Shown here: in pieces, positions 1 to 64,000 of the stretch
Position numbering within the stretch: position 1 is the stretch's first letter
Layout of the letters: every line of letters starts with the position of its first letter
Assembly: GCA_016788905.1 (NCBI GenBank)
Contig: JAEURZ010000002.1
Location: 95,383 to 159,382, forward strand
From: Elusimicrobiota bacterium
GTDB lineage: Bacteria > Elusimicrobiota > Elusimicrobia > FEN-1173
DNA: 64,000 nucleotides
Direction of reading: 5' to 3'
Translations under genes and position numbers: made by a program
Notes under the pieces: model-generated
Told to the model about the DNA's origin: nothing
Seen by the model: only the letters and a program-made list of their open reading frames with translations
The model's database searches: none

Positions 1-2
1 TC

Positions 3-1028
3 CCTCCCACCCAACTGGATCGAGAAGAGTTTCAGCTCCACCATCCACGGAGAGGGCAAGTCCGTTGCCGAGTGGCGGTCCGACGCGCACGCTACGATGG
101 GGACGTGCACCGGGATTTGATGGCGAAGAAAAACAGAGCCCTGGCCGAGGCCCAGCGGGCCCATTCTGCCCTGGAAGAAGGCCGATTGGCTGAAGCCCTA
201 CACGCGTTCGCCCTTCTTCAATCGCGCGCCGAAACCGATTTCCCGGGACTCCCTCTGGAAGGAGTCGTTGATCAAAATGGAAAAATTGTTGATGTGCTGG
301 CCTGGGCCCGAGACCATCGAGACAAGATCCTGGGATCCCTCCGGTTAGAATGTTCATCCGACCCTTTTATTTATGACCGAAACGGGCGGTATGCCGGCCC
401 CGTCACCGCCCAATTGATCTGGACCGGAACCGGTCCCGTCCATTTGGAGGGGATTCCTCTTCGCTCCCGCTGGAAGCATCGCCCTCAACAGGCACTCCTA
501 GCGGTGGAATCGGATGAAAACGGGGTTGGTCGCTTTCACCCAGTCGTTGATTTATTTGTGGCCCACTCCACCTTGGAAATTGAGGTTGAAGGCCATGACG
601 GCCCCCCTTCCCCTGCCTGTCAAAGTCTTTTCCATCAGCGGCGGGAAGTCATCTTGAACGTCCAATCCAATCGAAACGAAGTCCAAAGCGCCTTCACCGA
701 TTTCGTGGAAGACCAGCTCAGGCGGTTGCCCTGGGACGTTCGGACGGAATCCAGCGGAGGTTCCCCTCCCCCGGGAGAGGAATCGTTGATCGCGATCGAA
801 ATCCAGACCACCCTTACCCGTCACCCCGACGGTGAAATCCACCGGTCTGTTTTAAACAGTCGTGTTCAAATTTTTTCGGGACCGAAAGGAAAATGGGTTT
901 TTCGTGGAGAGGGGCCTTCCGCTGAAGGGTATGGGGCAACCCCCACGGACGCTGTCAAGAAAGCGTTGCATGCCCTTATGGGCAATTGGTCGGACTGGAT
1001 GGACAACCAGGTCAAAGGACTCCCTTGA
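3..1028 (+). CDS. hypothetical protein, 5' partial (frame open to window start; ORF caller began at GTG 72)
   Basis: No in-frame stop from nt 3 to 1028; GC3-rich codons; no recognisable motifs. Confidence 0.4.
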   Translation, partial: PPTQLDREEFQLHHPRRGQVRCRVAVRRARYDGDVHRDLMAKKNRALAEAQRAHSALEEGRLAEALHAFALLQSRAETDFPGLPLEGVVDQNGKIVDVLAWARDHRDKILGSLRLECSSDPFIYDRNGRYAGPVTAQLIWTGTGPVHLEGIPLRSRWKHRPQQALLAVESDENGVGRFHPVVDLFVAHSTLEIEVEGHDGPPSPACQSLFHQRREVILNVQSNRNEVQSAFTDFVEDQLRRLPWDVRTESSGGSPPPGEESLIAIEIQTTLTRHPDGEIHRSVLNSRVQIFSGPKGKWVFRGEGPSAEGYGATPTDAVKKALHALMGNWSDWMDNQVKGLP

Positions 1029-1518
1029 CCTTAATACCGCATGGCCCCCACTTGAAGATCCCCGCGGAGGGCGAAAGCGTGCTCTTCCGCGGGGATGATG
1101 GAAACCCGCCTCACCGGGGGAGTGTGACCCCCGGTGAGCATAGTTAGATGCCCCTCGTTAAGTTGGGCCAGTTGTGCCGAAAGGGAGGCGACCCGTTGCC
1201 TCAATTCTTTACAATGGAGCGCGCGCATCCGTTCCCGGGAACAGGAAGGGCCCCGCAACCACGCCCTGGCAGCACTTTCCTCCGCAGCTCGGCGGGCCGA
1301 ATCCAGCGCCGCCAGGGGTCGGGCCAAATCCACCGAACGAAACCCACCGCTTGTCCCCCGCTCCACCGCTTCCTCGGCCGCTCGGGCCACGGCGCGCTTC
1401 AAAAATTTTATCTCATTGACCAAACACTGTTCCAACGCGGCAAATGGCTCGATCATCTTATCCCCCTTCCTGCTCAATCTCATTATCGGCATCCCGTGAA
1501 TTCCCTTAACCCGCATCT

Positions 1519-1534
1519 TGGCACAGAGATTGCA
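1519..1534 (+). promoter_or_regulatory. sigma-54 promoter TGGCAC-agaga-TTGCA upstream of flgF operon
   Basis: Exact -24/-12 consensus TGGCAC N5 TTGCA; GGAGGA RBS at 1548-1553; ATG at 1557. Confidence 0.8.
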
Positions 1535-1556
1535 TTGAAGTAAGGTGGAGGATCCC

Positions 1557-2261
1557 ATGCTAAGAGGAATTTACGCCAACGCCCAAGCAATGTCCGCCCT
1601 GATGGCCAAACAGGACGTTCAATCCAACAATTTGGCGAATGTCAATTCCACCGGGTTTAAGAAAGACCGGGTGAATTTCGAAGAATTTCAAGAGGTTTTG
1701 CGGGGCCAACAGGTGTCTTCACCCATTGCACGGACATCGTATGACCCCGGACCCGGAACCCTGATTCGCACCGACAACGCGCTTGACTTCGCGCTTCAGG
1801 GGGACGGATTTTTCTCCATGGAGACCACGGACGGGGTCCGTTACAGCCGTAACGGGTCTTTCCAATGGGACCAAAAGGGTCGTCTCACGGACAGCACCGG
1901 CCGAGTGGTTTTGGGCACGGGCGGACCTATTCAAAAAAGGGCCGAGGGTGGGGCCCTGACTGTTGACATAAGCGGAAAGATGACCATGGGCGGGGAACCC
2001 ATCGGCCAACTCCGTGTGGCGACCTTTTCAAAAGAATCGGTACTGCGAAAAACGGGTGGAGGTCTCATGGAACTCACCCGGGGCGAGGCGAAGGCCGGAG
2101 ACGGCCGCGTTTCCCAAGGATTTTTGGAAGCGTCATCGGTCAACTCGGTTCAGGAAATGGCTGAGATGATTAACACCCTCCGGCTTTTCGAGGCGAACCA
2201 GCGGTCCCTTCGTGCCCAAGACGAAGCCCTGGGACGTGCCATCCAAGAGCTGGGACGGTAA
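1557..2261 (+). CDS. flgF: flagellar basal-body rod protein FlgF
   Basis: N-term MLRGIYANAQAM..SNNLANVNSTGFK rod-protein signature; ATG 1557 preferred over GTG 1545 because of RBS. Confidence 0.85.
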   Translation: MLRGIYANAQAMSALMAKQDVQSNNLANVNSTGFKKDRVNFEEFQEVLRGQQVSSPIARTSYDPGPGTLIRTDNALDFALQGDGFFSMETTDGVRYSRNGSFQWDQKGRLTDSTGRVVLGTGGPIQKRAEGGALTVDISGKMTMGGEPIGQLRVATFSKESVLRKTGGGLMELTRGEAKAGDGRVSQGFLEASSVNSVQEMAEMINTLRLFEANQRSLRAQDEALGRAIQELGR

Positions 2262-2276
2262 TCGGGAGGAACACCC

Positions 2277-3053
2277 ATGATACGAGCCCTCTGGACCGCC
2301 GCGTCAGGAATGTCGGCCCAACAATTGAACGTGGACACGATTTCCAACAACCTGGCGAACGTCAACACCACCGGTTTTAAACGTCAACGAGTGGACTACC
2401 AGGACCTTTTTTATCAAACCCTGCGGGAACCCGGAACCGAAGAGGGATCACCCAACGGATTGGAGGTGGGAACGGGAACCTACCCCGTTTCCACTCAAAA
2501 AATATTTACCGGCGGGGCCCTCCAGGTCACGGAAACCCCCCTGGATATGGCGATTGAAGGGGACGGGTTTTTCCAAGTGGCCTTGACGGACGGGAGCATC
2601 GGGTATACTCGGTCCGGCACCTTTCGACTGGACAGTGACGGACGAATTGTCACCGCGGACGGGTATGCCCTGCAACCGGAGATAACGGTCCCTTCAGGCA
2701 CCCAAGAAATCGTTGTCAATCCCTCCGGGACAGTGTCGGTTCGAGGATCAGGCGGCGGAGCCCCCACCGAAATTGGCACCATTGAGCTGGCCTCCTTTTC
2801 CAACCCCGCCGGGTTACGAAGCCTGGGCCACAGTCTTTACGCGGAGAGTCCCGCCGCGGGATCTCCGGTCACGGGTCAAGGGGGTCTCGATGGAATGGGT
2901 CAAGTTCGACAGGGCATGCTGGAACAATCCAACGTCAGCGTAGTGGACGAAATGGTTGGCATGATCACCGCCCAACGAGCCTACGAACTGAGCGCCAAAG
3001 CCATCCAAACGGCGGATGATATGATTCGGATTTCCAACAACCTCCGCGGATGA
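2277..3053 (+). CDS. flgG: flagellar distal rod protein FlgG
   Basis: MIRALWTAASGMSAQQLNVDTISNNLANVNTTGFK and C-term SNVSVVDEMVGMITAQRAYE; RBS GGGAGGAA. Confidence 0.9.
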   Translation: MIRALWTAASGMSAQQLNVDTISNNLANVNTTGFKRQRVDYQDLFYQTLREPGTEEGSPNGLEVGTGTYPVSTQKIFTGGALQVTETPLDMAIEGDGFFQVALTDGSIGYTRSGTFRLDSDGRIVTADGYALQPEITVPSGTQEIVVNPSGTVSVRGSGGGAPTEIGTIELASFSNPAGLRSLGHSLYAESPAAGSPVTGQGGLDGMGQVRQGMLEQSNVSVVDEMVGMITAQRAYELSAKAIQTADDMIRISNNLRG

Positions 3054-3376
3054 AACGATCTTTCTGGAACGCGTTGATCGTCCCCTGTGGGTTTCTGGCG
3101 GCCTTCCCGTTGAACGCCTGGGAAACCACCGCTTACTCGAAAAAAGATGTTCCCGCCTCTCACGATCAAGAAGACCTGGCTGTCCGGAGAGGGCAACAGA
3201 TCTTGCTCGTGGCCCTCGCCGATGGGATCCGGCTTTCCGCCCCGGGGCGCGCCCTAAAAAACGGTCAAACCGGAGACATCATCCCGGTCCTCAACACCGC
3301 CACGCGAAAACCGTTGAAAGGAATTGTCCGGGACGGGTGGGTGGAAATTCAAGCTTTTGGGGAATCGAATCCATGA
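3050..3376 (+). CDS. flgA: short FlgA-like P-ring assembly protein (signal peptide + SAF-like C-terminal domain)
   Basis: Position flgG-flgA-flgH; signal peptide; G.GD.I.V.N..T.K..KG.V motif; ATGA overlap with flgH. Confidence 0.55.
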   Translation: MKRSFWNALIVPCGFLAAFPLNAWETTAYSKKDVPASHDQEDLAVRRGQQILLVALADGIRLSAPGRALKNGQTGDIIPVLNTATRKPLKGIVRDGWVEIQAFGESNP

Positions 3377-3957
3377 GATTTTTTTGGGGGGGTGTCCTCT
3401 TGCTCAGCACCATGGCGTGCACAAAAACGGTCGTTGTTCAGGCCCCCCCCCCGGCGGAACCGCCCCTCATGATGCTCTTTTCCGACCCCCGCGCATCCCG
3501 CGTGGGGGACCTCGTAACGGTACAAATTGTGGAGAATTCGAAAGGGTCGCGGCGTGTGAGTTCCATGGCCGAAAAAGAAACTGATCTTTCGGCCGATGTC
3601 AAAACATCCAACACCGGGCGGGCGTCCAAAAATAGTTTAGGATTGAAGGTGACCAACGACACGAAAGCGGAAACCGGTTTAGAGCGCCGGGGAAGTTTGG
3701 TGGCCGCGGTCACGGCGCGGGTAACGGAAGTCATGCCGGACGGAAATTTACGCATCGAAGCGGAACAGGAAATCCTCCTGGAAGGGGGGCTGCAAACCAT
3801 CCGATTGAAAGGGATTTTACGCCCGGCGGACATTGGGCCTGGGAACACGGTCCTTTCCACCCGGTTGGCGTCCGCCCGAATTGAATACAAGTCCAGGAAA
3901 GAACCGGGCCTTCATCGGCAAGGTCTTCTCTCCTGGATTTTTGGATGGGTGTTTTGA
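3373..3957 (+). CDS. flgH: flagellar L-ring lipoprotein FlgH
   Basis: MRFFWGGVLLLSTMAC signal/lipobox; L-ring family body; start 3373 (ORF track 3337). Confidence 0.85.
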   Translation: MRFFWGGVLLLSTMACTKTVVVQAPPPAEPPLMMLFSDPRASRVGDLVTVQIVENSKGSRRVSSMAEKETDLSADVKTSNTGRASKNSLGLKVTNDTKAETGLERRGSLVAAVTARVTEVMPDGNLRIEAEQEILLEGGLQTIRLKGILRPADIGPGNTVLSTRLASARIEYKSRKEPGLHRQGLLSWIFGWVF

Positions 3958-4985
3958 ACCGCCTCTCAGAGAAAACACGTCGGTGGGGAACCCTCGCCGT
4001 TTTTCTGTTGCATTCCGTGAGCGGAGTGGGAACCGCCTGGGCCGATATGAGGGTCAAGGATTTGGCTCGGGTGGGGGGCTGGCGGGAAATGGAGTTGGTG
4101 GGCTACGGTCTGGTGACCGGCCTTCGCGGATCCGGTGACAAAGCGGGGTCGAATCCCTCCGCCCAATCCATGGCCAATTTATTAAACCGCTTGGGTTTAT
4201 CCCTTTCCCCCCAGGAAATTGCCTCAAACAACGTGGCGGCGGTCATCGTCACCGCCCGAGCTTCCGCTTTTTCTCGACCTGGATCCAGTTTAGACGCCCG
4301 GGTTTCTTCCGTTGGAAACGCCACCAGCCTGGAGAATGGGACCCTCCTTCTGACCCCCCTCCGAGGAGCCAACGGCGAAATCTACGCCACCGCGCAGGGA
4401 GCCCTGGCCTCCGATCCTGAATCGGGGGGAAGGAAAGGGAAATCCAACGCCGTCCAAAACACCACCGTGGTGGTCCCCGGAGGTGTCCTAATGGAAAAAG
4501 TATTGCCTGTCCCCAACGGAATGAACGAAGGAAAATTGAGCGTGGCACTGCACACCCCCGATTATGTCACCGCCGAACGAACCGCCCAAGCCCTTCGGGA
4601 AGCCTTTAAAATCTCCTGCCGGGCCCTGGACGCCGCGCTGATCGAGATTGACATTCCCCCTGATTTCAAAAACGACCCTGTGGGGTTTGCCGCCCGAGCC
4701 GAAATGGTTCGCGTGGGGGCCGACGAACGGCCCCGGGTGGTGGTGAACGAACAGACCGGGACCGTGGTGTCCGGTCGGGAAGTGAAACTTTCCGCCGTCA
4801 CCATCTCCCACGCTGGTTTGAAAATCGAGGTGGGCCGTGCTTCCTCCGCGGGAGGAACAGAAGGGGACGTGCCCACCCTGGTGGGGCTCTTGAACCGCGT
4901 GGGGGCTCGACCCAAAGACATTGTCACTATTTTCAAAATGATCAAACGGCTCGGCGCCCTGAAAGCCGATTTGGTGCTCATGTGA
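3945..4985 (+). CDS. flgI: flagellar P-ring protein FlgI
   Basis: Signal peptide, LVTGLRGSGDK, NTTVVVPGGV motifs typical of FlgI. Confidence 0.9.
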   Translation: MGVLNRLSEKTRRWGTLAVFLLHSVSGVGTAWADMRVKDLARVGGWREMELVGYGLVTGLRGSGDKAGSNPSAQSMANLLNRLGLSLSPQEIASNNVAAVIVTARASAFSRPGSSLDARVSSVGNATSLENGTLLLTPLRGANGEIYATAQGALASDPESGGRKGKSNAVQNTTVVVPGGVLMEKVLPVPNGMNEGKLSVALHTPDYVTAERTAQALREAFKISCRALDAALIEIDIPPDFKNDPVGFAARAEMVRVGADERPRVVVNEQTGTVVSGREVKLSAVTISHAGLKIEVGRASSAGGTEGDVPTLVGLLNRVGARPKDIVTIFKMIKRLGALKADLVLM

Positions 4986-5317
4986 ACACGTCCATTCTCT
5001 CGACTTTTCAGAATTCCCCCCCTCCTGGGGCGGGGGTTAAAAAAGACTCCCTCCGGGATGCCTGCCGGGATTTCGAGGCCCTTTTTTTGCATACTCTTCT
5101 CCGGGAAGGACGCGGGAACTCCTCCGTTGCCATCTCGGGTGACAAAAGTCACGCGTTGGCCATGGTCCAAGACTTCCAGGACGAGGCCATCGGTCGTGAA
5201 ATGTCCCGGGCTGGAGGCGTAGGATTGGGCCAAATGCTTTACCGGGAACTGGCCAAAACCGCTCAAGATTCCTCCCCAAGTGCCGATAACTTAAGCGAGA
5301 GGAGGGTCTCCCCATGA
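4982..5317 (+). CDS. flgJ: rod-binding protein (FlgJ N-terminal domain only, no muramidase)
   Basis: LRDACRDFEALFLHTLLRE..GLGQMLYREL matches Rod-binding domain; GTG start overlapping flgI stop. Confidence 0.7.
   Translation: MNTSILSTFQNSPPPGAGVKKDSLRDACRDFEALFLHTLLREGRGNSSVAISGDKSHALAMVQDFQDEAIGREMSRAGGVGLGQMLYRELAKTAQDSSPSADNLSERRVSP
5263..5288 (+). promoter_or_regulatory. sigma-28 (FliA) type promoter TCAA-N15-GCCGATAA upstream of flgM
   Basis: Exact GCCGATAA -10 element 26 nt before flgM ATG; flgM is a classic sigma-28 target; fliA encoded in window. Confidence 0.5.
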
Positions 5318-5637
5318 TAAATCCCATAGGAATCAATGGGTCGAATGAACCTGTTCGACCTGGAGGGCCAGAGGAATCATCGGCGGCCAAAAAAACGGCC
5401 CCCGTGGAAGGAATCCAGAAAATCAAGGAAGTGGAACCCAATAAAGGGGACAAGGTCGAGATTTCCGCCTTAGCTCGGGACGTCCAAAACATCCGGGCGA
5501 ACTTAGGCGCCAAGGAAGCCGACCGCGTCGCCCACGTGGAAGCCCTGCGCAGCAAGATCGCGGAAGGGACCTACGCGGTGGACACCACGTCATTGGCTCA
5601 GAAAATGTTCTTCAACGGGTTCAAGGGGAAGGGATGA
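5314..5637 (+). CDS. flgM: anti-sigma-28 factor FlgM
   Basis: C-terminal VEISALARDV..KIAEGTYAVDTTSLAQKM FlgM domain; size; position before flgN. Confidence 0.75.
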   Translation: MINPIGINGSNEPVRPGGPEESSAAKKTAPVEGIQKIKEVEPNKGDKVEISALARDVQNIRANLGAKEADRVAHVEALRSKIAEGTYAVDTTSLAQKMFFNGFKGKG

Positions 5638-6137
5638 CGCCAAGCGCTTCCCCTGTTTCTTTGCCTCGGTTGGTGGCCTCCCTGGACACGATCGTCACTC
5701 TGTGTGACGATCTTTGTTCCGTTTTGGAACGAGAGCGGGAGGCCCTCACCGAAGGCAAAGACGACGCGCTGGCGCTGGCCCTCGGTGAAAAGCGAGATCG
5801 CCTGCGCCGAATCGCAACAGCGGAATCGGAACATCGAAAAGTTTCTGCGGAAATCTCCAACGAACTGGGGTTGGGTCGGGTGGATTCTTCGCTCGCGGAC
5901 CTGGCCTGTCGAATGGAGGGCACAGCCCGGGACCAATTGGTTCAAGCGAAAGACAACCTTTTTAAAGTCATGAAGGAAATTGGGGCTCTCAATCAGGGCA
6001 ACGCGCGCCTCATTCGGCGGGCCCAGCATTACAACCGACACCTCTTTGGAATTTTAACCGGGCCCGGAGCGGACACCTACGGTCCGGATGGGGCCCGACG
6101 AACAGGCGCCCCACCCGTCATTCAAAAAAGGGCGTGA
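5634..6137 (+). CDS. flgN: FlgN-family flagellar export chaperone
   Basis: Helical 167 aa protein between flgM and flgK (flgMN-flgKL synteny); ATGA overlap with flgM. Confidence 0.55.
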   Translation: MTPSASPVSLPRLVASLDTIVTLCDDLCSVLEREREALTEGKDDALALALGEKRDRLRRIATAESEHRKVSAEISNELGLGRVDSSLADLACRMEGTARDQLVQAKDNLFKVMKEIGALNQGNARLIRRAQHYNRHLFGILTGPGADTYGPDGARRTGAPPVIQKRA

Positions 6138-6140
6138 ACT

Positions 6141-7769
6141 GTGTCTCTCCTCGCTAGTTTTGACCTCAGCACACGGGCCCTCCGGGCTTTTCAAGTCGCG
6201 ATTCAAACCATTTCTCACAACATTTCCAACGTGAACACCCCCGGCTATTCCCGCCAACGGGTGATCTATTCCACGGAAATTTCAGATTTTGACGGACGAT
6301 TTTATACCGGGCGAGGGGTTCAGGTTGAAAATGTGGAACGACTGCGGAGTGAATTTTTGGAGGGACAATTTCGTCGGGAATTTGGGGGAAAGGGAGAAGC
6401 CGATGCCCTGGTGGAATCCTATCAGTTAGCCGAAGATCTCCTTTCCGAACCCGGGGACAGGGGCCTGTATTCCAAGATGACGCGCTTTCGTGACGCCTGG
6501 GCCAGCCTGGCGAACAATCCCGGAGACCCAGGTCTCCGAGCAGTCCTACGGGTGGAAGGCCAGACCCTCATGGAATCCTTTAACAGCACCCGCCAAGGCT
6601 TCAACAATCTCCGCATCCAAACGGACGGGGAAATTCGGAGTCTGGTGCCCAAAATCAACATGGCCGCTGAGGAACTTTTTGCGCTCAACACCAAGATCGA
6701 AACCGCCACCCTTTTGGGCCAAAGACCCAACGACGCCCTCGACCGACGGGACAAATTGCTCACGGATCTCTCCGAATTGGTCCCGCTTCAAATTATTCAC
6801 CGCAACAATGGATCCGTCTCGGTTTACCTGGGGGGAGCCCCTCTGGTGGAGGCCACCGGCCCCGGTTCGCTGACCGTGGTTCAGAAACCCGGGGACCTCC
6901 TGGGTTTGGGGGAAATTCGGTGGGCGACTTTTGACGAACCCCTCGTGGTGGGCAACGGGCGACTGAAAGGTCTTCTGGAGGCGCGCGATTCGATTTACCC
7001 CAGAATGATGAACGAGTTGGACTCATTGGCTACCGCTTTGGTCACCCAGGTGAACGCCATCCACCGGACAGGGGTGGGTTTAGACGGGTCGGTTGCCATC
7101 CAGGGGTCCACCCGATTCAATGGAACACTGACCTCCAACGCCACGGTCTCCCTGAATGGAGTAGACGTTACCTTTACCGCTGGGGACGACATCGCCACCG
7201 TGGCGGGAAAATTCAATCTTTCGGAAGGGGCGACCGGGGTCCGGGCCACGGTTGTGGGGCAACGGTTAACCCTGTCCCCCGCCGCCCTCAACCCCCAAAC
7301 GGTCCAGGTAACGGGAGATCCCAACGGCCTGTTAAAAACGCTGGGAATCGTAAACGATTTTTTTAAAGGAAACCCCGGCGCGTGGGCCCTCTCCGACGCT
7401 GTGGCTGAAAGCACCGACGCCATCGCCACGTCCGTTTCCGGCGCTCCGGGGGACAACACGATCGCTCGGTCCTTGGCGGACTTATGGAATCAACGTTTGA
7501 TGGGAGGGGGGACGCGCTCCTTTGAAGAGTTCCACCAAGGGTTTCTGGCCGATGTCGGAAGTCAATCCGAAGCCGCCAGCCGTACCAGCGAAAGCCAAGG
7601 CTTTATCCTCCAACAGGTGGAGAACCTCCGGGACTCGACATCCGGCGTTTCCACGGAAGAAGAACTCGCCAATTTGATTCGTTTTCAACGATCCTATGAA
7701 ATGGCAGCACGGGCGGTTCGTACCGCGGACGAAATGTTCCTGACTCTCATCAATATGATTCAGCGGTAA
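6141..7769 (+). CDS. flgK: hook-associated protein 1 FlgK
   Basis: N-term ISHNISNVNTPGY and C-term RFQRSYEMAARAVRTADEMFLTLINM; 542 aa. Confidence 0.9.
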   Translation: MSLLASFDLSTRALRAFQVAIQTISHNISNVNTPGYSRQRVIYSTEISDFDGRFYTGRGVQVENVERLRSEFLEGQFRREFGGKGEADALVESYQLAEDLLSEPGDRGLYSKMTRFRDAWASLANNPGDPGLRAVLRVEGQTLMESFNSTRQGFNNLRIQTDGEIRSLVPKINMAAEELFALNTKIETATLLGQRPNDALDRRDKLLTDLSELVPLQIIHRNNGSVSVYLGGAPLVEATGPGSLTVVQKPGDLLGLGEIRWATFDEPLVVGNGRLKGLLEARDSIYPRMMNELDSLATALVTQVNAIHRTGVGLDGSVAIQGSTRFNGTLTSNATVSLNGVDVTFTAGDDIATVAGKFNLSEGATGVRATVVGQRLTLSPAALNPQTVQVTGDPNGLLKTLGIVNDFFKGNPGAWALSDAVAESTDAIATSVSGAPGDNTIARSLADLWNQRLMGGGTRSFEEFHQGFLADVGSQSEAASRTSESQGFILQQVENLRDSTSGVSTEEELANLIRFQRSYEMAARAVRTADEMFLTLINMIQR

Positions 7770-7787
7770 CAGCGAAGGAGGAACCCC

Positions 7788-8663
7788 ATGCGAATCACCG
7801 ATAAAATCATCCAGCGCGGCATGGTTGACGACATCCATCGGCAATTGGACAGCATGAATCGTCTGCAACGACAGATTTCATCAGGCCAAAAAGTCCACAA
7901 CCTATCCGACGATCCCGCTCGGGCCGCGCGTTCCGTAGGGCTGAACGCCGCGCACACCGCTCTTGTTCAACACCGAAAAACCGCGGAAGATGGGGTGACC
8001 TGGATGAGCGCGACACTCGGGTCCTTGGCCACCGCCCGCGAATCCATACAAACGGCACGAGTGATGGCAATTCAGGGAGCCAATGACACGTTGTCCTTGG
8101 AATCTCGGCAGGTGCTGGCGTTGAGTGTGCAAGGGATTGCCTCTCAGCTGTTGGAAACGGCCAACACCAAATGGAACGGAGCGTCCCTCTTCGCTGGCAA
8201 CAAGACCACGACGCCGGCGTTCACGAGCGCCGCGGTCTACCAGGGCGACACGGGGACAATGGTTCGGGACATTTCCCCGGGGGAAACTTCGGTGGTGAAC
8301 CTCACCGGAAAACAGGTTTTTGTGGATGGCGAAAACGCCTTCCAGGTTCTGACCGACCTCCAAACCGCCCTCACGAACAATGACTCGAACGCCATCAACG
8401 CTTTGCTCCCTCGGTTGGACAACGCCCTAAATCAAATGCTTAAACTGGAAGCCACGTTGGGCGCGGAAGTCCAACGTGTGGAAACAACGACCCGACGACT
8501 GGACGACCTAGAGGTCAATCTTATGAAACGTATTTCCAACAACGACGACACCGATATGCCGCAGGCCCTGGTGGATCTCCAAAACGCCAACACCCTTTAT
8601 GAGGCGGCGCTGAAAGCCTCGGCGTCTCTTTTCAAATCAAGTCTTTTGGATTACCTCCGATGA
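7788..8663 (+). CDS. flgL: hook-associated protein 3 FlgL
   Basis: MRITDKI start, flagellin-like N/C helices; AGGAGG RBS. Confidence 0.85.
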   Translation: MRITDKIIQRGMVDDIHRQLDSMNRLQRQISSGQKVHNLSDDPARAARSVGLNAAHTALVQHRKTAEDGVTWMSATLGSLATARESIQTARVMAIQGANDTLSLESRQVLALSVQGIASQLLETANTKWNGASLFAGNKTTTPAFTSAAVYQGDTGTMVRDISPGETSVVNLTGKQVFVDGENAFQVLTDLQTALTNNDSNAINALLPRLDNALNQMLKLEATLGAEVQRVETTTRRLDDLEVNLMKRISNNDDTDMPQALVDLQNANTLYEAALKASASLFKSSLLDYLR

Positions 8664-9115
8664 CACCCTCTCCCCATACGCCAACCGCGACGGAGAGAAC
8701 GGTTCAGACCACCCGGTTCGGAACGCTCACGATCGATGAAGAACTTGCGCTTTCTTTCCCAGAGGGTTTGGTGGGGTTTCCCGGACCTCATTTGTTCGCG
8801 CTGGTACCCCACAGCAAAGAAAGTCCCTTTCTCTGGCTGCAAGACCTTGAGGACGGGTCCTTGGCCTTTCCCGTAACGGCGTTGGATTTACCCGACACCG
8901 CCGCCCCCACACTTCTCACAACAGAGGAACGCACCCAACTCGGATTGGAACCAGGGGAAAACCCTCGCCTCTTGGGCGTGGTCTCCGTTTCCAAAGGGGA
9001 AATCCATTTGAACCGTCTCGGTCCGATCGCGGTCAACATCCAGAAACGGATCGGGCGGCAACTGGTCTTGGACCTTCCCCTCCCGCCCTCCGAATTCCTC
9101 TCCCCGGGTGGCTGA
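8660..9115 (+). CDS. fliW: flagellar assembly factor FliW
   Basis: FGTLTIDEELALSFPEGLVGFPG..FALVP FliW signature; ATGA overlap with flgL. Confidence 0.85.
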   Translation: MTPSPHTPTATERTVQTTRFGTLTIDEELALSFPEGLVGFPGPHLFALVPHSKESPFLWLQDLEDGSLAFPVTALDLPDTAAPTLLTTEERTQLGLEPGENPRLLGVVSVSKGEIHLNRLGPIAVNIQKRIGRQLVLDLPLPPSEFLSPGG

Positions 9116-9120
9116 TCCCC

Positions 9121-9366
9121 ATGCTTTTACTCACGCGACGATTGGAGGAAAGTGTCCTTATTGGCGGCACCATAGTCGTCAAAGTTCTTTCCATCGCACG
9201 CGGCCAGGTGACCTTGGGGATATCCGCCCCCACCACCGTGCCTGTGCATCGGCAGGAAGTTCACGACGCGATTAAAGCCCTCAACCGTCATGCCGCCAAC
9301 GCGTTCCCTTCCGATTTGGATAAAGCGACTCACGCGATTCCCACCACCGTTCCCCCCAAAAAATAG
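9121..9366 (+). CDS. csrA: carbon storage regulator CsrA (FliW partner)
   Basis: MLLLTRRLEESVLIGGTIVVKVLSI..VTLGISAP CsrA fold signature. Confidence 0.9.
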   Translation: MLLLTRRLEESVLIGGTIVVKVLSIARGQVTLGISAPTTVPVHRQEVHDAIKALNRHAANAFPSDLDKATHAIPTTVPPKK

Positions 9367-9434
9367 GGATCCCTTTCTTAGACACATTGCGACCAACCCC
9401 CTAAAATGGTTTATTCTCAACGGGGAGGAACACG

Positions 9435-9479
9435 ATGGATGGGATTCCCATGAACCTTCTCCCCACAACCCATGACTGA
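9435..9479 (+). other. 14-codon upstream ORF (MDGIPMNLLPTTHD) with strong RBS, stop overlapping the kinase start (ATGACTGA)
   Basis: GGGGAGGAA 4 nt before ATG 9435; GGA motifs resembling CsrA sites; coding status unproven. Confidence 0.25.
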
Positions 9480-10650
9480 TTCGAAGACCAACGGTTTGTC
9501 CCCTGATCCTTTTAAATCCGACCTTCCCCTCCGGTCGTTGACCGCCGACGTGGCCCATGAAATTTCGAACCAGTTGGGGTGTCTCGTTCTGCTCCCCGAC
9601 CTTATCCTAGGCCATCTCCCTCCCGAGAGTCCCCTCGCCAACGATCTCCGGCAGATTCGCCGAGCCGCTCACCGCATTGACGAGCTATCGACCCATTTGT
9701 CCCTCCTTTCCTTGGACCGGGACGAACGGGCCACTCTTAATTTGAATTTACCGGTTCACCAAGCCACCGAAACCGAGGGATGGACCGCTCTTCTGAGGGA
9801 TCACCCGGAGACAACGGTTCAGACAACTTTGGAGGAAATTCTTCCTCCCATTTCGGGGTCAGCGGATTGGATACTCGTCATTGCGGGAAACCTTCTCCGA
9901 AACGCTCTTGATGCCCACCCGCAAGGGGCCATCGCCGTTAGCACGTTCCCCAAAACGTTGAATGAAGATTTCGATGGCTGGGAACGTATCCCCCTGGGTT
10001 CCTACGCCGTTCTCTCGGTCACCGACCGGGGTCCCGTTTTGACTCCCGTTCACCGATTAAAGCTTTTTGAACCCTATTACGCCTCCAACACCCTGGGACG
10101 CCGGTCAATGTCCGGGTTGGGGATGGCCGTCGTCCGTCAACTGGCCCGACGGCAAGGGGCCTATCTGGATGTTCGTTCAGAAGGACAGGGGACCACCATC
10201 GACCTCTACTTCCCGGCCAGCGTCATGGCCGGAAAACCGCAATCCACCCCTCCCTTGCGAGACAAAGTCCTTGTGGTGGATGACCGGGAAGAACAACGCA
10301 ACGTGATCTCACGCATTTTAAAGGGGCAGGGATACGCTGTCGCTTCCTTGGCTGGAGGAACCGAGGCGATAACCCATCTGGAAGAACACGGCGGGGACCT
10401 GATCATTCTCGACATCTCCTTGCGTCGGGACCGGGAAGGGTTGGATCTCCACGCCCAGATCCGGTCCCGATGGCCCGCCAAAAAGATTCTTCTGATCAGC
10501 GGTCACCCGCGCGAAGCGTATGCGGATGTTTTGGGGCGCGTCGGGGATTGTCCTTTCTTAAAGAAACCTTTCCGAGCGGAAGAACTGTTGGTTGCGGCAG
10601 GCAATCTTCTCCCACCCCCCAACCCCGTTCGGATTTCCCTCCCCACATGA
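9472..10650 (+). CDS. cytoplasmic histidine kinase with C-terminal receiver domain (no sensor/TM domain)
   Basis: H-box ADVAHEISNQLG, HATPase_c G-boxes, receiver KVLVVDD..D.IILD; no hydrophobic segments. Confidence 0.8.
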   Translation: MTDSKTNGLSPDPFKSDLPLRSLTADVAHEISNQLGCLVLLPDLILGHLPPESPLANDLRQIRRAAHRIDELSTHLSLLSLDRDERATLNLNLPVHQATETEGWTALLRDHPETTVQTTLEEILPPISGSADWILVIAGNLLRNALDAHPQGAIAVSTFPKTLNEDFDGWERIPLGSYAVLSVTDRGPVLTPVHRLKLFEPYYASNTLGRRSMSGLGMAVVRQLARRQGAYLDVRSEGQGTTIDLYFPASVMAGKPQSTPPLRDKVLVVDDREEQRNVISRILKGQGYAVASLAGGTEAITHLEEHGGDLIILDISLRRDREGLDLHAQIRSRWPAKKILLISGHPREAYADVLGRVGDCPFLKKPFRAEELLVAAGNLLPPPNPVRISLPT

Positions 10651-11840
10651 CCGACGGACCCAATGCAACCCCTCGCGGCCGGGTTGAACCCCGACCCGGA
10701 TTGCGCGCCCTTCAACAACTTGTTCCCCGGCTGAAAATCGCGCGAGTCCTCTCGATGCCGGAAGACAGTTTTGGTCAATTGGTTCTTTCGGTGGAGAGGG
10801 ATCCTCTTTTTCGTAAATTTTTTCACACCGACAATCCCCAACACAAACTCTTTTCCTACCAACGCTACCCACGGAGTGGTCTCACGTCGGGTTTCCTCGA
10901 ACTTCGCGATGAGGTCTCGCCGTCTTCAGGAGAAGCGGATATTGAATCCTTGCTGGAAGAGAAGCGGGATCTCATCGATCTTTGCCACCGGATTGGACGT
11001 TCCAATTTCGAGACCTATTTCCTTTACGCGGACCGAACCGGGTCCCCTGAAACCATCGCCCGCGCCTGTGGACTGACCCCGGAGGAGTCCAGACGCCTGT
11101 TGGACCTCACCACCCAAATTGGAATTCGTGCTGAATTTTACACCGCCCCGTCCTCCACCCCCGAGAATTTCAACACGTTCTCTCGCATCGCCCACATCGA
11201 CCGAGACGGAGAAGGTTTTTCCATTCGCTACACGTCTCTTCGGTACGGACGAGGGCGGTATGCGATTCAATACGAAAAGTTGGAATCCCTCAAAAAAGAT
11301 CCTTCCCTTACCCCGGCAGAAAAACGCGCCCTAAGGAAACTCATTCAATCCATGGAACTGGTGAACGCCCGCCGCTCCACCATGAACCAAATTTTAGAAG
11401 CCGTGATGGACCATCAGCGGTCTTTTTTAGTGTCGGGAAAGGAAGAAGACTTAAAGGATTTTACCCAAGACCGCCTGGCGGCAAAACTGGGGGTTCACCC
11501 CAGCACCGTCTGCCGGGCCGTGGCGTCTAAAGCGGTCCTGGCTCCCTGGAACCAGGAACTCCCGCTTCGGGATTTTCTGGGACGCGGGTCATTGCATGGA
11601 ACACTGGCGGAACTTGTTCGACTCATTGAGCGGGAGGAGGCTCTTTTCCGCTCGGGGGAGATCCCACTTCCCTTTCGGGACTCGGAATTGGCCGGCCAAC
11701 TGAAATCAGGGAGAAAAGTTTCGATCGCTGTTCGTACGGTCTCCAAATACCGCTCACTGGCCGGCATCCCGAACGTTTACACGCGCGCTCAAAATTACCG
11801 ACAACCTCCGCCAACCCCTCAGGCGGTTTCAAACCACTAA
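10647..11840 (+). CDS. rpoN: RNA polymerase sigma-54 factor, short form (397 aa) with degenerate region I
   Basis: RpoN box AVRTVSKYR, HTH LAAKLGVHPSTVCRAVASKAV, region-I-like LRALQQLV..RDPLF; ATGA overlap with kinase stop. Confidence 0.8.
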   Translation: MTDGPNATPRGRVEPRPGLRALQQLVPRLKIARVLSMPEDSFGQLVLSVERDPLFRKFFHTDNPQHKLFSYQRYPRSGLTSGFLELRDEVSPSSGEADIESLLEEKRDLIDLCHRIGRSNFETYFLYADRTGSPETIARACGLTPEESRRLLDLTTQIGIRAEFYTAPSSTPENFNTFSRIAHIDRDGEGFSIRYTSLRYGRGRYAIQYEKLESLKKDPSLTPAEKRALRKLIQSMELVNARRSTMNQILEAVMDHQRSFLVSGKEEDLKDFTQDRLAAKLGVHPSTVCRAVASKAVLAPWNQELPLRDFLGRGSLHGTLAELVRLIEREEALFRSGEIPLPFRDSELAGQLKSGRKVSIAVRTVSKYRSLAGIPNVYTRAQNYRQPPPTPQAVSNH

Positions 11841-14800
11841 AGAGATCCCATTGGTTGGGGTGGGGTTATTTTGGAAAGGAGCGTGACGAGGGTGGCTTTG
11901 CGGACAGGTTTCGTGAGGTGCCCATCGCAACCCGCCTCCAAACTACGGGCCTCGTCCTCCTTTAAAGCATTGGCACTCAGAGCGTAGATGGGGGTACGGG
12001 AAATCCCTTTTTCTTTTTCCCAGGCACGGATGGCCCGGGTGGCGGCGTAACCATCCCACACGGGCATTTGCACATCCATCAAAACAATATCAAAAGGTCC
12101 CGTCCCCGGTTCGGTTCTGGACGTCCCCGACGCTTCTTTGAAAGATTCGAAGGCTTCTTTGCCATTTTCCGCCGACTTCCATTTGTGGGGAAAATCGCGA
12201 AAGAGCGCCAAAATAAGAAATCGGTTGTCCTCGGAATCATCCACCAGCAAAACCCGTAAAGGAGTCGCCACCGTTAGATTTTTTTTATCGGTCGCCACCA
12301 CTGCAGTCGGGCGGGGGCCGGCTCCAACCAATTCATGGACCACTTCCAAAATTTCGTGGCGTTTTAGGGGTTTGTTAATGCTCCGCGTGACACCCAACTC
12401 CCGTGCCCGCGCGGCATCCCCTTCTCGGGGATCAGAGGTGAGGATGGAGAGGGGGATGGTTTTTCCCTTGGGGTTCTGACGAATGACTTCCGCAACGTCG
12501 AGTCCCCCTTTCGGCGGCATCCGGCCATCCAGGAGAACCACATCAAAGGTTTCGCCCCGGGCCCAGGCGGATTCCAGAATCGAAAGAGCCTGGTCTCCAT
12601 CCGACGCTTCCGCTAAGAGAGCTCCGGTGGGGGCCAGATAGTCCCTCAAAATCAAGCGGTTCGCGGGATTGTCGTCCGCCAAAAGTAGCCGGCGACCCGC
12701 AAACGAGGGGACGTCCGATTCCCGTCGGGTCGCCAGGAGCGGTTCGGGCGTCCCCATGGGCAGGCGCACGCGGAACGAAAAAGTACTCCCTTTTCCCGAA
12801 GCGCTTTCCACCTGTACTTTTCCCCCCATCATTTCCACCAATCTCTTTGAGATCGCCAATCCCAATCCCGTCCCCCCGTATTTACGCGTTGTGGAAGAGT
12901 CCACCTGGGTAAACGTTCCAAACAGAGTCACCAGTTTTTCTTTCGGAATTCCAATCCCAGAATCACGCACCGTAAACAAAATAGATTCCCCATCCGCGGC
13001 GGACGGGTCAGCCCCTACAGTGACAACCACCTCGCCCTTCTCTGTAAATTTAACCGCGTTCCCCACCAGGTTTACGAGAACCTGCCGCAGTCGGGTGGGA
13101 TCCCCCTTTCGGAGGGTGGGGAGGTCCCCCGCCACATGACACGCAAGTTCGAGCCCTTTTCCAAAGGCACGGAGCGCCATCATTTCCCCAACCCGGTCCA
13201 CCATTTCACGCACGTCGAAATCGATGGTTTCCAAGTCCAATCGCCCAGCTTCCACTTTAGACAGATCCAGGATATCATTGATCAGATCCAATAAATTTTC
13301 GCCCGCGCGGGTCAAAATTTTTACGTATTTGCGCTGTTCGGGATCTAACGTGGTTTCACCCAAGAGTTCCGACATCCCGATAATGGAATTCATGGGCGTT
13401 CGGATTTCGTGACTCATGGTGGCGAGAAAGGTGCTTTTCGCTAAATTGGCCGCGTCCGCCTGTTCCTTGGCGCGGGAAAGTTCATCCGCTTGAGATTTGA
13501 GCCGAGCGGTTTGTTCATGCACCTGACCCCGAGATGCCTCCAATTCGTGCACATACCGTGTGAGCGAATCCTCAGCCTCTTTATGGCTGGTGATGTCCGC
13601 GATCACCCCCACCAACCGGACCGGGGCGCCTGCTGAAGTCGGTGGCGCCATTCCAGTGAGTCGAAACCATCGGTAGGAACCGTCCCGGGCCTGGAACCGA
13701 CATTCCATTCGGAGCGGCCAGCCGGAGTCCACATGTTTTTTGATGGCTTTCTCGCCCTCTTCTCGATCCAACGGATGGAACCGTGTCATAAACTCACCGT
13801 AGGGTTCTTGCCCTTCCTTCGCGGGATACCCCAAGAGTTCCCGAAACCGGGCCGAGGTGGTGACAACGCCACTGGGAATATCCCAATCCCACAACCCGTC
13901 GTTGGAACCCGCCATGGCCAATCGAAGTTTTTGTTGAACGGCGTTCAAGCGCGCGGCAATCCGACGCGCCAGAGCCATCACGCGCGCGCGCCCCGATGTC
14001 GCAAACCGAACCACGAAAAACAAAAAGAGACTGAACGCCGTTCCTCCCAGCAAAAGCCAAAGCGGGGACCGCAGCGCTCCCTTGGAGATGAGGTTCCATC
14101 CCGTGGATACGTCAAGGACCCAGATCCGTCCCCCCATATGAACCATACGTTCCGCGGTTCCAAAAGAAGCCCAGGATCCCTGGGAAGAAAAGTTCTCGGA
14201 TTGGAAAATCGGATGGTATTCCCCCGCCTCCCCGATTTCACGGAACCGCGCTCGCGCCTCATCTTTCGAAAGAAGGCTTTTCCTCGCCATGGATTGGACA
14301 TCCAAAAGCGTGAACACGTATCGTCGGGTCCGGGCCGACCCCGGGAATTCCGCTACCAAAAGAGCTCGAGGCGAAGAAGCGAGGGATGGAGGGAGGACGG
14401 GGCTAAGAACAGAATGTTTTCCCGCCGTCGTGCGTTCGATCGTTGTCTTAAAACTCCGTGCTTCAAACCAACGGGTTGGAACTTTCTCGCCCTCCTGGGA
14501 CCAAAGAACGTCCAGGCGCGGTTTCCCACCATTGGTCGACAAGGAAAGGATCCCCGTGGCCACCCAACCGGCTCCTTTATTTAATCCCAACGCTTCCACA
14601 AATCCTTTCAGTTGTTTCTCCTCGCGAATAGGGCCTTGCTGCACAAACACACGTAACGCTTCCACCCCCTGTGCTTGAAGGGCCAAGGCCGCTTGAAGGG
14701 CGCTTTCGGCGCTCTGAGCCGTCCGTTCACAACGGGCGCGCTCTTGGGATTGACTTTCCCAAAGGGTCACCCCGGACACCCAAAGCGTAATTCCAAAACT

Positions 14801-14926
14801 CACCGCAAAGATCCCCCCGGCCAGGGGCCAGCGGCGGACTAAGGATGTGGGGTCAAAGATCGCGCCCCACCAATACCGTGTTAGGGGATTTTTTTTAGGT
14901 CGAAAAGATGGAATTCCCTGTGGCAT
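11837..14926 (-). CDS. hybrid sensor histidine kinase (2 TM periplasmic sensor, PAS, HisKA, HATPase, two receiver domains)
   Basis: MSHEIRTPMNSIIGMSELL H-box; HATPase motifs; two D-containing REC domains; RBS GGGAGGA. Confidence 0.85.
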   Translation of the reverse strand: MPQGIPSFRPKKNPLTRYWWGAIFDPTSLVRRWPLAGGIFAVSFGITLWVSGVTLWESQSQERARCERTAQSAESALQAALALQAQGVEALRVFVQQGPIREEKQLKGFVEALGLNKGAGWVATGILSLSTNGGKPRLDVLWSQEGEKVPTRWFEARSFKTTIERTTAGKHSVLSPVLPPSLASSPRALLVAEFPGSARTRRYVFTLLDVQSMARKSLLSKDEARARFREIGEAGEYHPIFQSENFSSQGSWASFGTAERMVHMGGRIWVLDVSTGWNLISKGALRSPLWLLLGGTAFSLFLFFVVRFATSGRARVMALARRIAARLNAVQQKLRLAMAGSNDGLWDWDIPSGVVTTSARFRELLGYPAKEGQEPYGEFMTRFHPLDREEGEKAIKKHVDSGWPLRMECRFQARDGSYRWFRLTGMAPPTSAGAPVRLVGVIADITSHKEAEDSLTRYVHELEASRGQVHEQTARLKSQADELSRAKEQADAANLAKSTFLATMSHEIRTPMNSIIGMSELLGETTLDPEQRKYVKILTRAGENLLDLINDILDLSKVEAGRLDLETIDFDVREMVDRVGEMMALRAFGKGLELACHVAGDLPTLRKGDPTRLRQVLVNLVGNAVKFTEKGEVVVTVGADPSAADGESILFTVRDSGIGIPKEKLVTLFGTFTQVDSSTTRKYGGTGLGLAISKRLVEMMGGKVQVESASGKGSTFSFRVRLPMGTPEPLLATRRESDVPSFAGRRLLLADDNPANRLILRDYLAPTGALLAEASDGDQALSILESAWARGETFDVVLLDGRMPPKGGLDVAEVIRQNPKGKTIPLSILTSDPREGDAARARELGVTRSINKPLKRHEILEVVHELVGAGPRPTAVVATDKKNLTVATPLRVLLVDDSEDNRFLILALFRDFPHKWKSAENGKEAFESFKEASGTSRTEPGTGPFDIVLMDVQMPVWDGYAATRAIRAWEKEKGISRTPIYALSANALKEDEARSLEAGCDGHLTKPVRKATLVTLLSKITPPQPMGSL

Positions 14927-14935
14927 GCGTCCTCC

Positions 14936-15307
14936 CTAGTCTAGGGGTGAAGGGGGACGGGTCGCCCGAATTAGGCGTCGTTCCTCCCGTCGAATCCGTT
15001 CAAGTGAGAATCCTTCCCGCAATTGAAACACCGCTTCGCGCTCGTTCCCGCGGAGCACGGTTCCTTCCACCGTTTCAGGGGAATCCTCAAAGTAAACGAC
15101 GGCCCGTACCCACGTCCCTCGAACAAACGGAGTGTGCCCTTCCACACTCAAACGCATCCCCCGTTCACTGATATCCAACACCTCAAAACGAACACCAGAC
15201 CACTCACACAGGGGGCGCCCACGGAAGGGAAATTCCACGCGAAAAAGTGCCCGATCGGCCCGAGAAGCGGACCCATCAGACGAAGGGGGATTGGAAGAGG
15301 AAGACAT
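14936..15307 (-). CDS. stand-alone PilZ-domain c-di-GMP binding protein
   Basis: RADRALFR (RxxxR) and DISERG (DxSxxG) motifs with canonical spacing. Confidence 0.75.
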   Translation of the reverse strand: MSSSSNPPSSDGSASRADRALFRVEFPFRGRPLCEWSGVRFEVLDISERGMRLSVEGHTPFVRGTWVRAVVYFEDSPETVEGTVLRGNEREAVFQLREGFSLERIRREERRLIRATRPPSPLD

Positions 15308-15313
15308 TTCTGT

Positions 15314-16192
15314 TTAAACCCCTTTCTCGTGACCCGGGACGGCAGGGACCGTCCCTTTCGCCATAGACGGGACGCCCGCCGCGGGAGGGGGTACCCCCAA
15401 ACTTTTCTTGACCGCCGCTACCGCCGCCGTGTGAATTTGACACGCCCGGGATTCCGTCACTTTCAACGCCATTCCGATTTCCCGGAAGGTCAGTTCTTCT
15501 TGGTAATAGAGCGCGAGCACCAATCGCTCTTTTTCGGGCAAGGCGTCTAAAACCGCTTTAATCTGTTGAAGCACTTCCTGTCGTTCCATCGTATCCAAAG
15601 CCAAAGGCCCGCCATCGTTCATGGACGACGCCAAAGCCAGATCCTGGGGCGTGTCGTTGGACATGTCCACCGCGTCCAAAGAAACGGAGGAGGCATGGGA
15701 CACTTCCCAACACAGATCTCGCATGGATTCGGGAGACAGGTTCAACACCTGGCGAATTTCTTCTTGCGAGGGTTCGCGCCCCAGTTCTTCACGCAAAACG
15801 GTTTGAACACGCCGATAATTTTCAACCCGCCGCCGTGCGCCACGACCCAACGGGTCAAGACCCCGCAAATGATCGAGGACACTTCCTTGAATCCAGCGAT
15901 AGGCAAAAGTGTCAAATTTAACGTTCCGGGCCGGGTCGAATCGATCAAAAGCGCGGATCAACCCGACCGCACCCGCGCTTTCCAAATCGTCCCGATCGGC
16001 CTGGGGAACCAGGATGGCTTTCATTCGACCCACAATGTGGCGAACCAAAGGCGCGTGCATCGCTAAAATCTCTTCCCGGGCCCCGGGATCGTTATTTTGG
16101 AAATAGCGATCCCAAAGGACCTGGGGGTCCGGTGGGGTCGACGTTGGAGGGCCCAGGGGAAGGGGGCCCGATGGCTTTTTCAAGGGAATCAT
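15314..16192 (-). CDS. fliA: flagellar sigma factor FliA/sigma-28
   Basis: Sigma-70 family regions 2, 3 and 4; size 292 aa; follows flhA as in fla/che operons. Confidence 0.85.
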   Translation of the reverse strand: MIPLKKPSGPLPLGPPTSTPPDPQVLWDRYFQNNDPGAREEILAMHAPLVRHIVGRMKAILVPQADRDDLESAGAVGLIRAFDRFDPARNVKFDTFAYRWIQGSVLDHLRGLDPLGRGARRRVENYRRVQTVLREELGREPSQEEIRQVLNLSPESMRDLCWEVSHASSVSLDAVDMSNDTPQDLALASSMNDGGPLALDTMERQEVLQQIKAVLDALPEKERLVLALYYQEELTFREIGMALKVTESRACQIHTAAVAAVKKSLGVPPPAAGVPSMAKGTVPAVPGHEKGV

Positions 16193-18294
16193 GTGGCGGC
16201 CGCCGTGCGGGACGGGACATCCACCACGCCCAAAGATTTTACTCGGGTATCGGCCGTAATCTCATTGGGGGAGAGAACCACCAAGCGGGGAAGGAACCGT
16301 TCGAAATGCCTTTTGACGAAGGGCCGAAGGCCCGCCGCGCATAAAAGGATAGACCGTTCCGTTCCCCCCGTAGGCGCCGCCAGCCGCAGAGAGAGAGCAC
16401 GGACGAGATCGTCTGAAAACGCGGGATCTATCATCAAACGGGAGGACCGTTCCCCCCGCGTTATGGCTTCTTGGAGGCGCCTCTCAACAACAGGGGAAAG
16501 AGTGGCACACCACAAATTCCCCTCCGGATCTCGATATTGGAGGGAGATTTGCCGGGAGAGAGCCGCTCGGGCGTATTCGGTCAACAGGTCCGGATCTTTG
16601 CTCATCGTCGCCGCCTCCGCCAACGCTTCCAAAATGACGGTCAGGTTCCGAATGGAGACCCGTTCCCCCAAAAGGTTTTGAAGGACACGATGAACGGTTC
16701 CCAGGGGCAAGAGCGCCGGGATCAAATCGTCCACCGTCACCGTTTGGCCCCGGGCCTTGAGATCGTTAAGAAGTGTTTGCAGATCCTGGCGACTCAAGAT
16801 TTCGTGGGCATGGTCCAGGAGGAGTTCGGTCAGATGGGTGGCCAAAACAGCGCCGTTATCCACCACGGTGATGCCTTCCATGGAGGCTTTGCGTTTTTCA
16901 CTTTCCGGCACCCACAGGGCCGGCAATCCAAACGCCGGTTCCCGCGCGGGGATACCGCGAAGAGTGGCGGAGAGGTCTTTGCCTTCTTGAGCATCGGAGA
17001 GGGCCAAAGCGTGTCCCGGCATCAATTCGCCCCGAGCCACTTCCAAACCTCGGATTTTCAGCGCGTAGCTGTTCGGCGGGAGTAGACTGGAATCTCGAAT
17101 ACGGACCGGGGGAACCACAATCCCCAACTCCCGAGCCAAGCGACGCCGAATATGACCCACCCGCTCCAACAGGTCCCCGTCCGTTCCCTCCACTAGAAAT
17201 ATGAGCCCAAACCCCAGTTCCAGTTCCAGGGGTTCCACCGCCAACAACGAGGCCATATCTTCAGGTCCCGTTTTGGGCGTTTCCGCGGCACGGGGTTTCG
17301 TCACGGTCACAGGAGCGGTCGAGGCCTTTTTCGCCCCGAAAGAAAAGGCAGCCAAAATTCCTCCCACAGCGATGAACGGGATGACCGGCAACCCCGTCAT
17401 CAGCCCCGTGATCCCCAATATCCCCATGGTGCCCGCCGCCATCGCGATGGAACGGGGATTCGCAGCCATTTGGCGCGCCCATTCCTGCCCCACGGGAGCC
17501 CGTGTCGCCGACCGAGTCACAAGGATACCCGCCGCGGTGGAAACCACCAGAGCCGGGATTTGGTGAGCCAAACCGTCCCCGATGGTCAATACCGTGTAGG
17601 TCCGGAGAACGTCCACAATATCCATGTTCCGACGCATCATACCGATGACGACCCCGCCAATAATATTGACCGCCACCACCACCAACCCCGCCACCGCGTC
17701 CCCGCGAACAAATTTCGACGCGCCATCCATGGCTCCAAAGAAATCCGCTTCCCGCTGAATGGCTTCTCGCCGAGTACGGGCCTGTTTTTCATCAATCAAC
17801 CCCGCATTCATTTCGGCATCCACCGCCATTTGTTTTCCGGGCATGGCGTCTAAAGTGAATCGGGCGGCCACTTCCGACACTCGCTCAGACCCTTTGGTGA
17901 TCACAAGAAATTGAACAATCACGAGGATGAGAAACACCACAAATCCCACCACCGCGTCGCCCCGTACCACGACTTTGCCAAAAGCTTCCACCACCGATCC
18001 GGGATCCCCTGACAACAAAATCAGTTTGGTGGTGGCAAGATTCAGGGCCAAACGAAACAGAGTCAAACCCAGCAAAACGGAAGGGAAAATAGAAAATTCA
18101 AGAACATCCTTGATGCCCATCACCACCAGGAGCACGGTCACCGAAAGCGCCAGATTTGTCACCACCAACAAACTCACGGACCAGGACGGCAGGGGAACAA
18201 TCATCATCCCCAAAATACTGAGGAGGCCAACGGCCCCCAACAAATCCCACAATTTCACCCGCCCCTTCGTTGGGGGAGCGCCCTCAAAGCTCAT
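16189..18294 (-). CDS. flhA: flagellar export apparatus protein FlhA
   Basis: 701 aa, 8 TM N-domain, FHIPEP motifs, cytoplasmic C-domain. Confidence 0.95.
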   Translation of the reverse strand: MSFEGAPPTKGRVKLWDLLGAVGLLSILGMMIVPLPSWSVSLLVVTNLALSVTVLLVVMGIKDVLEFSIFPSVLLGLTLFRLALNLATTKLILLSGDPGSVVEAFGKVVVRGDAVVGFVVFLILVIVQFLVITKGSERVSEVAARFTLDAMPGKQMAVDAEMNAGLIDEKQARTRREAIQREADFFGAMDGASKFVRGDAVAGLVVVAVNIIGGVVIGMMRRNMDIVDVLRTYTVLTIGDGLAHQIPALVVSTAAGILVTRSATRAPVGQEWARQMAANPRSIAMAAGTMGILGITGLMTGLPVIPFIAVGGILAAFSFGAKKASTAPVTVTKPRAAETPKTGPEDMASLLAVEPLELELGFGLIFLVEGTDGDLLERVGHIRRRLARELGIVVPPVRIRDSSLLPPNSYALKIRGLEVARGELMPGHALALSDAQEGKDLSATLRGIPAREPAFGLPALWVPESEKRKASMEGITVVDNGAVLATHLTELLLDHAHEILSRQDLQTLLNDLKARGQTVTVDDLIPALLPLGTVHRVLQNLLGERVSIRNLTVILEALAEAATMSKDPDLLTEYARAALSRQISLQYRDPEGNLWCATLSPVVERRLQEAITRGERSSRLMIDPAFSDDLVRALSLRLAAPTGGTERSILLCAAGLRPFVKRHFERFLPRLVVLSPNEITADTRVKSLGVVDVPSRTAAAT

Positions 18295-18341
18295 TCAAAA
18301 CCCTCCTTTTATATCTAAAAGAATCGAGATAGGAGCGCCAT

Positions 18342-19409
18342 CTAAGACCGGACCCTATTTTTGAGTCGATACACATAGGCCAAGACCTCGGCCACAGCCT
18401 GATAAAGTCCCACCGGTACGGGATCACCCACCTCTACTTTCTTATACAAGAGTTGTGCCAAGGGCTTGTTTTCCAATAGGGGAACCCCGTTGGCCAGGGC
18501 TGTTTCCCGGATCCGTTGAGCCATCAGGCCCGCTCCTTTCGCCACCACTTCAGGAGCACGCATACGGGACCGATATTGAATGGCCACGGCCAAATGGGTG
18601 GGATTCGTAACCACCACATCGGCTTTGGGAACCTGACTCATCATTCGCCGACTTGACATTTTTCGCATCAATGTCCGGATGCGGGATTTGATCTGCGGGT
18701 TCCCTTCCGTTTCCTTATTTTCGTCTTTGACCTCCTGCAAGGTCATGCGCAGGTCCTTGGACACTCGCCGGAATTCTTTGGCGTAGTCCCACACCGCGAT
18801 CGCCACGAAAAATGCTGTGCATTGCCACAACATTTTTGAAGAGAGAGCCCAGGTCGATTCGGCCAAAGCAGCGGGGGACATCTCGACCATCAGTGGCGCT
18901 TGAGCCCAAAAGACCTTTAAGGTGAGGTAGGCAATGAATCCGAATCCCGACGCTTTTAATGCCGTCTTTCCCGCGTCCACCCATTGGCGGATGGAAACCA
19001 ACCGACCAAATCCTGTGATGGGATTTAACTTGTCGAATTTAGGTTTAAGAAGACCGGGGGTGAATCGAAACCCCATTTGCCCCCACCCGAAAACCAGCGC
19101 CCCGGAGGCACAGGCCAGGAGAATGGGCGCGAAAAGCCACAGGAGACTAATCACCGATCGCTGGATTGGCTCAAAAATATTTTCTTCCATGAGGGGGGCC
19201 CGGGAGAGAGCAAGACTGATTTCGTTCCAAAGGGTGGCCCAGCGACCTTTCCACGCCGATCCGGTGGCCCCGATGGCGATGATCCCCAGGGCGAGGGCCG
19301 CGACACCAGGAACTTCTCGACTGTGGGCAACGGTGCCTTCCTTTTTTGCTTTTTCGAGGCGGCGGGGGGTGGGTTTCTCTGTCTTTTCTTTTCCGTCATT
19401 CGCGGCCAT
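18342..19409 (-). CDS. flhB: flagellar export protein FlhB
   Basis: NPTH autocleavage motif (VVTNPTHLAVAIQY), 4 TM. Confidence 0.9.
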   Translation of the reverse strand: MAANDGKEKTEKPTPRRLEKAKKEGTVAHSREVPGVAALALGIIAIGATGSAWKGRWATLWNEISLALSRAPLMEENIFEPIQRSVISLLWLFAPILLACASGALVFGWGQMGFRFTPGLLKPKFDKLNPITGFGRLVSIRQWVDAGKTALKASGFGFIAYLTLKVFWAQAPLMVEMSPAALAESTWALSSKMLWQCTAFFVAIAVWDYAKEFRRVSKDLRMTLQEVKDENKETEGNPQIKSRIRTLMRKMSSRRMMSQVPKADVVVTNPTHLAVAIQYRSRMRAPEVVAKGAGLMAQRIRETALANGVPLLENKPLAQLLYKKVEVGDPVPVGLYQAVAEVLAYVYRLKNRVRS

Positions 19410-19418
19410 GGGAAGCGC

Positions 19419-20186
19419 TCACGGGGCAAGACATCGGACCAGGACGTCCGCCCGTTTAAAAAAGAGGTCCAGGAGTCGTTCGCATACCCGTGTTAAATGA
19501 GGGGCCGACAGCGCGAGAACAAAAAAGCCCACGACACTCCGGAGTGGAAAATCAAGGGACAGGAGATTCATTTGAGGGGCGGCACGACCGATCAGACCCA
19601 GACCTATCGTCAACAACCAAATGGCCACCGTCAGGGGGGCCGCCAGTTTAAACCCGATCTCAAATAGATTTCCGAAAGAGGCCGACCAATTTGAAAAAAA
19701 CGATCCATGAAACGCGGCGTTCCCCAGGGGAACCCACTCGAAACTTCGCACAAGGATTTCCATCAACCGCAAGTGGCCGTCCACAGCGAAGAACAAAAGG
19801 AAAAAGATCATCCGTTGGAAAAGGACAACCACCTCGGAGGAATCCCCCACCGTTGGGTCAAAGAGCCCCCCCCACCCCAACCCCATTTGAGCGCCCATGA
19901 GATGGCCCGCCATTTGAATTCCAGTCAAAAACATCGACCAGAACCCCGCAATGACCAATCCCACCAATAATTCCGTTCCCGCCGCCAAAGCCCACCCCAA
20001 CCCATCATGCGGGAGGGTCGCGGAAGAAGGAATCCACGTCACCAAAAGAGTTGCTGTGAGGAATGAGAAACCCGCCCGCGCCATGGGAGCCACGTCTTTT
20101 CCTCCAAAGGGAGGCGCAAAGGAGAGGAACGCGGAGACGCGAAGAAAAACAAGGAAGAATCGAGCCAGCTCAAAATCAGACGGCAC
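19419..20186 (-). CDS. fliR: flagellar export protein FliR
   Basis: Polytopic 255 aa; position fliQ-fliR-flhB. Confidence 0.85.
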   Translation of the reverse strand: MPSDFELARFFLVFLRVSAFLSFAPPFGGKDVAPMARAGFSFLTATLLVTWIPSSATLPHDGLGWALAAGTELLVGLVIAGFWSMFLTGIQMAGHLMGAQMGLGWGGLFDPTVGDSSEVVVLFQRMIFFLLFFAVDGHLRLMEILVRSFEWVPLGNAAFHGSFFSNWSASFGNLFEIGFKLAAPLTVAIWLLTIGLGLIGRAAPQMNLLSLDFPLRSVVGFFVLALSAPHLTRVCERLLDLFFKRADVLVRCLAP

Positions 20187-20198
20187 GAGATGTCCCGA

Positions 20199-20468
20199 TC
20201 AGCGCGCCATCTGAGGTAATCCAGCCAAAAGTCGACTGGCAAACTGAACCAAGAGACCCCACTGCCAATGGCCGAACACCGTCACCACCAGAGCCACAAT
20301 GATAATCTTCGGGACGAAGACTAAACTCATTTCGTGGACTTGGGTGGCCGCTTGAAAAAGGCCGACCGCCACCCCTACGATCAAACTTACCGCAAGGATG
20401 GGCCCCGCGAAGAGGAGCGCCCCCATAAAACATTCCCGCCAAAGTTGCATCACGAAATCGACGGTCAT
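20199..20468 (-). CDS. fliQ: flagellar export protein FliQ
   Basis: 89 aa two-TM protein starting MTVDFVMQLW; ATGA overlap with fliP stop (track start 20507 is an upstream in-frame M). Confidence 0.85.
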   Translation of the reverse strand: MTVDFVMQLWRECFMGALLFAGPILAVSLIVGVAVGLFQAATQVHEMSLVFVPKIIIVALVVTVFGHWQWGLLVQFASRLLAGLPQMAR

Positions 20469-21232
20469 CGCACGCTCTTGACCAGTCCCTGCGCAATAAG
20501 AGCCCACCCATCCACCATGATGAACAATAAAATTTTAAGGGGCAACGACACCATGCTGGGGGGAACCATCATCATCCCCAGAGACATGAGAACACTCGAC
20601 ACCCCCAAATCGATCACGAGGAACGGGAGGAACAGGAGAAATCCCATTTGAAACCCCGTTTTCAATTCACTCAAAACAAAAGCGGTGACCAAAACAATGA
20701 AGGGAACCTCTTCCTCATTTTTTGGCGTGGGCATGCGGGACATGCGAATGGTAAACCCCAATTCACGGGCCCGGGTTTGACGTAACAAGAAACTTCGAAC
20801 GGGGACCGCGGCTTTTGGGATCGCCTCGGCAAAGCTGAGCGTATTTTCTCGGTAGGGTTGCACAGCCACTTCATTAACTTCCGCCACGGTCGGGGCCATA
20901 ACAAAAAAAGTTAGGATCAGGGCCAAACTGATGAGGACATGATTGGGAGGCGTGGTTTGAAGCGCCATCGCTTGGCGGAGAAGACCCAATACGATAACGA
21001 ACCGCAGGAAACAAGTGGTCATGATCAGGGCTGAAGGGACAAGAGAAATGGCTGTGAGCACAGCCACTGCCTCGAAAACAGACGTCAACCGCTGGGGATC
21101 GCCGATCGCGCGAACAGCCCCTTCTAGCGGGGTGGGCAATGTCGGTGCCGCCGGAGCGGCGTGGACCGTCCACACTGAGAGAATAAGAATCCCCGTGGCG
21201 CCAAACACTTTCTGAAAAGTTTTAGAGGTCAT
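20465..21232 (-). CDS. fliP: flagellar export protein FliP
   Basis: Signal peptide MTSKTFQKVFGATGILILS; FliP conserved core; chosen start M55 of track ORF. Confidence 0.9.
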   Translation of the reverse strand: MTSKTFQKVFGATGILILSVWTVHAAPAAPTLPTPLEGAVRAIGDPQRLTSVFEAVAVLTAISLVPSALIMTTCFLRFVIVLGLLRQAMALQTTPPNHVLISLALILTFFVMAPTVAEVNEVAVQPYRENTLSFAEAIPKAAVPVRSFLLRQTRARELGFTIRMSRMPTPKNEEEVPFIVLVTAFVLSELKTGFQMGFLLFLPFLVIDLGVSSVLMSLGMMMVPPSMVSLPLKILLFIMVDGWALIAQGLVKSVR

Positions 21233-21662
21233 GGGGCAACACGGACGGCGGGTTTTCAAGGGACGTTCCATCCCCCAGTTCGGCCAATAAACGGACCCCG
21301 TCCGCCCCAACCCCCAGCAAAAATTTCCTTCCTTCCGCTCGGACCAAACAAATTCCCGCACGTGGCCCCAGAGAAGCACGCCCAAGCACATCAAGCCCCG
21401 TCCCGCCAGAAGCTCCTCCCCATTTTGTTTTTTGGAGAAGTGGTTTTACGAAATACAGAGCGCCCAGAAGAAGGGAGAGCGTCACAATAACCCGGACCAC
21501 GGGGAAAGAAGGGGCCGACTGAGGTTTGAGAAAATCCGGGGTATCCGGCTCGGAAACCGAAGGTTCCATGGGAGGTGGAAGCCCCTCCCCGGCTTGAAGA
21601 ACGATGGTTCCCCCCAACACGCAGAGGGCGAAGAGGACGCTTCGGCCGGTGGGGAAACCCAT
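21222..21662 (-). CDS. fliO: FliO/FliZ-like single-TM flagellar export protein
   Basis: One TM helix then LDVLGRASLGPRAGICLVRAEGRKFLLGVG motif; position fliN-fliO-fliP. Confidence 0.6.
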   Translation of the reverse strand: MGFPTGRSVLFALCVLGGTIVLQAGEGLPPPMEPSVSEPDTPDFLKPQSAPSFPVVRVIVTLSLLLGALYFVKPLLQKTKWGGASGGTGLDVLGRASLGPRAGICLVRAEGRKFLLGVGADGVRLLAELGDGTSLENPPSVLPHDL

Positions 21663-22021
21663 CAGGAAACCCCGGGTTTCGACCCGCCCACGATGTCAAT
21701 AATTTTTACTCCAAAAGATTCGCCAACCGCCACCAATTCTCCTCGGGCGTAAAGACGTTCATTCACTAAGATATCAATAGGGTCTCCCGCCGCACGGTCC
21801 AGCTCAACCACAGATCCCGTTCCTAATTTCAACAACTCACCAAGGGTCATTCGTGTTTCACCCAACACCACGCTCACACGTAGAGTGATGTCCATCAGGG
21901 GGGCGATGTTGGTGGGAAGAGGGTCCCCCCCTCCCGCGGCCAGATCCGCCAAACGGACTTGCTTCACTTCCGGGGAATTCGGCTCCGTTGGCGCTGTGGG
22001 GGTAGATTTTTCGTCTGTCAT
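21662..22021 (-). CDS. fliN: flagellar motor switch protein FliN
   Basis: C-terminal SpoA domain LGELLKLGTGSVVELDR..IDILVNERLYARGELV. Confidence 0.85.
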   Translation of the reverse strand: MTDEKSTPTAPTEPNSPEVKQVRLADLAAGGGDPLPTNIAPLMDITLRVSVVLGETRMTLGELLKLGTGSVVELDRAAGDPIDILVNERLYARGELVAVGESFGVKIIDIVGGSKPGVS

Positions 22022-22920
22022 TGAGACCTCCGATCCTGTTTGGCGATACTCGTGATGCGGATGGCGCGGTGTCCGTTCAAAATCCCGGCCTGCCCACGGA
22101 ACATGGGAACAGAACCAGCCAGTAAAACCGCTTCGGCGCCCAATCGCCCGACGTTGAGAACGTCGCCGGGCTCCAACGCCGCCATGTCACGAAGTGAAAT
22201 ATCGGGTTCGGCAAGAAACGCCCGGACCGGGACCGTGACCCCATCCATTTTTCGTTTTAAAACGGGGTGAAGTTTCGGGTCGTCCACCATCGATGTGTCT
22301 TTTTCTTCTGGATGTTCCAAACCCGCAGTAAGGGGTTTCACAAAAGAGAGGGGAAGCCCCACCTCCAAGGCACTCGATGTCCCCATGGCGCTCAGGGAGA
22401 AAAGGACAATCACATAGGTCTCTTCCGCTCGTTTTTCGGGGGACCCTTCTTCAAAGGACCCGGTTTTCCTTGACGTGAACGCGCATTCCCCCAAGCTTTC
22501 CCAAAGGGCGTTCAAACGACTGAGAAAAAATTCCATAAATCCTTCAGCCACCCGGCGCTCCACGGGCGTTATGTCCCCCGCGGACCGTTCTCGAGTGGAG
22601 GATCCCGCAGGCTGGGCCGTTCCTCCCAGGGACGCCTCTAAAAAAACGCGGGCAGCGGCACTCTCTAGCCCCATAAACCCTGAACCGGCCCCAGGAGAAA
22701 TAAGGAACGGCATGGCGATGGCTCCCGCTATTTGGGGGGTAGCACCAATCACCACCTCAACAGATCGTGCCTCGATTTTAATGGGCAGACCCAAACGTGC
22801 GGCTAAATCCGTTGATGCCTTTGGACCAAAGGTGAGGTGGATTCGGAACAGGGCATCGCGGGTTTTCCGCGAGAGGGTCCCTCCCGGCGCGGGGGCGAAG
22901 GGGCGGGCGGTTTCGGTCAT
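22018..22920 (-). CDS. fliM: flagellar motor switch protein FliM
   Basis: 300 aa FliM middle domain + C-terminal SpoA-like; operon context. Confidence 0.85.
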   Translation of the reverse strand: MTETARPFAPAPGGTLSRKTRDALFRIHLTFGPKASTDLAARLGLPIKIEARSVEVVIGATPQIAGAIAMPFLISPGAGSGFMGLESAAARVFLEASLGGTAQPAGSSTRERSAGDITPVERRVAEGFMEFFLSRLNALWESLGECAFTSRKTGSFEEGSPEKRAEETYVIVLFSLSAMGTSSALEVGLPLSFVKPLTAGLEHPEEKDTSMVDDPKLHPVLKRKMDGVTVPVRAFLAEPDISLRDMAALEPGDVLNVGRLGAEAVLLAGSVPMFRGQAGILNGHRAIRITSIAKQDRRSQ

Positions 22921-23534
22921 TGGATCAGAAATTCCGTCAAGTAAACGTCGCTGATCTCACCTTTCGTTAAAAATTTATTCATTTTGGTGCGGAGAGTTTC
23001 TTTCAACATGTTCTTCCCCACATCACTACCGATGTCCTGGGCCCGCACATTGCCCAAGGTGTCGATCAGACAATCGTAGATTTGATGGTCCACGCTTTCG
23101 AGTTCTTTGATCACCTCCGGGGAATCGGCTTCCAGGGTGATGGAGACTTTAGCGAAACGGTGATTGGAATCCCCCGCCAAATTGACCACTGTGGTTTTTA
23201 GCGGGTAAGGTGTTGCGATTTTTGTCAAAATCCCCTTTCCGTCATTTTTCCCTTTCTTCTTTCCGGTGTCGCTTGAGCCATGCCCTTCATTGGGATTAGG
23301 CTTGACTTTCCCATCCCCGGCCCCTTCCCCCAAGTCGATGGGGCCCGCCCCAGCGGCCAAACCGAGCGGCCCCACAGAATAGGCCGAGGGCTGTGCCGCC
23401 AACTGAGCGCTGGCTTCAGCCAGCGCGTGGTCCACAGCCAAACGCGAACCAAACACACACACCGCGCCCGCCGCCGATAGGAGAACCACATCCCACACAC
23501 CTTTTAGGATTGTTGCTTTATCAATCAGCGCCAT
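22917..23534 (-). CDS. fliL: flagellar basal body-associated protein FliL
   Basis: N-terminal TM, C-terminal FliL domain KVSITLEADSPEV.. Confidence 0.75.
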   Translation of the reverse strand: MALIDKATILKGVWDVVLLSAAGAVCVFGSRLAVDHALAEASAQLAAQPSAYSVGPLGLAAGAGPIDLGEGAGDGKVKPNPNEGHGSSDTGKKKGKNDGKGILTKIATPYPLKTTVVNLAGDSNHRFAKVSITLEADSPEVIKELESVDHQIYDCLIDTLGNVRAQDIGSDVGKNMLKETLRTKMNKFLTKGEISDVYLTEFLIQ

Positions 23535-23551
23535 CGGTCACGGTCTCCTTA

Positions 23552-25603
23552 TCATCGTTTCAGATTAACCAACTCTTCAAGCAACTGGTCTGACGTGGTG
23601 ATGACCCGGGCGTTCGATTGGAACCCACGCTGGGTCACGATCATATCGGTGAACTCCCGGGCCACATCCACATTGGACATCTCCAGGGTTCCGGAAATAA
23701 TGCTTCCCCGTCCCCCGACCAGCGCGGCACCGAATTCCGCGGTACCCGAGTTCGACGTTTCGGACATGTAGGTCTGCCCTTCGCGTTTTAAGCCGGAGGA
23801 GTTGCTGAACGACGCCACGGCCATTTGACCCAAAATCAAGTTTCGACCGTTGGAGAAAGTTCCGACCACCTCTCCCGATTGTCCAATGGAAAAACCGCTT
23901 AAGGTGGCACTACTGAACCCATCCTGATTGTTCAGCACAATGGACGAATTGTTGGTGAATTGGGTACACCCCGTAAAGTCCACCGCGACCGCCAAGGGAG
24001 ACGCCGCCCCGTTGGTCAACGGGACTGAAATGCTTCCCGTGGGGGTTACCAATTGCCCCCCGTTGTCAAAGTTCATAACGCCCGCCCCCACAGACACTCC
24101 CTGGTGAGAAGCCGTCCATTGCCAGCTGTTGGTGGCAGACTTTGAAAAACGAAGATCGATAGCCAATGGATTTCCAAGAGAATCGAAAACTTGGGTGGAC
24201 GTTCGATAACTGGTGGCGTCCAAAGCTTTCTGGATTTCCCCAAAACTTTGGGAAGCCGAAAAGGTGGACCGGAGATCATCACCTGAGTTCGGCCCGGCCC
24301 CAATCACGATGCCCGCGACGCCATTGGACGCTCCGTTGGATCCAGTTAAGTAGAGGGTTCCGTCCGACTGAATGACCAAATCTTCTCCCAAAGCCGGGGC
24401 CCCTGTGAAAAGAGCGCTCCGAAGAGCGTCCCGGTAATCCCCGTAGGTGGAAGCGATCGTGATGTCCGCCAGAATAGGTGTTGAGGCCACAATCGATCCC
24501 TTCACGTTTGCCGAAATGAGCGTCATATCATCACCCGCCGTCAACCCCAAGGAAACCCCGGAAGAGGATTTCATGGAAACCAGAGTGTCCGATGCGATCG
24601 CGGGGCGAAGCATTACTTCCGTATTGCCGGTCGTCCCTCCCCCCAAAATGGCGAGAGGAAATTGGAACGCGTTATTCGCCAGGGTATTCCCGGGTACACT
24701 GATTTGAAGGTTGGTGATGTCGTTTGTTCCGTCCGATGTGACTCGGATGGACCCATCCGCTTGAACCGTAGCGGTTTCCGTCAAATCGCCGTCCGCCACC
24801 CCACGAAGAGCCGCTTGCAGAGCCGAAGCAATGTCCGCGAGAGTGGTCCCCGCTCCCACAACCAATGGCGTTGCCGAGATCAGGGTTCCCCCCACAGATC
24901 CTGTAAAGGATAAGGAGCTTCCTGTCGTAAGACCCAGGGAAGCGCCCGCGGCGTTTCGGATACCGCTCACCAAAGACGTCCCTGCCGCCGCGGCCAGGAG
25001 AGGCTGAGTTTGCGCAATGGTTCCCTGAATAAGCGTTCCGGCCGCGTCCAAGTTTCCGATAAATGTCATTCGTCCGGTCCTTTGGGCCGGAAGGACATCC
25101 CCCACCGGAATAGAAAGAGTGGAAATAGAACCGGAGGTGTCCACCACCGAATTGACCGCGTTCCATCCCATATACGTGGACCCGTCAGAAGGATTGACCA
25201 AATTCCCCCCCAACCCCAATTCCATGAGTCCCGCCCGGGTGTATTTGTTCCGATTGCCGTCGTTGACAACAAAGAAACCGTTCCCTTGAATCGACATATC
25301 TGTCGACCGTCCGGTGGACTCCAAGTTTCCTTGAGTATTGATCGTGTCCACACTGTGGATGAACGATCCCAACCCCAATTGAACGGGGTTGGTTCCCCCC
25401 ACCGCCTGCGGGGCAGAGGCGTCCCGAACCGTTTGATAAATCAGATCGCCAAAACTGACGCGGTTGTATTTATAACCGATGGTGTTCACGTTTGAAAGAT
25501 TGTTTCCGATCACGTTCATACGAAACTGATGGTTCTTTAATCCCGACACTCCTGAGAACAAGGCTGGCATCATAGATTCGGTTCCTCCTGGTTTTGGATG
25601 CAC
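23552..25603 (-). CDS. flgE: flagellar hook protein FlgE (large, 683 aa)
   Basis: N-term SGVSGLKNHQFRMNVIGNNLSNVNTIGYK, C-term TLEMSNVDVAREFTDMIVTQRGFQSNARVITTSDQLL. Confidence 0.9.
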   Translation of the reverse strand: MHPKPGGTESMMPALFSGVSGLKNHQFRMNVIGNNLSNVNTIGYKYNRVSFGDLIYQTVRDASAPQAVGGTNPVQLGLGSFIHSVDTINTQGNLESTGRSTDMSIQGNGFFVVNDGNRNKYTRAGLMELGLGGNLVNPSDGSTYMGWNAVNSVVDTSGSISTLSIPVGDVLPAQRTGRMTFIGNLDAAGTLIQGTIAQTQPLLAAAAGTSLVSGIRNAAGASLGLTTGSSLSFTGSVGGTLISATPLVVGAGTTLADIASALQAALRGVADGDLTETATVQADGSIRVTSDGTNDITNLQISVPGNTLANNAFQFPLAILGGGTTGNTEVMLRPAIASDTLVSMKSSSGVSLGLTAGDDMTLISANVKGSIVASTPILADITIASTYGDYRDALRSALFTGAPALGEDLVIQSDGTLYLTGSNGASNGVAGIVIGAGPNSGDDLRSTFSASQSFGEIQKALDATSYRTSTQVFDSLGNPLAIDLRFSKSATNSWQWTASHQGVSVGAGVMNFDNGGQLVTPTGSISVPLTNGAASPLAVAVDFTGCTQFTNNSSIVLNNQDGFSSATLSGFSIGQSGEVVGTFSNGRNLILGQMAVASFSNSSGLKREGQTYMSETSNSGTAEFGAALVGGRGSIISGTLEMSNVDVAREFTDMIVTQRGFQSNARVITTSDQLLEELVNLKR

Positions 25604-25658
25604 TTCCCGGTAAAACTCTTCATGTTGTGTTTATGCAAGATCCGTGCGAACCGTGCGA

Positions 25659-26012
25659 CTATAAAATGACCGCGCTATCGATCTGAGTGAATACGTTGTC
25701 CCGCAATCGATCGCGGGTCATGGAGGTGATTACAATCTTTTCTCTGACGTTGGCGATGAAGACCTTATCGTCCATGAGGAGCACCGAGGAACGGGCGCCC
25801 TTCGCCGCCGCTTTGTCCATCCCGCTGTCCAACCGCTCCTTTTCGGCTTCCGTGAGTTGGATTCCGTCCCGTTGAAGACGGTCCTCCGCGTGTTTTGAGA
25901 ACCGGACCAATTCCCGACGGAAAATATGGTCAAATGCGTCAGAGGGGCGGGCTGCTTGAGGGCCCCCTGGCCGGGGCGAGGAGGGACCTCCGATGGAACC
26001 AATCCCGTCCAT
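25659..26012 (-). CDS. uncharacterised flagellar operon protein (TIGR02530-like, between flgD and flgE)
   Basis: Size and position as in Firmicute/spirochaete fla operons; no enzymatic motifs. Confidence 0.45.
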   Translation of the reverse strand: MDGIGSIGGPSSPRPGGPQAARPSDAFDHIFRRELVRFSKHAEDRLQRDGIQLTEAEKERLDSGMDKAAAKGARSSVLLMDDKVFIANVREKIVITSMTRDRLRDNVFTQIDSAVIL

Positions 26013-26422
26013 TAGGCGAAGACTTCGGTGAGACCGGCCAAAGGCAAGTCCACCCCGTCTCCCAAATCCAACAACATTTGATCACCTTCCATTCTCATCC
26101 CGAATACTTTTCCCGTCACAATATTCCCCGCATCGTTCTTCCCGACCACAATTCGACCGAGGATACTTTGCCCTTGACTCCATTGGTTGCTTCGCGTGAG
26201 AGCCTCCATGGAAAGGGCCAATTTTTCAGTCTGTTCAAGAGATGAGAATTGGGCCAAGGTCCCCACCATTTCCTGTTCTGACGCCGGGTTCAGGGGGTCT
26301 TGGTGTTCAAGCTGAGTGGTTAGAAGTTTGAGGAAATCGCTCTTCCCCAACCCCCCTGTGTTTCGCGTCGCTGATGTTTTTGAAGCGTCGGCCGATGAAA
26401 CAGCATCAATGGATTCCGGCAT
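26012..26422 (-). CDS. flgD: hook capping/assembly protein FlgD
   Basis: [23 protein letters not shown] signature. Confidence 0.8.
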
Positions 26423-26438
26423 ATTTTTTCTCCTTTTC

Positions 26439-28043
26439 TTACGCGACTAAATCAACGCGCCAGGCCCCAGGCGCTCTTTCTGTTTCGGTTATCCCCGTTT
26501 CGTCCACTAAGACGTTGGAATTGTGCGAAGAGGACCCCATGTCGGAATGTCCTCCGTCCCCGCGCCCGTTTCCCACCCCCCCGGAAGAAACGTTAACCGC
26601 AAGATCATTGACACTCCACCCCAGGGTCGTCAACGTCCCGGAAAGCTCGCGCAACCCGGAAACCACGACCTGGCGGGCGGTATCGTTGTCCACCCGGAAT
26701 TGCATGGACACATCTTTTCCTTTGGCTTCAAGGGCGATATGAAGTTCACCTAAATGGTCTGGCTTGAGATCGAGACGCACCAAAGAACGGCCGGATTCCA
26801 AGGTCACATGAATTTGCCGTGCCAAATCGATGGGCGACGGTTTGAATTCGGGTGGGGCCGGAGGAGGAGCGGAAAGAGCGGCGTTGGTTTTGGATCCCTC
26901 CACAGAGGGGAACCCAGGGGATTGCCCCCCCATATGGGGAACAACCCCACCACTCCGACCCAACCCATTCAGGACCGAAGCCGCCGGAGACAGGGCCTCT
27001 TCCGTAGAGTTCATCCCTTTCGGAATCAACGTGTCCACCGGTTTTCCTTCCGGCACGGCGAGGGAAAAAGAGGGGCCAGACCGAAGAGAGGACGGGAGTT
27101 CGCGACGATCTTTTCCCTCCAATTGATCTTGGAACTCGGAATTTCCTTTCTCCTCCTGGGTGAGTCCCGAAGGCCTATTCGCTACCACAGGAATGGCCCG
27201 TGGTATTGTTTTGGCTTCAGGAGTTGGCCCTTCTGAAGACGGGGCCACCGCTTCGCGTTTCGAGGGCGGAACCTCTTGAGGTTTTAAAGGGAGAGGTGAA
27301 CCCGCCTTCCCTTCCGAAGAAACCTCCACTCTTTTTTCATGGGTGTCTTCAAGGTTTAGGGAAGGCCCCCCATCCGCCATGGGGGACAAGGATCCCAGGG
27401 ACTTTTCCTTGGAGAGTGCGGGTTGAAGAGGCACAACGACTTCGGACTTTTGATGGGGAACGGGGGGAACCAGGGAGGGAAATAGAAACGGGGAAACAGG
27501 ATCTCCTTTCGTGCTCGTCTCACCCGAACGAAAATCCTCCGTCGTTTCAGAACCGGAATCACTGGGGGCATCCGGTTCGGGCCTCTCTTCTTCCCCCTGC
27601 AAAACCACCTCGGGAAGAAGGACCGGGACAACCTCCACTCCCTCTGTTTCATTCGCGTGAAGGTCTTCTCCATGGACAGGTGGGGAAGCGAGAGAATCAA
27701 CATTCTCTTCGTTTTCACCCGAATCCAGGAGGCTCCCCTCCGTTCCCGTACGCTGGTCGTAAGGGAGAGCCTCTTTTGTCAGAGGGAGAGGACGATCGTC
27801 CTTTAGAGACGGAGAAGAAGTTAACTTCCGCTGCGCTCCATGGGGAGAAAACGGCTTTTCCTTTCTTTCCGATTTCGTAGAAATCGAGGGGCTCTCTTGA
27901 GAAGGAGGCTTCCGGTTTGGATCGAAACGGTCGACTTCCTTATATAAATGAATTGAGAAACGCTCACCCTCACTCGCCGATCCCGGCGAACTTTTTGGCC
28001 CTCCCTCAAGGGGTCCAGGCCCTGCGACAGACGGAACAATCAT
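26439..28043 (-). CDS. fliK: hook-length control protein FliK (Pro/Ser/Glu-rich ruler + C-terminal Flg_hook/T3S4 domain)
   Basis: Low-complexity central region; C-terminal [33 protein letters not shown]. Confidence 0.75.
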
Positions 28044-28750
28044 GGAGGTCCTCCTCGGTTTCCAGCCAATCGGGCCGATAGGGCGGCCGCACGTTTTGGG
28101 GGAAACAAAACCAAAATGGCGCCAGCTTCAGCCTCTTTCATGCGTGCCAATAAATCAGCGGTCTCTTTGTTCGGTAATTCCTGAAGAATCTTCGCCGCGT
28201 TCTCCGGCGGCATGGTCACAAATAATTTCACCATCTTTTTTGTGCTGAGAGTGGCCTGTCTTTCCACTTCTTCCGCATTTTTTACCGCGCTTTCCATTTT
28301 TCCAATCCTTATTTGGGCCGCTTCAAGGGCATTGCTGGCCTCTTGAATCAGACGCTGGGTTTCCATCATCCTGTTTTCATACCCCTCGGCGATTTGCGTG
28401 GTGGACTTTATTTCACCTTCCATCCGCATTAAAGTCTTAACGTGAACCTCCATTTGGGTTTTCATACTTTCCCGTTCCAACTCCGCGTAGCGCCATTTCG
28501 TTTCGATCGCCTCCAGATCCGATTTCAAGGGCTTTACCTCGTTCTTCCCCACACCCGATTCTAATGCAAGAGTCGTGCTAACAGGGCGTGAGAGAGGACC
28601 AAGAAAGTCCGGTGTAATTGCAGGGGAAGTCGGAGCAAGTGGCGCAGAACGAGCGGTCCTCATCAGGTTAAACAGTCCCCCCGCTAAAAAATACGATGTT
28701 CCAATTGTTGTAAAAATGGCCACCATGGCCACACGAAGAGTCGGGTTCAT
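28040..28750 (-). CDS. YlxF/MotE-like coiled-coil flagellar protein (MgtE-N-like C-terminus)
   Basis: TM + long coiled coil + C-terminal helical bundle; syntenic with B. subtilis ylxF between fliJ and fliK. Confidence 0.45.
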   Translation of the reverse strand: MNPTLRVAMVAIFTTIGTSYFLAGGLFNLMRTARSAPLAPTSPAITPDFLGPLSRPVSTTLALESGVGKNEVKPLKSDLEAIETKWRYAELERESMKTQMEVHVKTLMRMEGEIKSTTQIAEGYENRMMETQRLIQEASNALEAAQIRIGKMESAVKNAEEVERQATLSTKKMVKLFVTMPPENAAKILQELPNKETADLLARMKEAEAGAILVLFPPKRAAALSARLAGNRGGPP

Positions 28751-29193
28751 TGGGTAGACCTCCGGAAAACGGCGGACGCTGCAAAATCCATTCGTTTCAT
28801 CTCCAAAGCTCTCATGTCCTCCCGATGGGATTTTTTTCTGATTTCCTTGAGACGTTCAAGTATTTGACGGTCCCGCACAGCGATTCGAAGCGCGCCTTCA
28901 CGAACAGACACCTCATGAGCCAAACGTCGGACAATTTCCTTAGAGGCCTGGATTCGAAATTCCATATGCTCCACGTAATCCCGCCGACATTGATCCCGGG
29001 TCAAATCAAGGGTGCCCGACCCATCCAGGACGGGAGGCACGGCCCAAACCTCTCGCTCTTTTTCAAGACGCTCTAAATCCAAGCGAGCCGCGATACATTC
29101 GGCGTGGGCCCGCGCCAGTTCCTGGGCAACTTTGTCCTCTTTTCGACGCCGAAGACGAAGCGGGGTTTCCAGTCGAAACCGAAACTTTTTCAC
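28747..29193 (-). CDS. fliJ: flagellar export chaperone/stalk FliJ
   Basis: MKKFRFRLETPLRLRRRKED start, 148 aa coiled coil; follows fliI. Confidence 0.75.
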   Translation of the reverse strand: MKKFRFRLETPLRLRRRKEDKVAQELARAHAECIAARLDLERLEKEREVWAVPPVLDGSGTLDLTRDQCRRDYVEHMEFRIQASKEIVRRLAHEVSVREGALRIAVRDRQILERLKEIRKKSHREDMRALEMKRMDFAASAVFRRSTQ

Positions 29194-30509
29194 GCGGGTT
29201 TCCGTTCCGCAAAGAGGGACATCAGTTGGCGTTGGGTTTGCTCAAACGTTGATCCCGCGGAGACCTCTTGGCGAAGAAACCCGTTGACACGGTCCAAATG
29301 ACCCACCGCGTAATCGATTTTAGCGTCACTCCCCTTCGCGTAGGCTCCCACGCGAATAAGGTCCTCCGCTTCGCGGTGCGTGGCCAGGACCTCCCGCAAT
29401 TGACCGGCGGCTTTTTGTTGTTCGGCACCCGTGACATCGGGCATAAGTCGACTGAGAGATTCCAGCACGTCCACAGCCGGATAGTGACCTTGGCTTGCCA
29501 GCCGACGGGAAAGGACCACGTGCCCATCCAATAACGATCGGAGCGCATCGGCCACGGGTTCGTCCATATCATCGGCCTCAACCAAAACCGTGTAGAACCC
29601 CGTGATACTCCCGGTTTCAAAAAGGCCCGCCCGTTCCAATAGGCGGGGAAGAAATGCGAACACAGAGGGGGTGTACCCTTTGGTTGTTGGCGGTTCGCCC
29701 AACGCCAACCCCAATTCACGGCCGGCCATGGCCAGTCGCGTGACCGAATCCATCATGAGCAAAACGTCTTTCCCTTCCGCGGCAAAATGTTCCGCCGCCG
29801 CCGTGGCCCCCAGAGCGGCGTGAAGTCGCGCCATGGGCGTTTGGTCCGAAGTGGCCACCACCACGACCGATCGAGCCAACCCCACATCTCCCAAATCTTT
29901 TTCAACAAAATCGCGAACTTCCCGGCCCCGTTCGCCCACCAACGAAATCACGTTGACATCCGCTTTGGTGGATCGAGCGATCATCCCCAAAAGTGAACTT
30001 TTTCCAACCCCTCCCCCCGCGAACAAACCAATACGTTGCCCCCGCCCGCAGGTCAACACCCCATCCAGCGCGCGAACTCCCGTGACCAACGGCGTTTGGA
30101 TGCGCCGACGGCGCATAGGTTCGGGAGGTGTCGCCCGCAAGGGGCGTCGTTCGGTGAGGCGGAGGGGCCCCTGGTCATCGAGAGGCATGCCCCGATGATC
30201 CACCACACGACCCAATAAGGCGTCCCCCACCGGCATCGAGACAGAACCGATCCCGTTCATCCAAAGGCTTCCGGGCCCTAACCCATCCACTTCTGTCAAC
30301 GGAGCGAACAAAATCGTCTCATCTCGAAACCCCACTGTTTCCGCCCAAAAAAAACGATGCCCCCGTCGTTCCCAGACCCGACAAATTTCTCCCAAAGACA
30401 CCGCGGGCCCCACCCCTTCCAGTATTCCCCCCGAGACGCGGGTGAGCCGTCCCACGTGGCGCGCGAGGGGCACCCGTTCGACCACATCGTCATACTTGGC
30501 AAAATTCAT
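29190..30509 (-). CDS. fliI: flagellum-specific ATPase FliI
   Basis: Walker A GGVGKS, Walker B, F1/T3SS ATPase core; start M24 of track ORF giving ATGA overlap with fliH. Confidence 0.95.
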   Translation of the reverse strand: MNFAKYDDVVERVPLARHVGRLTRVSGGILEGVGPAVSLGEICRVWERRGHRFFWAETVGFRDETILFAPLTEVDGLGPGSLWMNGIGSVSMPVGDALLGRVVDHRGMPLDDQGPLRLTERRPLRATPPEPMRRRRIQTPLVTGVRALDGVLTCGRGQRIGLFAGGGVGKSSLLGMIARSTKADVNVISLVGERGREVRDFVEKDLGDVGLARSVVVVATSDQTPMARLHAALGATAAAEHFAAEGKDVLLMMDSVTRLAMAGRELGLALGEPPTTKGYTPSVFAFLPRLLERAGLFETGSITGFYTVLVEADDMDEPVADALRSLLDGHVVLSRRLASQGHYPAVDVLESLSRLMPDVTGAEQQKAAGQLREVLATHREAEDLIRVGAYAKGSDAKIDYAVGHLDRVNGFLRQEVSAGSTFEQTQRQLMSLFAERKPA

Positions 30510-31075
30510 CCTTCCTCCGCTAACCGGTGAAACGTTCGTTCCAGCTCTTCCAACCGCGTGGAAACCCGGGCGTCCCATTGTTCGCGCTCCCCTTCGATCA
30601 CCACATCTCCCGGGGCCAGGGAAGAATCCCCTTGAACACGAACGGTTCCCCCCGCACTCTCAGTGGAAACACGGACGGCGTTGACATCATCATGGTGGAC
30701 ACGAATCGTCCGGGGGCCATCGTCCCCTAAGACCGAGAGTCCTTCCCGCACCCACTGGAGAACCCCTTCACGATTGATCGCCAACTCCTGACGACACACC
30801 CGGGTGGCAATGGAAAGAATAAGGCGAGCGATCTCGGGCTCACTGCGGGCAAAAAATCGGTCCAATTCGGCTTGATGGAGCGCGGCCAGTTTCTCTTTTT
30901 CAACCGCCAAAGCGGCGGCCGTCTCCTCGGCCAACAGCGCTCGGATTTCCGCTGTCAATCTTTCTCTCTCCACACGCAATTCTTCCGATCGCTTTTCATC
31001 CCGAGGAAGTCCCTTCGGCTCATAGCGTACCGTCCCCTCGGACATCCTCGATCGCTTTAGAATTTTCGGGGACAT
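30506..31075 (-). CDS. fliH: flagellar assembly protein FliH
   Basis: Coiled-coil N-term and FliH C-terminal domain; position fliG-fliH-fliI. Confidence 0.7.
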   Translation of the reverse strand: MSPKILKRSRMSEGTVRYEPKGLPRDEKRSEELRVERERLTAEIRALLAEETAAALAVEKEKLAALHQAELDRFFARSEPEIARLILSIATRVCRQELAINREGVLQWVREGLSVLGDDGPRTIRVHHDDVNAVRVSTESAGGTVRVQGDSSLAPGDVVIEGEREQWDARVSTRLEELERTFHRLAEEG

Positions 31076-31079
31076 GCTC

Positions 31080-32147
31080 TTACACCAACTGCTCTTCCGC
31101 TGGAACGTCCACTGGGGGCGCCGCGCTGTCGGTGGCGGCCGCCGCTGTGGGCGGTTTCAAAGTGATATCGCCATTTCGAACCATTTCGCGGACAGTCGAC
31201 GCGATACGGCGTTGAGCTTCCTGAACCGCCAAGAGTTTCTGGGGAGGAGATATTTGGATTTCTTCTTTGAGAGCGGCTCCCACTCGTTCGGACATATTTT
31301 TAAAGACTTTTTCTGTGATGGCCTCCGGGCAACGACGCAGGGCGATCTTGAGATCCGATTGATTGATTTTGGCCAACACCCGCTGAAGATCTTTGTCTTC
31401 CACCCGCACCAAATCATCAAAGGTAAATAAGGCTTCGGCAATCTTGCGCCCCAGTTCGGGATCTTGTTGATAAAGAGCGTCCATAATGACTTTCGATACT
31501 TCTGTCGTCAGTTGGGACAAAATTTCTGCGGACGCTAATATTTCCGCGGGCGCTGGCGGAGGAGGCCCTCCTTCTTCCTTCTGAGTCAGTCCTGCCCGCA
31601 ATCCTTCCCGAACCCACTGAGCGATTTCCGGCCGAAGCGAAACGCCCCGGGCCCGGGCCAGAAGAACGCTCCCGCGCGTTCCTTCCGGGAGAAGCGCCAA
31701 CACACGGGCCGCTAAAGTGTTTGGCATTTCGGTCAAAGCGAAAGCGCCCACCCCTGGAATTTCTCTGGACAACAACTTTGCGATATTGGCGGGGCCCACT
31801 TCTTCCGCCAGGGCCGCCAACCCTTTATCATCTCCCCCGGCCGCTTTTAAGCGAACCACAATTTCCGATGAACGCCGGGCTCCGTACATCTGGGCCAAGA
31901 TCCCTTCAATCGTTTCGATTCCCGCTTGTCCATCGGATTCGGCCAACGCCTCAGAAAATTCCGTGAGAACTTTCGCGCGCGTTTCGTCATCCACCACGAC
32001 CGGGCTCGCCATGACCGCGCAAATCCGTTCGACTTCCTCTTCCGGGTAGTTTTTCAGGACTTCCACACATTGCTCATCGGGAAGAGTACTTAAAATTATC
32101 CCTATCTTCTGAATTTGAGTGGGATTCGAAATGGCCACCGTTGTCAT
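31080..32147 (-). CDS. fliG: flagellar motor switch protein FliG
   Basis: 355 aa, armadillo-like repeats; ISPPQKLLAVQEAQRRIASTVREM torque helix. Confidence 0.9.
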   Translation of the reverse strand: MTTVAISNPTQIQKIGIILSTLPDEQCVEVLKNYPEEEVERICAVMASPVVVDDETRAKVLTEFSEALAESDGQAGIETIEGILAQMYGARRSSEIVVRLKAAGGDDKGLAALAEEVGPANIAKLLSREIPGVGAFALTEMPNTLAARVLALLPEGTRGSVLLARARGVSLRPEIAQWVREGLRAGLTQKEEGGPPPPAPAEILASAEILSQLTTEVSKVIMDALYQQDPELGRKIAEALFTFDDLVRVEDKDLQRVLAKINQSDLKIALRRCPEAITEKVFKNMSERVGAALKEEIQISPPQKLLAVQEAQRRIASTVREMVRNGDITLKPPTAAAATDSAAPPVDVPAEEQLV

Positions 32148-32166
32148 AACTCAGATCCGAAATGGT

Positions 32167-33723
32167 TCATGCCGAAGCCCTCCCGGCGAATTTCTTTTGC
32201 ATCACCCGGGCCACCCCCGCGGGATCCTTGCGGGCCGCGTCCAGAAGTGCCGCTTGAGCCTGAGATGAATTTAGGGTAGGCAATTCTTTGGGAGAGGGGA
32301 CCCCTCCTTCGGCCCCTCCCGTTGACGCGGGAGGGGGGGGAGTTGCCGCGGCCAAAACCGGTGCTGCAAGAAGTGCGGTATCGTTGGTGTTGGGTGGCGC
32401 GTTATTTGTTGAAGCCCCCGCCGCCTTGAGAAACTTCATAAAGAGAATCAGCACCATGACAATCGCCAGGGCCGAACCGCCGCGTCCGATGGCCAGCATA
32501 AGGGTTTGTCGGGTCCTTTCCTTTTTCAGAACCTCTTCCTGCGCGGCCGCTTCCTCAACCATTTTGTCTCGCTGGGCGGTATCAAACGCAACATTTTTGA
32601 TTTCAAATTGGTCTTCTCGATCCTCACTAAACCCCACGGTTTGTTTCACCAAGAGACCGATGGCGTTCATTTCTTCTTCGGAACGCGCCACGTAGGTTCG
32701 GGCACCGGGGGTGGCGGGATCTTCCTTATTCGTTCCATCAATGACGACCGAGACGTAAAGGCGCCGAATGGCCCCGGGGCTGGCCACAATCTCCTTCACC
32801 GAACGGCCCACTTCATAATTTTTAACGAACGAGGGACCCGTTCGAGGCACGCTGGTTTGTTGCTCACTTCGCAATGGCGTGTTCGGGTCATAGGTCTCTG
32901 TTTTTTCGCGAACAATCCGATCGTCCATTTCAACGCGCGTTCGCACAATGGCTTTCCCGGGCCCCAGAAAACCGTCCAACAGGCTCGTGGTCTTTTGTTC
33001 CAAATACCGTTCCGCGTCTCGTTGGAGGTCCAGCAGTTCGTTGCCATGACTGTAAACCCCATCCGAGGATCGTCCCCCAGCCAACAATCGTCCATGGGAA
33101 TCCAAGATAGAAACGTTTTCTGGTTTAAGATCTTTCACGCCACCCGCCACCAAATGGACAATCCCACTCAATTGCCGCTGGTCGATGGAGGCCCCCGCTT
33201 TCAAGGTCAAGACCACCGAAGCGCGGGCCCCGTCCTGGCTATCGAGAAACGGAGATTCTTCCGGAAACACCAGGTGGACCCGAGCGGCATGGACGTTTTC
33301 GAGGGCTCCAATGGTTCGAGCCAATTCACCCTGAATCGCACGCTGGTAACCCACTTTTTGGGAAAAATCGCTCATCCCGAGGGGGGATTTTTCAAGAATT
33401 TCCAACCCCTCCCCTTCTCCCTTGGGAAGACCTTCTTGGGAAAGTTTTAATCGAAGCTCATCCACCATCCGGGAAGGCACATTCACCGTTCGGCCTCCGT
33501 TCGTCAGACGATAATCCACCCCGTCGTTCCTCAATTTTTCCACCACCTGGGCGGCATCGATGGGGCTGAGGCGGGCGTAGAGCGGTGTCTGGTCCAGTCC
33601 CCGCATGGGGAGGGACAAGGCGTAGACGGCGCCAGAGACCGCCGCCGCAAAGATCAACACCATGGCTTTGCGGCCGACGGGCAAGGAGAAAAAAAGGTCT
33701 TTCAGTCGAATCAAGGATTCCAC
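32167..33723 (-). CDS. fliF: flagellar MS-ring protein FliF
   Basis: 518 aa, N-terminal TM, YscJ/FliF domains, C-terminal TM. Confidence 0.9.
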   Translation of the reverse strand: MESLIRLKDLFFSLPVGRKAMVLIFAAAVSGAVYALSLPMRGLDQTPLYARLSPIDAAQVVEKLRNDGVDYRLTNGGRTVNVPSRMVDELRLKLSQEGLPKGEGEGLEILEKSPLGMSDFSQKVGYQRAIQGELARTIGALENVHAARVHLVFPEESPFLDSQDGARASVVLTLKAGASIDQRQLSGIVHLVAGGVKDLKPENVSILDSHGRLLAGGRSSDGVYSHGNELLDLQRDAERYLEQKTTSLLDGFLGPGKAIVRTRVEMDDRIVREKTETYDPNTPLRSEQQTSVPRTGPSFVKNYEVGRSVKEIVASPGAIRRLYVSVVIDGTNKEDPATPGARTYVARSEEEMNAIGLLVKQTVGFSEDREDQFEIKNVAFDTAQRDKMVEEAAAQEEVLKKERTRQTLMLAIGRGGSALAIVMVLILFMKFLKAAGASTNNAPPNTNDTALLAAPVLAAATPPPPASTGGAEGGVPSPKELPTLNSSQAQAALLDAARKDPAGVARVMQKKFAGRASA

Positions 33724-33803
33724 GCCGAGCTCCTCTGTTCAATGGGACCATCCCGGTCAAGGATGTCCCTCGGCCTCCTACAACGAGGTCCAGCCGAAAG
33801 GAG

Positions 33804-34115
33804 TTACAACGGCATGCGCATAATTTCTTGGTACGCCTCCAGGGCCCGGTTACGCAATTGAACCGTCCACTGGAGAGCCAAATTCGCCTCCTCTAATTGA
33901 ATCATGACTTCATGGGAACTGACCGCTTTTCCAGAAACCAAATCGTTGACAGCCGTGTTGGCGTTCACCATGGTGTTGTCCGCCCGCTCAATGGCTTGGG
34001 TCAAAACCTCTCCGAAATTTTTATGGGGCCCGGCTCCACCCGCCGCACCAAACCCACCCCCACCGCTTAAGGGACCGGTGGTCCCGACACTCCCCAATCC
34101 CCCGAGCACGGCCAT
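33804..34115 (-). CDS. fliE: flagellar hook-basal body protein FliE
   Basis: 103 aa, Gly-rich N-term, C-terminal AIERADNTMVNANTAVNDLVSG..VMIQLEEANLALQ; ATG 34115 (track ORF 33804..34646 is an extended upstream reading frame). Confidence 0.8.
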   Translation of the reverse strand: MAVLGGLGSVGTTGPLSGGGGFGAAGGAGPHKNFGEVLTQAIERADNTMVNANTAVNDLVSGKAVSSHEVMIQLEEANLALQWTVQLRNRALEAYQEIMRMPL

Positions 34116-34116
34116 A

Positions 34117-35142
34117 TTACGCACCCTCCTTGGAATCATCGGCCCGTGTAATAGAAGCGTGATCCAGAATAAAATCAAACACCTTGTCCTCAAGCAAAAT
34201 CCCACGAACTTCTTCTTTCTGAGAATCCAGGCGCGCGATCGTTTGCTCTCGCTGATGAACAGGCAATGGGTGAGCGGCTTTCCGCACCGCCACCACCGCT
34301 TCCTCGTTCGATACAGAAATTCCCTCCGCGTCGCCAATCGCGGCCAATATATAGGCCAATCGAACCCCCCTTTCGGCCTCCAATCGAACCGTAGGTTCAT
34401 ATTCAACGTAACGGTTTTTCCAGGCTTCCAGAGTTCCCCCTTCCGCCCGAAACTGTCCCTCAAGACGACGAAAAAGTTCCCGGGAACGTTCCCGGGCCAG
34501 GCTGGGAGGCACATCAAAAGGGTGGGCCTCAAGCAGTGCCTCCACCGCCTGACTCTCCAAGTCGCGGCGAACCAGACGTTCCGATTCGGACTCCAATATT
34601 TTTCGCACCGCTTCCCGAAATTCTGAGGGCGCCCCAATGGTTTCACCCCCGATTTCCTTTAAGGCCGCCTCCAGTGCCGCTTCTGTCACTGGGAAGGAAC
34701 GTCTTTTGAGGGAAAGACCTTTGTATCCGGTGATATCCACGTCGGGAGGGCTTTCAACTGAAAATTGAATTCGAATACTCCCCTGGCCCACATCCGCGGC
34801 CTCCACGTTTGGAGCGCTGAGCGTAATCAAGTGACAATCCTCGAGCGCGCGCCCCACGGATTCTTTCACGAGAGCCGTTAAGGCTTGTTCTCGGGCTTCG
34901 GTAGCGAACCGAAGACGGACGCGGGGGATGGGAACACTTCCGCGCCGAAATCCTGGCCATTTCACGTCCCGTTGCAATCGCTCAAGAACCTGGGCCTCTT
35001 TGACCAACAAATCTTCGAGGGGCTGTTCAATCCAGAAAAAGGACCGCCCGTTTTTGACACCCATGGGTCGAACGAAAAAACTCCGGCCGTCCCCCATCGT
35101 GCCTGGATGGTGTTTCGGGTTCGGAGTCGAAGCGGGCGTCAT
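34117..35142 (-). CDS. trigger-factor-like protein lacking the PPIase domain (N-terminal ribosome-binding domain with GFRRGSVP + TF C-terminal domain)
   Basis: GFRxGxxP TF signature motif at expected spacing; N- and C-domain blocks colinear with E. coli Tig but ~90 aa FKBP domain absent; ATGA overlap with flgC stop and 1-nt gap to fliE. Confidence 0.7.
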   Translation of the reverse strand: MTPASTPNPKHHPGTMGDGRSFFVRPMGVKNGRSFFWIEQPLEDLLVKEAQVLERLQRDVKWPGFRRGSVPIPRVRLRFATEAREQALTALVKESVGRALEDCHLITLSAPNVEAADVGQGSIRIQFSVESPPDVDITGYKGLSLKRRSFPVTEAALEAALKEIGGETIGAPSEFREAVRKILESESERLVRRDLESQAVEALLEAHPFDVPPSLARERSRELFRRLEGQFRAEGGTLEAWKNRYVEYEPTVRLEAERGVRLAYILAAIGDAEGISVSNEEAVVAVRKAAHPLPVHQREQTIARLDSQKEEVRGILLEDKVFDFILDHASITRADDSKEGA

Positions 35143-35558
35143 TTCCCAATTTCCAAGGATTTTAATAGCATGCTTTTCGTGGCCCCAAAAGCGGAGACAT
35201 TGGCTTCGTAACCACGCGTGGCGGCGGTGAGGTCCACCATTTCGCGCACGGGATCCACATTGGGAAGCCTTACGTAACCCTGTGGGTCCGCGTCGGGATG
35301 AGAAGGGTCGTAGAGGCGCGGGAACGGGGTGGGATCTGGAACCCCAGCCGTGACGTTCACTCCGGAGGGGGCCTGAGCCGCTCCAATTTCAGCGGCCCGC
35401 AAGGTTTCTTCAAAAACCACCGTCTTTCGTTGGTAAGGGCCTCCCGCGGCGGTACGCGTGGTGTTGGCATTGGCGACGTTCGACGCGGCCGTTTCCATCC
35501 ACGCCCGATGGGCGGTCATCCCCGACCCGCTAATAGTCAAACCGTCAAACGCGCCCAT
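35139..35558 (-). CDS. flgC: flagellar proximal rod protein FlgC
   Basis: MGAFDGLTISGSGMTAHRAWMETAASNVANANTTRT; C-term GYEANVSA. Confidence 0.9.
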   Translation of the reverse strand: MGAFDGLTISGSGMTAHRAWMETAASNVANANTTRTAAGGPYQRKTVVFEETLRAAEIGAAQAPSGVNVTAGVPDPTPFPRLYDPSHPDADPQGYVRLPNVDPVREMVDLTAATRGYEANVSAFGATKSMLLKSLEIGK

Positions 35559-35563
35559 TCACA

Positions 35564-35938
35564 TCACCGTCCTTCGATGGCCGTTCGGGCCATCCGATGT
35601 CGTCGCGCCACCACCTCAATGAGGGTTTGGTAGCGGACCCCCGTTTCGGATATCTCCGCCATTTCTGAATCGGGAGAGAGATCTTTGACCGCTTCTTCCG
35701 AAAACCCTTCTGAAAGAGAGGATGAACTTGTTGGTAAGTGGCGGGCGTCCGTGCGTGTCACTTCCCGCGAAAGAAATTGGTCAAAGGAATTGTTTTCTTT
35801 AGGGACCATTCTTGTCCCCACAAATCCAGGTGTTTGGATGTTCGCTAAATTATGGGCCGCGGCCTTTTGGTTTAACCAAAGGCGATTGAGCTCGCCTTTT
35901 ACCGGGGAACTCGCGATGGGCATCCAGGATTCGGTCAT
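35564..35938 (-). CDS. flgB: flagellar proximal rod protein FlgB
   Basis: LNQKAAAHNLANIQTPGF rod N-terminal motif; first gene after sigma-54 promoter. Confidence 0.8.
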   Translation of the reverse strand: MTESWMPIASSPVKGELNRLWLNQKAAAHNLANIQTPGFVGTRMVPKENNSFDQFLSREVTRTDARHLPTSSSSLSEGFSEEAVKDLSPDSEMAEISETGVRYQTLIEVVARRHRMARTAIEGR

Positions 35939-35961
35939 GGCATTGGTCTCACTTTATCCAT

Positions 35962-35977
35962 ATGCAAGAAATGTGCC
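35962..35977 (-). promoter_or_regulatory. sigma-54 promoter (cGGCAC-atttc-TTGCA on minus strand) for the flgB...fliA operon
   Basis: GG and GC elements at correct 10-nt spacing; full -12 TTGCA; 20-35 nt upstream of flgB start. Confidence 0.75.
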
Positions 35978-35979
35978 GA

Positions 35980-36285
35980 TCAAACCCGTCCATAGGCCTC
36001 GTTGGCCTGGGAGCGGCGTCGGACCGCCATTAGTTTTCCGCCGACCTCCGCCAAAGCCTGGGCGAGGAGTCGGGTGTTCGCATCGCTCTGATCTCGAACC
36101 GCGATCGCCATTTTTCGCGAAATGGACTGCCCCGGATCGGCTCCCAGAGCTTTCCACAATCGGGTCCGGAGGCGATCCAGCGGCGCAAGTTTTTCCCAAC
36201 GCCCTGAAATAATGGCGTTTTCCTCACGATGAAGGACATAGAGAAGTTTATTGGCTATTTCTTCTGGGCCCGGGTTCGTCGGCAT
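35980..36285 (-). CDS. 101-aa helical protein, possible FlgN/FliT-like flagellar chaperone
   Basis: Own perfect sigma-54 promoter, AAGGAG RBS 7 nt before ATG; weak pattern similarity to the FlgN in this window. Confidence 0.5.
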   Translation of the reverse strand: MPTNPGPEEIANKLLYVLHREENAIISGRWEKLAPLDRLRTRLWKALGADPGQSISRKMAIAVRDQSDANTRLLAQALAEVGGKLMAVRRRSQANEAYGRV

Positions 36286-36325
36286 CAGGGTTCTCCTTAA
36301 CCTTTATTAATTCACCTCATGGCTT

Positions 36326-36341
36326 TGCAATTCGCGTGCCA
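36326..36341 (-). promoter_or_regulatory. sigma-54 promoter TGGCAC-gcgaa-TTGCA (minus strand) driving the 101-aa gene
   Basis: Exact consensus match; RBS and ATG 40-55 nt downstream. Confidence 0.75.
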
Positions 36342-36356
36342 TTCCATTCGACATTA

Positions 36357-36383
36357 TTTAGGTCTATTTTAATTTGCCGATAA
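36357..36383 (+). promoter_or_regulatory. candidate sigma-28 promoter (TTTA-N15-GCCGATAA) upstream of hemerythrin gene
   Basis: Exact GCCGATAA 26 nt before TTG start with AGGAGG RBS; -35 weak. Confidence 0.3.
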
Positions 36384-36408
36384 TGGCTTTTGCGAAAGGA
36401 GGGATCCA

Positions 36409-36987
36409 TTGACCAATCCCCACAGCTGGCGATCTGAATTTAATTTGGGCGTGGACATGATGGATCGGCATCACCGTGAGATGGTGAGTCTTTGTGACGC
36501 GGTGGCAGACCGAGCAAACACCCAGGGAGGAGTTCCCCAGGCGGTGAACCTTTTAGCCGAACTGGTCGGGTACGTGGGGATGCACTGCGAAGCGGAAGAG
36601 GAATTGATGCGGCGATTTTGTTACCCAGGGAGAATGGATCACCAGGATCGACACCATGAGATGGGAGTCCTTTTAAAATCCTGGGAAGATCGGGCGCGGC
36701 GACAGAAACAGGCGATCAATACCGCCTTTCTGCTTCGTCTAAGCCAATGGGTGGAAAGTCACATTCTGGGGTCGGATCGGGGCTTTTCTCGTTTTCTTTT
36801 GGATCACGTGGGGGCAGACCCTACGGCTCTGCCGCGAAGAAGGAAGGCGATTGACGTGAACGAATCCCGGTGTTCAGTGGGGAAGTCGACCGTAGCGTTT
36901 CAGTCGACTTCGTGTGACCGTTTCGCTCAAACCCAAACGAGTCGCGGCCGTTTCAATCGATTCGTTGCAGGTGTCATAGACTTTTAA
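36409..36987 (+). CDS. bacteriohemerythrin-like protein with ~40-aa C-terminal tail
   Basis: H...H, HF..EE, H...H, D..H..D cation-binding residues arranged as in hemerythrin (HHE); TTG start with strong RBS; 3' end overlaps activator gene by 114 nt convergently. Confidence 0.65.
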   Translation: MTNPHSWRSEFNLGVDMMDRHHREMVSLCDAVADRANTQGGVPQAVNLLAELVGYVGMHCEAEEELMRRFCYPGRMDHQDRHHEMGVLLKSWEDRARRQKQAINTAFLLRLSQWVESHILGSDRGFSRFLLDHVGADPTALPRRRKAIDVNESRCSVGKSTVAFQSTSCDRFAQTQTSRGRFNRFVAGVIDF

Positions 36988-38289
36988 AATATGGCGTCGC
37001 TCGACAGCGGCGAGCGTCTCCGAGGCGTCTGGATCCGGGGACGCGTGTTGTCCTTGAAAAACGGCGGGCAAGTCCGCTACGCGAACGGCGTCCCCCTCGG
37101 CGAAAACGACCGCGTGCTCAATGACGTTGTGAAGTTCTCGGATATTCCCGGGCCACGGGTAAGCGTTGAGGCACGCCAGGGCCTCCACGGAAAGAACGGT
37201 CGGTCCGCGGCCGCGAACAGCGGACTGGAGAAAAAAACTCGCCAAGAGAGGAATGTCTTCTTTTCTTTCCCGAAGCGCGGGGAGGCGGAGGGAAAACACG
37301 CCCAACCGGTAGAAAAGATCCTCACGAAATTGGGATTGACGAACCATAGATTCCAAGTCACGGTGAGTCGCGGCCACAAAACGAACATCCACCGCCTGTT
37401 CGGTGTTGCTCCCCAAGCGTCGAAAACGTTTCGTCTCCACCACACGCAACAGTTTGGCTTGGAGAGGCAGGGGCATGTCGCCGATTTCATCCAGCAAGAG
37501 GGTCCCGCCGTTTGCCATTTCCAAAAGGCCCCGTTTCATTCCGGTCGCATCCGTGAACGCCCCTTTCTCGTGCCCAAAAAGTTCGCTCTCCAACATGGTT
37601 TCGGGGAGGGCGCTGCAGTTCAGGGGAATAAACGGTCCTTCTCGACGGGTGCTGCGATTGTGGAGCGCGTGGGACACCACCTCTTTTCCTGAACCCGTTT
37701 CCCCCCGAATCAGAACGTTGCACTGGGTTGGGGCAATGCGGTTAAGAAAATCCGCGACCCGTTGAATAGACGGACTTTTACCGATCAAATCAGGAACAGA
37801 AAAGAGGTTGGACATGGGCCGGGGCCCCACGCCCCGCTGAGAAGACTTACGTTTTTGCCGGATTCTGTCGATAACTTCCATCAGAGCACGCATTTGAACA
37901 GGTTTGGGGAGAAAATCAAACGCGTCCAATTGAAGTGTTCCCAACGCCGCGCGCATGCTGCCGGCCCCCGAAATCGTGACCACATCGGTCGAGGGATGGA
38001 CTTTTTTGATTTGGCGCAACATTTCAGTTCCATCCATCCCGGGCATGAACAGGTCCAAGAGGACGATGTCGGCGGCGGCATCTTTCAGGGTTTGGAGTCC
38101 TTCCTCCGCCGAAAAAGCCAGGTTGACCGTGTGGCCCTTCTCCGTTAAAGCGCGGTCCAAGGCATAAGCCACCGATCGATCGTCATCAACGATGAGGATC
38201 GAAAATGTCATTTCCAAGGGCTGTGAGGGCGAGGCCATGGGGGATCGCGTCCTTTCAATGCGCGTTGTGTCTGTTGGTGTAAAATTCAT
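36874..38289 (-). CDS. sigma-54-dependent response regulator (NtrC/FlrC/FleR family: REC + AAA+ + HTH)
   Basis: Receiver ILIVDDD..D; Walker A GETGSGKE; GAFTGA-loop variant GAFTDA; C-terminal Fis-like HTH; true start probably M27 (38211). Confidence 0.9.
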   Translation of the reverse strand: MNFTPTDTTRIERTRSPMASPSQPLEMTFSILIVDDDRSVAYALDRALTEKGHTVNLAFSAEEGLQTLKDAAADIVLLDLFMPGMDGTEMLRQIKKVHPSTDVVTISGAGSMRAALGTLQLDAFDFLPKPVQMRALMEVIDRIRQKRKSSQRGVGPRPMSNLFSVPDLIGKSPSIQRVADFLNRIAPTQCNVLIRGETGSGKEVVSHALHNRSTRREGPFIPLNCSALPETMLESELFGHEKGAFTDATGMKRGLLEMANGGTLLLDEIGDMPLPLQAKLLRVVETKRFRRLGSNTEQAVDVRFVAATHRDLESMVRQSQFREDLFYRLGVFSLRLPALRERKEDIPLLASFFLQSAVRGRGPTVLSVEALACLNAYPWPGNIRELHNVIEHAVVFAEGDAVRVADLPAVFQGQHASPDPDASETLAAVERRHILKVYDTCNESIETAATRLGLSETVTRSRLKRYGRLPH

Positions 38290-38299
38290 AGGCCGTTTC

Positions 38300-38328
38300 T
38301 ATATACCCCACGTCTCGAGATCTGTCAA
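38300..38328 (-). promoter_or_regulatory. sigma-70-like promoter TTGACA-N17-TATATA (minus strand) upstream of the sigma-54 activator gene
   Basis: Perfect -35 hexamer, 17-nt spacer, 4/6 -10. Confidence 0.5.
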
Positions 38329-38336
38329 GAGTAAAC

Positions 38337-38363
38337 TCAAGGTGTCCGCCAATGGACCGATAA
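38337..38363 (+). promoter_or_regulatory. candidate sigma-28 promoter TCAA-N15-ACCGATAA upstream of motA
   Basis: Same TCAA-N15-(G/A)CCGATAA architecture as the flgM promoter; motAB are typical sigma-28 genes. Confidence 0.4.
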
Positions 38364-38399
38364 TACCCTTGTCACGTATTCTGTACGGGGGGCTCTTCA

Positions 38400-39176
38400 T
38401 TGAAACCGGATTTGGCATCCATTATTGGACTTGTGTCCGCCGTGGGCTTGATTCTCCTGGGCCAACGCCTCGAGGGCGGACACATGAGTTCCATCATGCA
38501 ACCGACAGCCGCCCTCATCGTTTTCGGTGGGACCTTGGGGGCCACGCTCATTGGGTTCCCCCTCCACGTGGCCACTGGAGCCGCGAAAAAATTAGTGGCG
38601 GTTTTCTTTGGCCCCCACCACAACGGAGTGGAAGTCTCCCGTGCTCTCCTCAGTTACGCCACCTTAAGCCGCCGAGAAGGGTTGTTGGCTTTGCAAAAGC
38701 CCCAGTCCGAAACAAAAGATCCTTTTTTTGCCAAGGGACTCCAACTCTTGATCGATGCCACTCCTGAAAAAGCCCTGCGGGAAATGATGGAACAGGAAAT
38801 GACCCGGGAGGAACACCATGATGAGGAATTTATCAAGTTCTTCGAAGCCGCGGGAGGATATGCCCCCACGGTGGGAATCATCGGAGCTGTGTTGGGGTTA
38901 ATTCACGTTATGGAAAACTTGGCTGATCCCTCCTCTTTGGGCGGTGGGATCGCGGTGGCGTTCGTGGCCACGGTTTACGGTGTGGGGTCCGCCAACTTGG
39001 TTTTTCTTCCGGCCGCCACGAAACTCAAACACCACAAAGAAGACAGCACCCACCATCAGGCGCTAATTTTGGAGGGATTGATTTCCATCCAGCAAGGGGA
39101 AAACCCCGCCTTGATGAGTGAACGGTTGAAAGGGCATCTCTCCGTTAAAGACCAAAAACTCTTGGACGCGAAATAA
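38400..39176 (+). CDS. motA: flagellar stator protein MotA
   Basis: 4 TM, MotA/TolQ/ExbB channel signature GAVLGLIHVMENLADPS; TTG start. Confidence 0.85.
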   Translation: MKPDLASIIGLVSAVGLILLGQRLEGGHMSSIMQPTAALIVFGGTLGATLIGFPLHVATGAAKKLVAVFFGPHHNGVEVSRALLSYATLSRREGLLALQKPQSETKDPFFAKGLQLLIDATPEKALREMMEQEMTREEHHDEEFIKFFEAAGGYAPTVGIIGAVLGLIHVMENLADPSSLGGGIAVAFVATVYGVGSANLVFLPAATKLKHHKEDSTHHQALILEGLISIQQGENPALMSERLKGHLSVKDQKLLDAK

Positions 39177-39179
39177 GCC

Positions 39180-40061
39180 ATGGCCCGTAAACCTAAAATC
39201 CCGGAACACGTCAATCACGAACGGTGGCTGGTCTCCTACGCCGATTTCATCACTCTTCTCTTTGCGTTTTTTACCGTCCTTTACGCCACCGCCCAAACCG
39301 ACGCGGGAAAAGTTAATAAACTGGTGGGGGCCGTGGAACGGTCTTTTAGCGCTGGGATGTTTTCAAGTGGAAGCAACGAACTCATGTTTGTGACACCCGG
39401 GAACACCAGCGGTCGAGAGATTTTGGATATTGGGATGAACCTGAAAGACGTTGAAAAAAACATCTCTTCGCAACTTAAACGTGAAGGGACTAGCGCAGAC
39501 AACATTAAGCTGGAGCGCCACGCTGAAGGCCTCACCATTCAACTCCGAACGAACACCTTTTTCACCCCGGGGTCCGATGCCCTTCGACCGGAAGCCTTGG
39601 CCATTCTTCCCGGGGTGGTTGATGTGATTAAAATGTCGAAACATAAACTGAGGATTGAGGGCCATACCGATGACATGCCCATTCATAACGAACAATTTTC
39701 GTCCAACTGGGAATTGTCTACCGCTCGGGCCCTCTCCGTTCTACGGTATTTAATCCTGAGTGGGGTCGCTCCCTCACGATTGGCCGTCGCTGGCCTCGCT
39801 GAATTTAAACCCCTTCAGCCCAACACCTCTTCGGAAGGTCGATCTCGAAACCGCCGGGTGGAAATTGTCATTCTGGAAAACAAGCCATCCTTCTGGGCAA
39901 ACGTCAATAAAAAACAAGGGAAAGTGGAACCGACGATCTCCGCATGGAAACCCCTGATTGCGAACGATCACGTCGCACCCAATCCATCGGAACCACCGAC
40001 CTTGTCCCCCGTGCAAGAAGAAGCACCCACAGTCCCGGAGCCCTCCCATGGTCCCCATTGA
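39180..40061 (+). CDS. motB: flagellar stator protein MotB (OmpA-like C-domain)
   Basis: N-terminal TM with conserved Asp (YADFITLLFAFF), OmpA domain NRRVEIVI. Confidence 0.85.
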   Translation: MARKPKIPEHVNHERWLVSYADFITLLFAFFTVLYATAQTDAGKVNKLVGAVERSFSAGMFSSGSNELMFVTPGNTSGREILDIGMNLKDVEKNISSQLKREGTSADNIKLERHAEGLTIQLRTNTFFTPGSDALRPEALAILPGVVDVIKMSKHKLRIEGHTDDMPIHNEQFSSNWELSTARALSVLRYLILSGVAPSRLAVAGLAEFKPLQPNTSSEGRSRNRRVEIVILENKPSFWANVNKKQGKVEPTISAWKPLIANDHVAPNPSEPPTLSPVQEEAPTVPEPSHGPH

Positions 40062-40575
40062 TCCAGCCCCCGGGGCCGGTCGTATGCAGGTGAAAGGCCA
40101 TTTGCCCTTGCACTGGCGCCTCCTTGGAAAAGAGGAAGCAGAATGTGTCCGATCTCTCATCATGGACCGAGCGGTGGCCCGCTCCTGGACGGCCCATCCG
40201 GAAGGCCACGTGAGCGTTTCAGAAGAAATGGCTCCGGTGGTAAGACGGTTGAACGAAATCGAACAAAAGATTGACCGACTTCAAAAACATTTGGACCGAA
40301 CCGGGGCGCCCCCGCTCCCAACCCGCCCGCTCACCCTAGGAACCGGGAATTGCGTCCTCACACCGCTTCCGGAAGAAGTTTTCCCCCCAGCGGGAGATTG
40401 GGTTGAAATCCGGTTTGTGATCCCGCCTGAAAACGAAGATGAGATATTGGTTTTAGGACAATCGACGGGAAACGGGGCCTTTGAGTTCACTATTTTGGCC
40501 CAGGACCAAATGGATCGTTTGGTGCGCTATCTCTTAAACCGCCAAAGACTCGCCCAAGATTACCCGCACCTCTAA
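40048..40575 (+). CDS. hypothetical protein co-transcribed with motAB
   Basis: ORF overlapping motB stop; no canonical PilZ motifs; start uncertain (40048 or 40084). Confidence 0.35.
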   Translation: MVPIDPAPGAGRMQVKGHLPLHWRLLGKEEAECVRSLIMDRAVARSWTAHPEGHVSVSEEMAPVVRRLNEIEQKIDRLQKHLDRTGAPPLPTRPLTLGTGNCVLTPLPEEVFPPAGDWVEIRFVIPPENEDEILVLGQSTGNGAFEFTILAQDQMDRLVRYLLNRQRLAQDYPHL

Positions 40576-40648
40576 AACATTTCGATCTCCCCTCCAGATA
40601 AAATTCTGATAAAGTTACCGGAGTTAAGAACCCCACGAGGAGAAATTT

Positions 40649-43321
40649 ATGCCCACACCGCTCTGGCACACCCTTTCCGCGGAAGATACCGCAGTTCACC
40701 TTCGGTCAGCTCCTGAAGGATTGACATCGACGGAAGCCGCTCAACGACTGGCCACCCATGGCCCAAACGAATTGCAAACAACCCAACGCGTTTCTCCCTG
40801 GACACTCCTCCTCGCGCAGTTTAAGAACGTCCTCATTCTGATCCTTCTTGTCGCCGTAGGTCTCTCCGCCTTTTTGGGACACGGGATCGAAGCGATCGCC
40901 ATTCTCGTCATTGTCCTCTTTGCAGTCATCCTGGGGTTCGTTCAGGAGTTTCGAGCGGACCGGGCCATTGAAGCCCTCCGCGAAATGGCGGCCCCCCGTG
41001 CCGCCACCATACGGGACGGGAAAGAAATTGATGTGCCCGCCCGGGAGTTGGTCCCGGGAGACGTCATTTTTCTTCACGCGGGGGACCGCGTACCCGCTGA
41101 CGCTCGGCTGTTGCAAGCCATCAACCTCCGGAACGAGGAAGCGTCCCTGACAGGAGAATCATTGGCCGTTGAAAAAAGTACGGAAACATTCCTCCGCCCT
41201 GATTTGCCCGTGGGGGACCAACGCAACATGGTCTTCGCCGGAACAGTTGTCGCCTACGGTCGAGGGAAAGCCCTGGTGGTCACAACGGGAATGGCAACGG
41301 AATTTGGACGTGTGGCCCAGCTTCTCCAATCGGTGGAGACGGGACGGACGCCCCTCCAGAAAAATCTAGACCGGGTGGGACACATTTTGGCTCGAGGCGC
41401 CTTGGCGATCGTGGCCGTGGTCATTGGACTTGGCCTTTGGCGCGGGGAACCCCTTGTGGAAATGTTCATCTTTGGGATCGCGCTCGCCGTGGCGGTCGTT
41501 CCCGAAGCTCTTCCGGCTGTCGTAACGATTTCGTTGGCTATTGGCGTGCAACGGATGTCCAAGCGGAACGCCCTGGTTCGCCGCCTCCCCGCCGTTGAAA
41601 CCCTGGGAGGCACTTCGATTATTTGCTCGGACAAAACGGGAACTCTCACGAAAGATGAAATGACCGTCCGAGCCCTGGTCACCCATGAGGGCGAAATCGA
41701 GGTCACTGGAGCCGGGTATGGCCCTATAGGGGATTTCCGGGTCAAGGGAGAAATATGGCCCGTGGATGAGCCCCTGAAAGCGCTCCTGCGGGCCGGGGCA
41801 TTGGCGTCGGACGCGCTGATTCATCAGGAGGAGGGCCGGTGGCGTCTCAAAGGAGACCCAACGGAAGGAGCCCTCGTGGCCGCGGCCGCCAAAGCAAATA
41901 TGATGAAAGGCGACCTGGACCGAGATTTCCCTCGTCAGGATGAAATTCCTTTCACTTCCGAATCGAAACGGATGACCACGTTGCACACAGGGCCTTCCGG
42001 GACCGTGGTGGCCTTTGCCAAGGGAGCCCCGGAGGTTATCCTGGGATCGTGCGCCTTTCAATGGGGGGCCGCGGGGCCTCAGGCGATGGACGCCACCGCT
42101 AAAGAAAAATTTTTGGCGGAAGCTCGACGGTTGGCCGAAAAATCCTACCGGGTATTGGCGGTGGCCGAAAAACAAAGCGCCGTTCGGGAAACCGCGGAAA
42201 CCGCGATGACCTTCCTCGGATTGGTCGGCATGATGGACCCGCCACGGGCCGAAGCCCGGGAAGCCATCGCCCGATGTATCGTCGCGGGGATTAAACCCGT
42301 CATGATTACCGGGGACCATCCCCTCACCGCCCAGGCCGTGGCCCGGGAGTTGGGGTTACCCGACAGCGAGAAAACGGTCACAGGACCCGAGTTGGATCGA
42401 TGGACCGATGCCGATTGGGCGGAACGGTCAGAAGGGATTGGGGTATTCGCCCGGGTTTCCCCCGCGCACAAATTGCGCCTGGTCTCGGCCCTGCAAGAGC
42501 GGGGACACGTGGTCGCCATGACCGGGGACGGGGTCAACGATGCGCCGGCCCTCAAGAAAGCCGACATTGGCATCGCCATGGGCATCACCGGCACCGGCGT
42601 CACGAAAGAGGCCGCGGCCATGATGTTGACGGATGATAATTTCGCGTCCATCGTCGCCGCGGTGGAAGAAGGGCGAGGGATCTTCGATAACGTGAAGAAA
42701 TTTCTCATGTATCTGCTCTCCGCCAACGTCGGGGAAATGGGCCTCATGCTGGGGGCGGCTCTTTTGGGGTATCCCCTGCCGCTCACCGCGGTTCAAATTC
42801 TTTACGTCAACCTCGCCACGGACGGATTGCCCGCCCTGGCCCTTGCGGTGGATCCGGCCGATCCGGACCTGATGCACCGCCCCCCTCGACCAATGAACCA
42901 GGGGATATTCACTCGGCCTGTTGTGTTGTTAATGCTTGTGGGAGGGTTTTGGTCCGCCGCGGCCAATATCGGTCTGTTTGCATGGGCACTCAAATCCGGC
43001 CGCCCCCTGGAAGAGGCCATGACCATGACATTCCTTTCCTTGGTCTTTATTCAGTTCTTTAAAGCTTACAACCTCCGCTCGGATCGGCACTCCATGATGA
43101 GGAAACCCTTCTCCAATAAATGGCTAAACCTGGCCATCCTTTGGGAACTCCTCCTGTTGCCCTTCATTGTGTATCTACCGTTCCTCAATGTGCCCTTTGG
43201 GACCTACGCTCTCACTGGGATGGATTGGCTCATCGTGATTGGGGTTGCCCTCACCATCACACCGGTATTGGAAATCGCTAAGGGGATGGTACGGCACGGC
43301 TGGTTTGGCCGTTTAACTTAA
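40649..43321 (+). CDS. P-type cation-transporting ATPase (type II, Ca2+/Mg2+-like)
   Basis: DKTGTLT phosphorylation site, KGAPE, TGDGVNDAPAL, 10 TM, PEGLP. Confidence 0.9.
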   Translation: MPTPLWHTLSAEDTAVHLRSAPEGLTSTEAAQRLATHGPNELQTTQRVSPWTLLLAQFKNVLILILLVAVGLSAFLGHGIEAIAILVIVLFAVILGFVQEFRADRAIEALREMAAPRAATIRDGKEIDVPARELVPGDVIFLHAGDRVPADARLLQAINLRNEEASLTGESLAVEKSTETFLRPDLPVGDQRNMVFAGTVVAYGRGKALVVTTGMATEFGRVAQLLQSVETGRTPLQKNLDRVGHILARGALAIVAVVIGLGLWRGEPLVEMFIFGIALAVAVVPEALPAVVTISLAIGVQRMSKRNALVRRLPAVETLGGTSIICSDKTGTLTKDEMTVRALVTHEGEIEVTGAGYGPIGDFRVKGEIWPVDEPLKALLRAGALASDALIHQEEGRWRLKGDPTEGALVAAAAKANMMKGDLDRDFPRQDEIPFTSESKRMTTLHTGPSGTVVAFAKGAPEVILGSCAFQWGAAGPQAMDATAKEKFLAEARRLAEKSYRVLAVAEKQSAVRETAETAMTFLGLVGMMDPPRAEAREAIARCIVAGIKPVMITGDHPLTAQAVARELGLPDSEKTVTGPELDRWTDADWAERSEGIGVFARVSPAHKLRLVSALQERGHVVAMTGDGVNDAPALKKADIGIAMGITGTGVTKEAAAMMLTDDNFASIVAAVEEGRGIFDNVKKFLMYLLSANVGEMGLMLGAALLGYPLPLTAVQILYVNLATDGLPALALAVDPADPDLMHRPPRPMNQGIFTRPVVLLMLVGGFWSAAANIGLFAWALKSGRPLEEAMTMTFLSLVFIQFFKAYNLRSDRHSMMRKPFSNKWLNLAILWELLLLPFIVYLPFLNVPFGTYALTGMDWLIVIGVALTITPVLEIAKGMVRHGWFGRLT

Positions 43322-43345
43322 CCCCCAACTTTCAGTGGGGCGAGA
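43322..43345. terminator. weak hairpin between convergent ATPase and OMP genes
   Basis: cccca-N8-tgggg; no U-tract. Confidence 0.2.
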
Positions 43346-43358
43346 GAACCATGGGAGA

Positions 43359-44162
43359 CTATTTAGAAGTGGCGAACCGGGTTTCGATCTTAAAGAAAAG
43401 CCCCTGGAGAGTGGTTTGTTGACGGTTGTAAGAGATGACAGCGCCGTCCGTTCCTTCCAGGTGGATACGTCGGTTCCCCTGTCCGAGAATGAACCAATCT
43501 TGCCAGAGCCCCCCCATTTCAATGGAAAGCCGGGGGGTTATGCGCCACCCCAACCCCGCTTCCCCTTGAAAGATAGACCCGGCTGATGCGTCGGTCTTCG
43601 CGTCAAAAAGCTGAACATAGTAATGGACGGCCGTTTGCCAGCGAAAAAAGAAACGGGCCCCGTGGGTTCCAGCAAACCCAAAACCAATACCCTCGGCGGA
43701 AATTTCGTTGACGTCATCTACCCCCCCGGAGGCACCGGTTCCTTCCACAACAAAATTTTCCCGCTTAAAGATTTCGCGGACCACGGAAAGATGCACGTGG
43801 GCCTCCACCGGGATCCCCACCATCGGACGATGATAGGTGACAAACAAATTGGTAAACCCCACATTCATCTGGTTCGTTTGATAGGGTGTCCCTGTCCCGT
43901 CTGAAACGGATTCTTGTCCAAACCTCCCTCCTCCAAAAATCCCCGTGTGCTGAAGACCGAGACCCCAAAACCCCGTGGGCTGGGCGGTTTGTGTCCATTC
44001 CAAACGATAAAGGGGTGCTGTGTGGCCTTCAAAACGGTTGACGTAACTTTGGGGAAGAATCTTTCCTTCGCCCTTATAGCGCAACGATGCCGAGGGGGCC
44101 ACGGTCATGGAAAAATCTCCCGCATGGCCGAGGAATCCCCAAAAAAGGACCACTGACCCCAT
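43359..44162 (-). CDS. secreted Gly/aromatic-rich protein, possible outer-membrane beta-barrel
   Basis: Signal peptide MGSVVLFWGFLGHA; alternating aromatic/Gly pattern; no catalytic motif. Confidence 0.4.
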   Translation of the reverse strand: MGSVVLFWGFLGHAGDFSMTVAPSASLRYKGEGKILPQSYVNRFEGHTAPLYRLEWTQTAQPTGFWGLGLQHTGIFGGGRFGQESVSDGTGTPYQTNQMNVGFTNLFVTYHRPMVGIPVEAHVHLSVVREIFKRENFVVEGTGASGGVDDVNEISAEGIGFGFAGTHGARFFFRWQTAVHYYVQLFDAKTDASAGSIFQGEAGLGWRITPRLSIEMGGLWQDWFILGQGNRRIHLEGTDGAVISYNRQQTTLQGLFFKIETRFATSK

Positions 44163-44178
44163 CAGGATAAATTTCACG

Positions 44179-45009
44179 TTAATACGTCCAACCCAGGGCA
44201 AGAAAGGCTCCGAACAGGTCTGTTTTGTTGATGGGCAAACTGGCTGTCGCACTGGACGATGTTCCGGGAGTAAAACGGCGCCCTCCGGGGACTAAAATCT
44301 CGTAGAGTTGTCGGGTATACCCAAGGGAGAGACGCCATCGTTCCCAAGCCAGCCCCCCCTCCATTCGCAAGGCGTAAGTGTATCCGCCCCGACGGATCGA
44401 CCCATCCTCTGAGGTGAGTCTATTCTTGGTCCATAAATAGTGTCCCAAGAGGATTTCACCGTCCCAAAACAAACCGGGACCCCTCGCCCACGGGTGGCTT
44501 ACCCCTTTCCCATGGAACCCCAAATGGGCCCCCAAAGCGGCATGGATTTCCCGAGAAGCTCCCGGTTCTGGATTTCCTTGAAATACAATATTTTTTTGAC
44601 GGAGGCTTTGGTAAGCCCCATTCATTCCCAGAACACCTTCGATGGACGATCCCACCAACGGACGCCGAAAATCCACCCAAAGGGATTGGAGGGACAGGCG
44701 CGCTTGCCCTTCCTGGGCCAAATGAGTTCCGGCGCTATTCCCAAACTCCGCGTAATACGCAGACCGGTTCGCCCAATATTGCGTTTGAAATCCAAGATGG
44801 GGAGAGAGCTCCTCTCGCCAACGGATTCCCCCCACCGGCGTCCAAGGTTTCACTTTGAGCTCCCACCCGCTCGGGGATTCGCGGTATCCCACCCCTTCAT
44901 ATTCAACCCGCGCCTGGGGAACCCATTGGAGGGAGACTTCCCCCCCTCTGAGGAGAGGAACGTAAAAGAGTAAAGTGAGACAGGAGAGAGAAATCCAGTT
45001 CAGGGACAA
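44179..45009 (-). CDS. secreted protein, possible outer-membrane beta-barrel (C-terminal ..GWTY)
   Basis: Signal peptide; terminal aromatic residue; tandem with similar gene. Confidence 0.4.
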   Translation of the reverse strand: MSLNWISLSCLTLLFYVPLLRGGEVSLQWVPQARVEYEGVGYRESPSGWELKVKPWTPVGGIRWREELSPHLGFQTQYWANRSAYYAEFGNSAGTHLAQEGQARLSLQSLWVDFRRPLVGSSIEGVLGMNGAYQSLRQKNIVFQGNPEPGASREIHAALGAHLGFHGKGVSHPWARGPGLFWDGEILLGHYLWTKNRLTSEDGSIRRGGYTYALRMEGGLAWERWRLSLGYTRQLYEILVPGGRRFTPGTSSSATASLPINKTDLFGAFLALGWTY

Positions 45010-46109
45010 TGGGAGGCGAGCATTCGTTCGTAGAGCGCGATCGTTTTTTCCACCATCGTGTCTATCGAGTAGTGAGTCGTCACATTTTCCTTGGCCGCAC
45101 GAGCCATCTCTTGAGCCTTAGATCGGTCGGCCAAGAGATGACGGATGGCCTCGGCAAGAGCCGCCGCGTCACGAGGGGGAACCAAACGGCCTGTTTTAGA
45201 ATCTTTCACCAATTCCGAGTTTCCTCCCACATCCGTCGCCACAACAGGAACACCCATACACATGGCTTCCCGAAGGACACCTGAAAACCCTTCCCCCGCC
45301 AAAGAGGACAACACGCTCACGTTTAAGAGCGAAAGGACCTCCGGGATATCCGTGCGAAACCCCGCCAACGTCACGTGATCGGAGATTCCAAGCGCCCGAA
45401 CCTTCTCTTGAGCTTCCGCGCCATCGGTGTCTTTGCCCACCAACAAGAAGTGTGCGAAGACCCCAGCGTCCAGAAGGATTTTGGCCGCGTCCAGAAAAAA
45501 TGTTTGCCCTTTCCACCAACTGAAATGGGTGAGGTTTCCTACCAACGGTTTTCCAATGGGGAGACGGAGTTCCCGTTGAATGGTTTCGGCCGCGGGGCGC
45601 GGCGAAAACCGTCGAACGTCCACTCCACTGTGAATCACGGTCACTTTTTCGGGTGGGACACCGCCTTGAATCAAGATCCGACGAATATCTTCCGAGACCG
45701 CCACAAAAGTTCGGATATTCCCTGACCGGTATTTCCATTGACTGAAAATGTTCCATTTCTTTAACCGAAAAGAAACGCGCCGCGAAACCACCAAACGGGG
45801 GATGGACGCAAAAATACCCGCCAAAAGGGCAATGGCGTGTGCCCGAGGATGATGCGCGTGAACAATGTCCGCTTTAAAGAGACGGATGGCTTGGGCCAGC
45901 TTCCAGGCCGCAACAAGGTCATAGTCTTCCCGAAGTCGGCATACCGTGGACTGGACCCCGCTTCCCGGAACATGGCGCAACAACTCACTTTCCGGTGGAC
46001 AAAAAAGAGCGGCGTTGTGTCCCCTCTTCATCAACCCCACGCAGAGGTTCCACAACTGAACCGTTCCGCCCGACCAACTTCGACTTTCAGTGACGTGCAA
46101 GACCCGCAT
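45000..46109 (-). CDS. GT4-family (GT-B) glycosyltransferase
   Basis: MRVLHVTESRSWSGG N-term; E..G.P.V.T..GG and EGFG motifs. Confidence 0.8.
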   Translation of the reverse strand: MRVLHVTESRSWSGGTVQLWNLCVGLMKRGHNAALFCPPESELLRHVPGSGVQSTVCRLREDYDLVAAWKLAQAIRLFKADIVHAHHPRAHAIALLAGIFASIPRLVVSRRVSFRLKKWNIFSQWKYRSGNIRTFVAVSEDIRRILIQGGVPPEKVTVIHSGVDVRRFSPRPAAETIQRELRLPIGKPLVGNLTHFSWWKGQTFFLDAAKILLDAGVFAHFLLVGKDTDGAEAQEKVRALGISDHVTLAGFRTDIPEVLSLLNVSVLSSLAGEGFSGVLREAMCMGVPVVATDVGGNSELVKDSKTGRLVPPRDAAALAEAIRHLLADRSKAQEMARAAKENVTTHYSIDTMVEKTIALYERMLASHCP

Positions 46110-46111
46110 GC

Positions 46112-46411
46112 TTATTGGATTTCCATGGCCATCTGATCCATGGCCGATTGCGAGGCGGCGATGGCTTCGTTGGCCTTGTCCACCGAATCCTTGGCTTTCT
46201 CCGTTGCGGTAACCAACCCATCTGTATAACGTGTGACCGAATTGTCAACCTGAGGGGTCGGCTTAACTTCTTCTTTGCACCCAGAGAACAAGACAACCAA
46301 TAGCAACAAACCAAAAAAGGGACTCTTGAGCCGAACGAAGGGTATTCCCTCTCCCGCGGGCGGAAGAGGGGGAGGGAGAGGGAATGTCCTAGATGGAAAA
46401 CGGCCCCTCAT
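46112..46411 (-). CDS. small helical lipoprotein
   Basis: LLLVVLFSGC lipobox; start taken at M (track ORF longer); weak. Confidence 0.35.
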   Translation of the reverse strand: MRGRFPSRTFPLPPPLPPAGEGIPFVRLKSPFFGLLLLVVLFSGCKEEVKPTPQVDNSVTRYTDGLVTATEKAKDSVDKANEAIAASQSAMDQMAMEIQ

Positions 46412-46527
46412 CCGGCTCTTCAGCCCAGCTTCTCCAACGGAGTGGAGAAGGAATTCTTTTTTAAACTCTGTCGCGCGCTTCAGAACGATAAAGAGATGCC
46501 CTAAAAAACTACGCATGAAAATCTCCT

Positions 46528-47616
46528 TTACTGGGGGGTGACCGACACAGGGGAGCTGGTGCCCACGGCTTCCCAGACGTCCCGCGCGCTCACCCGAATA
46601 TGAAACGGACCGACGGGAAGAAACGCGGGGGATACAGTGAAAATGTAGGGCGCCCCGCGGAGCGAACGTCCTCTCCGTGTCCATTGCCGCCCATCCGGCG
46701 AAATTTCAAGCCACGCCGATTCAATATTCGTTCCTTTTACCGCAGCCCGTACCACGAGATTTTTTCCGTTCCAAAACCCTTCCGAAGAAGCGGGAAGATT
46801 TACCTGAGGCCGAACCGACCGAGCGGGTACAAGCTTAAGCGCCACCGCCGGGGTGTAAGACACGGCGGGGAATTGGAAAGCCGCGGTGCTGGTCCGGGGC
46901 GGCTGGCCCTCGGATTTATCGCGCCACCAGGCAATCCGTTGGTCTTCCACCCGAGCCCCCGCCAAAACCGGGGAATGTTCTTCCCCTTTCAACGCTTCGC
47001 TCGGGGAATAGATGACCACGATATTGGGAACATCGGTGGAGAGAGAGGACAAAGGAATTTCGGTCCAAAACCAGCGCGCCTCACCCACGCCTTCTAAAGG
47101 CTGGCGGGGATGGCCGGCCAAGGGAATCTCCTCGGTGCGCACCAGGGGGTAACGCCGATGAGGAAGACAGGGAAAAGTCTGGGTCACCGCGGCAAAAATT
47201 TCACCGGGAATTACACGCTGGTCCCAGTCGGGACGACCCGGTTTTCGCTCTGTTTTCATGCCCCCCAACTTGGCTCCCACAAACGCCCGGTTCCATGAAC
47301 CCATGGGGACAGGGGGAAGAAGAACCACCCAACTGCGGCTGAATCCTACCGAAAATCCAAATGTTTCCCCCCCATCGGCAAGGAACGGGTAATCGTTCGG
47401 ATTTGGCTGAGCGCCCAAATAAAGGGGAAACTCCGGAAAGGAAAGAGCCTCCTCAGGTAGAGGGGGTGGCTTGGATGGAATAGAAACAGGACGAGGTTTC
47501 TCCCCAGAGGGGGAGACCATCGGCCGCGCCGGAGGGACGGGCAGGCCCGGTTTATTCGTGGGAAGCGTAACGCATGCCCCCATCAAGAGAGGAAGGACAA
47601 GAAGGAAACGGTTCAT
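46528..47616 (-). CDS. lipoprotein of unknown function
   Basis: MNRFLLVLPLLMGAC lipobox; 362 aa. Confidence 0.5.
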   Translation of the reverse strand: MNRFLLVLPLLMGACVTLPTNKPGLPVPPARPMVSPSGEKPRPVSIPSKPPPLPEEALSFPEFPLYLGAQPNPNDYPFLADGGETFGFSVGFSRSWVVLLPPVPMGSWNRAFVGAKLGGMKTERKPGRPDWDQRVIPGEIFAAVTQTFPCLPHRRYPLVRTEEIPLAGHPRQPLEGVGEARWFWTEIPLSSLSTDVPNIVVIYSPSEALKGEEHSPVLAGARVEDQRIAWWRDKSEGQPPRTSTAAFQFPAVSYTPAVALKLVPARSVRPQVNLPASSEGFWNGKNLVVRAAVKGTNIESAWLEISPDGRQWTRRGRSLRGAPYIFTVSPAFLPVGPFHIRVSARDVWEAVGTSSPVSVTPQ

Positions 47617-48494
47617 TTATGTGGACGGAGAGTTTTAAGTTGTTGAACGATGACATCCAAATCATCGATCGAGTAGAAATCGAGTCTCAACCAACCCTTA
47701 GTTTTTCCCCGGGAGTTGATGACCACGCGCCGCCCCAGAAGGCGTTGCAAGTCTTCCTCGATATGGCGAACATCGGGGTTCTTTTTGGGTGGGACCTTCA
47801 AAGGTTCTTCCGGGGATCCGTGGGTCCAGGCCGCCACAAGGGATTCCACTTCCCTCACCGTCAACTTTTCTTGCACCACCCGCTTGCCCAGCTCTTCCTG
47901 TTGGGCTCGATTGGAAATCCCCAACAACGCCCGGGCGTGACCTTCGGAAAGGAGGTCCTCGATCAGCGCGTTCCGAAGCATTTGGGAAAGATCCAATAAG
48001 CGAAGTTTGTTCGCCACCGCTGACCGGCTTTTCCCCAACCGACGTGCCACCTCTTCTTGGGTCAACCCCGCTTCGTCCATCAGACGGCGAACAGATTCGG
48101 CTTCTTCAACCGGATTGAGATCTTCCCGCTGAAGGTTTTCCACCAACGAAAGTTCGTGTCGCTCTCGTTCCGTAACCACTCGAATCACGCAGGGGACATC
48201 CACCAATCCGGCCATACGCGACGCACGCAAACGCCTTTCCCCAGCCACCAATTCGAATTCTCCCGGAACCGCCGAGGGAGCCACCAGAAGAGGCTGGGCC
48301 AGTCCATGAATTTGAATGGAGTCGGCCAATTCCTGCAGAGATTCCACCGTAAAACGAACGCGAGGCTGATATCGATTCGGCCGAATTTTATCGATTGAAA
48401 TTTTGGCGACCAATCCTTCCGTCGCCGGACCCGTGTTGCCAGGGGCCGGTTTTAACAGAGCTTCCAGCCCGCGTCCCAACGCTTTGTGCACCAT
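47613..48494 (-). CDS. parB: chromosome partitioning protein ParB/Spo0J
   Basis: ParB box GERRLRAS, HTH LTQEEVARRLGKSRSAV. Confidence 0.9.
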   Translation of the reverse strand: MVHKALGRGLEALLKPAPGNTGPATEGLVAKISIDKIRPNRYQPRVRFTVESLQELADSIQIHGLAQPLLVAPSAVPGEFELVAGERRLRASRMAGLVDVPCVIRVVTERERHELSLVENLQREDLNPVEEAESVRRLMDEAGLTQEEVARRLGKSRSAVANKLRLLDLSQMLRNALIEDLLSEGHARALLGISNRAQQEELGKRVVQEKLTVREVESLVAAWTHGSPEEPLKVPPKKNPDVRHIEEDLQRLLGRRVVINSRGKTKGWLRLDFYSIDDLDVIVQQLKTLRPHK

Positions 48495-48506
48495 TCCAGT
48501 CTCCTT

Positions 48507-49316
48507 TTAAGAAGCAACCACCTGAGGTTCCGTCTTGGGCAGATGGGGCAATTCCCCACGACGTTCTAAAAACTCCCGCGCGAGGGTCAGGTAGGCCCCG
48601 GCTCCCGACGAATGGCGATCATACACGAGCGCCGGCATCCCATGGCTGGGCGCCTCGGCCAAGCGCACGTTGCGTGGGATCACCGTCCCGTAAAGTTTGG
48701 TGCCAAAAAACTTTTTGATCTCGGCGTAAACCTGCTGGGTAAGAGTCGCCCGGCCATCAAACATCGTCACCAAAACCCCCTCCAATTCCAACCGGGGATT
48801 CAAGCCCGCGCGAACCCGATCGATGGTGTTCACAAGCATGGAGAGGCCTTCCAAAGCGTAGTATTCACAAGGCATGGGAATCAAAACAGCGTCCGAAGCC
48901 ACCAGCGCGTTGATGGTGAGAAGGTTTAACGCCGGGGGACAATCAATAAAAATGTATTTGTACACCTTGTGAAATTTTTTGAGGGCCGCTTGCAAACGAC
49001 ATTCTCGATCTTCCATGTTCACCAGTTCCAGTTCGGAGCCGTAGAGATCCATGTGGGACGGTGCCACATCCAACCATTCCACCCCGCTCTCTTTTAAAAT
49101 ATCCTCCATGGGAGTCCCTTCAAGAAGGACATGGAGAATATGCTTGTCCACAACGCCCCGCTGAAGACCAAGGCCCGAGGTCAGGTTGGCCTGGGCATCC
49201 ATATCAATTAATAGAGTTTCCTGCCCCAAATGGGCCAAAGACGCGGCCAGATTGATGGCCGTGGTGGTTTTCCCCACACCGCCCTTTTGGTTCGCGATAG
49301 AAATAACCCGCGCCAT
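48507..49316 (-). CDS. parA: chromosome partitioning ATPase ParA/Soj
   Basis: Deviant Walker A KGGVGKTTT; 269 aa. Confidence 0.9.
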   Translation of the reverse strand: MARVISIANQKGGVGKTTTAINLAASLAHLGQETLLIDMDAQANLTSGLGLQRGVVDKHILHVLLEGTPMEDILKESGVEWLDVAPSHMDLYGSELELVNMEDRECRLQAALKKFHKVYKYIFIDCPPALNLLTINALVASDAVLIPMPCEYYALEGLSMLVNTIDRVRAGLNPRLELEGVLVTMFDGRATLTQQVYAEIKKFFGTKLYGTVIPRNVRLAEAPSHGMPALVYDRHSSGAGAYLTLAREFLERRGELPHLPKTEPQVVAS

Positions 49317-49648
49317 TAGTCCAGATCCATATCGCGGACCGGGCGAGCCCCATCGGGCTCGTCCTGGGCCTTGCGCAAAAGGTCTTCAAAGGATTTTTTC
49401 AATCGGTCCGCCTTCGTTTTCTCAGATTCCAAAGATTGGGCGAAAAGGTTTTCCCGACGTTCGGGATCCTTTTTCAGTAACTGAACCGCCTCGTCCATAT
49501 CTTCCACCGGTTTCGGTTTGTGGGGCTCTTTATGGCCCACCACCGCCCGCGCGTCGGGACTAATGGTCAGGGCCGCGTGACAGTGTGGACAGGTCACATC
49601 AAAAGCAGAGGAGGACATGGGATGGATTATACCAAAGTCCACCTCCAA
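49316..49648 (-). CDS. zinc-ribbon-like small protein
   Basis: CPHC pair near N-term, charged helical tail; overlaps parA start. Confidence 0.45.
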   Translation of the reverse strand: MEVDFGIIHPMSSSAFDVTCPHCHAALTISPDARAVVGHKEPHKPKPVEDMDEAVQLLKKDPERRENLFAQSLESEKTKADRLKKSFEDLLRKAQDEPDGARPVRDMDLD

Positions 49649-49664
49649 GACAGCGATCGACGTA

Positions 49665-50414
49665 TTATTCTTCTAGCTGAAAATCAATGGGAAGACTGAT
49701 TTTAACGGCCACCGCGCGGTCCCCAGCGCGAGCCGGTGAAAACGCCGCCAGGGAAAGAACTTTTTTCGCCGCTTCATCAAAAAGAACGCCGGCCGAGGTT
49801 CCAATGTCCACTCCCGATACCCCACCGTTCTTATTCAAATGGATATGGGCCACCACCCGCCCTTCACGCCCCGCTCGCCATTCTGCCTCCGGGTAAAATC
49901 GGCGAATATTTTTTACCAACTCCGCTCGATTTAATAACCGCGGGTGTTCCGTCAAGTACACCCAGTCCACTTCCCCCTCGCCCCCTGTTCCAAGACCACC
50001 CAATCCCTGACTCTCGCCCTCAACCGTTCCGGTGCCCGTGGAAGGGGCGGTGGATTTTGAGAGCGGATTTCCAAAATCGGTGGGCTGTTCAAGAATCTTT
50101 GTAGCGGGCGTTGGAAGTGTCCAATCCGTCCCCTTCATCGCCACGCCTCCCCCAGCTTTAAACGGACCGGGGGTCGGTTTTTCCACGCGCGGCGCGCCTG
50201 TCCCGGGGTTCGGGGACTTAAACGCCTTGCGCGGATCCGACGTCAGTCGATAGGGCCGCGTGAGGTCCACTTCAATCAGGTCGGGTTTGGCCCAAGAAAG
50301 GTTAAAATCCATGCCCCCGGTTCGATGAACGAGCGCCCAAAACAGGACCCCGTGAACCAGAAGGGAAATTTCTATTCCTAACCGAAAAGGCGGTGCCTGA
50401 CGTCTGTTTCCCAC
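49665..50414 (-). CDS. tonB: TonB/TolA-like energy transducer (TonB C-terminal domain)
   Basis: N-terminal TM, Pro-rich linker, TonB_C-like end. Confidence 0.65.
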   Translation of the reverse strand: MGNRRQAPPFRLGIEISLLVHGVLFWALVHRTGGMDFNLSWAKPDLIEVDLTRPYRLTSDPRKAFKSPNPGTGAPRVEKPTPGPFKAGGGVAMKGTDWTLPTPATKILEQPTDFGNPLSKSTAPSTGTGTVEGESQGLGGLGTGGEGEVDWVYLTEHPRLLNRAELVKNIRRFYPEAEWRAGREGRVVAHIHLNKNGGVSGVDIGTSAGVLFDEAAKKVLSLAAFSPARAGDRAVAVKISLPIDFQLEE

Positions 50415-50517
50415 AGGACCCTCTCCTCACAAAAACGATTCAATGATCTCCGAACCTCCACGCACGAAAAACCTTTTTTCGCTCAACCCGCCGCCGACGC
50501 CCAACCGACTCTCTCGG

Positions 50518-50931
50518 CTAACGCGCCCGCGCTTTCGGACGAACCTCGAGAGCCACTCGTTTGACACCGGAAGTGCGAATCGTGTCCAACAATTCCACGA
50601 CCGCGCCGTAGGGCAACCCTTCCTCCGCGGCAACCGTCAGGCGGAGTTCCGGTTCATGGGCTTGCCGTTTTTTTAACTCTTGCAACAAACCGGCGAGGTC
50701 AAACAGGGAGGATTCCAACCGGATTTTCTGGTCCGCGGTGAGCGTGACCTGGAGAGAAGAGGAGGCCCGTTCCCCCGTGGCCGCGCGGGGCACATGAACG
50801 GTCAGCGCCCGCTTAGCGATCAAGGGCGCTGTCGCCATAAAAATAATCAGCAGAACCAACACCACGTCCACGAGCGGCGTCACGTTAATGCCCGTGATTA
50901 ACCCCTCCGGGTTTTCTTCTGAGGCCGCCAC
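50518..50931 (-). CDS. exbD: ExbD/TolR biopolymer transport protein
   Basis: NVTPLVDVVLVLLIIFM motif. Confidence 0.8.
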   Translation of the reverse strand: MAASEENPEGLITGINVTPLVDVVLVLLIIFMATAPLIAKRALTVHVPRAATGERASSSLQVTLTADQKIRLESSLFDLAGLLQELKKRQAHEPELRLTVAAEEGLPYGAVVELLDTIRTSGVKRVALEVRPKARAR

Positions 50932-50945
50932 GAACTAAGAACCGC

Positions 50946-51602
50946 TCATGGGCGAACTTCTTTAAGCGCGGCCATGAGACGGCGGGTGAGCGCATCGGTT
51001 TCAGCCAACAGTTCCCCAGCCCGTTTCATGAGATAGTTGTACGCCATCACCGCCGGAATGGCCACCAAGAGCCCTACGGCGGTCGCGATCAACGCTTCCG
51101 AGAGCCCCGCCATCACCACTTCCGGCCCCGCAGAAGCGGATCCCGCCAAGTCGGCAAACGCCTTGATCACCCCCAACACCGTTCCGAAGAGTCCGACAAA
51201 AGGCGCGTTATTCCCCAAGGTTCCCAACACCCAGAGCCGTCGTTCCAGCACATATTTCCCCTCAATTCTCGCCGCCATCAATCGTTCTTCCACCGCCGCC
51301 GGCCCCGCTTCGGGCCGAGAGAGGCCCGCCCGTAAAATTCGCGCCACCACACCCTCCGCTTTTTCCACGGACACCGCCGCCTGGGAAATATCCCCTTGAT
51401 TTAAGAGCGCGGCCGTTTTGTCCTTAAACAACAAAAAGGCCCGGCGTTCTCGCCCCTGAACAAGAACCCGTTCCACAATTACCGCCACCGTTAAGACAGA
51501 CGCCAATAGCAAGAGGTGAATGACCCACCCGCCCCCACTCCCCACCAAGGGCTGCCATACTGTAAAATCCGTCATCGGGACATCCTTAACACCGCCAGAC
51601 AA
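50946..51602 (-). CDS. exbB: ExbB/TolQ proton channel
   Basis: 3 TM, MotA/TolQ/ExbB signature GLSEALIATAVGLLVAIPAV. Confidence 0.8.
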   Translation of the reverse strand: MSGGVKDVPMTDFTVWQPLVGSGGGWVIHLLLLASVLTVAVIVERVLVQGRERRAFLLFKDKTAALLNQGDISQAAVSVEKAEGVVARILRAGLSRPEAGPAAVEERLMAARIEGKYVLERRLWVLGTLGNNAPFVGLFGTVLGVIKAFADLAGSASAGPEVVMAGLSEALIATAVGLLVAIPAVMAYNYLMKRAGELLAETDALTRRLMAALKEVRP

Positions 51603-53188
51603 TTTTCCGCCACCACATGGTTCTCCTGTTCTTGGGTAAGATTAATTAGGAACCGTTCAAAATCCGCATCGTCTCCCAATTGCCCAAGGAAGTAAGTCGC
51701 CAGGGAACGGATAACCCAGTCGGGATCCGTGAGGTAACGACGAAGGAGATCCACCCCCTGGGCGTCGCCCCGCCGCCCCAAAGCCTGTGCCGCAAAAAGG
51801 CGCACAACCAGAGACGTGTCCGTTTGGGCCGCCCCCGCCAACATTCCGCGCGCCATGGGGTTGGTTTGGGCCGCCAACCCTTCCACCACCCCGAAACGAA
51901 CTTGAAGGCTTCTGTCTTGAAGAGATCGCTCAAAGAGACTGAGATCGATCCGGGAGACATCATGCCCCAACGCCACGAAAGCAGATCCGCGCACCGGCGT
52001 ATTGGGACTGGACCGAGCTATCGTCTCCAACCGGTTCACCAGTGTTAAGTTGCTCGTCCCCGCCAACCCTTCGGTTAAGAGGAAACTAATATCCGTATAT
52101 CGCACGTAAAGCCCGAACCCCTGAGGAGTCACCAACTTCTTAATCTCAACCAAAACAGGGTCAAGCAACACTTCTTCCGGAAGAGGTTCGGTGGCGATCT
52201 TTTCCAAAAGGTTCACGAGTTCGTTATCAATCTGAGCCGGCACCAGTTGCGAACCGGACACACGAAGCCGCGGGGCCGTCACCACCAGGGGTTCCAACTC
52301 AAAAAGACTACTGACTTTTGCGGGAGCGCGAGGGGAATTTATCGGCGGAGGAGACTCTTGTTTCGGAAGGATCGGGCCACGGCGGGTCCAAAGTTTTAGT
52401 CCCGAGAGACAGATTTCCGCCAACACATAAGGGTGGTCACGCTCGCGACCCATGCGATCGAGAAGAAGATCCAAATCATTGGGCTCTCCCAAATCTCCCA
52501 GGTACCGGGCCGCCATAGCTCGCATCAACCAATCTTTGTCCAGAAGAAACTTTTTCAATTGCGCCCGTCCCTGGGGAGCTCCCAGACGCAACGACATTTG
52601 TGCCGCAAAAACCCGGATCAAGGGGGACCAATTCCGTTCGGACGCGTCGAGCAGCAACGGCAACGCTTCCGGCAACCCCCAGGCCCCCAAAGCCTCCACC
52701 GCCGCAAATTGGACCGCCACATCTCGGTCCAACAAGGCTTCTTTAAAGATTTTGAGATGATCTGGGTTTTTGCGAGCGGCTAAAACGAGGAGACTTTCCG
52801 ATCGGGCCCGCCGTCCGGATTCAAATCGCGCCGTTTCCAATAAACGGCCAAACAACTGCTGGTCCTGGGACAACGAAAGTCCCTGGGCCACCGGAACTCC
52901 AATTTCCAAAAAACGGTATTTGATCCGGTACCCTTCCGGCGTCGTGAGTTTCAAAATATCTTTTAAGGCCGTGTCATTGTAATCGTCCGGATTAATCGTC
53001 TGAAGACGCCGATCGTCCACCAACTGAACCAACCGCGGAACAGCGGCCGACTCCGCTCGGAGGTTCATGCTCTCCCGGACCTCTTCGGAAGACGGTCGAG
53101 GGGAAACCGCCAACGCCGGCCCCACGCACCCGGAAAGGAAGAAACTCCCCGCCACTCCAATAAAAGAAATCTTCCGATTGGATCCCAT
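51572..53188 (-). CDS. HEAT/PBS-lyase repeat lipoprotein
   Basis: Lipobox FLSGC; repeated EALG..G..EALP.LL..L.D motifs. Confidence 0.7.
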   Translation of the reverse strand: MGSNRKISFIGVAGSFFLSGCVGPALAVSPRPSSEEVRESMNLRAESAAVPRLVQLVDDRRLQTINPDDYNDTALKDILKLTTPEGYRIKYRFLEIGVPVAQGLSLSQDQQLFGRLLETARFESGRRARSESLLVLAARKNPDHLKIFKEALLDRDVAVQFAAVEALGAWGLPEALPLLLDASERNWSPLIRVFAAQMSLRLGAPQGRAQLKKFLLDKDWLMRAMAARYLGDLGEPNDLDLLLDRMGRERDHPYVLAEICLSGLKLWTRRGPILPKQESPPPINSPRAPAKVSSLFELEPLVVTAPRLRVSGSQLVPAQIDNELVNLLEKIATEPLPEEVLLDPVLVEIKKLVTPQGFGLYVRYTDISFLLTEGLAGTSNLTLVNRLETIARSSPNTPVRGSAFVALGHDVSRIDLSLFERSLQDRSLQVRFGVVEGLAAQTNPMARGMLAGAAQTDTSLVVRLFAAQALGRRGDAQGVDLLRRYLTDPDWVIRSLATYFLGQLGDDADFERFLINLTQEQENHVVAENCLAVLRMSR

Positions 53189-53232
53189 GAAAACTCTCCT
53201 CCAAACCAGAACCACAAATCAAGACCAACCAA

Positions 53233-53305
53233 AAATAAAATCAGCCGAGGATGGGAATCAAACCCACAACCTCCCGCTTACAAGGCGGGTGCTCTATCGA
53301 TTGAG
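53233..53305 (-). tRNA. tRNA-Thr (anticodon UGU)
   Basis: Cloverleaf folded by eye: acceptor GCCGAGG/CCTCGGC, D-arm GCTC..GAGC, anticodon loop CTTGTAA, T-arm GTGGG-TTTGATT-CCCAT; no encoded CCA. Confidence 0.85.
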
Positions 53306-53390
53306 CTACCTCGGCAAAAACAAGCGTCTGTCCCAACGCGCCCTGACCGCTTTCTCCTATCGAAACATGAACACGAACAAATTTTTTTCC

Positions 53391-54089
53391 TTACCCAGGG
53401 GAATGCGGGTGAGGGGGATGGCTCCGCTGAAGGTATTTGACAAACCACTCGGAGATCACACGGGAAACCTCTTCTAGGGCTCCTGGCTCAGGGAACAGGT
53501 GAGTGGCCCCAGAGACAATGTGCAAGGAATAATCTCCAGACAAATGATTCACGGCTACTTTGTTCCAACCCAAAACGGGCTCGTCTTTTTCACCCACAAT
53601 AAAAAGCGACGGAGCCACCACATGTCGAAGTTGTTCAGTCACCAGATCCGGTCTGCCTCCACGCGAGACAACCGCCTGAACTTCTAGAGGTCTCTCGGCC
53701 GCTGCGAAAAGCCCTGCCGCGGCCCCCGTGCTGGCCCCCAGTAGTCCAATACCCAAATCTCTTGTGAGCGGAGACAACGCGGCCCAATCCATGGCCGCAA
53801 GGAGACGGCCGGCCAAAAACGGGATATCAAAACCCAAATGACCACGCCACTGATTCTCGGCGTCTTCAGGTGGAGTGAGAAGGTCAAAGAGCAAAGTGGC
53901 CACTCCAACACCGGTCAGGACATTGGAAATTTTTCGGCTCCGCGGACTGTGGCGACTGCTTCCCGGCCCATGAACAAAAAGGACCAGCCCCCCAGGAGAA
54001 TCTGGCAAAAAAAGATCCCCATGCAAGGTCGCGTCGGAAGCAACAATTTCAACTAAACGGTCGGCCGTGTGACGACTGAACGGGCTCAC
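53391..54089 (-). CDS. alpha/beta hydrolase (dienelactone hydrolase/esterase-like)
   Basis: GxSxG-type nucleophile elbow (LGASTGAAA), Asp and His downstream. Confidence 0.6.
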   Translation of the reverse strand: MSPFSRHTADRLVEIVASDATLHGDLFLPDSPGGLVLFVHGPGSSRHSPRSRKISNVLTGVGVATLLFDLLTPPEDAENQWRGHLGFDIPFLAGRLLAAMDWAALSPLTRDLGIGLLGASTGAAAGLFAAAERPLEVQAVVSRGGRPDLVTEQLRHVVAPSLFIVGEKDEPVLGWNKVAVNHLSGDYSLHIVSGATHLFPEPGALEEVSRVISEWFVKYLQRSHPPHPHSPG

Positions 54090-54130
54090 AATAACCCCAT
54101 TCTATAAAAATCCGCTACCCGCGGGCCGGA

Positions 54131-55066
54131 TCATTTCCCTCGGCCTTTTTGAGAAAGGGAACGGACCACCTCCACCGCACAAGACGCTCGAACGGCAACC
54201 GCCGAAGACACACTTCCCAACAAAACCCGTTCCCATAGGGTAAGACCGCGCGCGCCCATGAAAATAACGTCGGCTTTCCATCGGACAGACTGATCAACGA
54301 GAACTTTTTTAGGATCTCCTTCTCGCACACGCCCCGTCGCCAATAACCCCCGCGCGATCAGTCTTCGCTCCACGGACTCCACAAGTCGGCCCAGCCAGGA
54401 GCGAGGATCAGCGTCATCCGGCTTGGCCCACCGTTTCAGCGCGGGGACAGAAACAGGCGCGTGCCTCAACCGATCGTCAGCCACGGCGACCACCCGGACC
54501 AGGGTTGAGGCCGGCCAATTCCGATCCAACACCTGAACCACCGCCCGCTCGGCGTCAGATGAACCGTCCACCGCCAACAAGATGCGGTAAGGCCCTTTGC
54601 CCGCTGTGCGCTCCCGCCCCACGCGGACAGAAGTCTGACAATCCGTCAACACTTTATGAGAGACACTGCCCAAAGCCCAACGGGCCAAACGGGACTTCTC
54701 TCGGGATCCCACCACCACCAAATCCGCTCCACCATCCCGAGCTTTTTTAAAAATCGCCCAAGCGGGCGAATCGGCCACCGATTCCGCGGTCACGCGCCAG
54801 CCGGGCAAAGCGGCACGCACGAAACCCGCCCCCCGGCGCGCCGTCTCACCAGCCGAAACCAAAAGCGCCTGAGCCCGTTCGCGCGCCTGGGCCACATAGG
54901 GAATGGCTCGAAGAACTTGCGGTGAAGGTTTTTCTACTGCCGAAGGCCACACATCCGCCACCGTAAAAACCGTTGCGTCGCCCTTCGCCGGCAACCCCGC
55001 GCGAGACAAATCCGCGATAGCCGCGTCGCCGGCGGCGGAGCCCTCATACCCCACTAAAATTTTCAT
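54131..55066 (-). CDS. tandem universal stress protein (UspA family)
   Basis: Two Usp domains each starting ILVGYEGS / ILLAVDGS; start taken at MKILVGY. Confidence 0.7.
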   Translation of the reverse strand: MKILVGYEGSAAGDAAIADLSRAGLPAKGDATVFTVADVWPSAVEKPSPQVLRAIPYVAQARERAQALLVSAGETARRGAGFVRAALPGWRVTAESVADSPAWAIFKKARDGGADLVVVGSREKSRLARWALGSVSHKVLTDCQTSVRVGRERTAGKGPYRILLAVDGSSDAERAVVQVLDRNWPASTLVRVVAVADDRLRHAPVSVPALKRWAKPDDADPRSWLGRLVESVERRLIARGLLATGRVREGDPKKVLVDQSVRWKADVIFMGARGLTLWERVLLGSVSSAVAVRASCAVEVVRSLSQKGRGK

Positions 55067-55076
55067 GCCGACCTCC

Positions 55077-56144
55077 TCAGCAAATCCGTGGTAAAAGTTC
55101 GCCCGAAAGCATATCCAATAAACGTTCCCCACCCAAGAGAGGACGAACCGTCACCCGTCCCGAAGGCCCCGGCAGAACGTGGCCAACCGCACAAACCTCG
55201 GGGGAGAAAGGACGAACAGCGTCCAAAACCCGATTGACGTCTTTTTCAGGAACGTAAACGATAAACCGCCCTTCGTTAGCCACCGCCAGAGGGTCCAGAC
55301 CCAAAACTTCACAAGCCGCCCGAACCGGTGGAGAAACCGGCACCGCGGATTCCTCGAGTCGCAACGCCGTGCCGGACGACCGCGCAATTTCGTTCACCGC
55401 ACTCGTCAAACCACCCCGGGTCAAATCCCGTAACGCGTGAACCTCCACTCCCGCCAAAAGAAGCGCCTCCACCGCGGGCCAAAGATTCGCGCAGTCCGAT
55501 TCCACCGCAGACTCAAAATCCAACCCTTCCCGAGCGGCCATCACCGCAACCCCATGACGCCCCAAATCACCTGAAACCAACACCACGTCCCCCGCCGTCA
55601 CCTGAGACGGCGAAATTCTCTGAGTGGTCTCTAAAAATCCCACACCCGTAGTGGCGATGTAAAGACCGTCGGCCTGACCACGCCCCACAACTTTCGTGTC
55701 CCCCGCCACAAGACGAACCCCCGCTTCTTTGGCCGCGGCAGCCATCGATTCCGCCACCCGACGAAGAATGTCCATCGACAATCCCTCTTCCAGGATAAAC
55801 GCGGCCGTCAAATAAGAGGGCCGCGCTCCCGCCATGGCCAAATCGTTAACCGACCCGAACACCGCCAATCGGCCGATGTCCCCTCCCGAAAAAAACAACG
55901 GCCGAACCACAAACGCGTCCGTCGTTAAAACCACATGTTTCCCGCCCGGCAAAACAGCCGCGTCCGAACGCTCCCCTAAAGAAGGATCCCCAAAAATGGG
56001 GAGAAAAACTTTTTCAATAAGATCCCAACTCTTTTGTCCCCCACCACCATGGGCCAGGTGAACGAGCCCCCCATCCACCCGGGGTGTCGGGCATTGCCCG
56101 ATCACGAGACCGCCACCGGGCGATACCGAAAATAAGCCGCGCAC
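55077..56144 (-). CDS. hypE: hydrogenase maturation protein HypE
   Basis: [10 protein letters not shown]-term; C-terminal PRIC. Confidence 0.9.
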
Positions 56145-57199
56145 GCCCCTTCAGAGGAAACCATAGGCGCCCCCAACGGGTTCTCCGGTGTGCAAACGGT
56201 ACCAAACACCGGACATTGGGCCGGCTTAATTAAACCCCGCAACACATCTCCCGCTCGACAGTCCCCCACGCTTTCCTCCACCCCCACGTGCGAAAGATCA
56301 AACCGTCGCTCCGCGTCCCACGCCGCAAAAGCATCCCGTATCCGCAACCCGCTTTCCGGGATCGTGCCAAACCCACGCCAAGGCCGGTCGGCAACTTCGA
56401 AAACCCGTTCCACCAGTTTTTGAGCCGACGCGTTTCCTCCCGGCCGCACCACCCGCGCGTATTCATTTTCCACTTCCGCCCGCCCCTCTTCCAATTGACG
56501 AACCAAAGCCAAAACCCCCTGCAAAATGTCCACCGGTTCAAACCCCGTAATCACAACGGGGATCCGGCGCCGCGCCACGAAATCCCGATAGGCAGCCTCC
56601 CCCATAATGGTGCACACATGCCCCGCGGCCAAAAATCCCTGCACCCGGTTTTCCGGCGATGCCGCAATGGCTTCCAAAGCCGGCGGCACCAACACATGCC
56701 GAGCCAAAAGGGCAAAGTTCCGAATATTTTCTTCCCGTGCCCGTGCCGCAGTAAGAGCAACAGCCGGCGCCGTGGTCTCAAAGCCAACGGCAAAAAAGAT
56801 AACAGTCTTTTCGGGATACTTTCGCGCCAACGCCAGCGCGTCCAACGGCCCATAAACCACCCGCACATCCGCACCCCTCGCGCGCGCCGACGCCAAATCT
56901 CCCCGCGTTCCCGGCACCCGAATCATGTCTCCAAAGGAAGCCAAAAGAACACCGGGCCGCTCGGCCAAATCCACAGCTTTGTCCACAGCCTCCGCGGGCG
57001 TCACGCACACAGGGCACCCCGGCCCGTGAGCCATCGTAATGAGGGAAGGCCAAAGAGAGTCCAACCCATTTTTAACAATACTGTGCGTCTGACCGCCACA
57101 GACTTCCATCAAGGTCCAGGGCCGCGTCACAGCCCGCCCGATATCGTCGGCCAACCGGCGCACAAGACCCGGATCGCGAAACTCATCTAAGAATTTCAA
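56102..57199 (-). CDS. hypD: hydrogenase maturation protein HypD
   Basis: [21 protein letters not shown] motifs. Confidence 0.9.
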
Positions 57200-57417
57200 T
57201 CAAGATTCTCCAAATCCACTAAAGTTTTTTGGGCTTCTTCCTCATCCACCTGGGCAATAGCAAACCCCGCGTGCACAAGCACAAAATCGTTCAACGCCGC
57301 TTCCGGAAGCGCTGCCAAACTCACCCGACGGAACACCCCGCCAAAATCGACCTTCGCTTCCCGTGCCAAATCCACGCCCACGATTTCCACCACCCGCCCC
57401 GGCACCGCTAAACACAT
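57196..57417 (-). CDS. hypC: hydrogenase maturation protein HypC
   Basis: [13 protein letters not shown]-terminus. Confidence 0.85.
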
Positions 57418-59672
57418 AAGGTTCCTCCTCCCGCCCGAACCACCGCCGCTTGCCCCAACGCCAACCCGCCGTCGTTGGTGGGCACGCGCCGGTGATAAAG
57501 GACTTCAAATCCGTCGGTGGATAACCGCCGTGATGCCCCCACCAAGAGCCGCCTATTTTGAAAACATCCCCCGGATAAAACCACCCGTTTCTCTCCCGCC
57601 CGCCGCGCCACCGCCGCGATCACGTCAATAAGTGTCTGATGAAACCGCCCCGCCATGCGCCCCTGAGCCACCCCCGCTTCCCGATCCGCCAACACGCCAG
57701 AGAGAAGAGGCCCCCAGTCCACCACCAAAGGATCCCCACTTAATTGAAAAGGATACGCCTCCACCCCATCGTCAGCCGCAAACTCTAACGCCATGGCCGC
57801 CTGCCCCTCAAACCCCGCACGGTCCCGAACCCCAATTAAGGCGCTCACCGCGTCGAACAATCGGCCCACACTTGACGTGCGAAAACACAATAACTTTTTC
57901 TCAAGCGCCTGTACGAATAGAGCGGCCTCTTTTTCCCCAAACCATTCCCGGGCCAAATCCAAAACCCGATCCCCGCTTTCGTACAACAACCCCACCGCAC
58001 TCCGCCGAGGATCTCGCACCGCCGCTTCCCCGCCCGGCACATCAAAGGGACGAAAATGTCCAAACCGCCGAACGTCTGCCCGCCCGCCCACCAAGAATTC
58101 CCCGCCCCACACCGTTCCGTCGGGTCCCCATCCCGAACCGTCCCAAACAATTCCCAAAGCCGGCCCATCCACTCCCCATTCCGCCAAACACGCCGCGAAA
58201 TGCGCGTGATGATGTTGAACAAAACGCAAGGGCTCCGATCGTGTCTTGGCCAACCGCGTCGACGCATAGTCCGGGTGAAAATCAGCCACCAAGACCGCCG
58301 GGCGAACCCCATGCAACCAAGGCAAATCGTGCACCACCCGATGATACGCGTCCACCGCCTGGGGCGTATCCAAATCGCCCCCATGGGGCCCCATGGCCAC
58401 ACGGTCCCGCTGAACCACGGCGATGGTATTTTTCATATGCCCGCCGAAAGCCAAAACAGGCCGCGCCCCAGTGGGAAATGGAAACGGCGCCGGCGCATAC
58501 CCACGGGCCCGCCGAAGAACGACCTCTTTTCCCTCGATCACCCGGGCCACACTGTCTTCCACCGGCCGAACAATCCCCCGATTATGCACCAAAAAGAAAT
58601 CCGCAATCCCCGCCAACCGCCGCAACGCCTCCAACTCATCCGTGCAAATAGGCTCGTCGATCACATTGCCGCTGGTCGCCACCACAGGCCCCTTCACGTC
58701 CGCAAGGAGAAGGGCGTGTATCGGCGTGGTCGGCAAAAACACGCCCAGATCCGGGTTGCCCGGGGCCACGTTCTCCGCGATCGACGCCCCTCCCGCCCAA
58801 CGAAGAAGGACAATCGGCCCCTCGGGCGATTGCAACAACCGTTGCTCTTCATCCGACACCCGGCACAGTTGAGCCGCCGCCGCGACATCAGGAACCATCA
58901 CCGCAAACGGTTTTTCTTCTCGCCTCTTCCGTTGACGCAACAGGTCAACCGTGTCCACCCGACGCGCGTCCGCCAAGAGTTGAAATCCACCCAATCCCTT
59001 AACCGCAATTATTTTACCATCCAAGATAGCCCGCGCCGCCCATTGAAGGGCCGCGTCTTTCTGCGCCACCACCTGCCCGTCGGGCGCCCAACATTCGAGC
59101 TGGGGCCCGCAGTCCGGGCAACAGGTGGCCTGGGCATGAAACCGGCGATCCCGGGGATTGTCGTATTCGGCCGCACAGACGCCACAAAGGGGAAACCGCC
59201 GCATGGTCGTGTGATTCCGGTCGTAAGGAACTCCGTCCACAATAGAAAACCGCGGCCCACAAACAGAACACGCCGTAAACGGATATCGAAATCGCCGATG
59301 GTGAGGATCAAAGAGGTCCCGCTGACACTCCGCGCATAACGCCAAATCCGGCGGCGGCGCCGTCGTCCCCACCCGCCGATGGGCCGACACGGAAATACGA
59401 AACCCGCTCTCGCCCCGAACCGGCAGCGATCGACGCCGAACCTCCTCCACACGAATCGGCGGCCCCGCGTCTTTCAGCCGCCGCACGAATTGATCCACCA
59501 CCCCCATCGGGCCTTCAATTTCGACCGCAACCCCGCGCCGGGTGTTCCGCACACGCCCCGCCAAACATAAGGTCTCCGCCAACCGAAACGCAAAAGGTCG
59601 AAACCCTACCCCTTGAACCGCCCCGCGCACGTCCAACCGAACCCGCGCTAAGGGTTCATCCGCGATGGTCAC
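57408..59672 (-). CDS. hypF: carbamoyltransferase HypF
   Basis: Acylphosphatase domain, two Zn-finger CxxC pairs, YrdC and Kae1-like domains; 754 aa. Confidence 0.9.
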   Translation of the reverse strand: MTIADEPLARVRLDVRGAVQGVGFRPFAFRLAETLCLAGRVRNTRRGVAVEIEGPMGVVDQFVRRLKDAGPPIRVEEVRRRSLPVRGESGFRISVSAHRRVGTTAPPPDLALCAECQRDLFDPHHRRFRYPFTACSVCGPRFSIVDGVPYDRNHTTMRRFPLCGVCAAEYDNPRDRRFHAQATCCPDCGPQLECWAPDGQVVAQKDAALQWAARAILDGKIIAVKGLGGFQLLADARRVDTVDLLRQRKRREEKPFAVMVPDVAAAAQLCRVSDEEQRLLQSPEGPIVLLRWAGGASIAENVAPGNPDLGVFLPTTPIHALLLADVKGPVVATSGNVIDEPICTDELEALRRLAGIADFFLVHNRGIVRPVEDSVARVIEGKEVVLRRARGYAPAPFPFPTGARPVLAFGGHMKNTIAVVQRDRVAMGPHGGDLDTPQAVDAYHRVVHDLPWLHGVRPAVLVADFHPDYASTRLAKTRSEPLRFVQHHHAHFAACLAEWGVDGPALGIVWDGSGWGPDGTVWGGEFLVGGRADVRRFGHFRPFDVPGGEAAVRDPRRSAVGLLYESGDRVLDLAREWFGEKEAALFVQALEKKLLCFRTSSVGRLFDAVSALIGVRDRAGFEGQAAMALEFAADDGVEAYPFQLSGDPLVVDWGPLLSGVLADREAGVAQGRMAGRFHQTLIDVIAAVARRAGEKRVVLSGGCFQNRRLLVGASRRLSTDGFEVLYHRRVPTNDGGLALGQAAVVRAGGGTLCV

Positions 59673-60030
59673 CCGCCCCCTCTGGCACTTTCAAAGCCAC
59701 GCTTTCCACCCGAATTTCATGCCCTTCCACGTTCGTAACCGAAACGGACTCACATTTTTCGCAGTGCGGCGCGTGATGGTCCTCCACTCCACTCACTTCC
59801 CCACACCCGTTGCATTTCACACGAAGCGGCACCTCCACCAAATCCAGTTCAGCCCCTTCCAGTGGGGTCCCTAACGTCAGACTCTCAAAATGAGCCCGCA
59901 CACTGTCCGGAACCAAATGGTAAACCTCGCCAACAAGCACCCGGGCAGAGGTCACTCGTCCAGACGGATAATCTTTTAAAGAATCCAAAATAGACTCAAC
60001 AATTTTTTGTGTAAAAGGCCGCTCATGCAT
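59656..60030 (-). CDS. hypA: hydrogenase nickel insertion protein HypA
   Basis: MHE start; CNGCG..CEKC zinc site. Confidence 0.8.
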   Translation of the reverse strand: MHERPFTQKIVESILDSLKDYPSGRVTSARVLVGEVYHLVPDSVRAHFESLTLGTPLEGAELDLVEVPLRVKCNGCGEVSGVEDHHAPHCEKCESVSVTNVEGHEIRVESVALKVPEGAGDHRG

Positions 60031-60454
60031 GGGAAGACTCCAAGAATAAGATTAACCGCCGCGCCGCTCGGCGCACACGCCTCTCCGCCGCCGGGGACAT
60101 CCCCTCCGACAAATCAAAAGACACCCCCGCCACCGTAAAGAGATACACCTCTGATGCCGAACCAAAAAGCCGTTCCGCTAACCCCACCAACGTTTCGGCG
60201 GTTAAATGATGGGTCAACGCCACCCCCGCCCGCCCCGCCACCCGACGGAAAGAAGACCGCCGCCCCACCCCCGCGTCAACGATAACGGCCCGCCGCGCGT
60301 TCGCCAAAATTTCCGCGTCTTCCGGCGTCAACTGATGAACCCGCCGCACCTCCACCCCCGGCAGCGCCGCCCGCTCAACCGCCTCAGCCACCCGCCACCC
60401 CACCTGATCATCTCCGCGAATGAGGTTCCCACAAGCCAAAACTAACGTATCCAT
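60023..60454 (-). CDS. hydrogenase maturation endopeptidase (HycI/HyaD family)
   Basis: MDTLVLACGNLIRGDDQVGWRV N-term typical. Confidence 0.75.
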   Translation of the reverse strand: MDTLVLACGNLIRGDDQVGWRVAEAVERAALPGVEVRRVHQLTPEDAEILANARRAVIVDAGVGRRSSFRRVAGRAGVALTHHLTAETLVGLAERLFGSASEVYLFTVAGVSFDLSEGMSPAAERRVRRAARRLILFLESSHA

Positions 60455-60554
60455 TGTCCCATTTCACCACTTTGTGGGAATACCCCGCAACGGTGATTTT
60501 AGAAAAAAAAGCATTTTCCTTGCGCCGCCCCAACCCATGTCCTAAACTTCCTCC

Positions 60555-62825
60555 ATGACCAGCCGAGAATTAAAACGCGCCGCCATGCTTTTCCTCGCAC
60601 CGGCGGTCCTCTTTTTTTACCCCTTCCTGAAGGGCAACACCCCGTTCCTGGGGGACATTACCTATTCGTTCCAACCCTGGCTCACGTATGCCGCGCAAGA
60701 AATTCAGGCGGGCCGCTTCCCCTTATGGAACCCCTACTCCGCCTGCGGCGAACCCTTTTTCGCCAACCCGCAAACCATGCTGATGAACCCCCTGGCCATC
60801 CTGTTTTGGATTTTTCCGTTCCCCTGGGCCCATAACCTCTTTTTGGTCCTCAGCCAAACGCTGCTCTATTTTTTCACGTATTTCCTCGCCCGACGATGGA
60901 TCGGAGACTCCAAACTCCGTTTCAGCTCCACCCACACCCCCGCGGCCCTGGCCGCGTTGGCGTTCACCTGGGGCGGGTTTGCGGTGAGCCAGTGGGAATT
61001 CCCCTCCGCCACCGGGGCCATGGCCTACCTGCCCCTCTTTTTCCTTTTTGGAATAGCCCGGTGCTGGCCTGCCCTTGCGGCCACAACCTTCCTAGCCCTC
61101 TCCACGGGCTATATCCAGTTTGTTTATTATGGGGTCTTCCTGTCCCTGGCGGGAACCCTCTCCACCAGCCTGTCCCCCACCCACCCGCCCCCCTGGCGAA
61201 CGCGTTTCACACCGTTCGTGTTCTGGGCCATCGCCATCGCCACAGGAACCCTTCTCACTCTCGCACAAATTTTGCCTTCGTGGGAAACCACAACCCAGTC
61301 CATCCGCACCGCCATGACAATAGGGGAAACCCGCCTCCACCTGCTCACACCGATCTTCCTGGTCAAACTCTGGATTCCCTGGATCACCAACCCTGTCGCC
61401 CTGGCGTTCCAGTCCGATCCGTTCGGTGCCGAGTTCTGGCCCATCCAGCGGAGTTGGCTCACGACCTTTTTCCTTGGAACCCCGGTCGTCCTCTTGTCCT
61501 TCGCGGGACTCTGGCGAGGCGGATTTCGAAAAACAATGGTCCTCAGCCTCATCGCCGCCGTGTCCGGAATCCTCGCGTTCGGAATCGATCCCTTTTTCGG
61601 ATGGGCCCGAACCGTCTTACCGGGGTTCCGATACCTGACCCATTTTTCCAACGCTTCTGTAATGGGCCTCCTCTGCCTTGTTCTCTGGGCCACGGAAGGC
61701 GCCCATCCCCGCCGAGGGCGGAACCTTCTCCTGTCTCTGATAACCCTCACGCTCCTCAGCACAAGCCTAGCACTGGCTCTTTCGCCCACGGTCCGAACCC
61801 AAACCCTCCACGCCCTCCTGGGAATAAGTTCCCTCACCCCCGCCCAAGACCAGTGGGTGATCGAAGCCGGCGGAATCTCCGCAGCAGCAACCCTTTGTTT
61901 TGTGGGCGTTTGGCTCTTTTTCCGTCATAAGAGATGGGCCGTCTTGTGGTGTTTCACCTTGTTGGAGTTGTGGACCCTGGGCCGCACCCTCCAACCCTCC
62001 GGCCCCGCCAGCCTGTTTCACCGCCCCGTGGGCCTCGCCCACATGATGAAAGATTCCCCTTTCCGCTTTAGCATCAGCCCCGAGACCATGAAAGGATCGA
62101 AAATCATGGGCGGCACCAACCTAGTGGACGGATACCATTCTCTCCGCGAAGCGTTCTACCCCAATACCGCCTTGCCTTTCCGTGTCCACCACACCTGGGC
62201 TTATGAGGTGTTCGGTTTCCAACGCTTCACCGAATTTCGCCGAAGAATACCCGCGTTGCCGGGGGAAAGCCCCGCGCTCGATTTTTTGGGTGGGGCCCTG
62301 GTGATGTCAACGATCTCCCTACCGCCTCCGTCCGTTTTCGTCGGCCAGCGCGATAACGCCCTCTTGTATTCCCGCCCCACCGCACTGCCGCGAGTGACAG
62401 TGGTCCCCACCGCCGTGGTCAGGTCCAACGCCGAAGAACGATTGAATTATTTGTTTGGCCCCTGGCGACCGCAAAAGGAAGTGGTTCTAGAAACAAAGGT
62501 GCCCCCGTCCTCCGGAACGCCCCAACTCGACGGCTGGAAAGACGAACCGGGCCGAGTCGCTGCGAAAGGAATGGGAAAAGGTTGGTTGGTTTACAGCGGA
62601 ATCTATTATCCGGGATGGGAAGCCTATGTGAACGGAAAACGGGAACCGATCCTCCGGGCGAACCACGCGTTTCAAGCGGTGGCCACCCCGGAAGATTCCT
62701 GGCGCGTGGATATTCTTTATCGCCCCAAACTGTTTCGAGTGGGCCTGCTGATCACTCTCTTGACCGCCCTGGGCTTCTTCCTCTGGGTCGGCAAAAAACT
62801 GCACTCCTACAGCGCTGATCTGTAA
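60555..62825 (+). CDS. YfhO-family polytopic membrane protein (GT-C-like)
   Basis: FPLWNPYSACGEPFFANPQ motif; >12 TM; C-terminal soluble domain. Confidence 0.65.
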   Translation: MTSRELKRAAMLFLAPAVLFFYPFLKGNTPFLGDITYSFQPWLTYAAQEIQAGRFPLWNPYSACGEPFFANPQTMLMNPLAILFWIFPFPWAHNLFLVLSQTLLYFFTYFLARRWIGDSKLRFSSTHTPAALAALAFTWGGFAVSQWEFPSATGAMAYLPLFFLFGIARCWPALAATTFLALSTGYIQFVYYGVFLSLAGTLSTSLSPTHPPPWRTRFTPFVFWAIAIATGTLLTLAQILPSWETTTQSIRTAMTIGETRLHLLTPIFLVKLWIPWITNPVALAFQSDPFGAEFWPIQRSWLTTFFLGTPVVLLSFAGLWRGGFRKTMVLSLIAAVSGILAFGIDPFFGWARTVLPGFRYLTHFSNASVMGLLCLVLWATEGAHPRRGRNLLLSLITLTLLSTSLALALSPTVRTQTLHALLGISSLTPAQDQWVIEAGGISAAATLCFVGVWLFFRHKRWAVLWCFTLLELWTLGRTLQPSGPASLFHRPVGLAHMMKDSPFRFSISPETMKGSKIMGGTNLVDGYHSLREAFYPNTALPFRVHHTWAYEVFGFQRFTEFRRRIPALPGESPALDFLGGALVMSTISLPPPSVFVGQRDNALLYSRPTALPRVTVVPTAVVRSNAEERLNYLFGPWRPQKEVVLETKVPPSSGTPQLDGWKDEPGRVAAKGMGKGWLVYSGIYYPGWEAYVNGKREPILRANHAFQAVATPEDSWRVDILYRPKLFRVGLLITLLTALGFFLWVGKKLHSYSADL

Positions 62826-62834
62826 GAGTTTTCC

Positions 62835-63761
62835 TTACCCCTGCTCGCCTCCCACCGACCGACGGATCAGGTGCGGCCCGACAAACTGTTTCGCCTCACG
62901 CAAAGCCGCCCGCACCACATCTTGAATCGACGCCGAGTGCGTAGGCCCCCCCGGAAACACATCCACAATCCCCGCCTTCAAATTCATTAACGGCCCAGAC
63001 CCCCGCTCAAACCGTCCCCGCACCCGGTCGGGCTCATCGTACTGCATCATCAACAAAACTTCCGCGTTTTCCAAAACCCGGGCCGCCACCACTTCCGCAC
63101 GGGCAGGGGTCGACACAAACCCAAAATCGGCGGTGCCGAAATGAGCGGCGATATCGTTTCGGTCGGCCAACTCCAACACCGCGCTTTTAAGGATCATCCC
63201 GACCAACCGAATCACATGGTCTCCCCGCTCATAACCGTAAGCCATGTTAAATTCCCCTAACCCCGACACAGCCACCCGCGCAACAGAAAACGGCGCTTTC
63301 GCGACCACCCGCCGACGAATTTCCTCCTCCACCGCCACGCCGCCCGGCAACCCCGTGAGCGGGTTTGCCGCCAACCCTTCCCGACTGCGCCGAAGAACAC
63401 GCCCCACCCGCGCCAACAATTCGAGCACATCAAAGGGTTTGGTGACGTATTCGTCGGCCCCCAACTTAAACCCCGTCACTTTGTCTTTAATCTCGGAAAG
63501 AGCGGTCAACAACATAATGGGGATCAAACAGGTGGACGGGTCCTGCCGTAACCGTTGGCACACTTCAAACCCGCTCAACTCCGGCAACAAAACGTCCAGA
63601 AGAATAAGGTCCGGCCTCTCGGCCAGCGCCAGAACCAGGGCCGTTTTACCATCGCCGGCAAAAGACACCGCATACCCTTCTTTCGTTAAAAGTAGCCCCA
63701 AAATTTTGGACGTTGTGGGTTCATCTTCCACCACCAAAATTCGCGCGGGGGCTTCGGTCAT
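62835..63761 (-). CDS. response regulator with degenerate GGDEF domain (GTADF in place of GGDEF)
   Basis: REC ILVVEDE..D; GGDEF fold blocks NPLTGL.., FSVARV.., RYGG->HFGTADF. Confidence 0.7.
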   Translation of the reverse strand: MTEAPARILVVEDEPTTSKILGLLLTKEGYAVSFAGDGKTALVLALAERPDLILLDVLLPELSGFEVCQRLRQDPSTCLIPIMLLTALSEIKDKVTGFKLGADEYVTKPFDVLELLARVGRVLRRSREGLAANPLTGLPGGVAVEEEIRRRVVAKAPFSVARVAVSGLGEFNMAYGYERGDHVIRLVGMILKSAVLELADRNDIAAHFGTADFGFVSTPARAEVVAARVLENAEVLLMMQYDEPDRVRGRFERGSGPLMNLKAGIVDVFPGGPTHSASIQDVVRAALREAKQFVGPHLIRRSVGGEQG

Positions 63762-64000
63762 TGCCCGTCGCGATAACTCAAGTAAAGGGACCGCCCCCGA
63801 CGCACCACATCCAACAAAACCCCGTCTTTGGTGGAAAGGGATTTAACCGCTTTTTGAAAAGCCACCAGCGTGGGCGTGGGCTGACGGTTCACAGAGACAA
63901 TCACGTCGCCCTGGTCCACCCCCAACCGTTCCGCCAATCCCCCAGGCCGAATCCCGGTCACGAACACCCCGGCGGTCGCCGCGGGCACCCCGAACCGCTG
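63758..64000 (-). CDS. C-terminal PDZ domain of an HtrA/DegP-like protease (5' end beyond window)
   Basis: GVFVTGIRPGGLAERLGVDQGDVIVSVNRQP PDZ motif; ORF open to window edge. Confidence 0.5.
   Translation of the reverse strand, partial: QRFGVPAATAGVFVTGIRPGGLAERLGVDQGDVIVSVNRQPTPTLVAFQKAVKSLSTKDGVLLDVVRRGRSLYLSYRDGQ

Follow-up and report, generated by a model that had tools for sequence, protein, structure and literature searches.

A lineage-specific, strongly diverged sigma-54-like protein encoded beside -24/-12 flagellar promoters in an Elusimicrobiota bacterium

The window considered here, a stretch of 64,000 nucleotides from an Elusimicrobiota bacterium, holds a flagellar supercluster and, within it, a gene for a sigma-54-like protein (Table 1). 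The sequence-only reading had placed this gene at the 3′ end of the flgF operon, after csrA and a sensorless kinase, and outside the usual lptB-rpoN-hpf-ptsN context; both statements are confirmed, the gene order being supported by Pfam and the gene closing the series that leads from flgF through csrA and the kinase gene. The kinase comprises an H-box (VAHEISN, at His29), an HATPase_c domain and a receiver, and is devoid of sensor or membrane domains. Its stop codon overlaps the start of the sigma-54-like gene by 4 nt (ATGA), and the same pair of genes is found in related loci L001 and L005/L006. The gap that precedes the kinase gene contains an upstream ORF, matched in an alignment by a 9-codon ORF at the equivalent place in L001. 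A terminator was also sought between csrA and the kinase gene, and none was convincing; the hairpin-plus-T matches found towards the 3′ end of the L001 and L005 kinase genes lie inside the coding sequence, where they correspond to the conserved motif PFLKKP.

Table 1. Positions of the genes, promoters and protein segments discussed in the text (numbering of the window)
Feature	Position	Strand	Basis
-24/-12 promoter TGGCAC-N5-TTGCA (TGGCACAGAGATTGC at 1519-1533), 24 nt before the flgF ATG (1558)	1519..1534	+	perfect match
flgF-flgG-flgA-flgH-flgI-rod-binding (flgJ-like)-flgM-flgN-flgK-flgL-fliW-csrA, tightly packed	1558..9366	+	Pfam, ORF coordinates
Sigma-70-like promoter candidate TAGACA-17-TAAAAT, in the 105-nt csrA-kinase gap	9379..9407	+	consensus match only, 10/12
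14-codon upstream ORF with strong Shine-Dalgarno (GGGGAGGA), stop overlapping the kinase start codon	9435..9479	+	read from sequence
Soluble hybrid histidine kinase-receiver, 392 aa	9472..10650	+	Pfam, NCBIfam PRK13557/CckA-like, sequence
Sigma-54-like gene, 397 aa, MBL8022909.1	10647..11840	+	translation, Sigma54_DBD, TIGR02395, Foldseek
Region-I-like segment, residues 17-60, three predicted helices	10695..10826	+	AF2, hhalign
Short core-binding-domain-like helical segment, residues 97-165	10935..11141	+	hhalign
Extra-long helix (223-256) and helix-turn-helix (274-292, HPSTVCRAVASK)	11313..11522	+	AF2, 5UI5 alignment, hhalign
RpoN box AVRTVSKYR	11727..11753	+	translation, alignments to solved sigma-54 chains
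fliA (sigma-28), downstream of flhA	15314..16192	-	Pfam
-24/-12-like site TCGCAC-N5-TTGCA in the gap upstream of flgE; CG for the usual GG	25635..25649	-	motif scan
-24/-12-like site CGGCAC-N5-TTGCA directly upstream of flgB	35964..35978	-	motif scan
Second perfect -24/-12 promoter, upstream of a 101-aa ORF, then flgB, flgC	36327..36341	-	motif scan
Receiver-AAA+ enhancer-binding activator (FlgR/NtrC-like); GAFTDA loop 37546-37563	36874..38289	-	Pfam, NCBIfam, sequence

The sigma-54-like gene translates without internal stop. An in-frame ATG is present upstream, at 10470, and the start adopted here is that matched by the aligned N-termini (MTDGP...) of 17 homologues; it is also the start of the identical NCBI record, which is named ‘hypothetical protein JNK54_01310’. 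Pfam and NCBIfam recognize only the C-terminal DNA-binding part of the protein: Sigma54_DBD (PF04552) covers residues 234-380 with 66 bits (cut-off 22.8), while TIGR02395 is matched over model positions 281-433 only and, with 71.4 bits, below its cut-off of 277. The sigma-54 homologue with an atypical N-terminus announced by the sequence-only reading is borne out, and the protein is less orthodox than was supposed.

The C-terminal two thirds, by contrast with what precedes them, are shown by sequence and model comparisons to be orthodox and comprise the final portion of the core-binding domain, followed by an extra-long helix, a helix-turn-helix and an RpoN box. In canonical sigma-54, the extra-long helix and the helix-turn-helix read the -12 element. 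The RpoN box shares seven of nine residues with the canonical ARRTVAKYR, its first Arg being replaced by Val, and R363, T364, K367, Y368 and R369 are invariant in the alignment of homologues (A1). The Aquifex sigma-54 chain (5UI5) is matched with E=1.3e-27, and the best 27 Foldseek matches in the PDB are all sigma-54, several of them spanning 430-460 columns. A comparison of the family profile with canonical sigma-54 by hhalign gives a probability of 99.9% over residues 130-382, a range that covers the last core-binding subdomain.

The N-terminal third has diverged so far that Pfam and NCBIfam no longer recognize it: no match to Sigma54_AID (PF00309) or Sigma54_CBD (PF04963) was obtained with Pfam, even at E<=10. 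The region I string quoted by the sequence-only reading, LRALQQLVPRLKIARVLSMPEDSFGQLV, is present at residues 20-47, within a segment for which AF2 predicts helices at 17-35, 39-50 and 53-59 and which carries a motif conserved family-wide, RxKLAxxLxLPExxFxxxIxxIExDPLF. This segment, described as recognizable but degenerate, is brought by hhalign into register with region I of canonical sigma-54 (E=0.0047, a weak match of probability 7.5%); the Pfam AID model does not detect it. Region II was said to be nearly absent, and what is left of it is indeed a short acidic linker modelled with low confidence (about residues 79-100 in the AF2 model). The middle segment 106-162 resembles the canonical core-binding domain weakly (E=6e-4, probability 28%), and remote profile comparison gives about 65 aa for the core-binding region versus about 150 aa in canonical sigma-54, which suggests a region of approximately half the usual length. 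The AlphaFold model of the N-terminus alone is poor (pLDDT 52). Within the family, conservation of the N-terminal segments equals that of the extra-long helix and the RpoN domain, and the N-terminal third is therefore taken to be functional.

We know of no working sigma-54 with a half-size core-binding region, and such a region might be expected of a specialized or a non-sigma derivative. The protein could accordingly be a DNA-binding derivative of the sigma-54 C-terminus that recruits no RNA polymerase and acts as a repressor or decoy at -24/-12 sites, or in another role, as the detection of the DNA-binding domain alone by Pfam and NCBIfam and the halved core-binding region would allow. We regard this as quite improbable, because the hhalign match already begins within the core-binding domain, the region-I-like motif stands in register at the N-terminus and is conserved to the same degree as the DNA-binding part, and the Foldseek alignments to sigma-54 extend over the full length. 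The gene also neighbors enhancer-binding activators, whose only target is, to our knowledge, sigma-54.

Promoters that such a protein could read are found in the window. The sigma-54 promoter that had been proposed ahead of flgF is a perfect match to the -24/-12 pattern, and its position is kept in four related genomes, with TGGCAT in L001 and TCGCAC in L005, L014 and L015 at the orthologous sites. Perfect matches number two in the window against 0.11 expected, a count reached by none of 100 shuffles. With a relaxed pattern, all four matches in the window lie upstream of flagellar operons, and the CG variant seen at the flgE site is the one that recurs in the promoter ahead of flgF in L005, L014 and L015. 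The notion of a flagellar supercluster equipped with sigma-54 sites is thereby upheld, the rod, ring and hook operons carrying -24/-12 promoters.

A single enhancer-binding activator is encoded in the window, and its loop reads HEKGAFTDATG. That this sole activator carries GAFTDA instead of GAFTGA was correctly noted, and the variant is kept in 18/18 of its orthologues; beside other family members, the activators of the first six loci display xxFTDA in five cases. The further proposal of a co-adapted sigma/activator pair did not fare as well. Among 41 activators found at 80 loci of another subclade, 27 have GSFTGA, 12 GAFTGA and only 2 GAFTDA, and the Desulfovibrio vulgaris activator DVU2106 combines GAFTDA with a canonical sigma-54 (PMC4641369). 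On these two grounds, GAFTDA is rejected as general evidence of co-adaptation.

Grouped at 50% identity, the family of the protein amounts to at least 247 clusters; all its named members are from Elusimicrobia or Elusimicrobiota, and most of the matches listed are about 350-400 aa long, with near-complete profile coverage. All 60 members tested match Sigma54_DBD, whereas Sigma54_AID and Sigma54_CBD are absent among the 25 most-matched families listed for them (E<=1). A contig scan with subclade-specific patterns returned five loci. In the closest relatives L001 and L005/L006, and in L002, where the protein is 41% identical, the gene is syntenic with the flagellar cluster. Distant members, on the other hand, occupy non-flagellar loci, in the arrangements feoB-sig54like-PAS activator and sig54like-kinase-NtrC-like activator or beside a NiFe hydrogenase; their usual neighbors are a kinase and an activator, with -24/-12 sites nearby, and in the other subclade an activator lies within 10 kb at 41 of the 80 loci. 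No description of a sigma-54 from Elusimicrobia was found in the literature search. Elusimicrobium minutum reportedly has neither sigma-54 nor its activators (PMC3162934), which implies that canonical sigma-54 is no fixture of the phylum.

These data bear on the view, held by the sequence-only reading, that the gene encodes a flagellum-dedicated paralog comparable to RpoN2 of Rhodobacter sphaeroides, with the GAFTDA activator as its partner and a canonical rpoN elsewhere in the genome for other regulons. The synteny with the flagellar cluster, the constancy of GAFTDA among the orthologues of the activator and the strong N-terminal divergence, a possible outcome of relaxed or redirected selection, would agree with it. 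Neither ‘paralog’ nor ‘flagellum-dedicated’ is supported by the size of the family or its distribution, since the family is not confined to a flagellar regulon and reaches feoB, hydrogenase and NtrBC-like cassette loci beside unrelated activators and kinases. GAFTDA, in addition, functions with canonical sigma-54 and is rare in the other subclade. The rpoN paralogs of R. sphaeroides retain the canonical architecture. They are described as copies of the rpoN gene (PMC12316311). A search with an HMM of 15 canonical sigma-54 sequences retrieved only family members, with no canonical rpoN in the window and about 1.1 Mb of flanking DNA from 98 loci, weak evidence given that less than one is expected from such a sample; none was found either in about 7.6 kb past one end of the window. 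Taken together, a flagellum-dedicated paralog is an unlikely explanation, and that the sigma-54-like gene is the only rpoN of the genome is the more likely alternative. Because distant members lie in non-flagellar loci, the protein is read here as the lineage's own divergent sigma-54. We thus consider it probable that the gene encodes the sigma-54 of Elusimicrobiota, lineage-specific, strongly diverged and presumably the only one in this organism.

As such a sigma factor, the protein would bind the -24/-12 promoters of the window within RNA polymerase and would be held in a closed state until the phosphorylated FlgR-like activator remodels the region-I-like N-terminus. The adjacent sensorless hybrid kinase would feed this activator, in the manner of FlgS -> FlgR in Campylobacter and Helicobacter, and late genes would then be run by fliA together with flgM. 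In this subclade the gene follows the sigma-54-dependent flgF operon, a location that would allow positive feedback to be added by read-through. Its basal expression is most likely driven by a separate promoter that precedes the kinase gene. The feedback loop is not supported as a conserved design, given that the family gene of L002 is solitary, with no -24/-12 site in the 359-nt region upstream, and that the kinase gene of the window is preceded by a sigma-70-like promoter candidate. The latter also weakens the statement that the sigma-54 site ahead of flgF is the only visible promoter of the series; it is partly conserved in L001 (CAGACA...CAAAAT), and no counterpart was found in L005.

A broader proposal, which we advance tentatively, is that all enhancer-dependent transcription in free-living Elusimicrobiota passes through a ‘minimal’ sigma-54 that retains a single core-binding subdomain out of two and whose region I is rewritten. 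Docking on RNA polymerase and reception of the activator loop would then differ from those of every sigma-54 studied, and the factor may accept CG where GG is nearly invariant at -24, as in the flgF and flgE promoters. Typically, sigma-54 is defined by three Pfam domains, a rule applied in recent surveys (PMC12316311). A family with the promoter-reading half and an unrecognizable activator- and core-binding half would be missed by such surveys, as by NCBI annotation, and, if the proposal is true, domain-based surveys would wrongly score the phylum as being without sigma-54. Should the protein be the sole sigma-54, it would represent a natural experiment on how far the core-binding domain and region I can be reduced without loss of enhancer-dependent transcription. 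The phylum is also said, in a 2024 paper, to be without flagella; the window contains a complete flagellar system wired to sigma-54.

Compared with known systems, the protein shares with the canonical sigma-54 of Escherichia coli, Klebsiella and Aquifex aeolicus the extra-long helix, the helix-turn-helix and the RpoN box, together with -24/-12 promoters and accompanying AAA+ activators. It resembles Aquifex sigma-54 in its shortness (342 aa in the 5UI5 chain, about 398 aa at full length). It departs from canonical sigma-54 by a region I and a core-binding domain that Pfam and NCBIfam do not recognize, by the Val at the first Arg of the RpoN box and by a gene located outside the lptB-rpoN-hpf-ptsN context. 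With RpoN2, one of four rpoN copies in the R. sphaeroides genome and a partner of FleQ/FleT, it has in common the flagellar tie, sigma-54-dependent flagellar promoters and a dedicated activator (PMC12316311), but its family extends to non-flagellar loci and its N-terminus is far more diverged. A further parallel is with Campylobacter and Helicobacter. In these organisms, a FlgS-FlgR-sigma-54 cascade acts on rod and hook genes, and FliA/FlgM governs the late genes; the window likewise combines a soluble sensorless kinase, a receiver-AAA+ activator, fliA and flgM, and sigma-54 promoters on rod and hook genes. Unlike in Campylobacter and Helicobacter, the kinase, whose phosphotransfer partners are putative, is of the hybrid type and has a receiver of its own, shows translational coupling to the sigma gene and follows fliW-csrA immediately.

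The sigma-54-like gene is an open reading frame translated without stops into 397 residues, called with the same start by NCBI (MBL8022909.1, 397 aa, 'hypothetical protein JNK54_01310 [Elusimicrobia bacterium]'); an alternative in-frame ATG lies upstream, and the MTDGP N-terminus given by the called start is the same in 17 homologues. The sequence-only reading had described a short sigma-54 with an atypical region I, an observation that holds, the protein being stranger than described. Pfam matches only Sigma54_DBD (66 bits, residues 234-380), Sigma54_AID and Sigma54_CBD giving no match even at E<=10, and the rpoN equivalog of NCBIfam reaches 71 bits, short of its 277-bit cut-off, over model positions 281-433 only. 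When the family profile is compared with that of 15 canonical sigma-54 proteins, the probability is 99.9% over residues 130-382, which correspond to the final portion of the core-binding domain together with the extra-long helix, helix-turn-helix and RpoN box (AVRTVSKYR versus canonical ARRTVAKYR), and Aquifex sigma-54 (5UI5) matches the family profile at positions 168-378 (E=1.3e-27). Compared with the PDB by Foldseek, the AlphaFold model (pLDDT 70.6) has a sigma-54 as each of its 27 best matches, several of them across 430-460 columns; the low TM-scores (0.3-0.43) are what a flexible protein of several domains should give.

The protein belongs to a family whose organism-named members all come from Elusimicrobia or Elusimicrobiota. 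A word-indexed search returned 18 close relatives, each with PF04552 as sole domain, canonical sigma-54 proteins ranking below them from E=3.5e-12 downwards; an exhaustive profile search extended the family to at least 247 clusters at 50% identity (E<=1e-30), with sizes of ~350-400 aa and near-whole-profile matches in most of the matches listed. Sigma54_DBD was matched in all 60 members tested, and neither Sigma54_AID nor Sigma54_CBD is among the 25 most-matched families listed for them (E<=1). A few members are labelled 'specialized sigma54-like protein' by IMG; NCBI labels are hypothetical. Genes adjoining activators in a preprint (bioRxiv 10.1101/2022.07.08.499144) are possibly members of the same family.

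The string previously quoted as region I is indeed present, inside a family-wide motif, RxKLAxxLxLPExxFxxxIxxIExDPLF. Compared alone with canonical N-termini, this end aligns in register with region I (E=0.0047, probability only 7.5%), and for residues 106-162 the alignment is to the canonical core-binding domain (E=6e-4). Mean top-residue frequencies within the family are 0.48 for the region-I-like and 0.46 for the core-binding-like segment, on a par with 0.48 for the extra-long helix and 0.43 for the RpoN domain, which argues that the N-terminus is functional and not decaying.

Features of the window and of related loci (window positions unless a locus is named)
Feature	Position	Strand	Context
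Flagellar supercluster, complete	1500-40100		rod, rings, hook, export apparatus, C-ring, motAB, fliA, flgM, fliW-csrA
flgF, flgG, flgA, flgH, flgI, rod-binding protein, flgM, flgN, flgK, flgL	1.5-11.8 kb	+	first part of run
fliW, csrA, hybrid kinase, sigma-54-like gene	1.5-11.8 kb	+	end of same run
Sigma-54-like gene	10647-11840	+	alternative ATG at 10470
Large PAS hybrid kinase, PilZ protein, fliA, flhA, flhB, fliR, fliP, fliN		-	converging on sigma-54-like gene
flgE, fliK, fliI, fliG, fliF, flgC, flgB		-	continue the run after fliN
Receiver-AAA+ activator	36874-38289	-	beyond flgB; motAB divergent from it
P-type ATPase, parAB, tonB/exbB, hyp genes			rest of the window
Perfect -24/-12 site	1519	+	24 nt ahead of flgF ATG
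Perfect -24/-12 site	36341-36327	-	upstream of 101-aa ORF, flgB, flgC
CG variant, TCGCAC-N5-TTGCA	25649-25635	-	upstream of flgE
CG variant at orthologous flgF promoter	L005 800; L014 980; L015 996		
Sigma-70-like candidate, TAGACA-17-TAAAAT	9379-9407		csrA-kinase gap
14-codon upstream ORF	9435-9479	+	stop overlaps kinase start
PilZ-domain protein gene	14936-15307	-	between PAS hybrid kinase and fliA
Trigger-factor-like gene, 341 aa	34117-35142	-	between flgC and fliE
parA-parB pair	47613-49316	-	~36 kb from sigma-54-like gene
IS200/IS605-type Y1 transposase	L001 11221-12234		directly after sigma-54-like gene

This Elusimicrobia MAG shares its flagellar cluster with several related MAGs. Within the cluster, the PilZ protein is possibly a YcgR-type flagellar brake acting through c-di-GMP, and the short trigger-factor-like product matches Trigger_N and Trigger_C, with no match to a PPIase domain. 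Given the parA-parB pair, the chromosome origin may be close to the cluster.

In the window (G+C 56.7%), TGGCAC-N5-TTGC occurs twice, against 0.11 expected, and none of 100 shuffles reaches two; a relaxed pattern gives four matches, all upstream of flagellar operons. The flgF site keeps its position in relatives, as TGGCAT in L001 (MAG GCA_016714745.1) and TCGCAC in L005, L014 and L015. The GG of the -24 element is near-invariant, and the CG-for-GG variant recurs upstream of flgE.

Expression of the gene was previously placed behind the flgF promoter, in a positive feedback loop; calling that promoter the only visible one proves too strong. Genes are closely spaced all the way from flgF to csrA, and the 105-nt gap that follows, ahead of the kinase and sigma-54-like genes (overlapping by 4 nt), holds a sigma-70-like candidate, partly conserved in L001 and absent in L005. 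No convincing terminator was found in this gap, which leaves read-through from the sigma-54 promoter possible. Nor is the loop a family feature: in L002 a separate 359-nt region, in which no -24/-12 site was found, precedes the gene, and thus autoregulation is not conserved across the family. The upstream ORF has a strong GGA-rich Shine-Dalgarno, and a 9-codon ORF occupies the equivalent position in L001; since it lies directly downstream of csrA, its GGA motifs could, judging from position and motif, be CsrA sites controlling translation of the kinase and sigma genes.

The activator does carry GAFTDA, kept in 18/18 orthologues (down to 57% identity); among the other 102 of the best 120 matches listed, GAFTGA occurs in 92 and GAFTDA in 7. 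Activators adjoining other family members have GAFTDA or GSFTDA in five of six cases, and those of a subclade sampled at 80 metagenome loci have GSFTGA (27), GAFTGA (12) or GAFTDA (2). Desulfovibrio vulgaris DVU2106 has GAFTDA, such variants being judged compatible with activation (PMC4641369), as does Dickeya VfmH. The loop being scarce in that subclade (2/41) and present in these two proteins, the proposed co-adapted sigma/activator pair is not demonstrated.

The order from flgF to csrA, kinase and sigma gene is kept in the closest relatives (L001, L005/L006); in L002 (41% identity) the gene stands alone beside fliA-flhA, with a phage-type integrase just upstream. More distant members have non-flagellar surroundings (feoB-sigma gene-PAS activator; sigma gene overlapping a receiver activator; sigma gene-kinase-receiver activator), and L038 and L021, from the 80-locus sample, show sigma gene-(receiver)-kinase-NtrC-like activator, adjoined by NiFe hydrogenase or other genes. 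An activator lies within 10 kb in 41/80 loci of this sample, and -24/-12 sites occur near several distant family genes. Contexts of this kind fit a sigma-54 of general use and not one specific to the flagellum. Searching the window and 98 loci with a canonical sigma-54 HMM found family members and no canonical rpoN, in ~1.1 Mb where fewer than one would be expected even with one in every genome. Elusimicrobium minutum is reported to lack sigma-54 and its activators (PMC3162934), and a literature search found no paper on a sigma-54 of Elusimicrobia. The interpretation of the sequence-only reading, a flagellum-dedicated paralog resembling RpoN2, is thus supported only in part: the flagellar setting stands, whereas a second, extra sigma-54 copy appears unlikely. 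The protein is probably the organism's sole sigma-54, which would need sigma-54-independent expression to start. It is best read as a phylum-specific divergent sigma-54, here driving a flagellar cascade like that of Campylobacter.

Follow-up and report, generated by a model that had tools for sequence, protein, structure and literature searches.

In bacteria, trigger factor (TF) is regarded as the only general chaperone associated with the ribosome, and its canonical form, Tig (TIGR00115/COG0544; E. coli TF, PDB 1w26 and 2vrh), is the product of a housekeeping gene that lies upstream of clpP-clpX. A departure from this pattern is PceT/RdhT, found in organohalide respirers, in which the N domain has been lost and the PPIase and C domains have been retained. 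Flagellar systems have cytoplasmic helpers of their own: FlgN, FliS, FliT and FliJ are operon-encoded, small helical proteins that keep flagellar export substrates of the late (filament-type) class export-competent.

The PPIase domain of TF is not needed for its work as a chaperone, either in vitro or in vivo (PMC9287376), and an architecture of N and C domains alone has been engineered in E. coli as TF-NC or TF delta-PPIase, a laboratory construct of the housekeeping protein (Gupta et al. 2010, as cited in PMC4626277). Operon-encoded dedicated TF paralogs also exist, PceT being one (PMC8905343), and both PceT/RdhT and the Myxococcus TF homologs are encoded in or near the operons of their clients (PMC8905343; PMC11559001). 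A survey of TF duplicates argued that selection acts against those that retain ribosome binding: of 390 multi-TF genomes, 367 have the motif in one copy only, the duplicates surveyed have lost the N-terminal ribosome-binding domain (the Myxococcus homologs keep PPIase and C), and the conclusion drawn was that the rare duplicates survive only by shedding this domain (PMC11559001). Loss of tig in B. pseudomallei lowers both flagellar proteins and motility (PMC13192269).

The DNA analysed here, referred to as the window, is a 64-kb stretch from an Elusimicrobiota bacterium. It holds a gene, here called X, that encodes a TF homolog whose N and C domains are colinear with those of E. coli Tig and which has no PPIase domain. 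The gene and its parts are as follows.

34117 to 35142, minus strand: gene X, TF homolog and very probable paralog with N and C domains and no PPIase, 341 aa (open-reading-frame list, ATG start)
35086 to 35142, minus strand: variable, Pro-rich, disordered N-terminal extension, residues 1-19 (pLDDT<50)
34651 to 35028, minus strand: Trigger_N domain, of the ribosome-binding type, residues 39-164 (Pfam PF05697, E 3.7e-20)
34930 to 34953, minus strand: TF signature GFRRGSVP, residues 64-71 (read from the sequence)
34627 to 34650, minus strand: loop GGETIGAP, residues 165-172, in place of the ~100-residue FKBP/PPIase domain
34165 to 34623, minus strand: Trigger_C chaperone domain, residues 174-326 (Pfam PF05698, E 2e-21)

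An earlier note on this DNA had proposed a PPIase-less protein colinear with E. coli Tig, and on this Pfam, phmmer searches against the PDB, and AF2 modelling with Foldseek all agree. The Pfam search gave no FKBP_C (PF00254) match in X, even at E<=1. E. coli TF residues 32-142 align with X residues 53-162 and TF 253-420 with X 161-334, and because TF 142 and 253 thus fall at X 162 and 161, the PPIase domain is cleanly missing. Against 20 canonical TFs, X shows a clean gap of ~115 alignment columns that is filled by the 8-residue loop, the stretch replaced being residues ~150-245 of E. coli TF. The AF2 model has a pLDDT of 88.4 and a C domain of all-helical arms; its best Foldseek matches are full-length alignments to the TF structures 2vrh, 1w26 and 3gty, its N domain matches that of E. 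coli TF (1oms) with a TM of 0.82-0.84, and its Foldseek neighbours were TFs only. X shares with canonical Tig a homologous N domain, the C-terminal arms and the fold, but its identity to the canonical TFs found does not exceed 31% and it scores 151.2 bits on TIGR00115, below the NCBIfam equivalog cutoff of 180.2. The flagellar export chaperone families PF05130, PF02561, PF05400 and PF02050 had no match in X, and its likeness to FlgN, FliS, FliT and FliJ is one of functional analogy only.

Relatives of X, clustered at 90% identity, make up a family of ~18 clusters that are 61-100% identical and 334-341 aa in length, with more distant members besides, and they come from Elusimicrobia MAGs and metagenomes in which X lies between flgC and fliE. 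The order flgC-X-fliE was found in every locus examined: the window species, P0018, P0017, three GTDB species, P0056 (a distant member of the family) and P0058 (a three-domain member). The family has a dN/dS of 0.07-0.10 and evolves at about the rate of FlgB and FliE. The clade is narrow, with 3 GTDB species representatives; the organisms that carry it are uncultured Elusimicrobia, sampled from activated sludge and comparable material. A neighbour-joining (NJ) tree recovers the flagellar clade as a monophyletic, long-branched group (99% bootstrap) that is separate from the canonical Elusimicrobia TFs and joins them at 84%; horizontal acquisition from another phylum was considered and rejected on that 84% grouping. 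One deep-branching member, also in a flagellar operon, keeps a degenerate FKBP-like middle domain, which suggests that capture into the operon probably preceded loss of the domain, on a branching order that is weakly supported.

Within the family, conservation is highest in the signature loop (DVKWPGFRRGSVPIP). Residues 59-73 form the family's most conserved 15-mer (0.989), G64, F65, R66, R67, G68, V70 and P71 are invariant in the 18 clusters, and every member of the flagellar clade retains G-[FY]-R-R-G-x-x-P. The G, R, G and P of the signature are invariant in the aligned canonical TFs too; compared with the usual GFRxGKxP, however, X has a clade-specific RR, with an Arg at position 4 that occurs in 0 of 20 aligned canonical TFs, and no Lys at position 6. 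The earlier note had correctly read the signature itself, which lies at residues 64-71, but had taken its distance from the N-terminus to be canonical, whereas it starts 21 residues further in than in E. coli TF (43-50), an offset of ~21 residues that is due to the disordered N-terminal extension. Mean column identity in this extension (residues 1-19) is 0.57, versus 0.85 in the remaining N domain, although the start M-T-P is conserved across the family. An internal start at M16 or M27 would give the canonical distance, and was rejected because M1-T2-P3 and the ATGA overlap with flgC are both conserved. Taking motif conservation together with gene context, we infer that X probably docks at the ribosomal exit via its invariant G-F-R-R-G-x-V-P loop.

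Canonical tig has a housekeeping gene context, whereas X lies inside a flagellar rod operon of the sigma-54 type, with the following neighbours and elements.

32167 to 33723, minus strand: fliF (Pfam)
33804 to 34115, minus strand: fliE, whose ATG (34115-34113) lies one base past the X stop TAA (34119-34117) (PF02049 and TIGR00205, above cutoff)
35139 to 35558, minus strand: flgC, whose TGA (35141-35139) overlaps the X ATG (35142-35140) as ATGA at 35139-35142 (TIGR01395, 152 bits, above cutoff)
35564 to 35938, minus strand: flgB (weak FlgB/rod matches; position conserved in all related loci)
35963 to 35978, minus strand: sigma-54-type -24/-12 element CGGCAC-N5-TTGCA, 24 nt upstream of flgB (pattern match)
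35980 to 36285, minus strand: 101-aa open reading frame, first gene of the cluster (weak FliT/FlgN-like similarity; position conserved)
36326 to 36341, minus strand: perfect sigma-54 consensus TGGCAC-N5-TTGCA (TGGCACGCGAATTGCA), upstream of the 101-aa frame (pattern match)
36874 to 38289, minus strand: response-regulator sigma-54 activator of the NtrC/FlrC/FlgR type, upstream on the same strand (Response_reg, Sigma54_activat, AAA_lid_14 and HTH)

Pfam and NCBIfam thus bear out the assignment of the neighbours as flgB, flgC, fliE and fliF, and downstream of fliF the cluster continues as fliG-fliH-fliI-fliJ-...-fliK-flgE-fliL-fliM/N-fliP-fliR-flhB-flhA (Pfam; called genes in L001). The similarity of the 101-aa product to export chaperones is below cutoff (PF05400, E 1.2e-4; PF05130, E 3.6e-4). 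The overlap of the X start with the flgC stop and the single nucleotide between the X stop and the fliE ATG, both claimed earlier, can be read directly from the sequence, and both flgC and fliE are translationally coupled to X. Besides the window-equivalent locus, L008, L009, L010, L005 and L013 keep the ATGA overlap, and at the X/fliE junction of related loci either TAAnATG is kept or the genes overlap. The operon is preceded by a conserved predicted promoter of the sigma-54 type and by an activator gene that is itself conserved in related loci, which upholds the proposed membership of X in a sigma-54 rod operon: in 7/7 independent loci an element of this type stands upstream of flgB at a distance of 22-32 nt, the perfect consensus upstream of the 101-aa frame is present in L008 and L009 too, and a degenerate sigma-54 pattern has 4 matches in the whole window. 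Rfam and tRNA scans of the window returned nothing relevant to X.

No description of a PPIase-less TF in a flagellar operon was found in the literature searched, so that this part of the novelty claimed in the earlier note stands; a PPIase-less TF as such is not unique. Natural proteins of 318-349 aa in other lineages (P0070, P0114, P0152, P0174 and P0191 among them) resemble X in having Trigger_N and Trigger_C and no FKBP, but they carry the canonical PGFRxGKxP and X does not. In the tree they show no relationship to the flagellar clade, and the PPIase losses are therefore independent; P0070 lies directly upstream of clpP, which is the housekeeping position. What is new is the flagellar embedding and a duplicate that keeps its N domain, since PPIase-less TFs are known elsewhere as housekeeping tig. 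In comparison with TF delta-PPIase, X is a natural, anciently fixed variant with a dedicated operon. It also shows the opposite pattern to the N-domain-less duplicates, in that it keeps the N domain with its signature and loses the PPIase, and it differs from PceT, which binds a Tat signal peptide, in that its context is type III (flagellar) export.

Whether X is accompanied by a canonical tig bears directly on its function. JGI metagenome 3300056626 contains a 227-kb contig with a tig-clpP-clpX arrangement, whose tig encodes a canonical TF with FKBP_C present (P0480). P0480 and the X family member P0017 both occur in this metagenome and both in run SRR26424594; of the metagenome contigs, Ga0558126_00389 carries tig-clpP-clpX and Ga0558126_00176 carries X. 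The two loci, which are non-homologous, have a tetranucleotide correlation of 0.960-0.969; for reference, the correlation is 0.955-0.976 when pieces of the window are compared with the remainder of it, and does not exceed 0.77 for 32 unrelated tig loci. This co-occurrence and composition strongly suggest that X and a canonical tig coexist in the sister species represented by P0017, and since a canonical tig-clpP-clpX contig co-occurs with a composition that matches the within-genome level, X is very probably a paralog in the genome of the window as well, by extension from its relative. Other searches were less informative. In the window, phmmer against six-frame open reading frames found no second tig. 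A 5.8-billion-protein set was searched with the closest canonical TF and an Elusimicrobia TF profile as queries, and from the best 120 matches the named members of 20 clusters included no canonical TF with an accession of an X-bearing MAG (MBK857..., MBK887..., MBL802...), in a set where named TF members can sit behind unnamed cluster representatives. Among the matches listed for the TF profile against JGI metagenome contigs were unrelated TFs only, at most 34% identical, and no matching canonical TF stood out by the R/K ratio of its amino-acid composition. Canonical Elusimicrobia TFs adjoin clpP, with clpX following in several loci; P0059, P0204, P0212, P0065 and P0205, all next to clpP, come from other samples or genomes, and of the candidates looked up P0480 alone co-occurred with an X family member.

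The explanation that we favour, with slightly better than even confidence, is that X is a flagellum-dedicated TF paralog, which would have been captured into the flgB-flgC-X-fliE-fliF rod operon of one Elusimicrobia clade, would later have lost its FKBP/PPIase head, and would act as a ribosome-docking holdase for flagellar proteins. The captured protein retained the N-terminal tail that bears the ribosome-binding signature, as well as the C-terminal "arms" from which the substrate cradle of TF is formed, and it would be made from one sigma-54-dependent polycistronic mRNA together with the proximal rod proteins. Docked on the ribosome, X could meet its clients as the products of its own operon are synthesised, and would most likely serve as an ATP-independent holdase for basal-body and rod proteins that have to be kept unfolded or unassembled before type III export. 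Candidate clients are FlgB, FlgC, FliE and similar substrates; both the holdase activity and these clients are predictions, and the clients have no direct precedent because, to our knowledge, no cytoplasmic chaperone has been described for rod proteins in model systems. A stricter version, which we consider quite unlikely, would have X act in cis, on ribosomes of the same polysome, where it would capture nascent FlgB, FlgC, FliE and rod/hook-type subunits and hand them over to the type III export gate.

Several other explanations can be envisioned for a TF of this kind in such a place. X might serve flagellar export as a chaperone or pilot with no binding to ribosomes: its loop would dock on the FlhA C-ring or on the FliH/FliI/FliJ ATPase complex, whose components are encoded just downstream in the same operon, and its arms would hold rod/hook-type substrates post-translationally. 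We regard this as rather unlikely, though the peculiarities of the loop speak for it: an Arg at position 4 that never varies in the clade and that 20 aligned canonical TFs lack, the missing Lys at position 6, and an invariance over residues 59-73 and flanking near-invariant positions that exceeds the conservation of canonical TFs could all reflect a new specific partner, and a dosage constraint is argued to make ribosome-binding duplicates deleterious (PMC11559001). Such a constraint would, however, itself be relieved by low expression of a flagellar operon, and X has kept every one of the signature-defining G, F/Y, R, G and P, has an N domain that superposes on the ribosome-binding domain of E. 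coli, and bears no similarity to FlgN, FliS, FliT or FliJ.

A different possibility is that X is the only TF of the organism, a housekeeping tig that lacks the PPIase domain and was moved by chance into the flagellar cluster. Other lineages do have a PPIase-less TF as tig beside clpP (P0070), a housekeeping TF would be expected to conserve its ribosome signature, the window holds no other tig, and the named Elusimicrobia TFs inspected include no canonical TF with an X-bearing-MAG accession. The tig-clpP-clpX contig found in the metagenome and run of an X family member, with a composition at the within-genome level, argues against this, as do the distinct, long-branched clade (99% support) and the score below the TIGR00115 equivalog cutoff; in addition, coupling to low-copy rod genes under a sigma-54 promoter would ill suit a chaperone that is needed in excess over ribosomes. 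We consider it very unlikely that X is the only TF, and this had been one of the outcomes that the earlier note named as fatal to its proposal. Another was a frameshifted tig with a hidden FKBP domain, and X could likewise be a decaying remnant that serves as a pseudogene spacer for translational coupling. Frameshifts do occur in this material, since a frameshift has produced an X-FliE chimera in one database entry (P0019) and long-read contigs of the clade carry others, such as the split clpX in L098/L099. A hidden FKBP is nevertheless excluded because a conserved 8-residue loop joins the N and C domains and leaves no room for one, and with an open frame of 334-341 aa that short-read as well as long-read assemblies show in 18 or more independent clusters, a low dN/dS and a confident AF2 model, the view of X as remnant or artefact is effectively refuted.

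The clade of X thus represents the opposite outcome to that described for TF duplicates: the signature has been kept, the PPIase head has been dropped, and the gene has been wired into a rod operon by translational coupling. Together with the full-length relative in a sister lineage whose PPIase domain is degenerate, and with the independent PPIase-less housekeeping TFs, it offers a natural experiment on the role of that domain. If X, as a dedicated paralog, does bind ribosomes, it would be a co-translational chaperone devoted to a single pathway, and this would point to a possible need for a chaperone among the early substrates of flagellar export, which have none that is known. Should the reading of X as a cis-acting chaperone on its own polysome also be true, it would define a co-translational targeting route for flagellar export and a natural exception to the rule that TF duplicates lose ribosome binding.

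The gene lying between flgC and fliE appears in the ORF list at 34117-35142 (-), has an ATG start, and encodes a 341-aa product referred to here as X. Reading the sequence at both junctions confirmed the tight packing described in the earlier note: the X ATG (35142-35140) and the flgC TGA (35141-35139) overlap by two bases as ATGA, and one base separates the X TAA (34119-34117) from the fliE ATG (34115-34113). The surrounding flagellar cluster is as follows.

flgB: upstream of flgC-X-fliE, profile match
flgC: adjoins X upstream, TIGR01395 at 152 bits
fliE: adjoins X downstream, PF02049 and TIGR00205
fliF: downstream of flgC-X-fliE, profile match
beyond fliF: fliG, fliH, fliI, fliJ, an MgtE_N-like gene, fliK, flgE, fliL
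after fliL: fliM/N, fliP, fliR, flhB, flhA, a sigma-28-like factor
motA and motB: divergent, on the other side of the cluster

The mechanically listed ORFs for FliH (30506-31075) and FliI (29190-30578), both (-), overlap by 73 nt, and the identical locus L001 calls later starts (179 aa for FliH, 439 aa for FliI) that leave a 4-nt overlap; the choice of start codons at this point needs care. The sigma-28/FliA-like gene (15314-16192 (-); Sigma70 r2, r3 and r4) shares 4 nt with the end of flhA, and neither flhF nor flhG lies between the two; the cluster thus pairs a sigma-54 activator with a sigma-28-type factor.

The HMM searches and structure prediction proposed in the earlier note bear out its view that X has trigger factor (TF) N and C domains colinear with E. 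coli Tig and lacks the FKBP/PPIase domain. Pfam places Trigger_N at residues 39-164 (E 3.7e-20) and Trigger_C at 174-326 (E 2e-21), with no match to FKBP_C even at E<=1, and the NCBIfam tig equivalog matches in two pieces that reach 151 bits, below its 180-bit cutoff. In a phmmer search against the PDB, E. coli TF 32-142 aligns with X 53-162 and TF 253-420 with X 161-334; the 8-residue loop GGETIGAP (165-172) stands in place of the PPIase head (TF about 150-245), and a multiple alignment with 20 canonical TFs contains a single clean gap of ~115 columns. The AlphaFold2 model is confident (pLDDT 88.4, pTM 0.77; 47 sequences in the alignment), with disorder limited to residues 1-19 and 339-341. 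Its best full-length Foldseek matches are the E. coli and T. maritima trigger factors (E ~1e-11), and the isolated E. coli ribosome-binding domain matches at TM 0.82-0.84.

The one detail that did not hold is the position of the signature, which had been placed at the canonical distance from the N-terminus: GFRRGSVP occupies residues 64-71 in X and its E. coli counterpart residues 43-50, an offset due to a disordered, variable N-terminal extension. The start itself, M1 (MTP...), and the ATGA overlap are both conserved. Among 15-residue stretches of X, 59-73, DVKWPGFRRGSVPIP, is the most conserved (mean identity 0.989), and across the 18-cluster family G64, F65, R66, R67, G68, V70 and P71 are invariant. 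A separate kind of extension occurs in a group of canonical Elusimicrobia TFs (P0059, P0060, P0204, P0205, P0207, P0212, P0213 and P0348), where 25-50 Lys-rich residues starting MFGW/MFDW...KK precede the ribosome-binding domain (e.g., locus L015, 4001-5434); we know of no description of it.

In a large protein database the X family comprises 18 clusters at 90% identity, 61-100% identical to X and 334-341 aa long, all with Trigger_N and Trigger_C only and with named members that are Elusimicrobia MAGs; the next-best matches are ordinary TFs at <=31% identity. Among X orthologs dN/dS is 0.07-0.10, and X diverges at about the rate of FlgB and FliE, with FlgC and FliF somewhat slower. When 1.84 billion representatives were searched exhaustively with a profile, more distant PPIase-less members came to light, namely P0056 (GYRRGSVP), P0057 (GFRRGALP) and the fragment P0062, together with P0058, whose 434 residues still include a middle domain. 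Among GTDB species, each represented in the scan by a single genome, just three have the family, all Elusimicrobia MAGs, and their isolate names (two in Danish-plant style, one labelled EBPR) point to activated sludge as the source. Public annotations call such proteins "hypothetical protein" or, generically, "FKBP-type PPIase (trigger factor)".

Neighbourhood profiling, also suggested earlier, revealed flgB-flgC-X-fliE-fliF in every locus fetched, including those of P0056 and P0058. X overlaps flgC as ATGA in the window, L008, L009, L010, L005 and L013, the P0056 loci have instead a 10-nt spacer carrying a GGGAGG Shine-Dalgarno sequence, and the X stop lies 1 nt from the fliE start or overlaps it in all loci. 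A 323-aa protein from a Logan contig (P0019), in which a garbled C-terminal stretch of X runs into FliE, is almost certainly a frameshifted read-through from poor assembly and no genuine fusion.

The presumed sigma-54 dependence of this operon, as the earlier note had it, is well supported by sequence elements: in 7/7 independent loci a sigma-54-type element, [TC]GGCA[CT]-N5-TTGC, is found 22-32 nt before flgB (this degenerate pattern has just four matches in the entire 64-kb window), the first gene of the cluster, of 101 aa, has a perfect TGGCAC-N5-TTGCA (36326-36341) ahead of it, and a response-regulator sigma-54 activator gene sits just upstream. The only other perfect copy in the window, at 1519-1534 (+), is just upstream of an ORF from 1545 and may be a further sigma-54 promoter. 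The 101-aa ORF (35980-36285 (-)), whose position is kept in related loci, has weak, sub-threshold similarity to FliT and FlgN and may represent an additional chaperone of the system that has gone unrecognised. A hemerythrin-domain gene (36409-36987 (+)) is convergent with the activator gene (36874-38289 (-)), their 3' ends overlapping by ~114 nt, in an arrangement also seen in L001-L005 and L007; flagellar regulation may thus respond to O2, NO or iron.

Neighbour-joining over 315 shared N+C columns places all flagellar-operon TFs, including the three-domain P0058, in one clade (99% bootstrap) that groups with canonical Elusimicrobia TFs (84%). P0058, encoded between flgC and fliE (L013 1925-3229, ENA ERZ27282971), branches deepest, though support for the internal order is weak. 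The middle domain aligns colinearly with the PPIase domain and has no FKBP match at E<=10; the AF2 model (pLDDT 90) gives an FKBP-like fold, with a TM of 0.61 both to 1l1p, the PPIase domain of E. coli TF, and to FKBP13, although the prediction is biased toward this fold by the real PPIase domains in its alignment. In P0058 the conserved "GF" of the PPIase motif is "AV"; the Phe corresponds to E. coli F198, mutation of which abolishes isomerase activity. P0058 looks like an evolutionary intermediate preceding PPIase deletion, and the simplest history would be duplication of an Elusimicrobial tig, insertion of one copy between flgC and fliE, decay of its PPIase domain and later deletion of the decayed domain. 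The tree shows no relation between this clade and other PPIase-less TFs (P0070, P0114, P0152, P0174, P0191 and others), which carry the ordinary PGFRxGKxP motif, and P0070 (L105 5001-6035) has the housekeeping position, immediately before clpP; the head was therefore lost independently in housekeeping TFs. Further examples from other lineages, with this ordinary motif, are P0122, P0163, P0179, P0189 and P0193, the overall size range being 291-349 aa.

No second tig was found in the 64-kb window, and among the matches listed no canonical TF carries an accession from the annotated X-bearing MAGs. The closest canonical TFs among those matches (P0059, P0204, P0205, P0212 and P0065) all lie upstream of clpP, with clpX next in several canonical TF loci. 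P0480, a 477-aa TF with an FKBP_C match and 99.8% identity to P0204, occurs both in JGI metagenome 3300056626, where its contig measures 226,661 bp, and on a contig from run SRR26424594; the X-family member P0017 is found on a 369,680-bp contig of that metagenome and in that run. Tetranucleotide correlations between the tig locus L099 and the non-homologous X loci are 0.960 for L005 (same metagenome), 0.969 for L010 and 0.963 for L009, the baseline for window pieces versus the rest of the window being 0.955-0.976 and the value for 32 unrelated tig loci at most 0.77. On this binning-grade evidence of co-occurrence and matching composition, the P0017-group organism, a sister species of the window's, very probably carries both X and a canonical tig, the gene that the earlier note had wanted sought elsewhere in the genome; less probably, P0480 comes from a close Elusimicrobium relative that shares the sample and does not have X. 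In L098 and L099 (JGI 3300056599 / 3300056626), clpP, clpX and neighbours are split into fragments, as is typical of uncorrected long-read frameshifts, and gene lengths there are untrustworthy.

The TF N domain docks on uL23 via the signature loop and forms with the C-terminal arms a cradle for nascent chains, the C domain being the main substrate-binding module (PMC11559001). Neither in vitro nor in vivo does chaperone activity require the PPIase domain (PMC9287376), and PMC4626277 cites a report that delta-PPIase TF improves the folding of some proteins. X keeps exactly the parts that ribosome-docked holdase action would require, and its position and translational coupling suggest that its synthesis is matched to that of FlgC and FliE and driven by a flagellar promoter. 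These features favour a flagellum-dedicated holdase, which would encounter its clients on, or close to, the ribosomes that translate the operon encoding it; the putative clients are proteins of the proximal rod, perhaps with further early export substrates, all of which would have to stay unfolded for type III export. Such a role is plausible given the client-dedicated TF paralog PceT (PMC8905343) and the link between TF and flagellar protein levels in B. pseudomallei delta-tig (PMC13192269). In the main rival reading, the export apparatus has taken the ribosome's place as the docking site of the conserved loop; this reading is supported by the clade-specific motif changes (RR, no Lys at position 6) and by the published argument that ribosome-binding TF duplicates are counter-selected, a single copy retaining the ribosome-binding motif in 367 of 390 multi-TF genomes (PMC11559001). 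Low, operon-limited expression could equally explain tolerance of a ribosome-binding duplicate.

In the literature searched, TF homologs are not described from flagellar operons or from the position between flgC and fliE, in keeping with the earlier note. X is a putative TF-family chaperone with a new combination of architecture and context. It departs from the rule reported for TF duplicates and is known from a narrow clade of uncultured bacteria, and the system is conceptually neat and testable in vitro.
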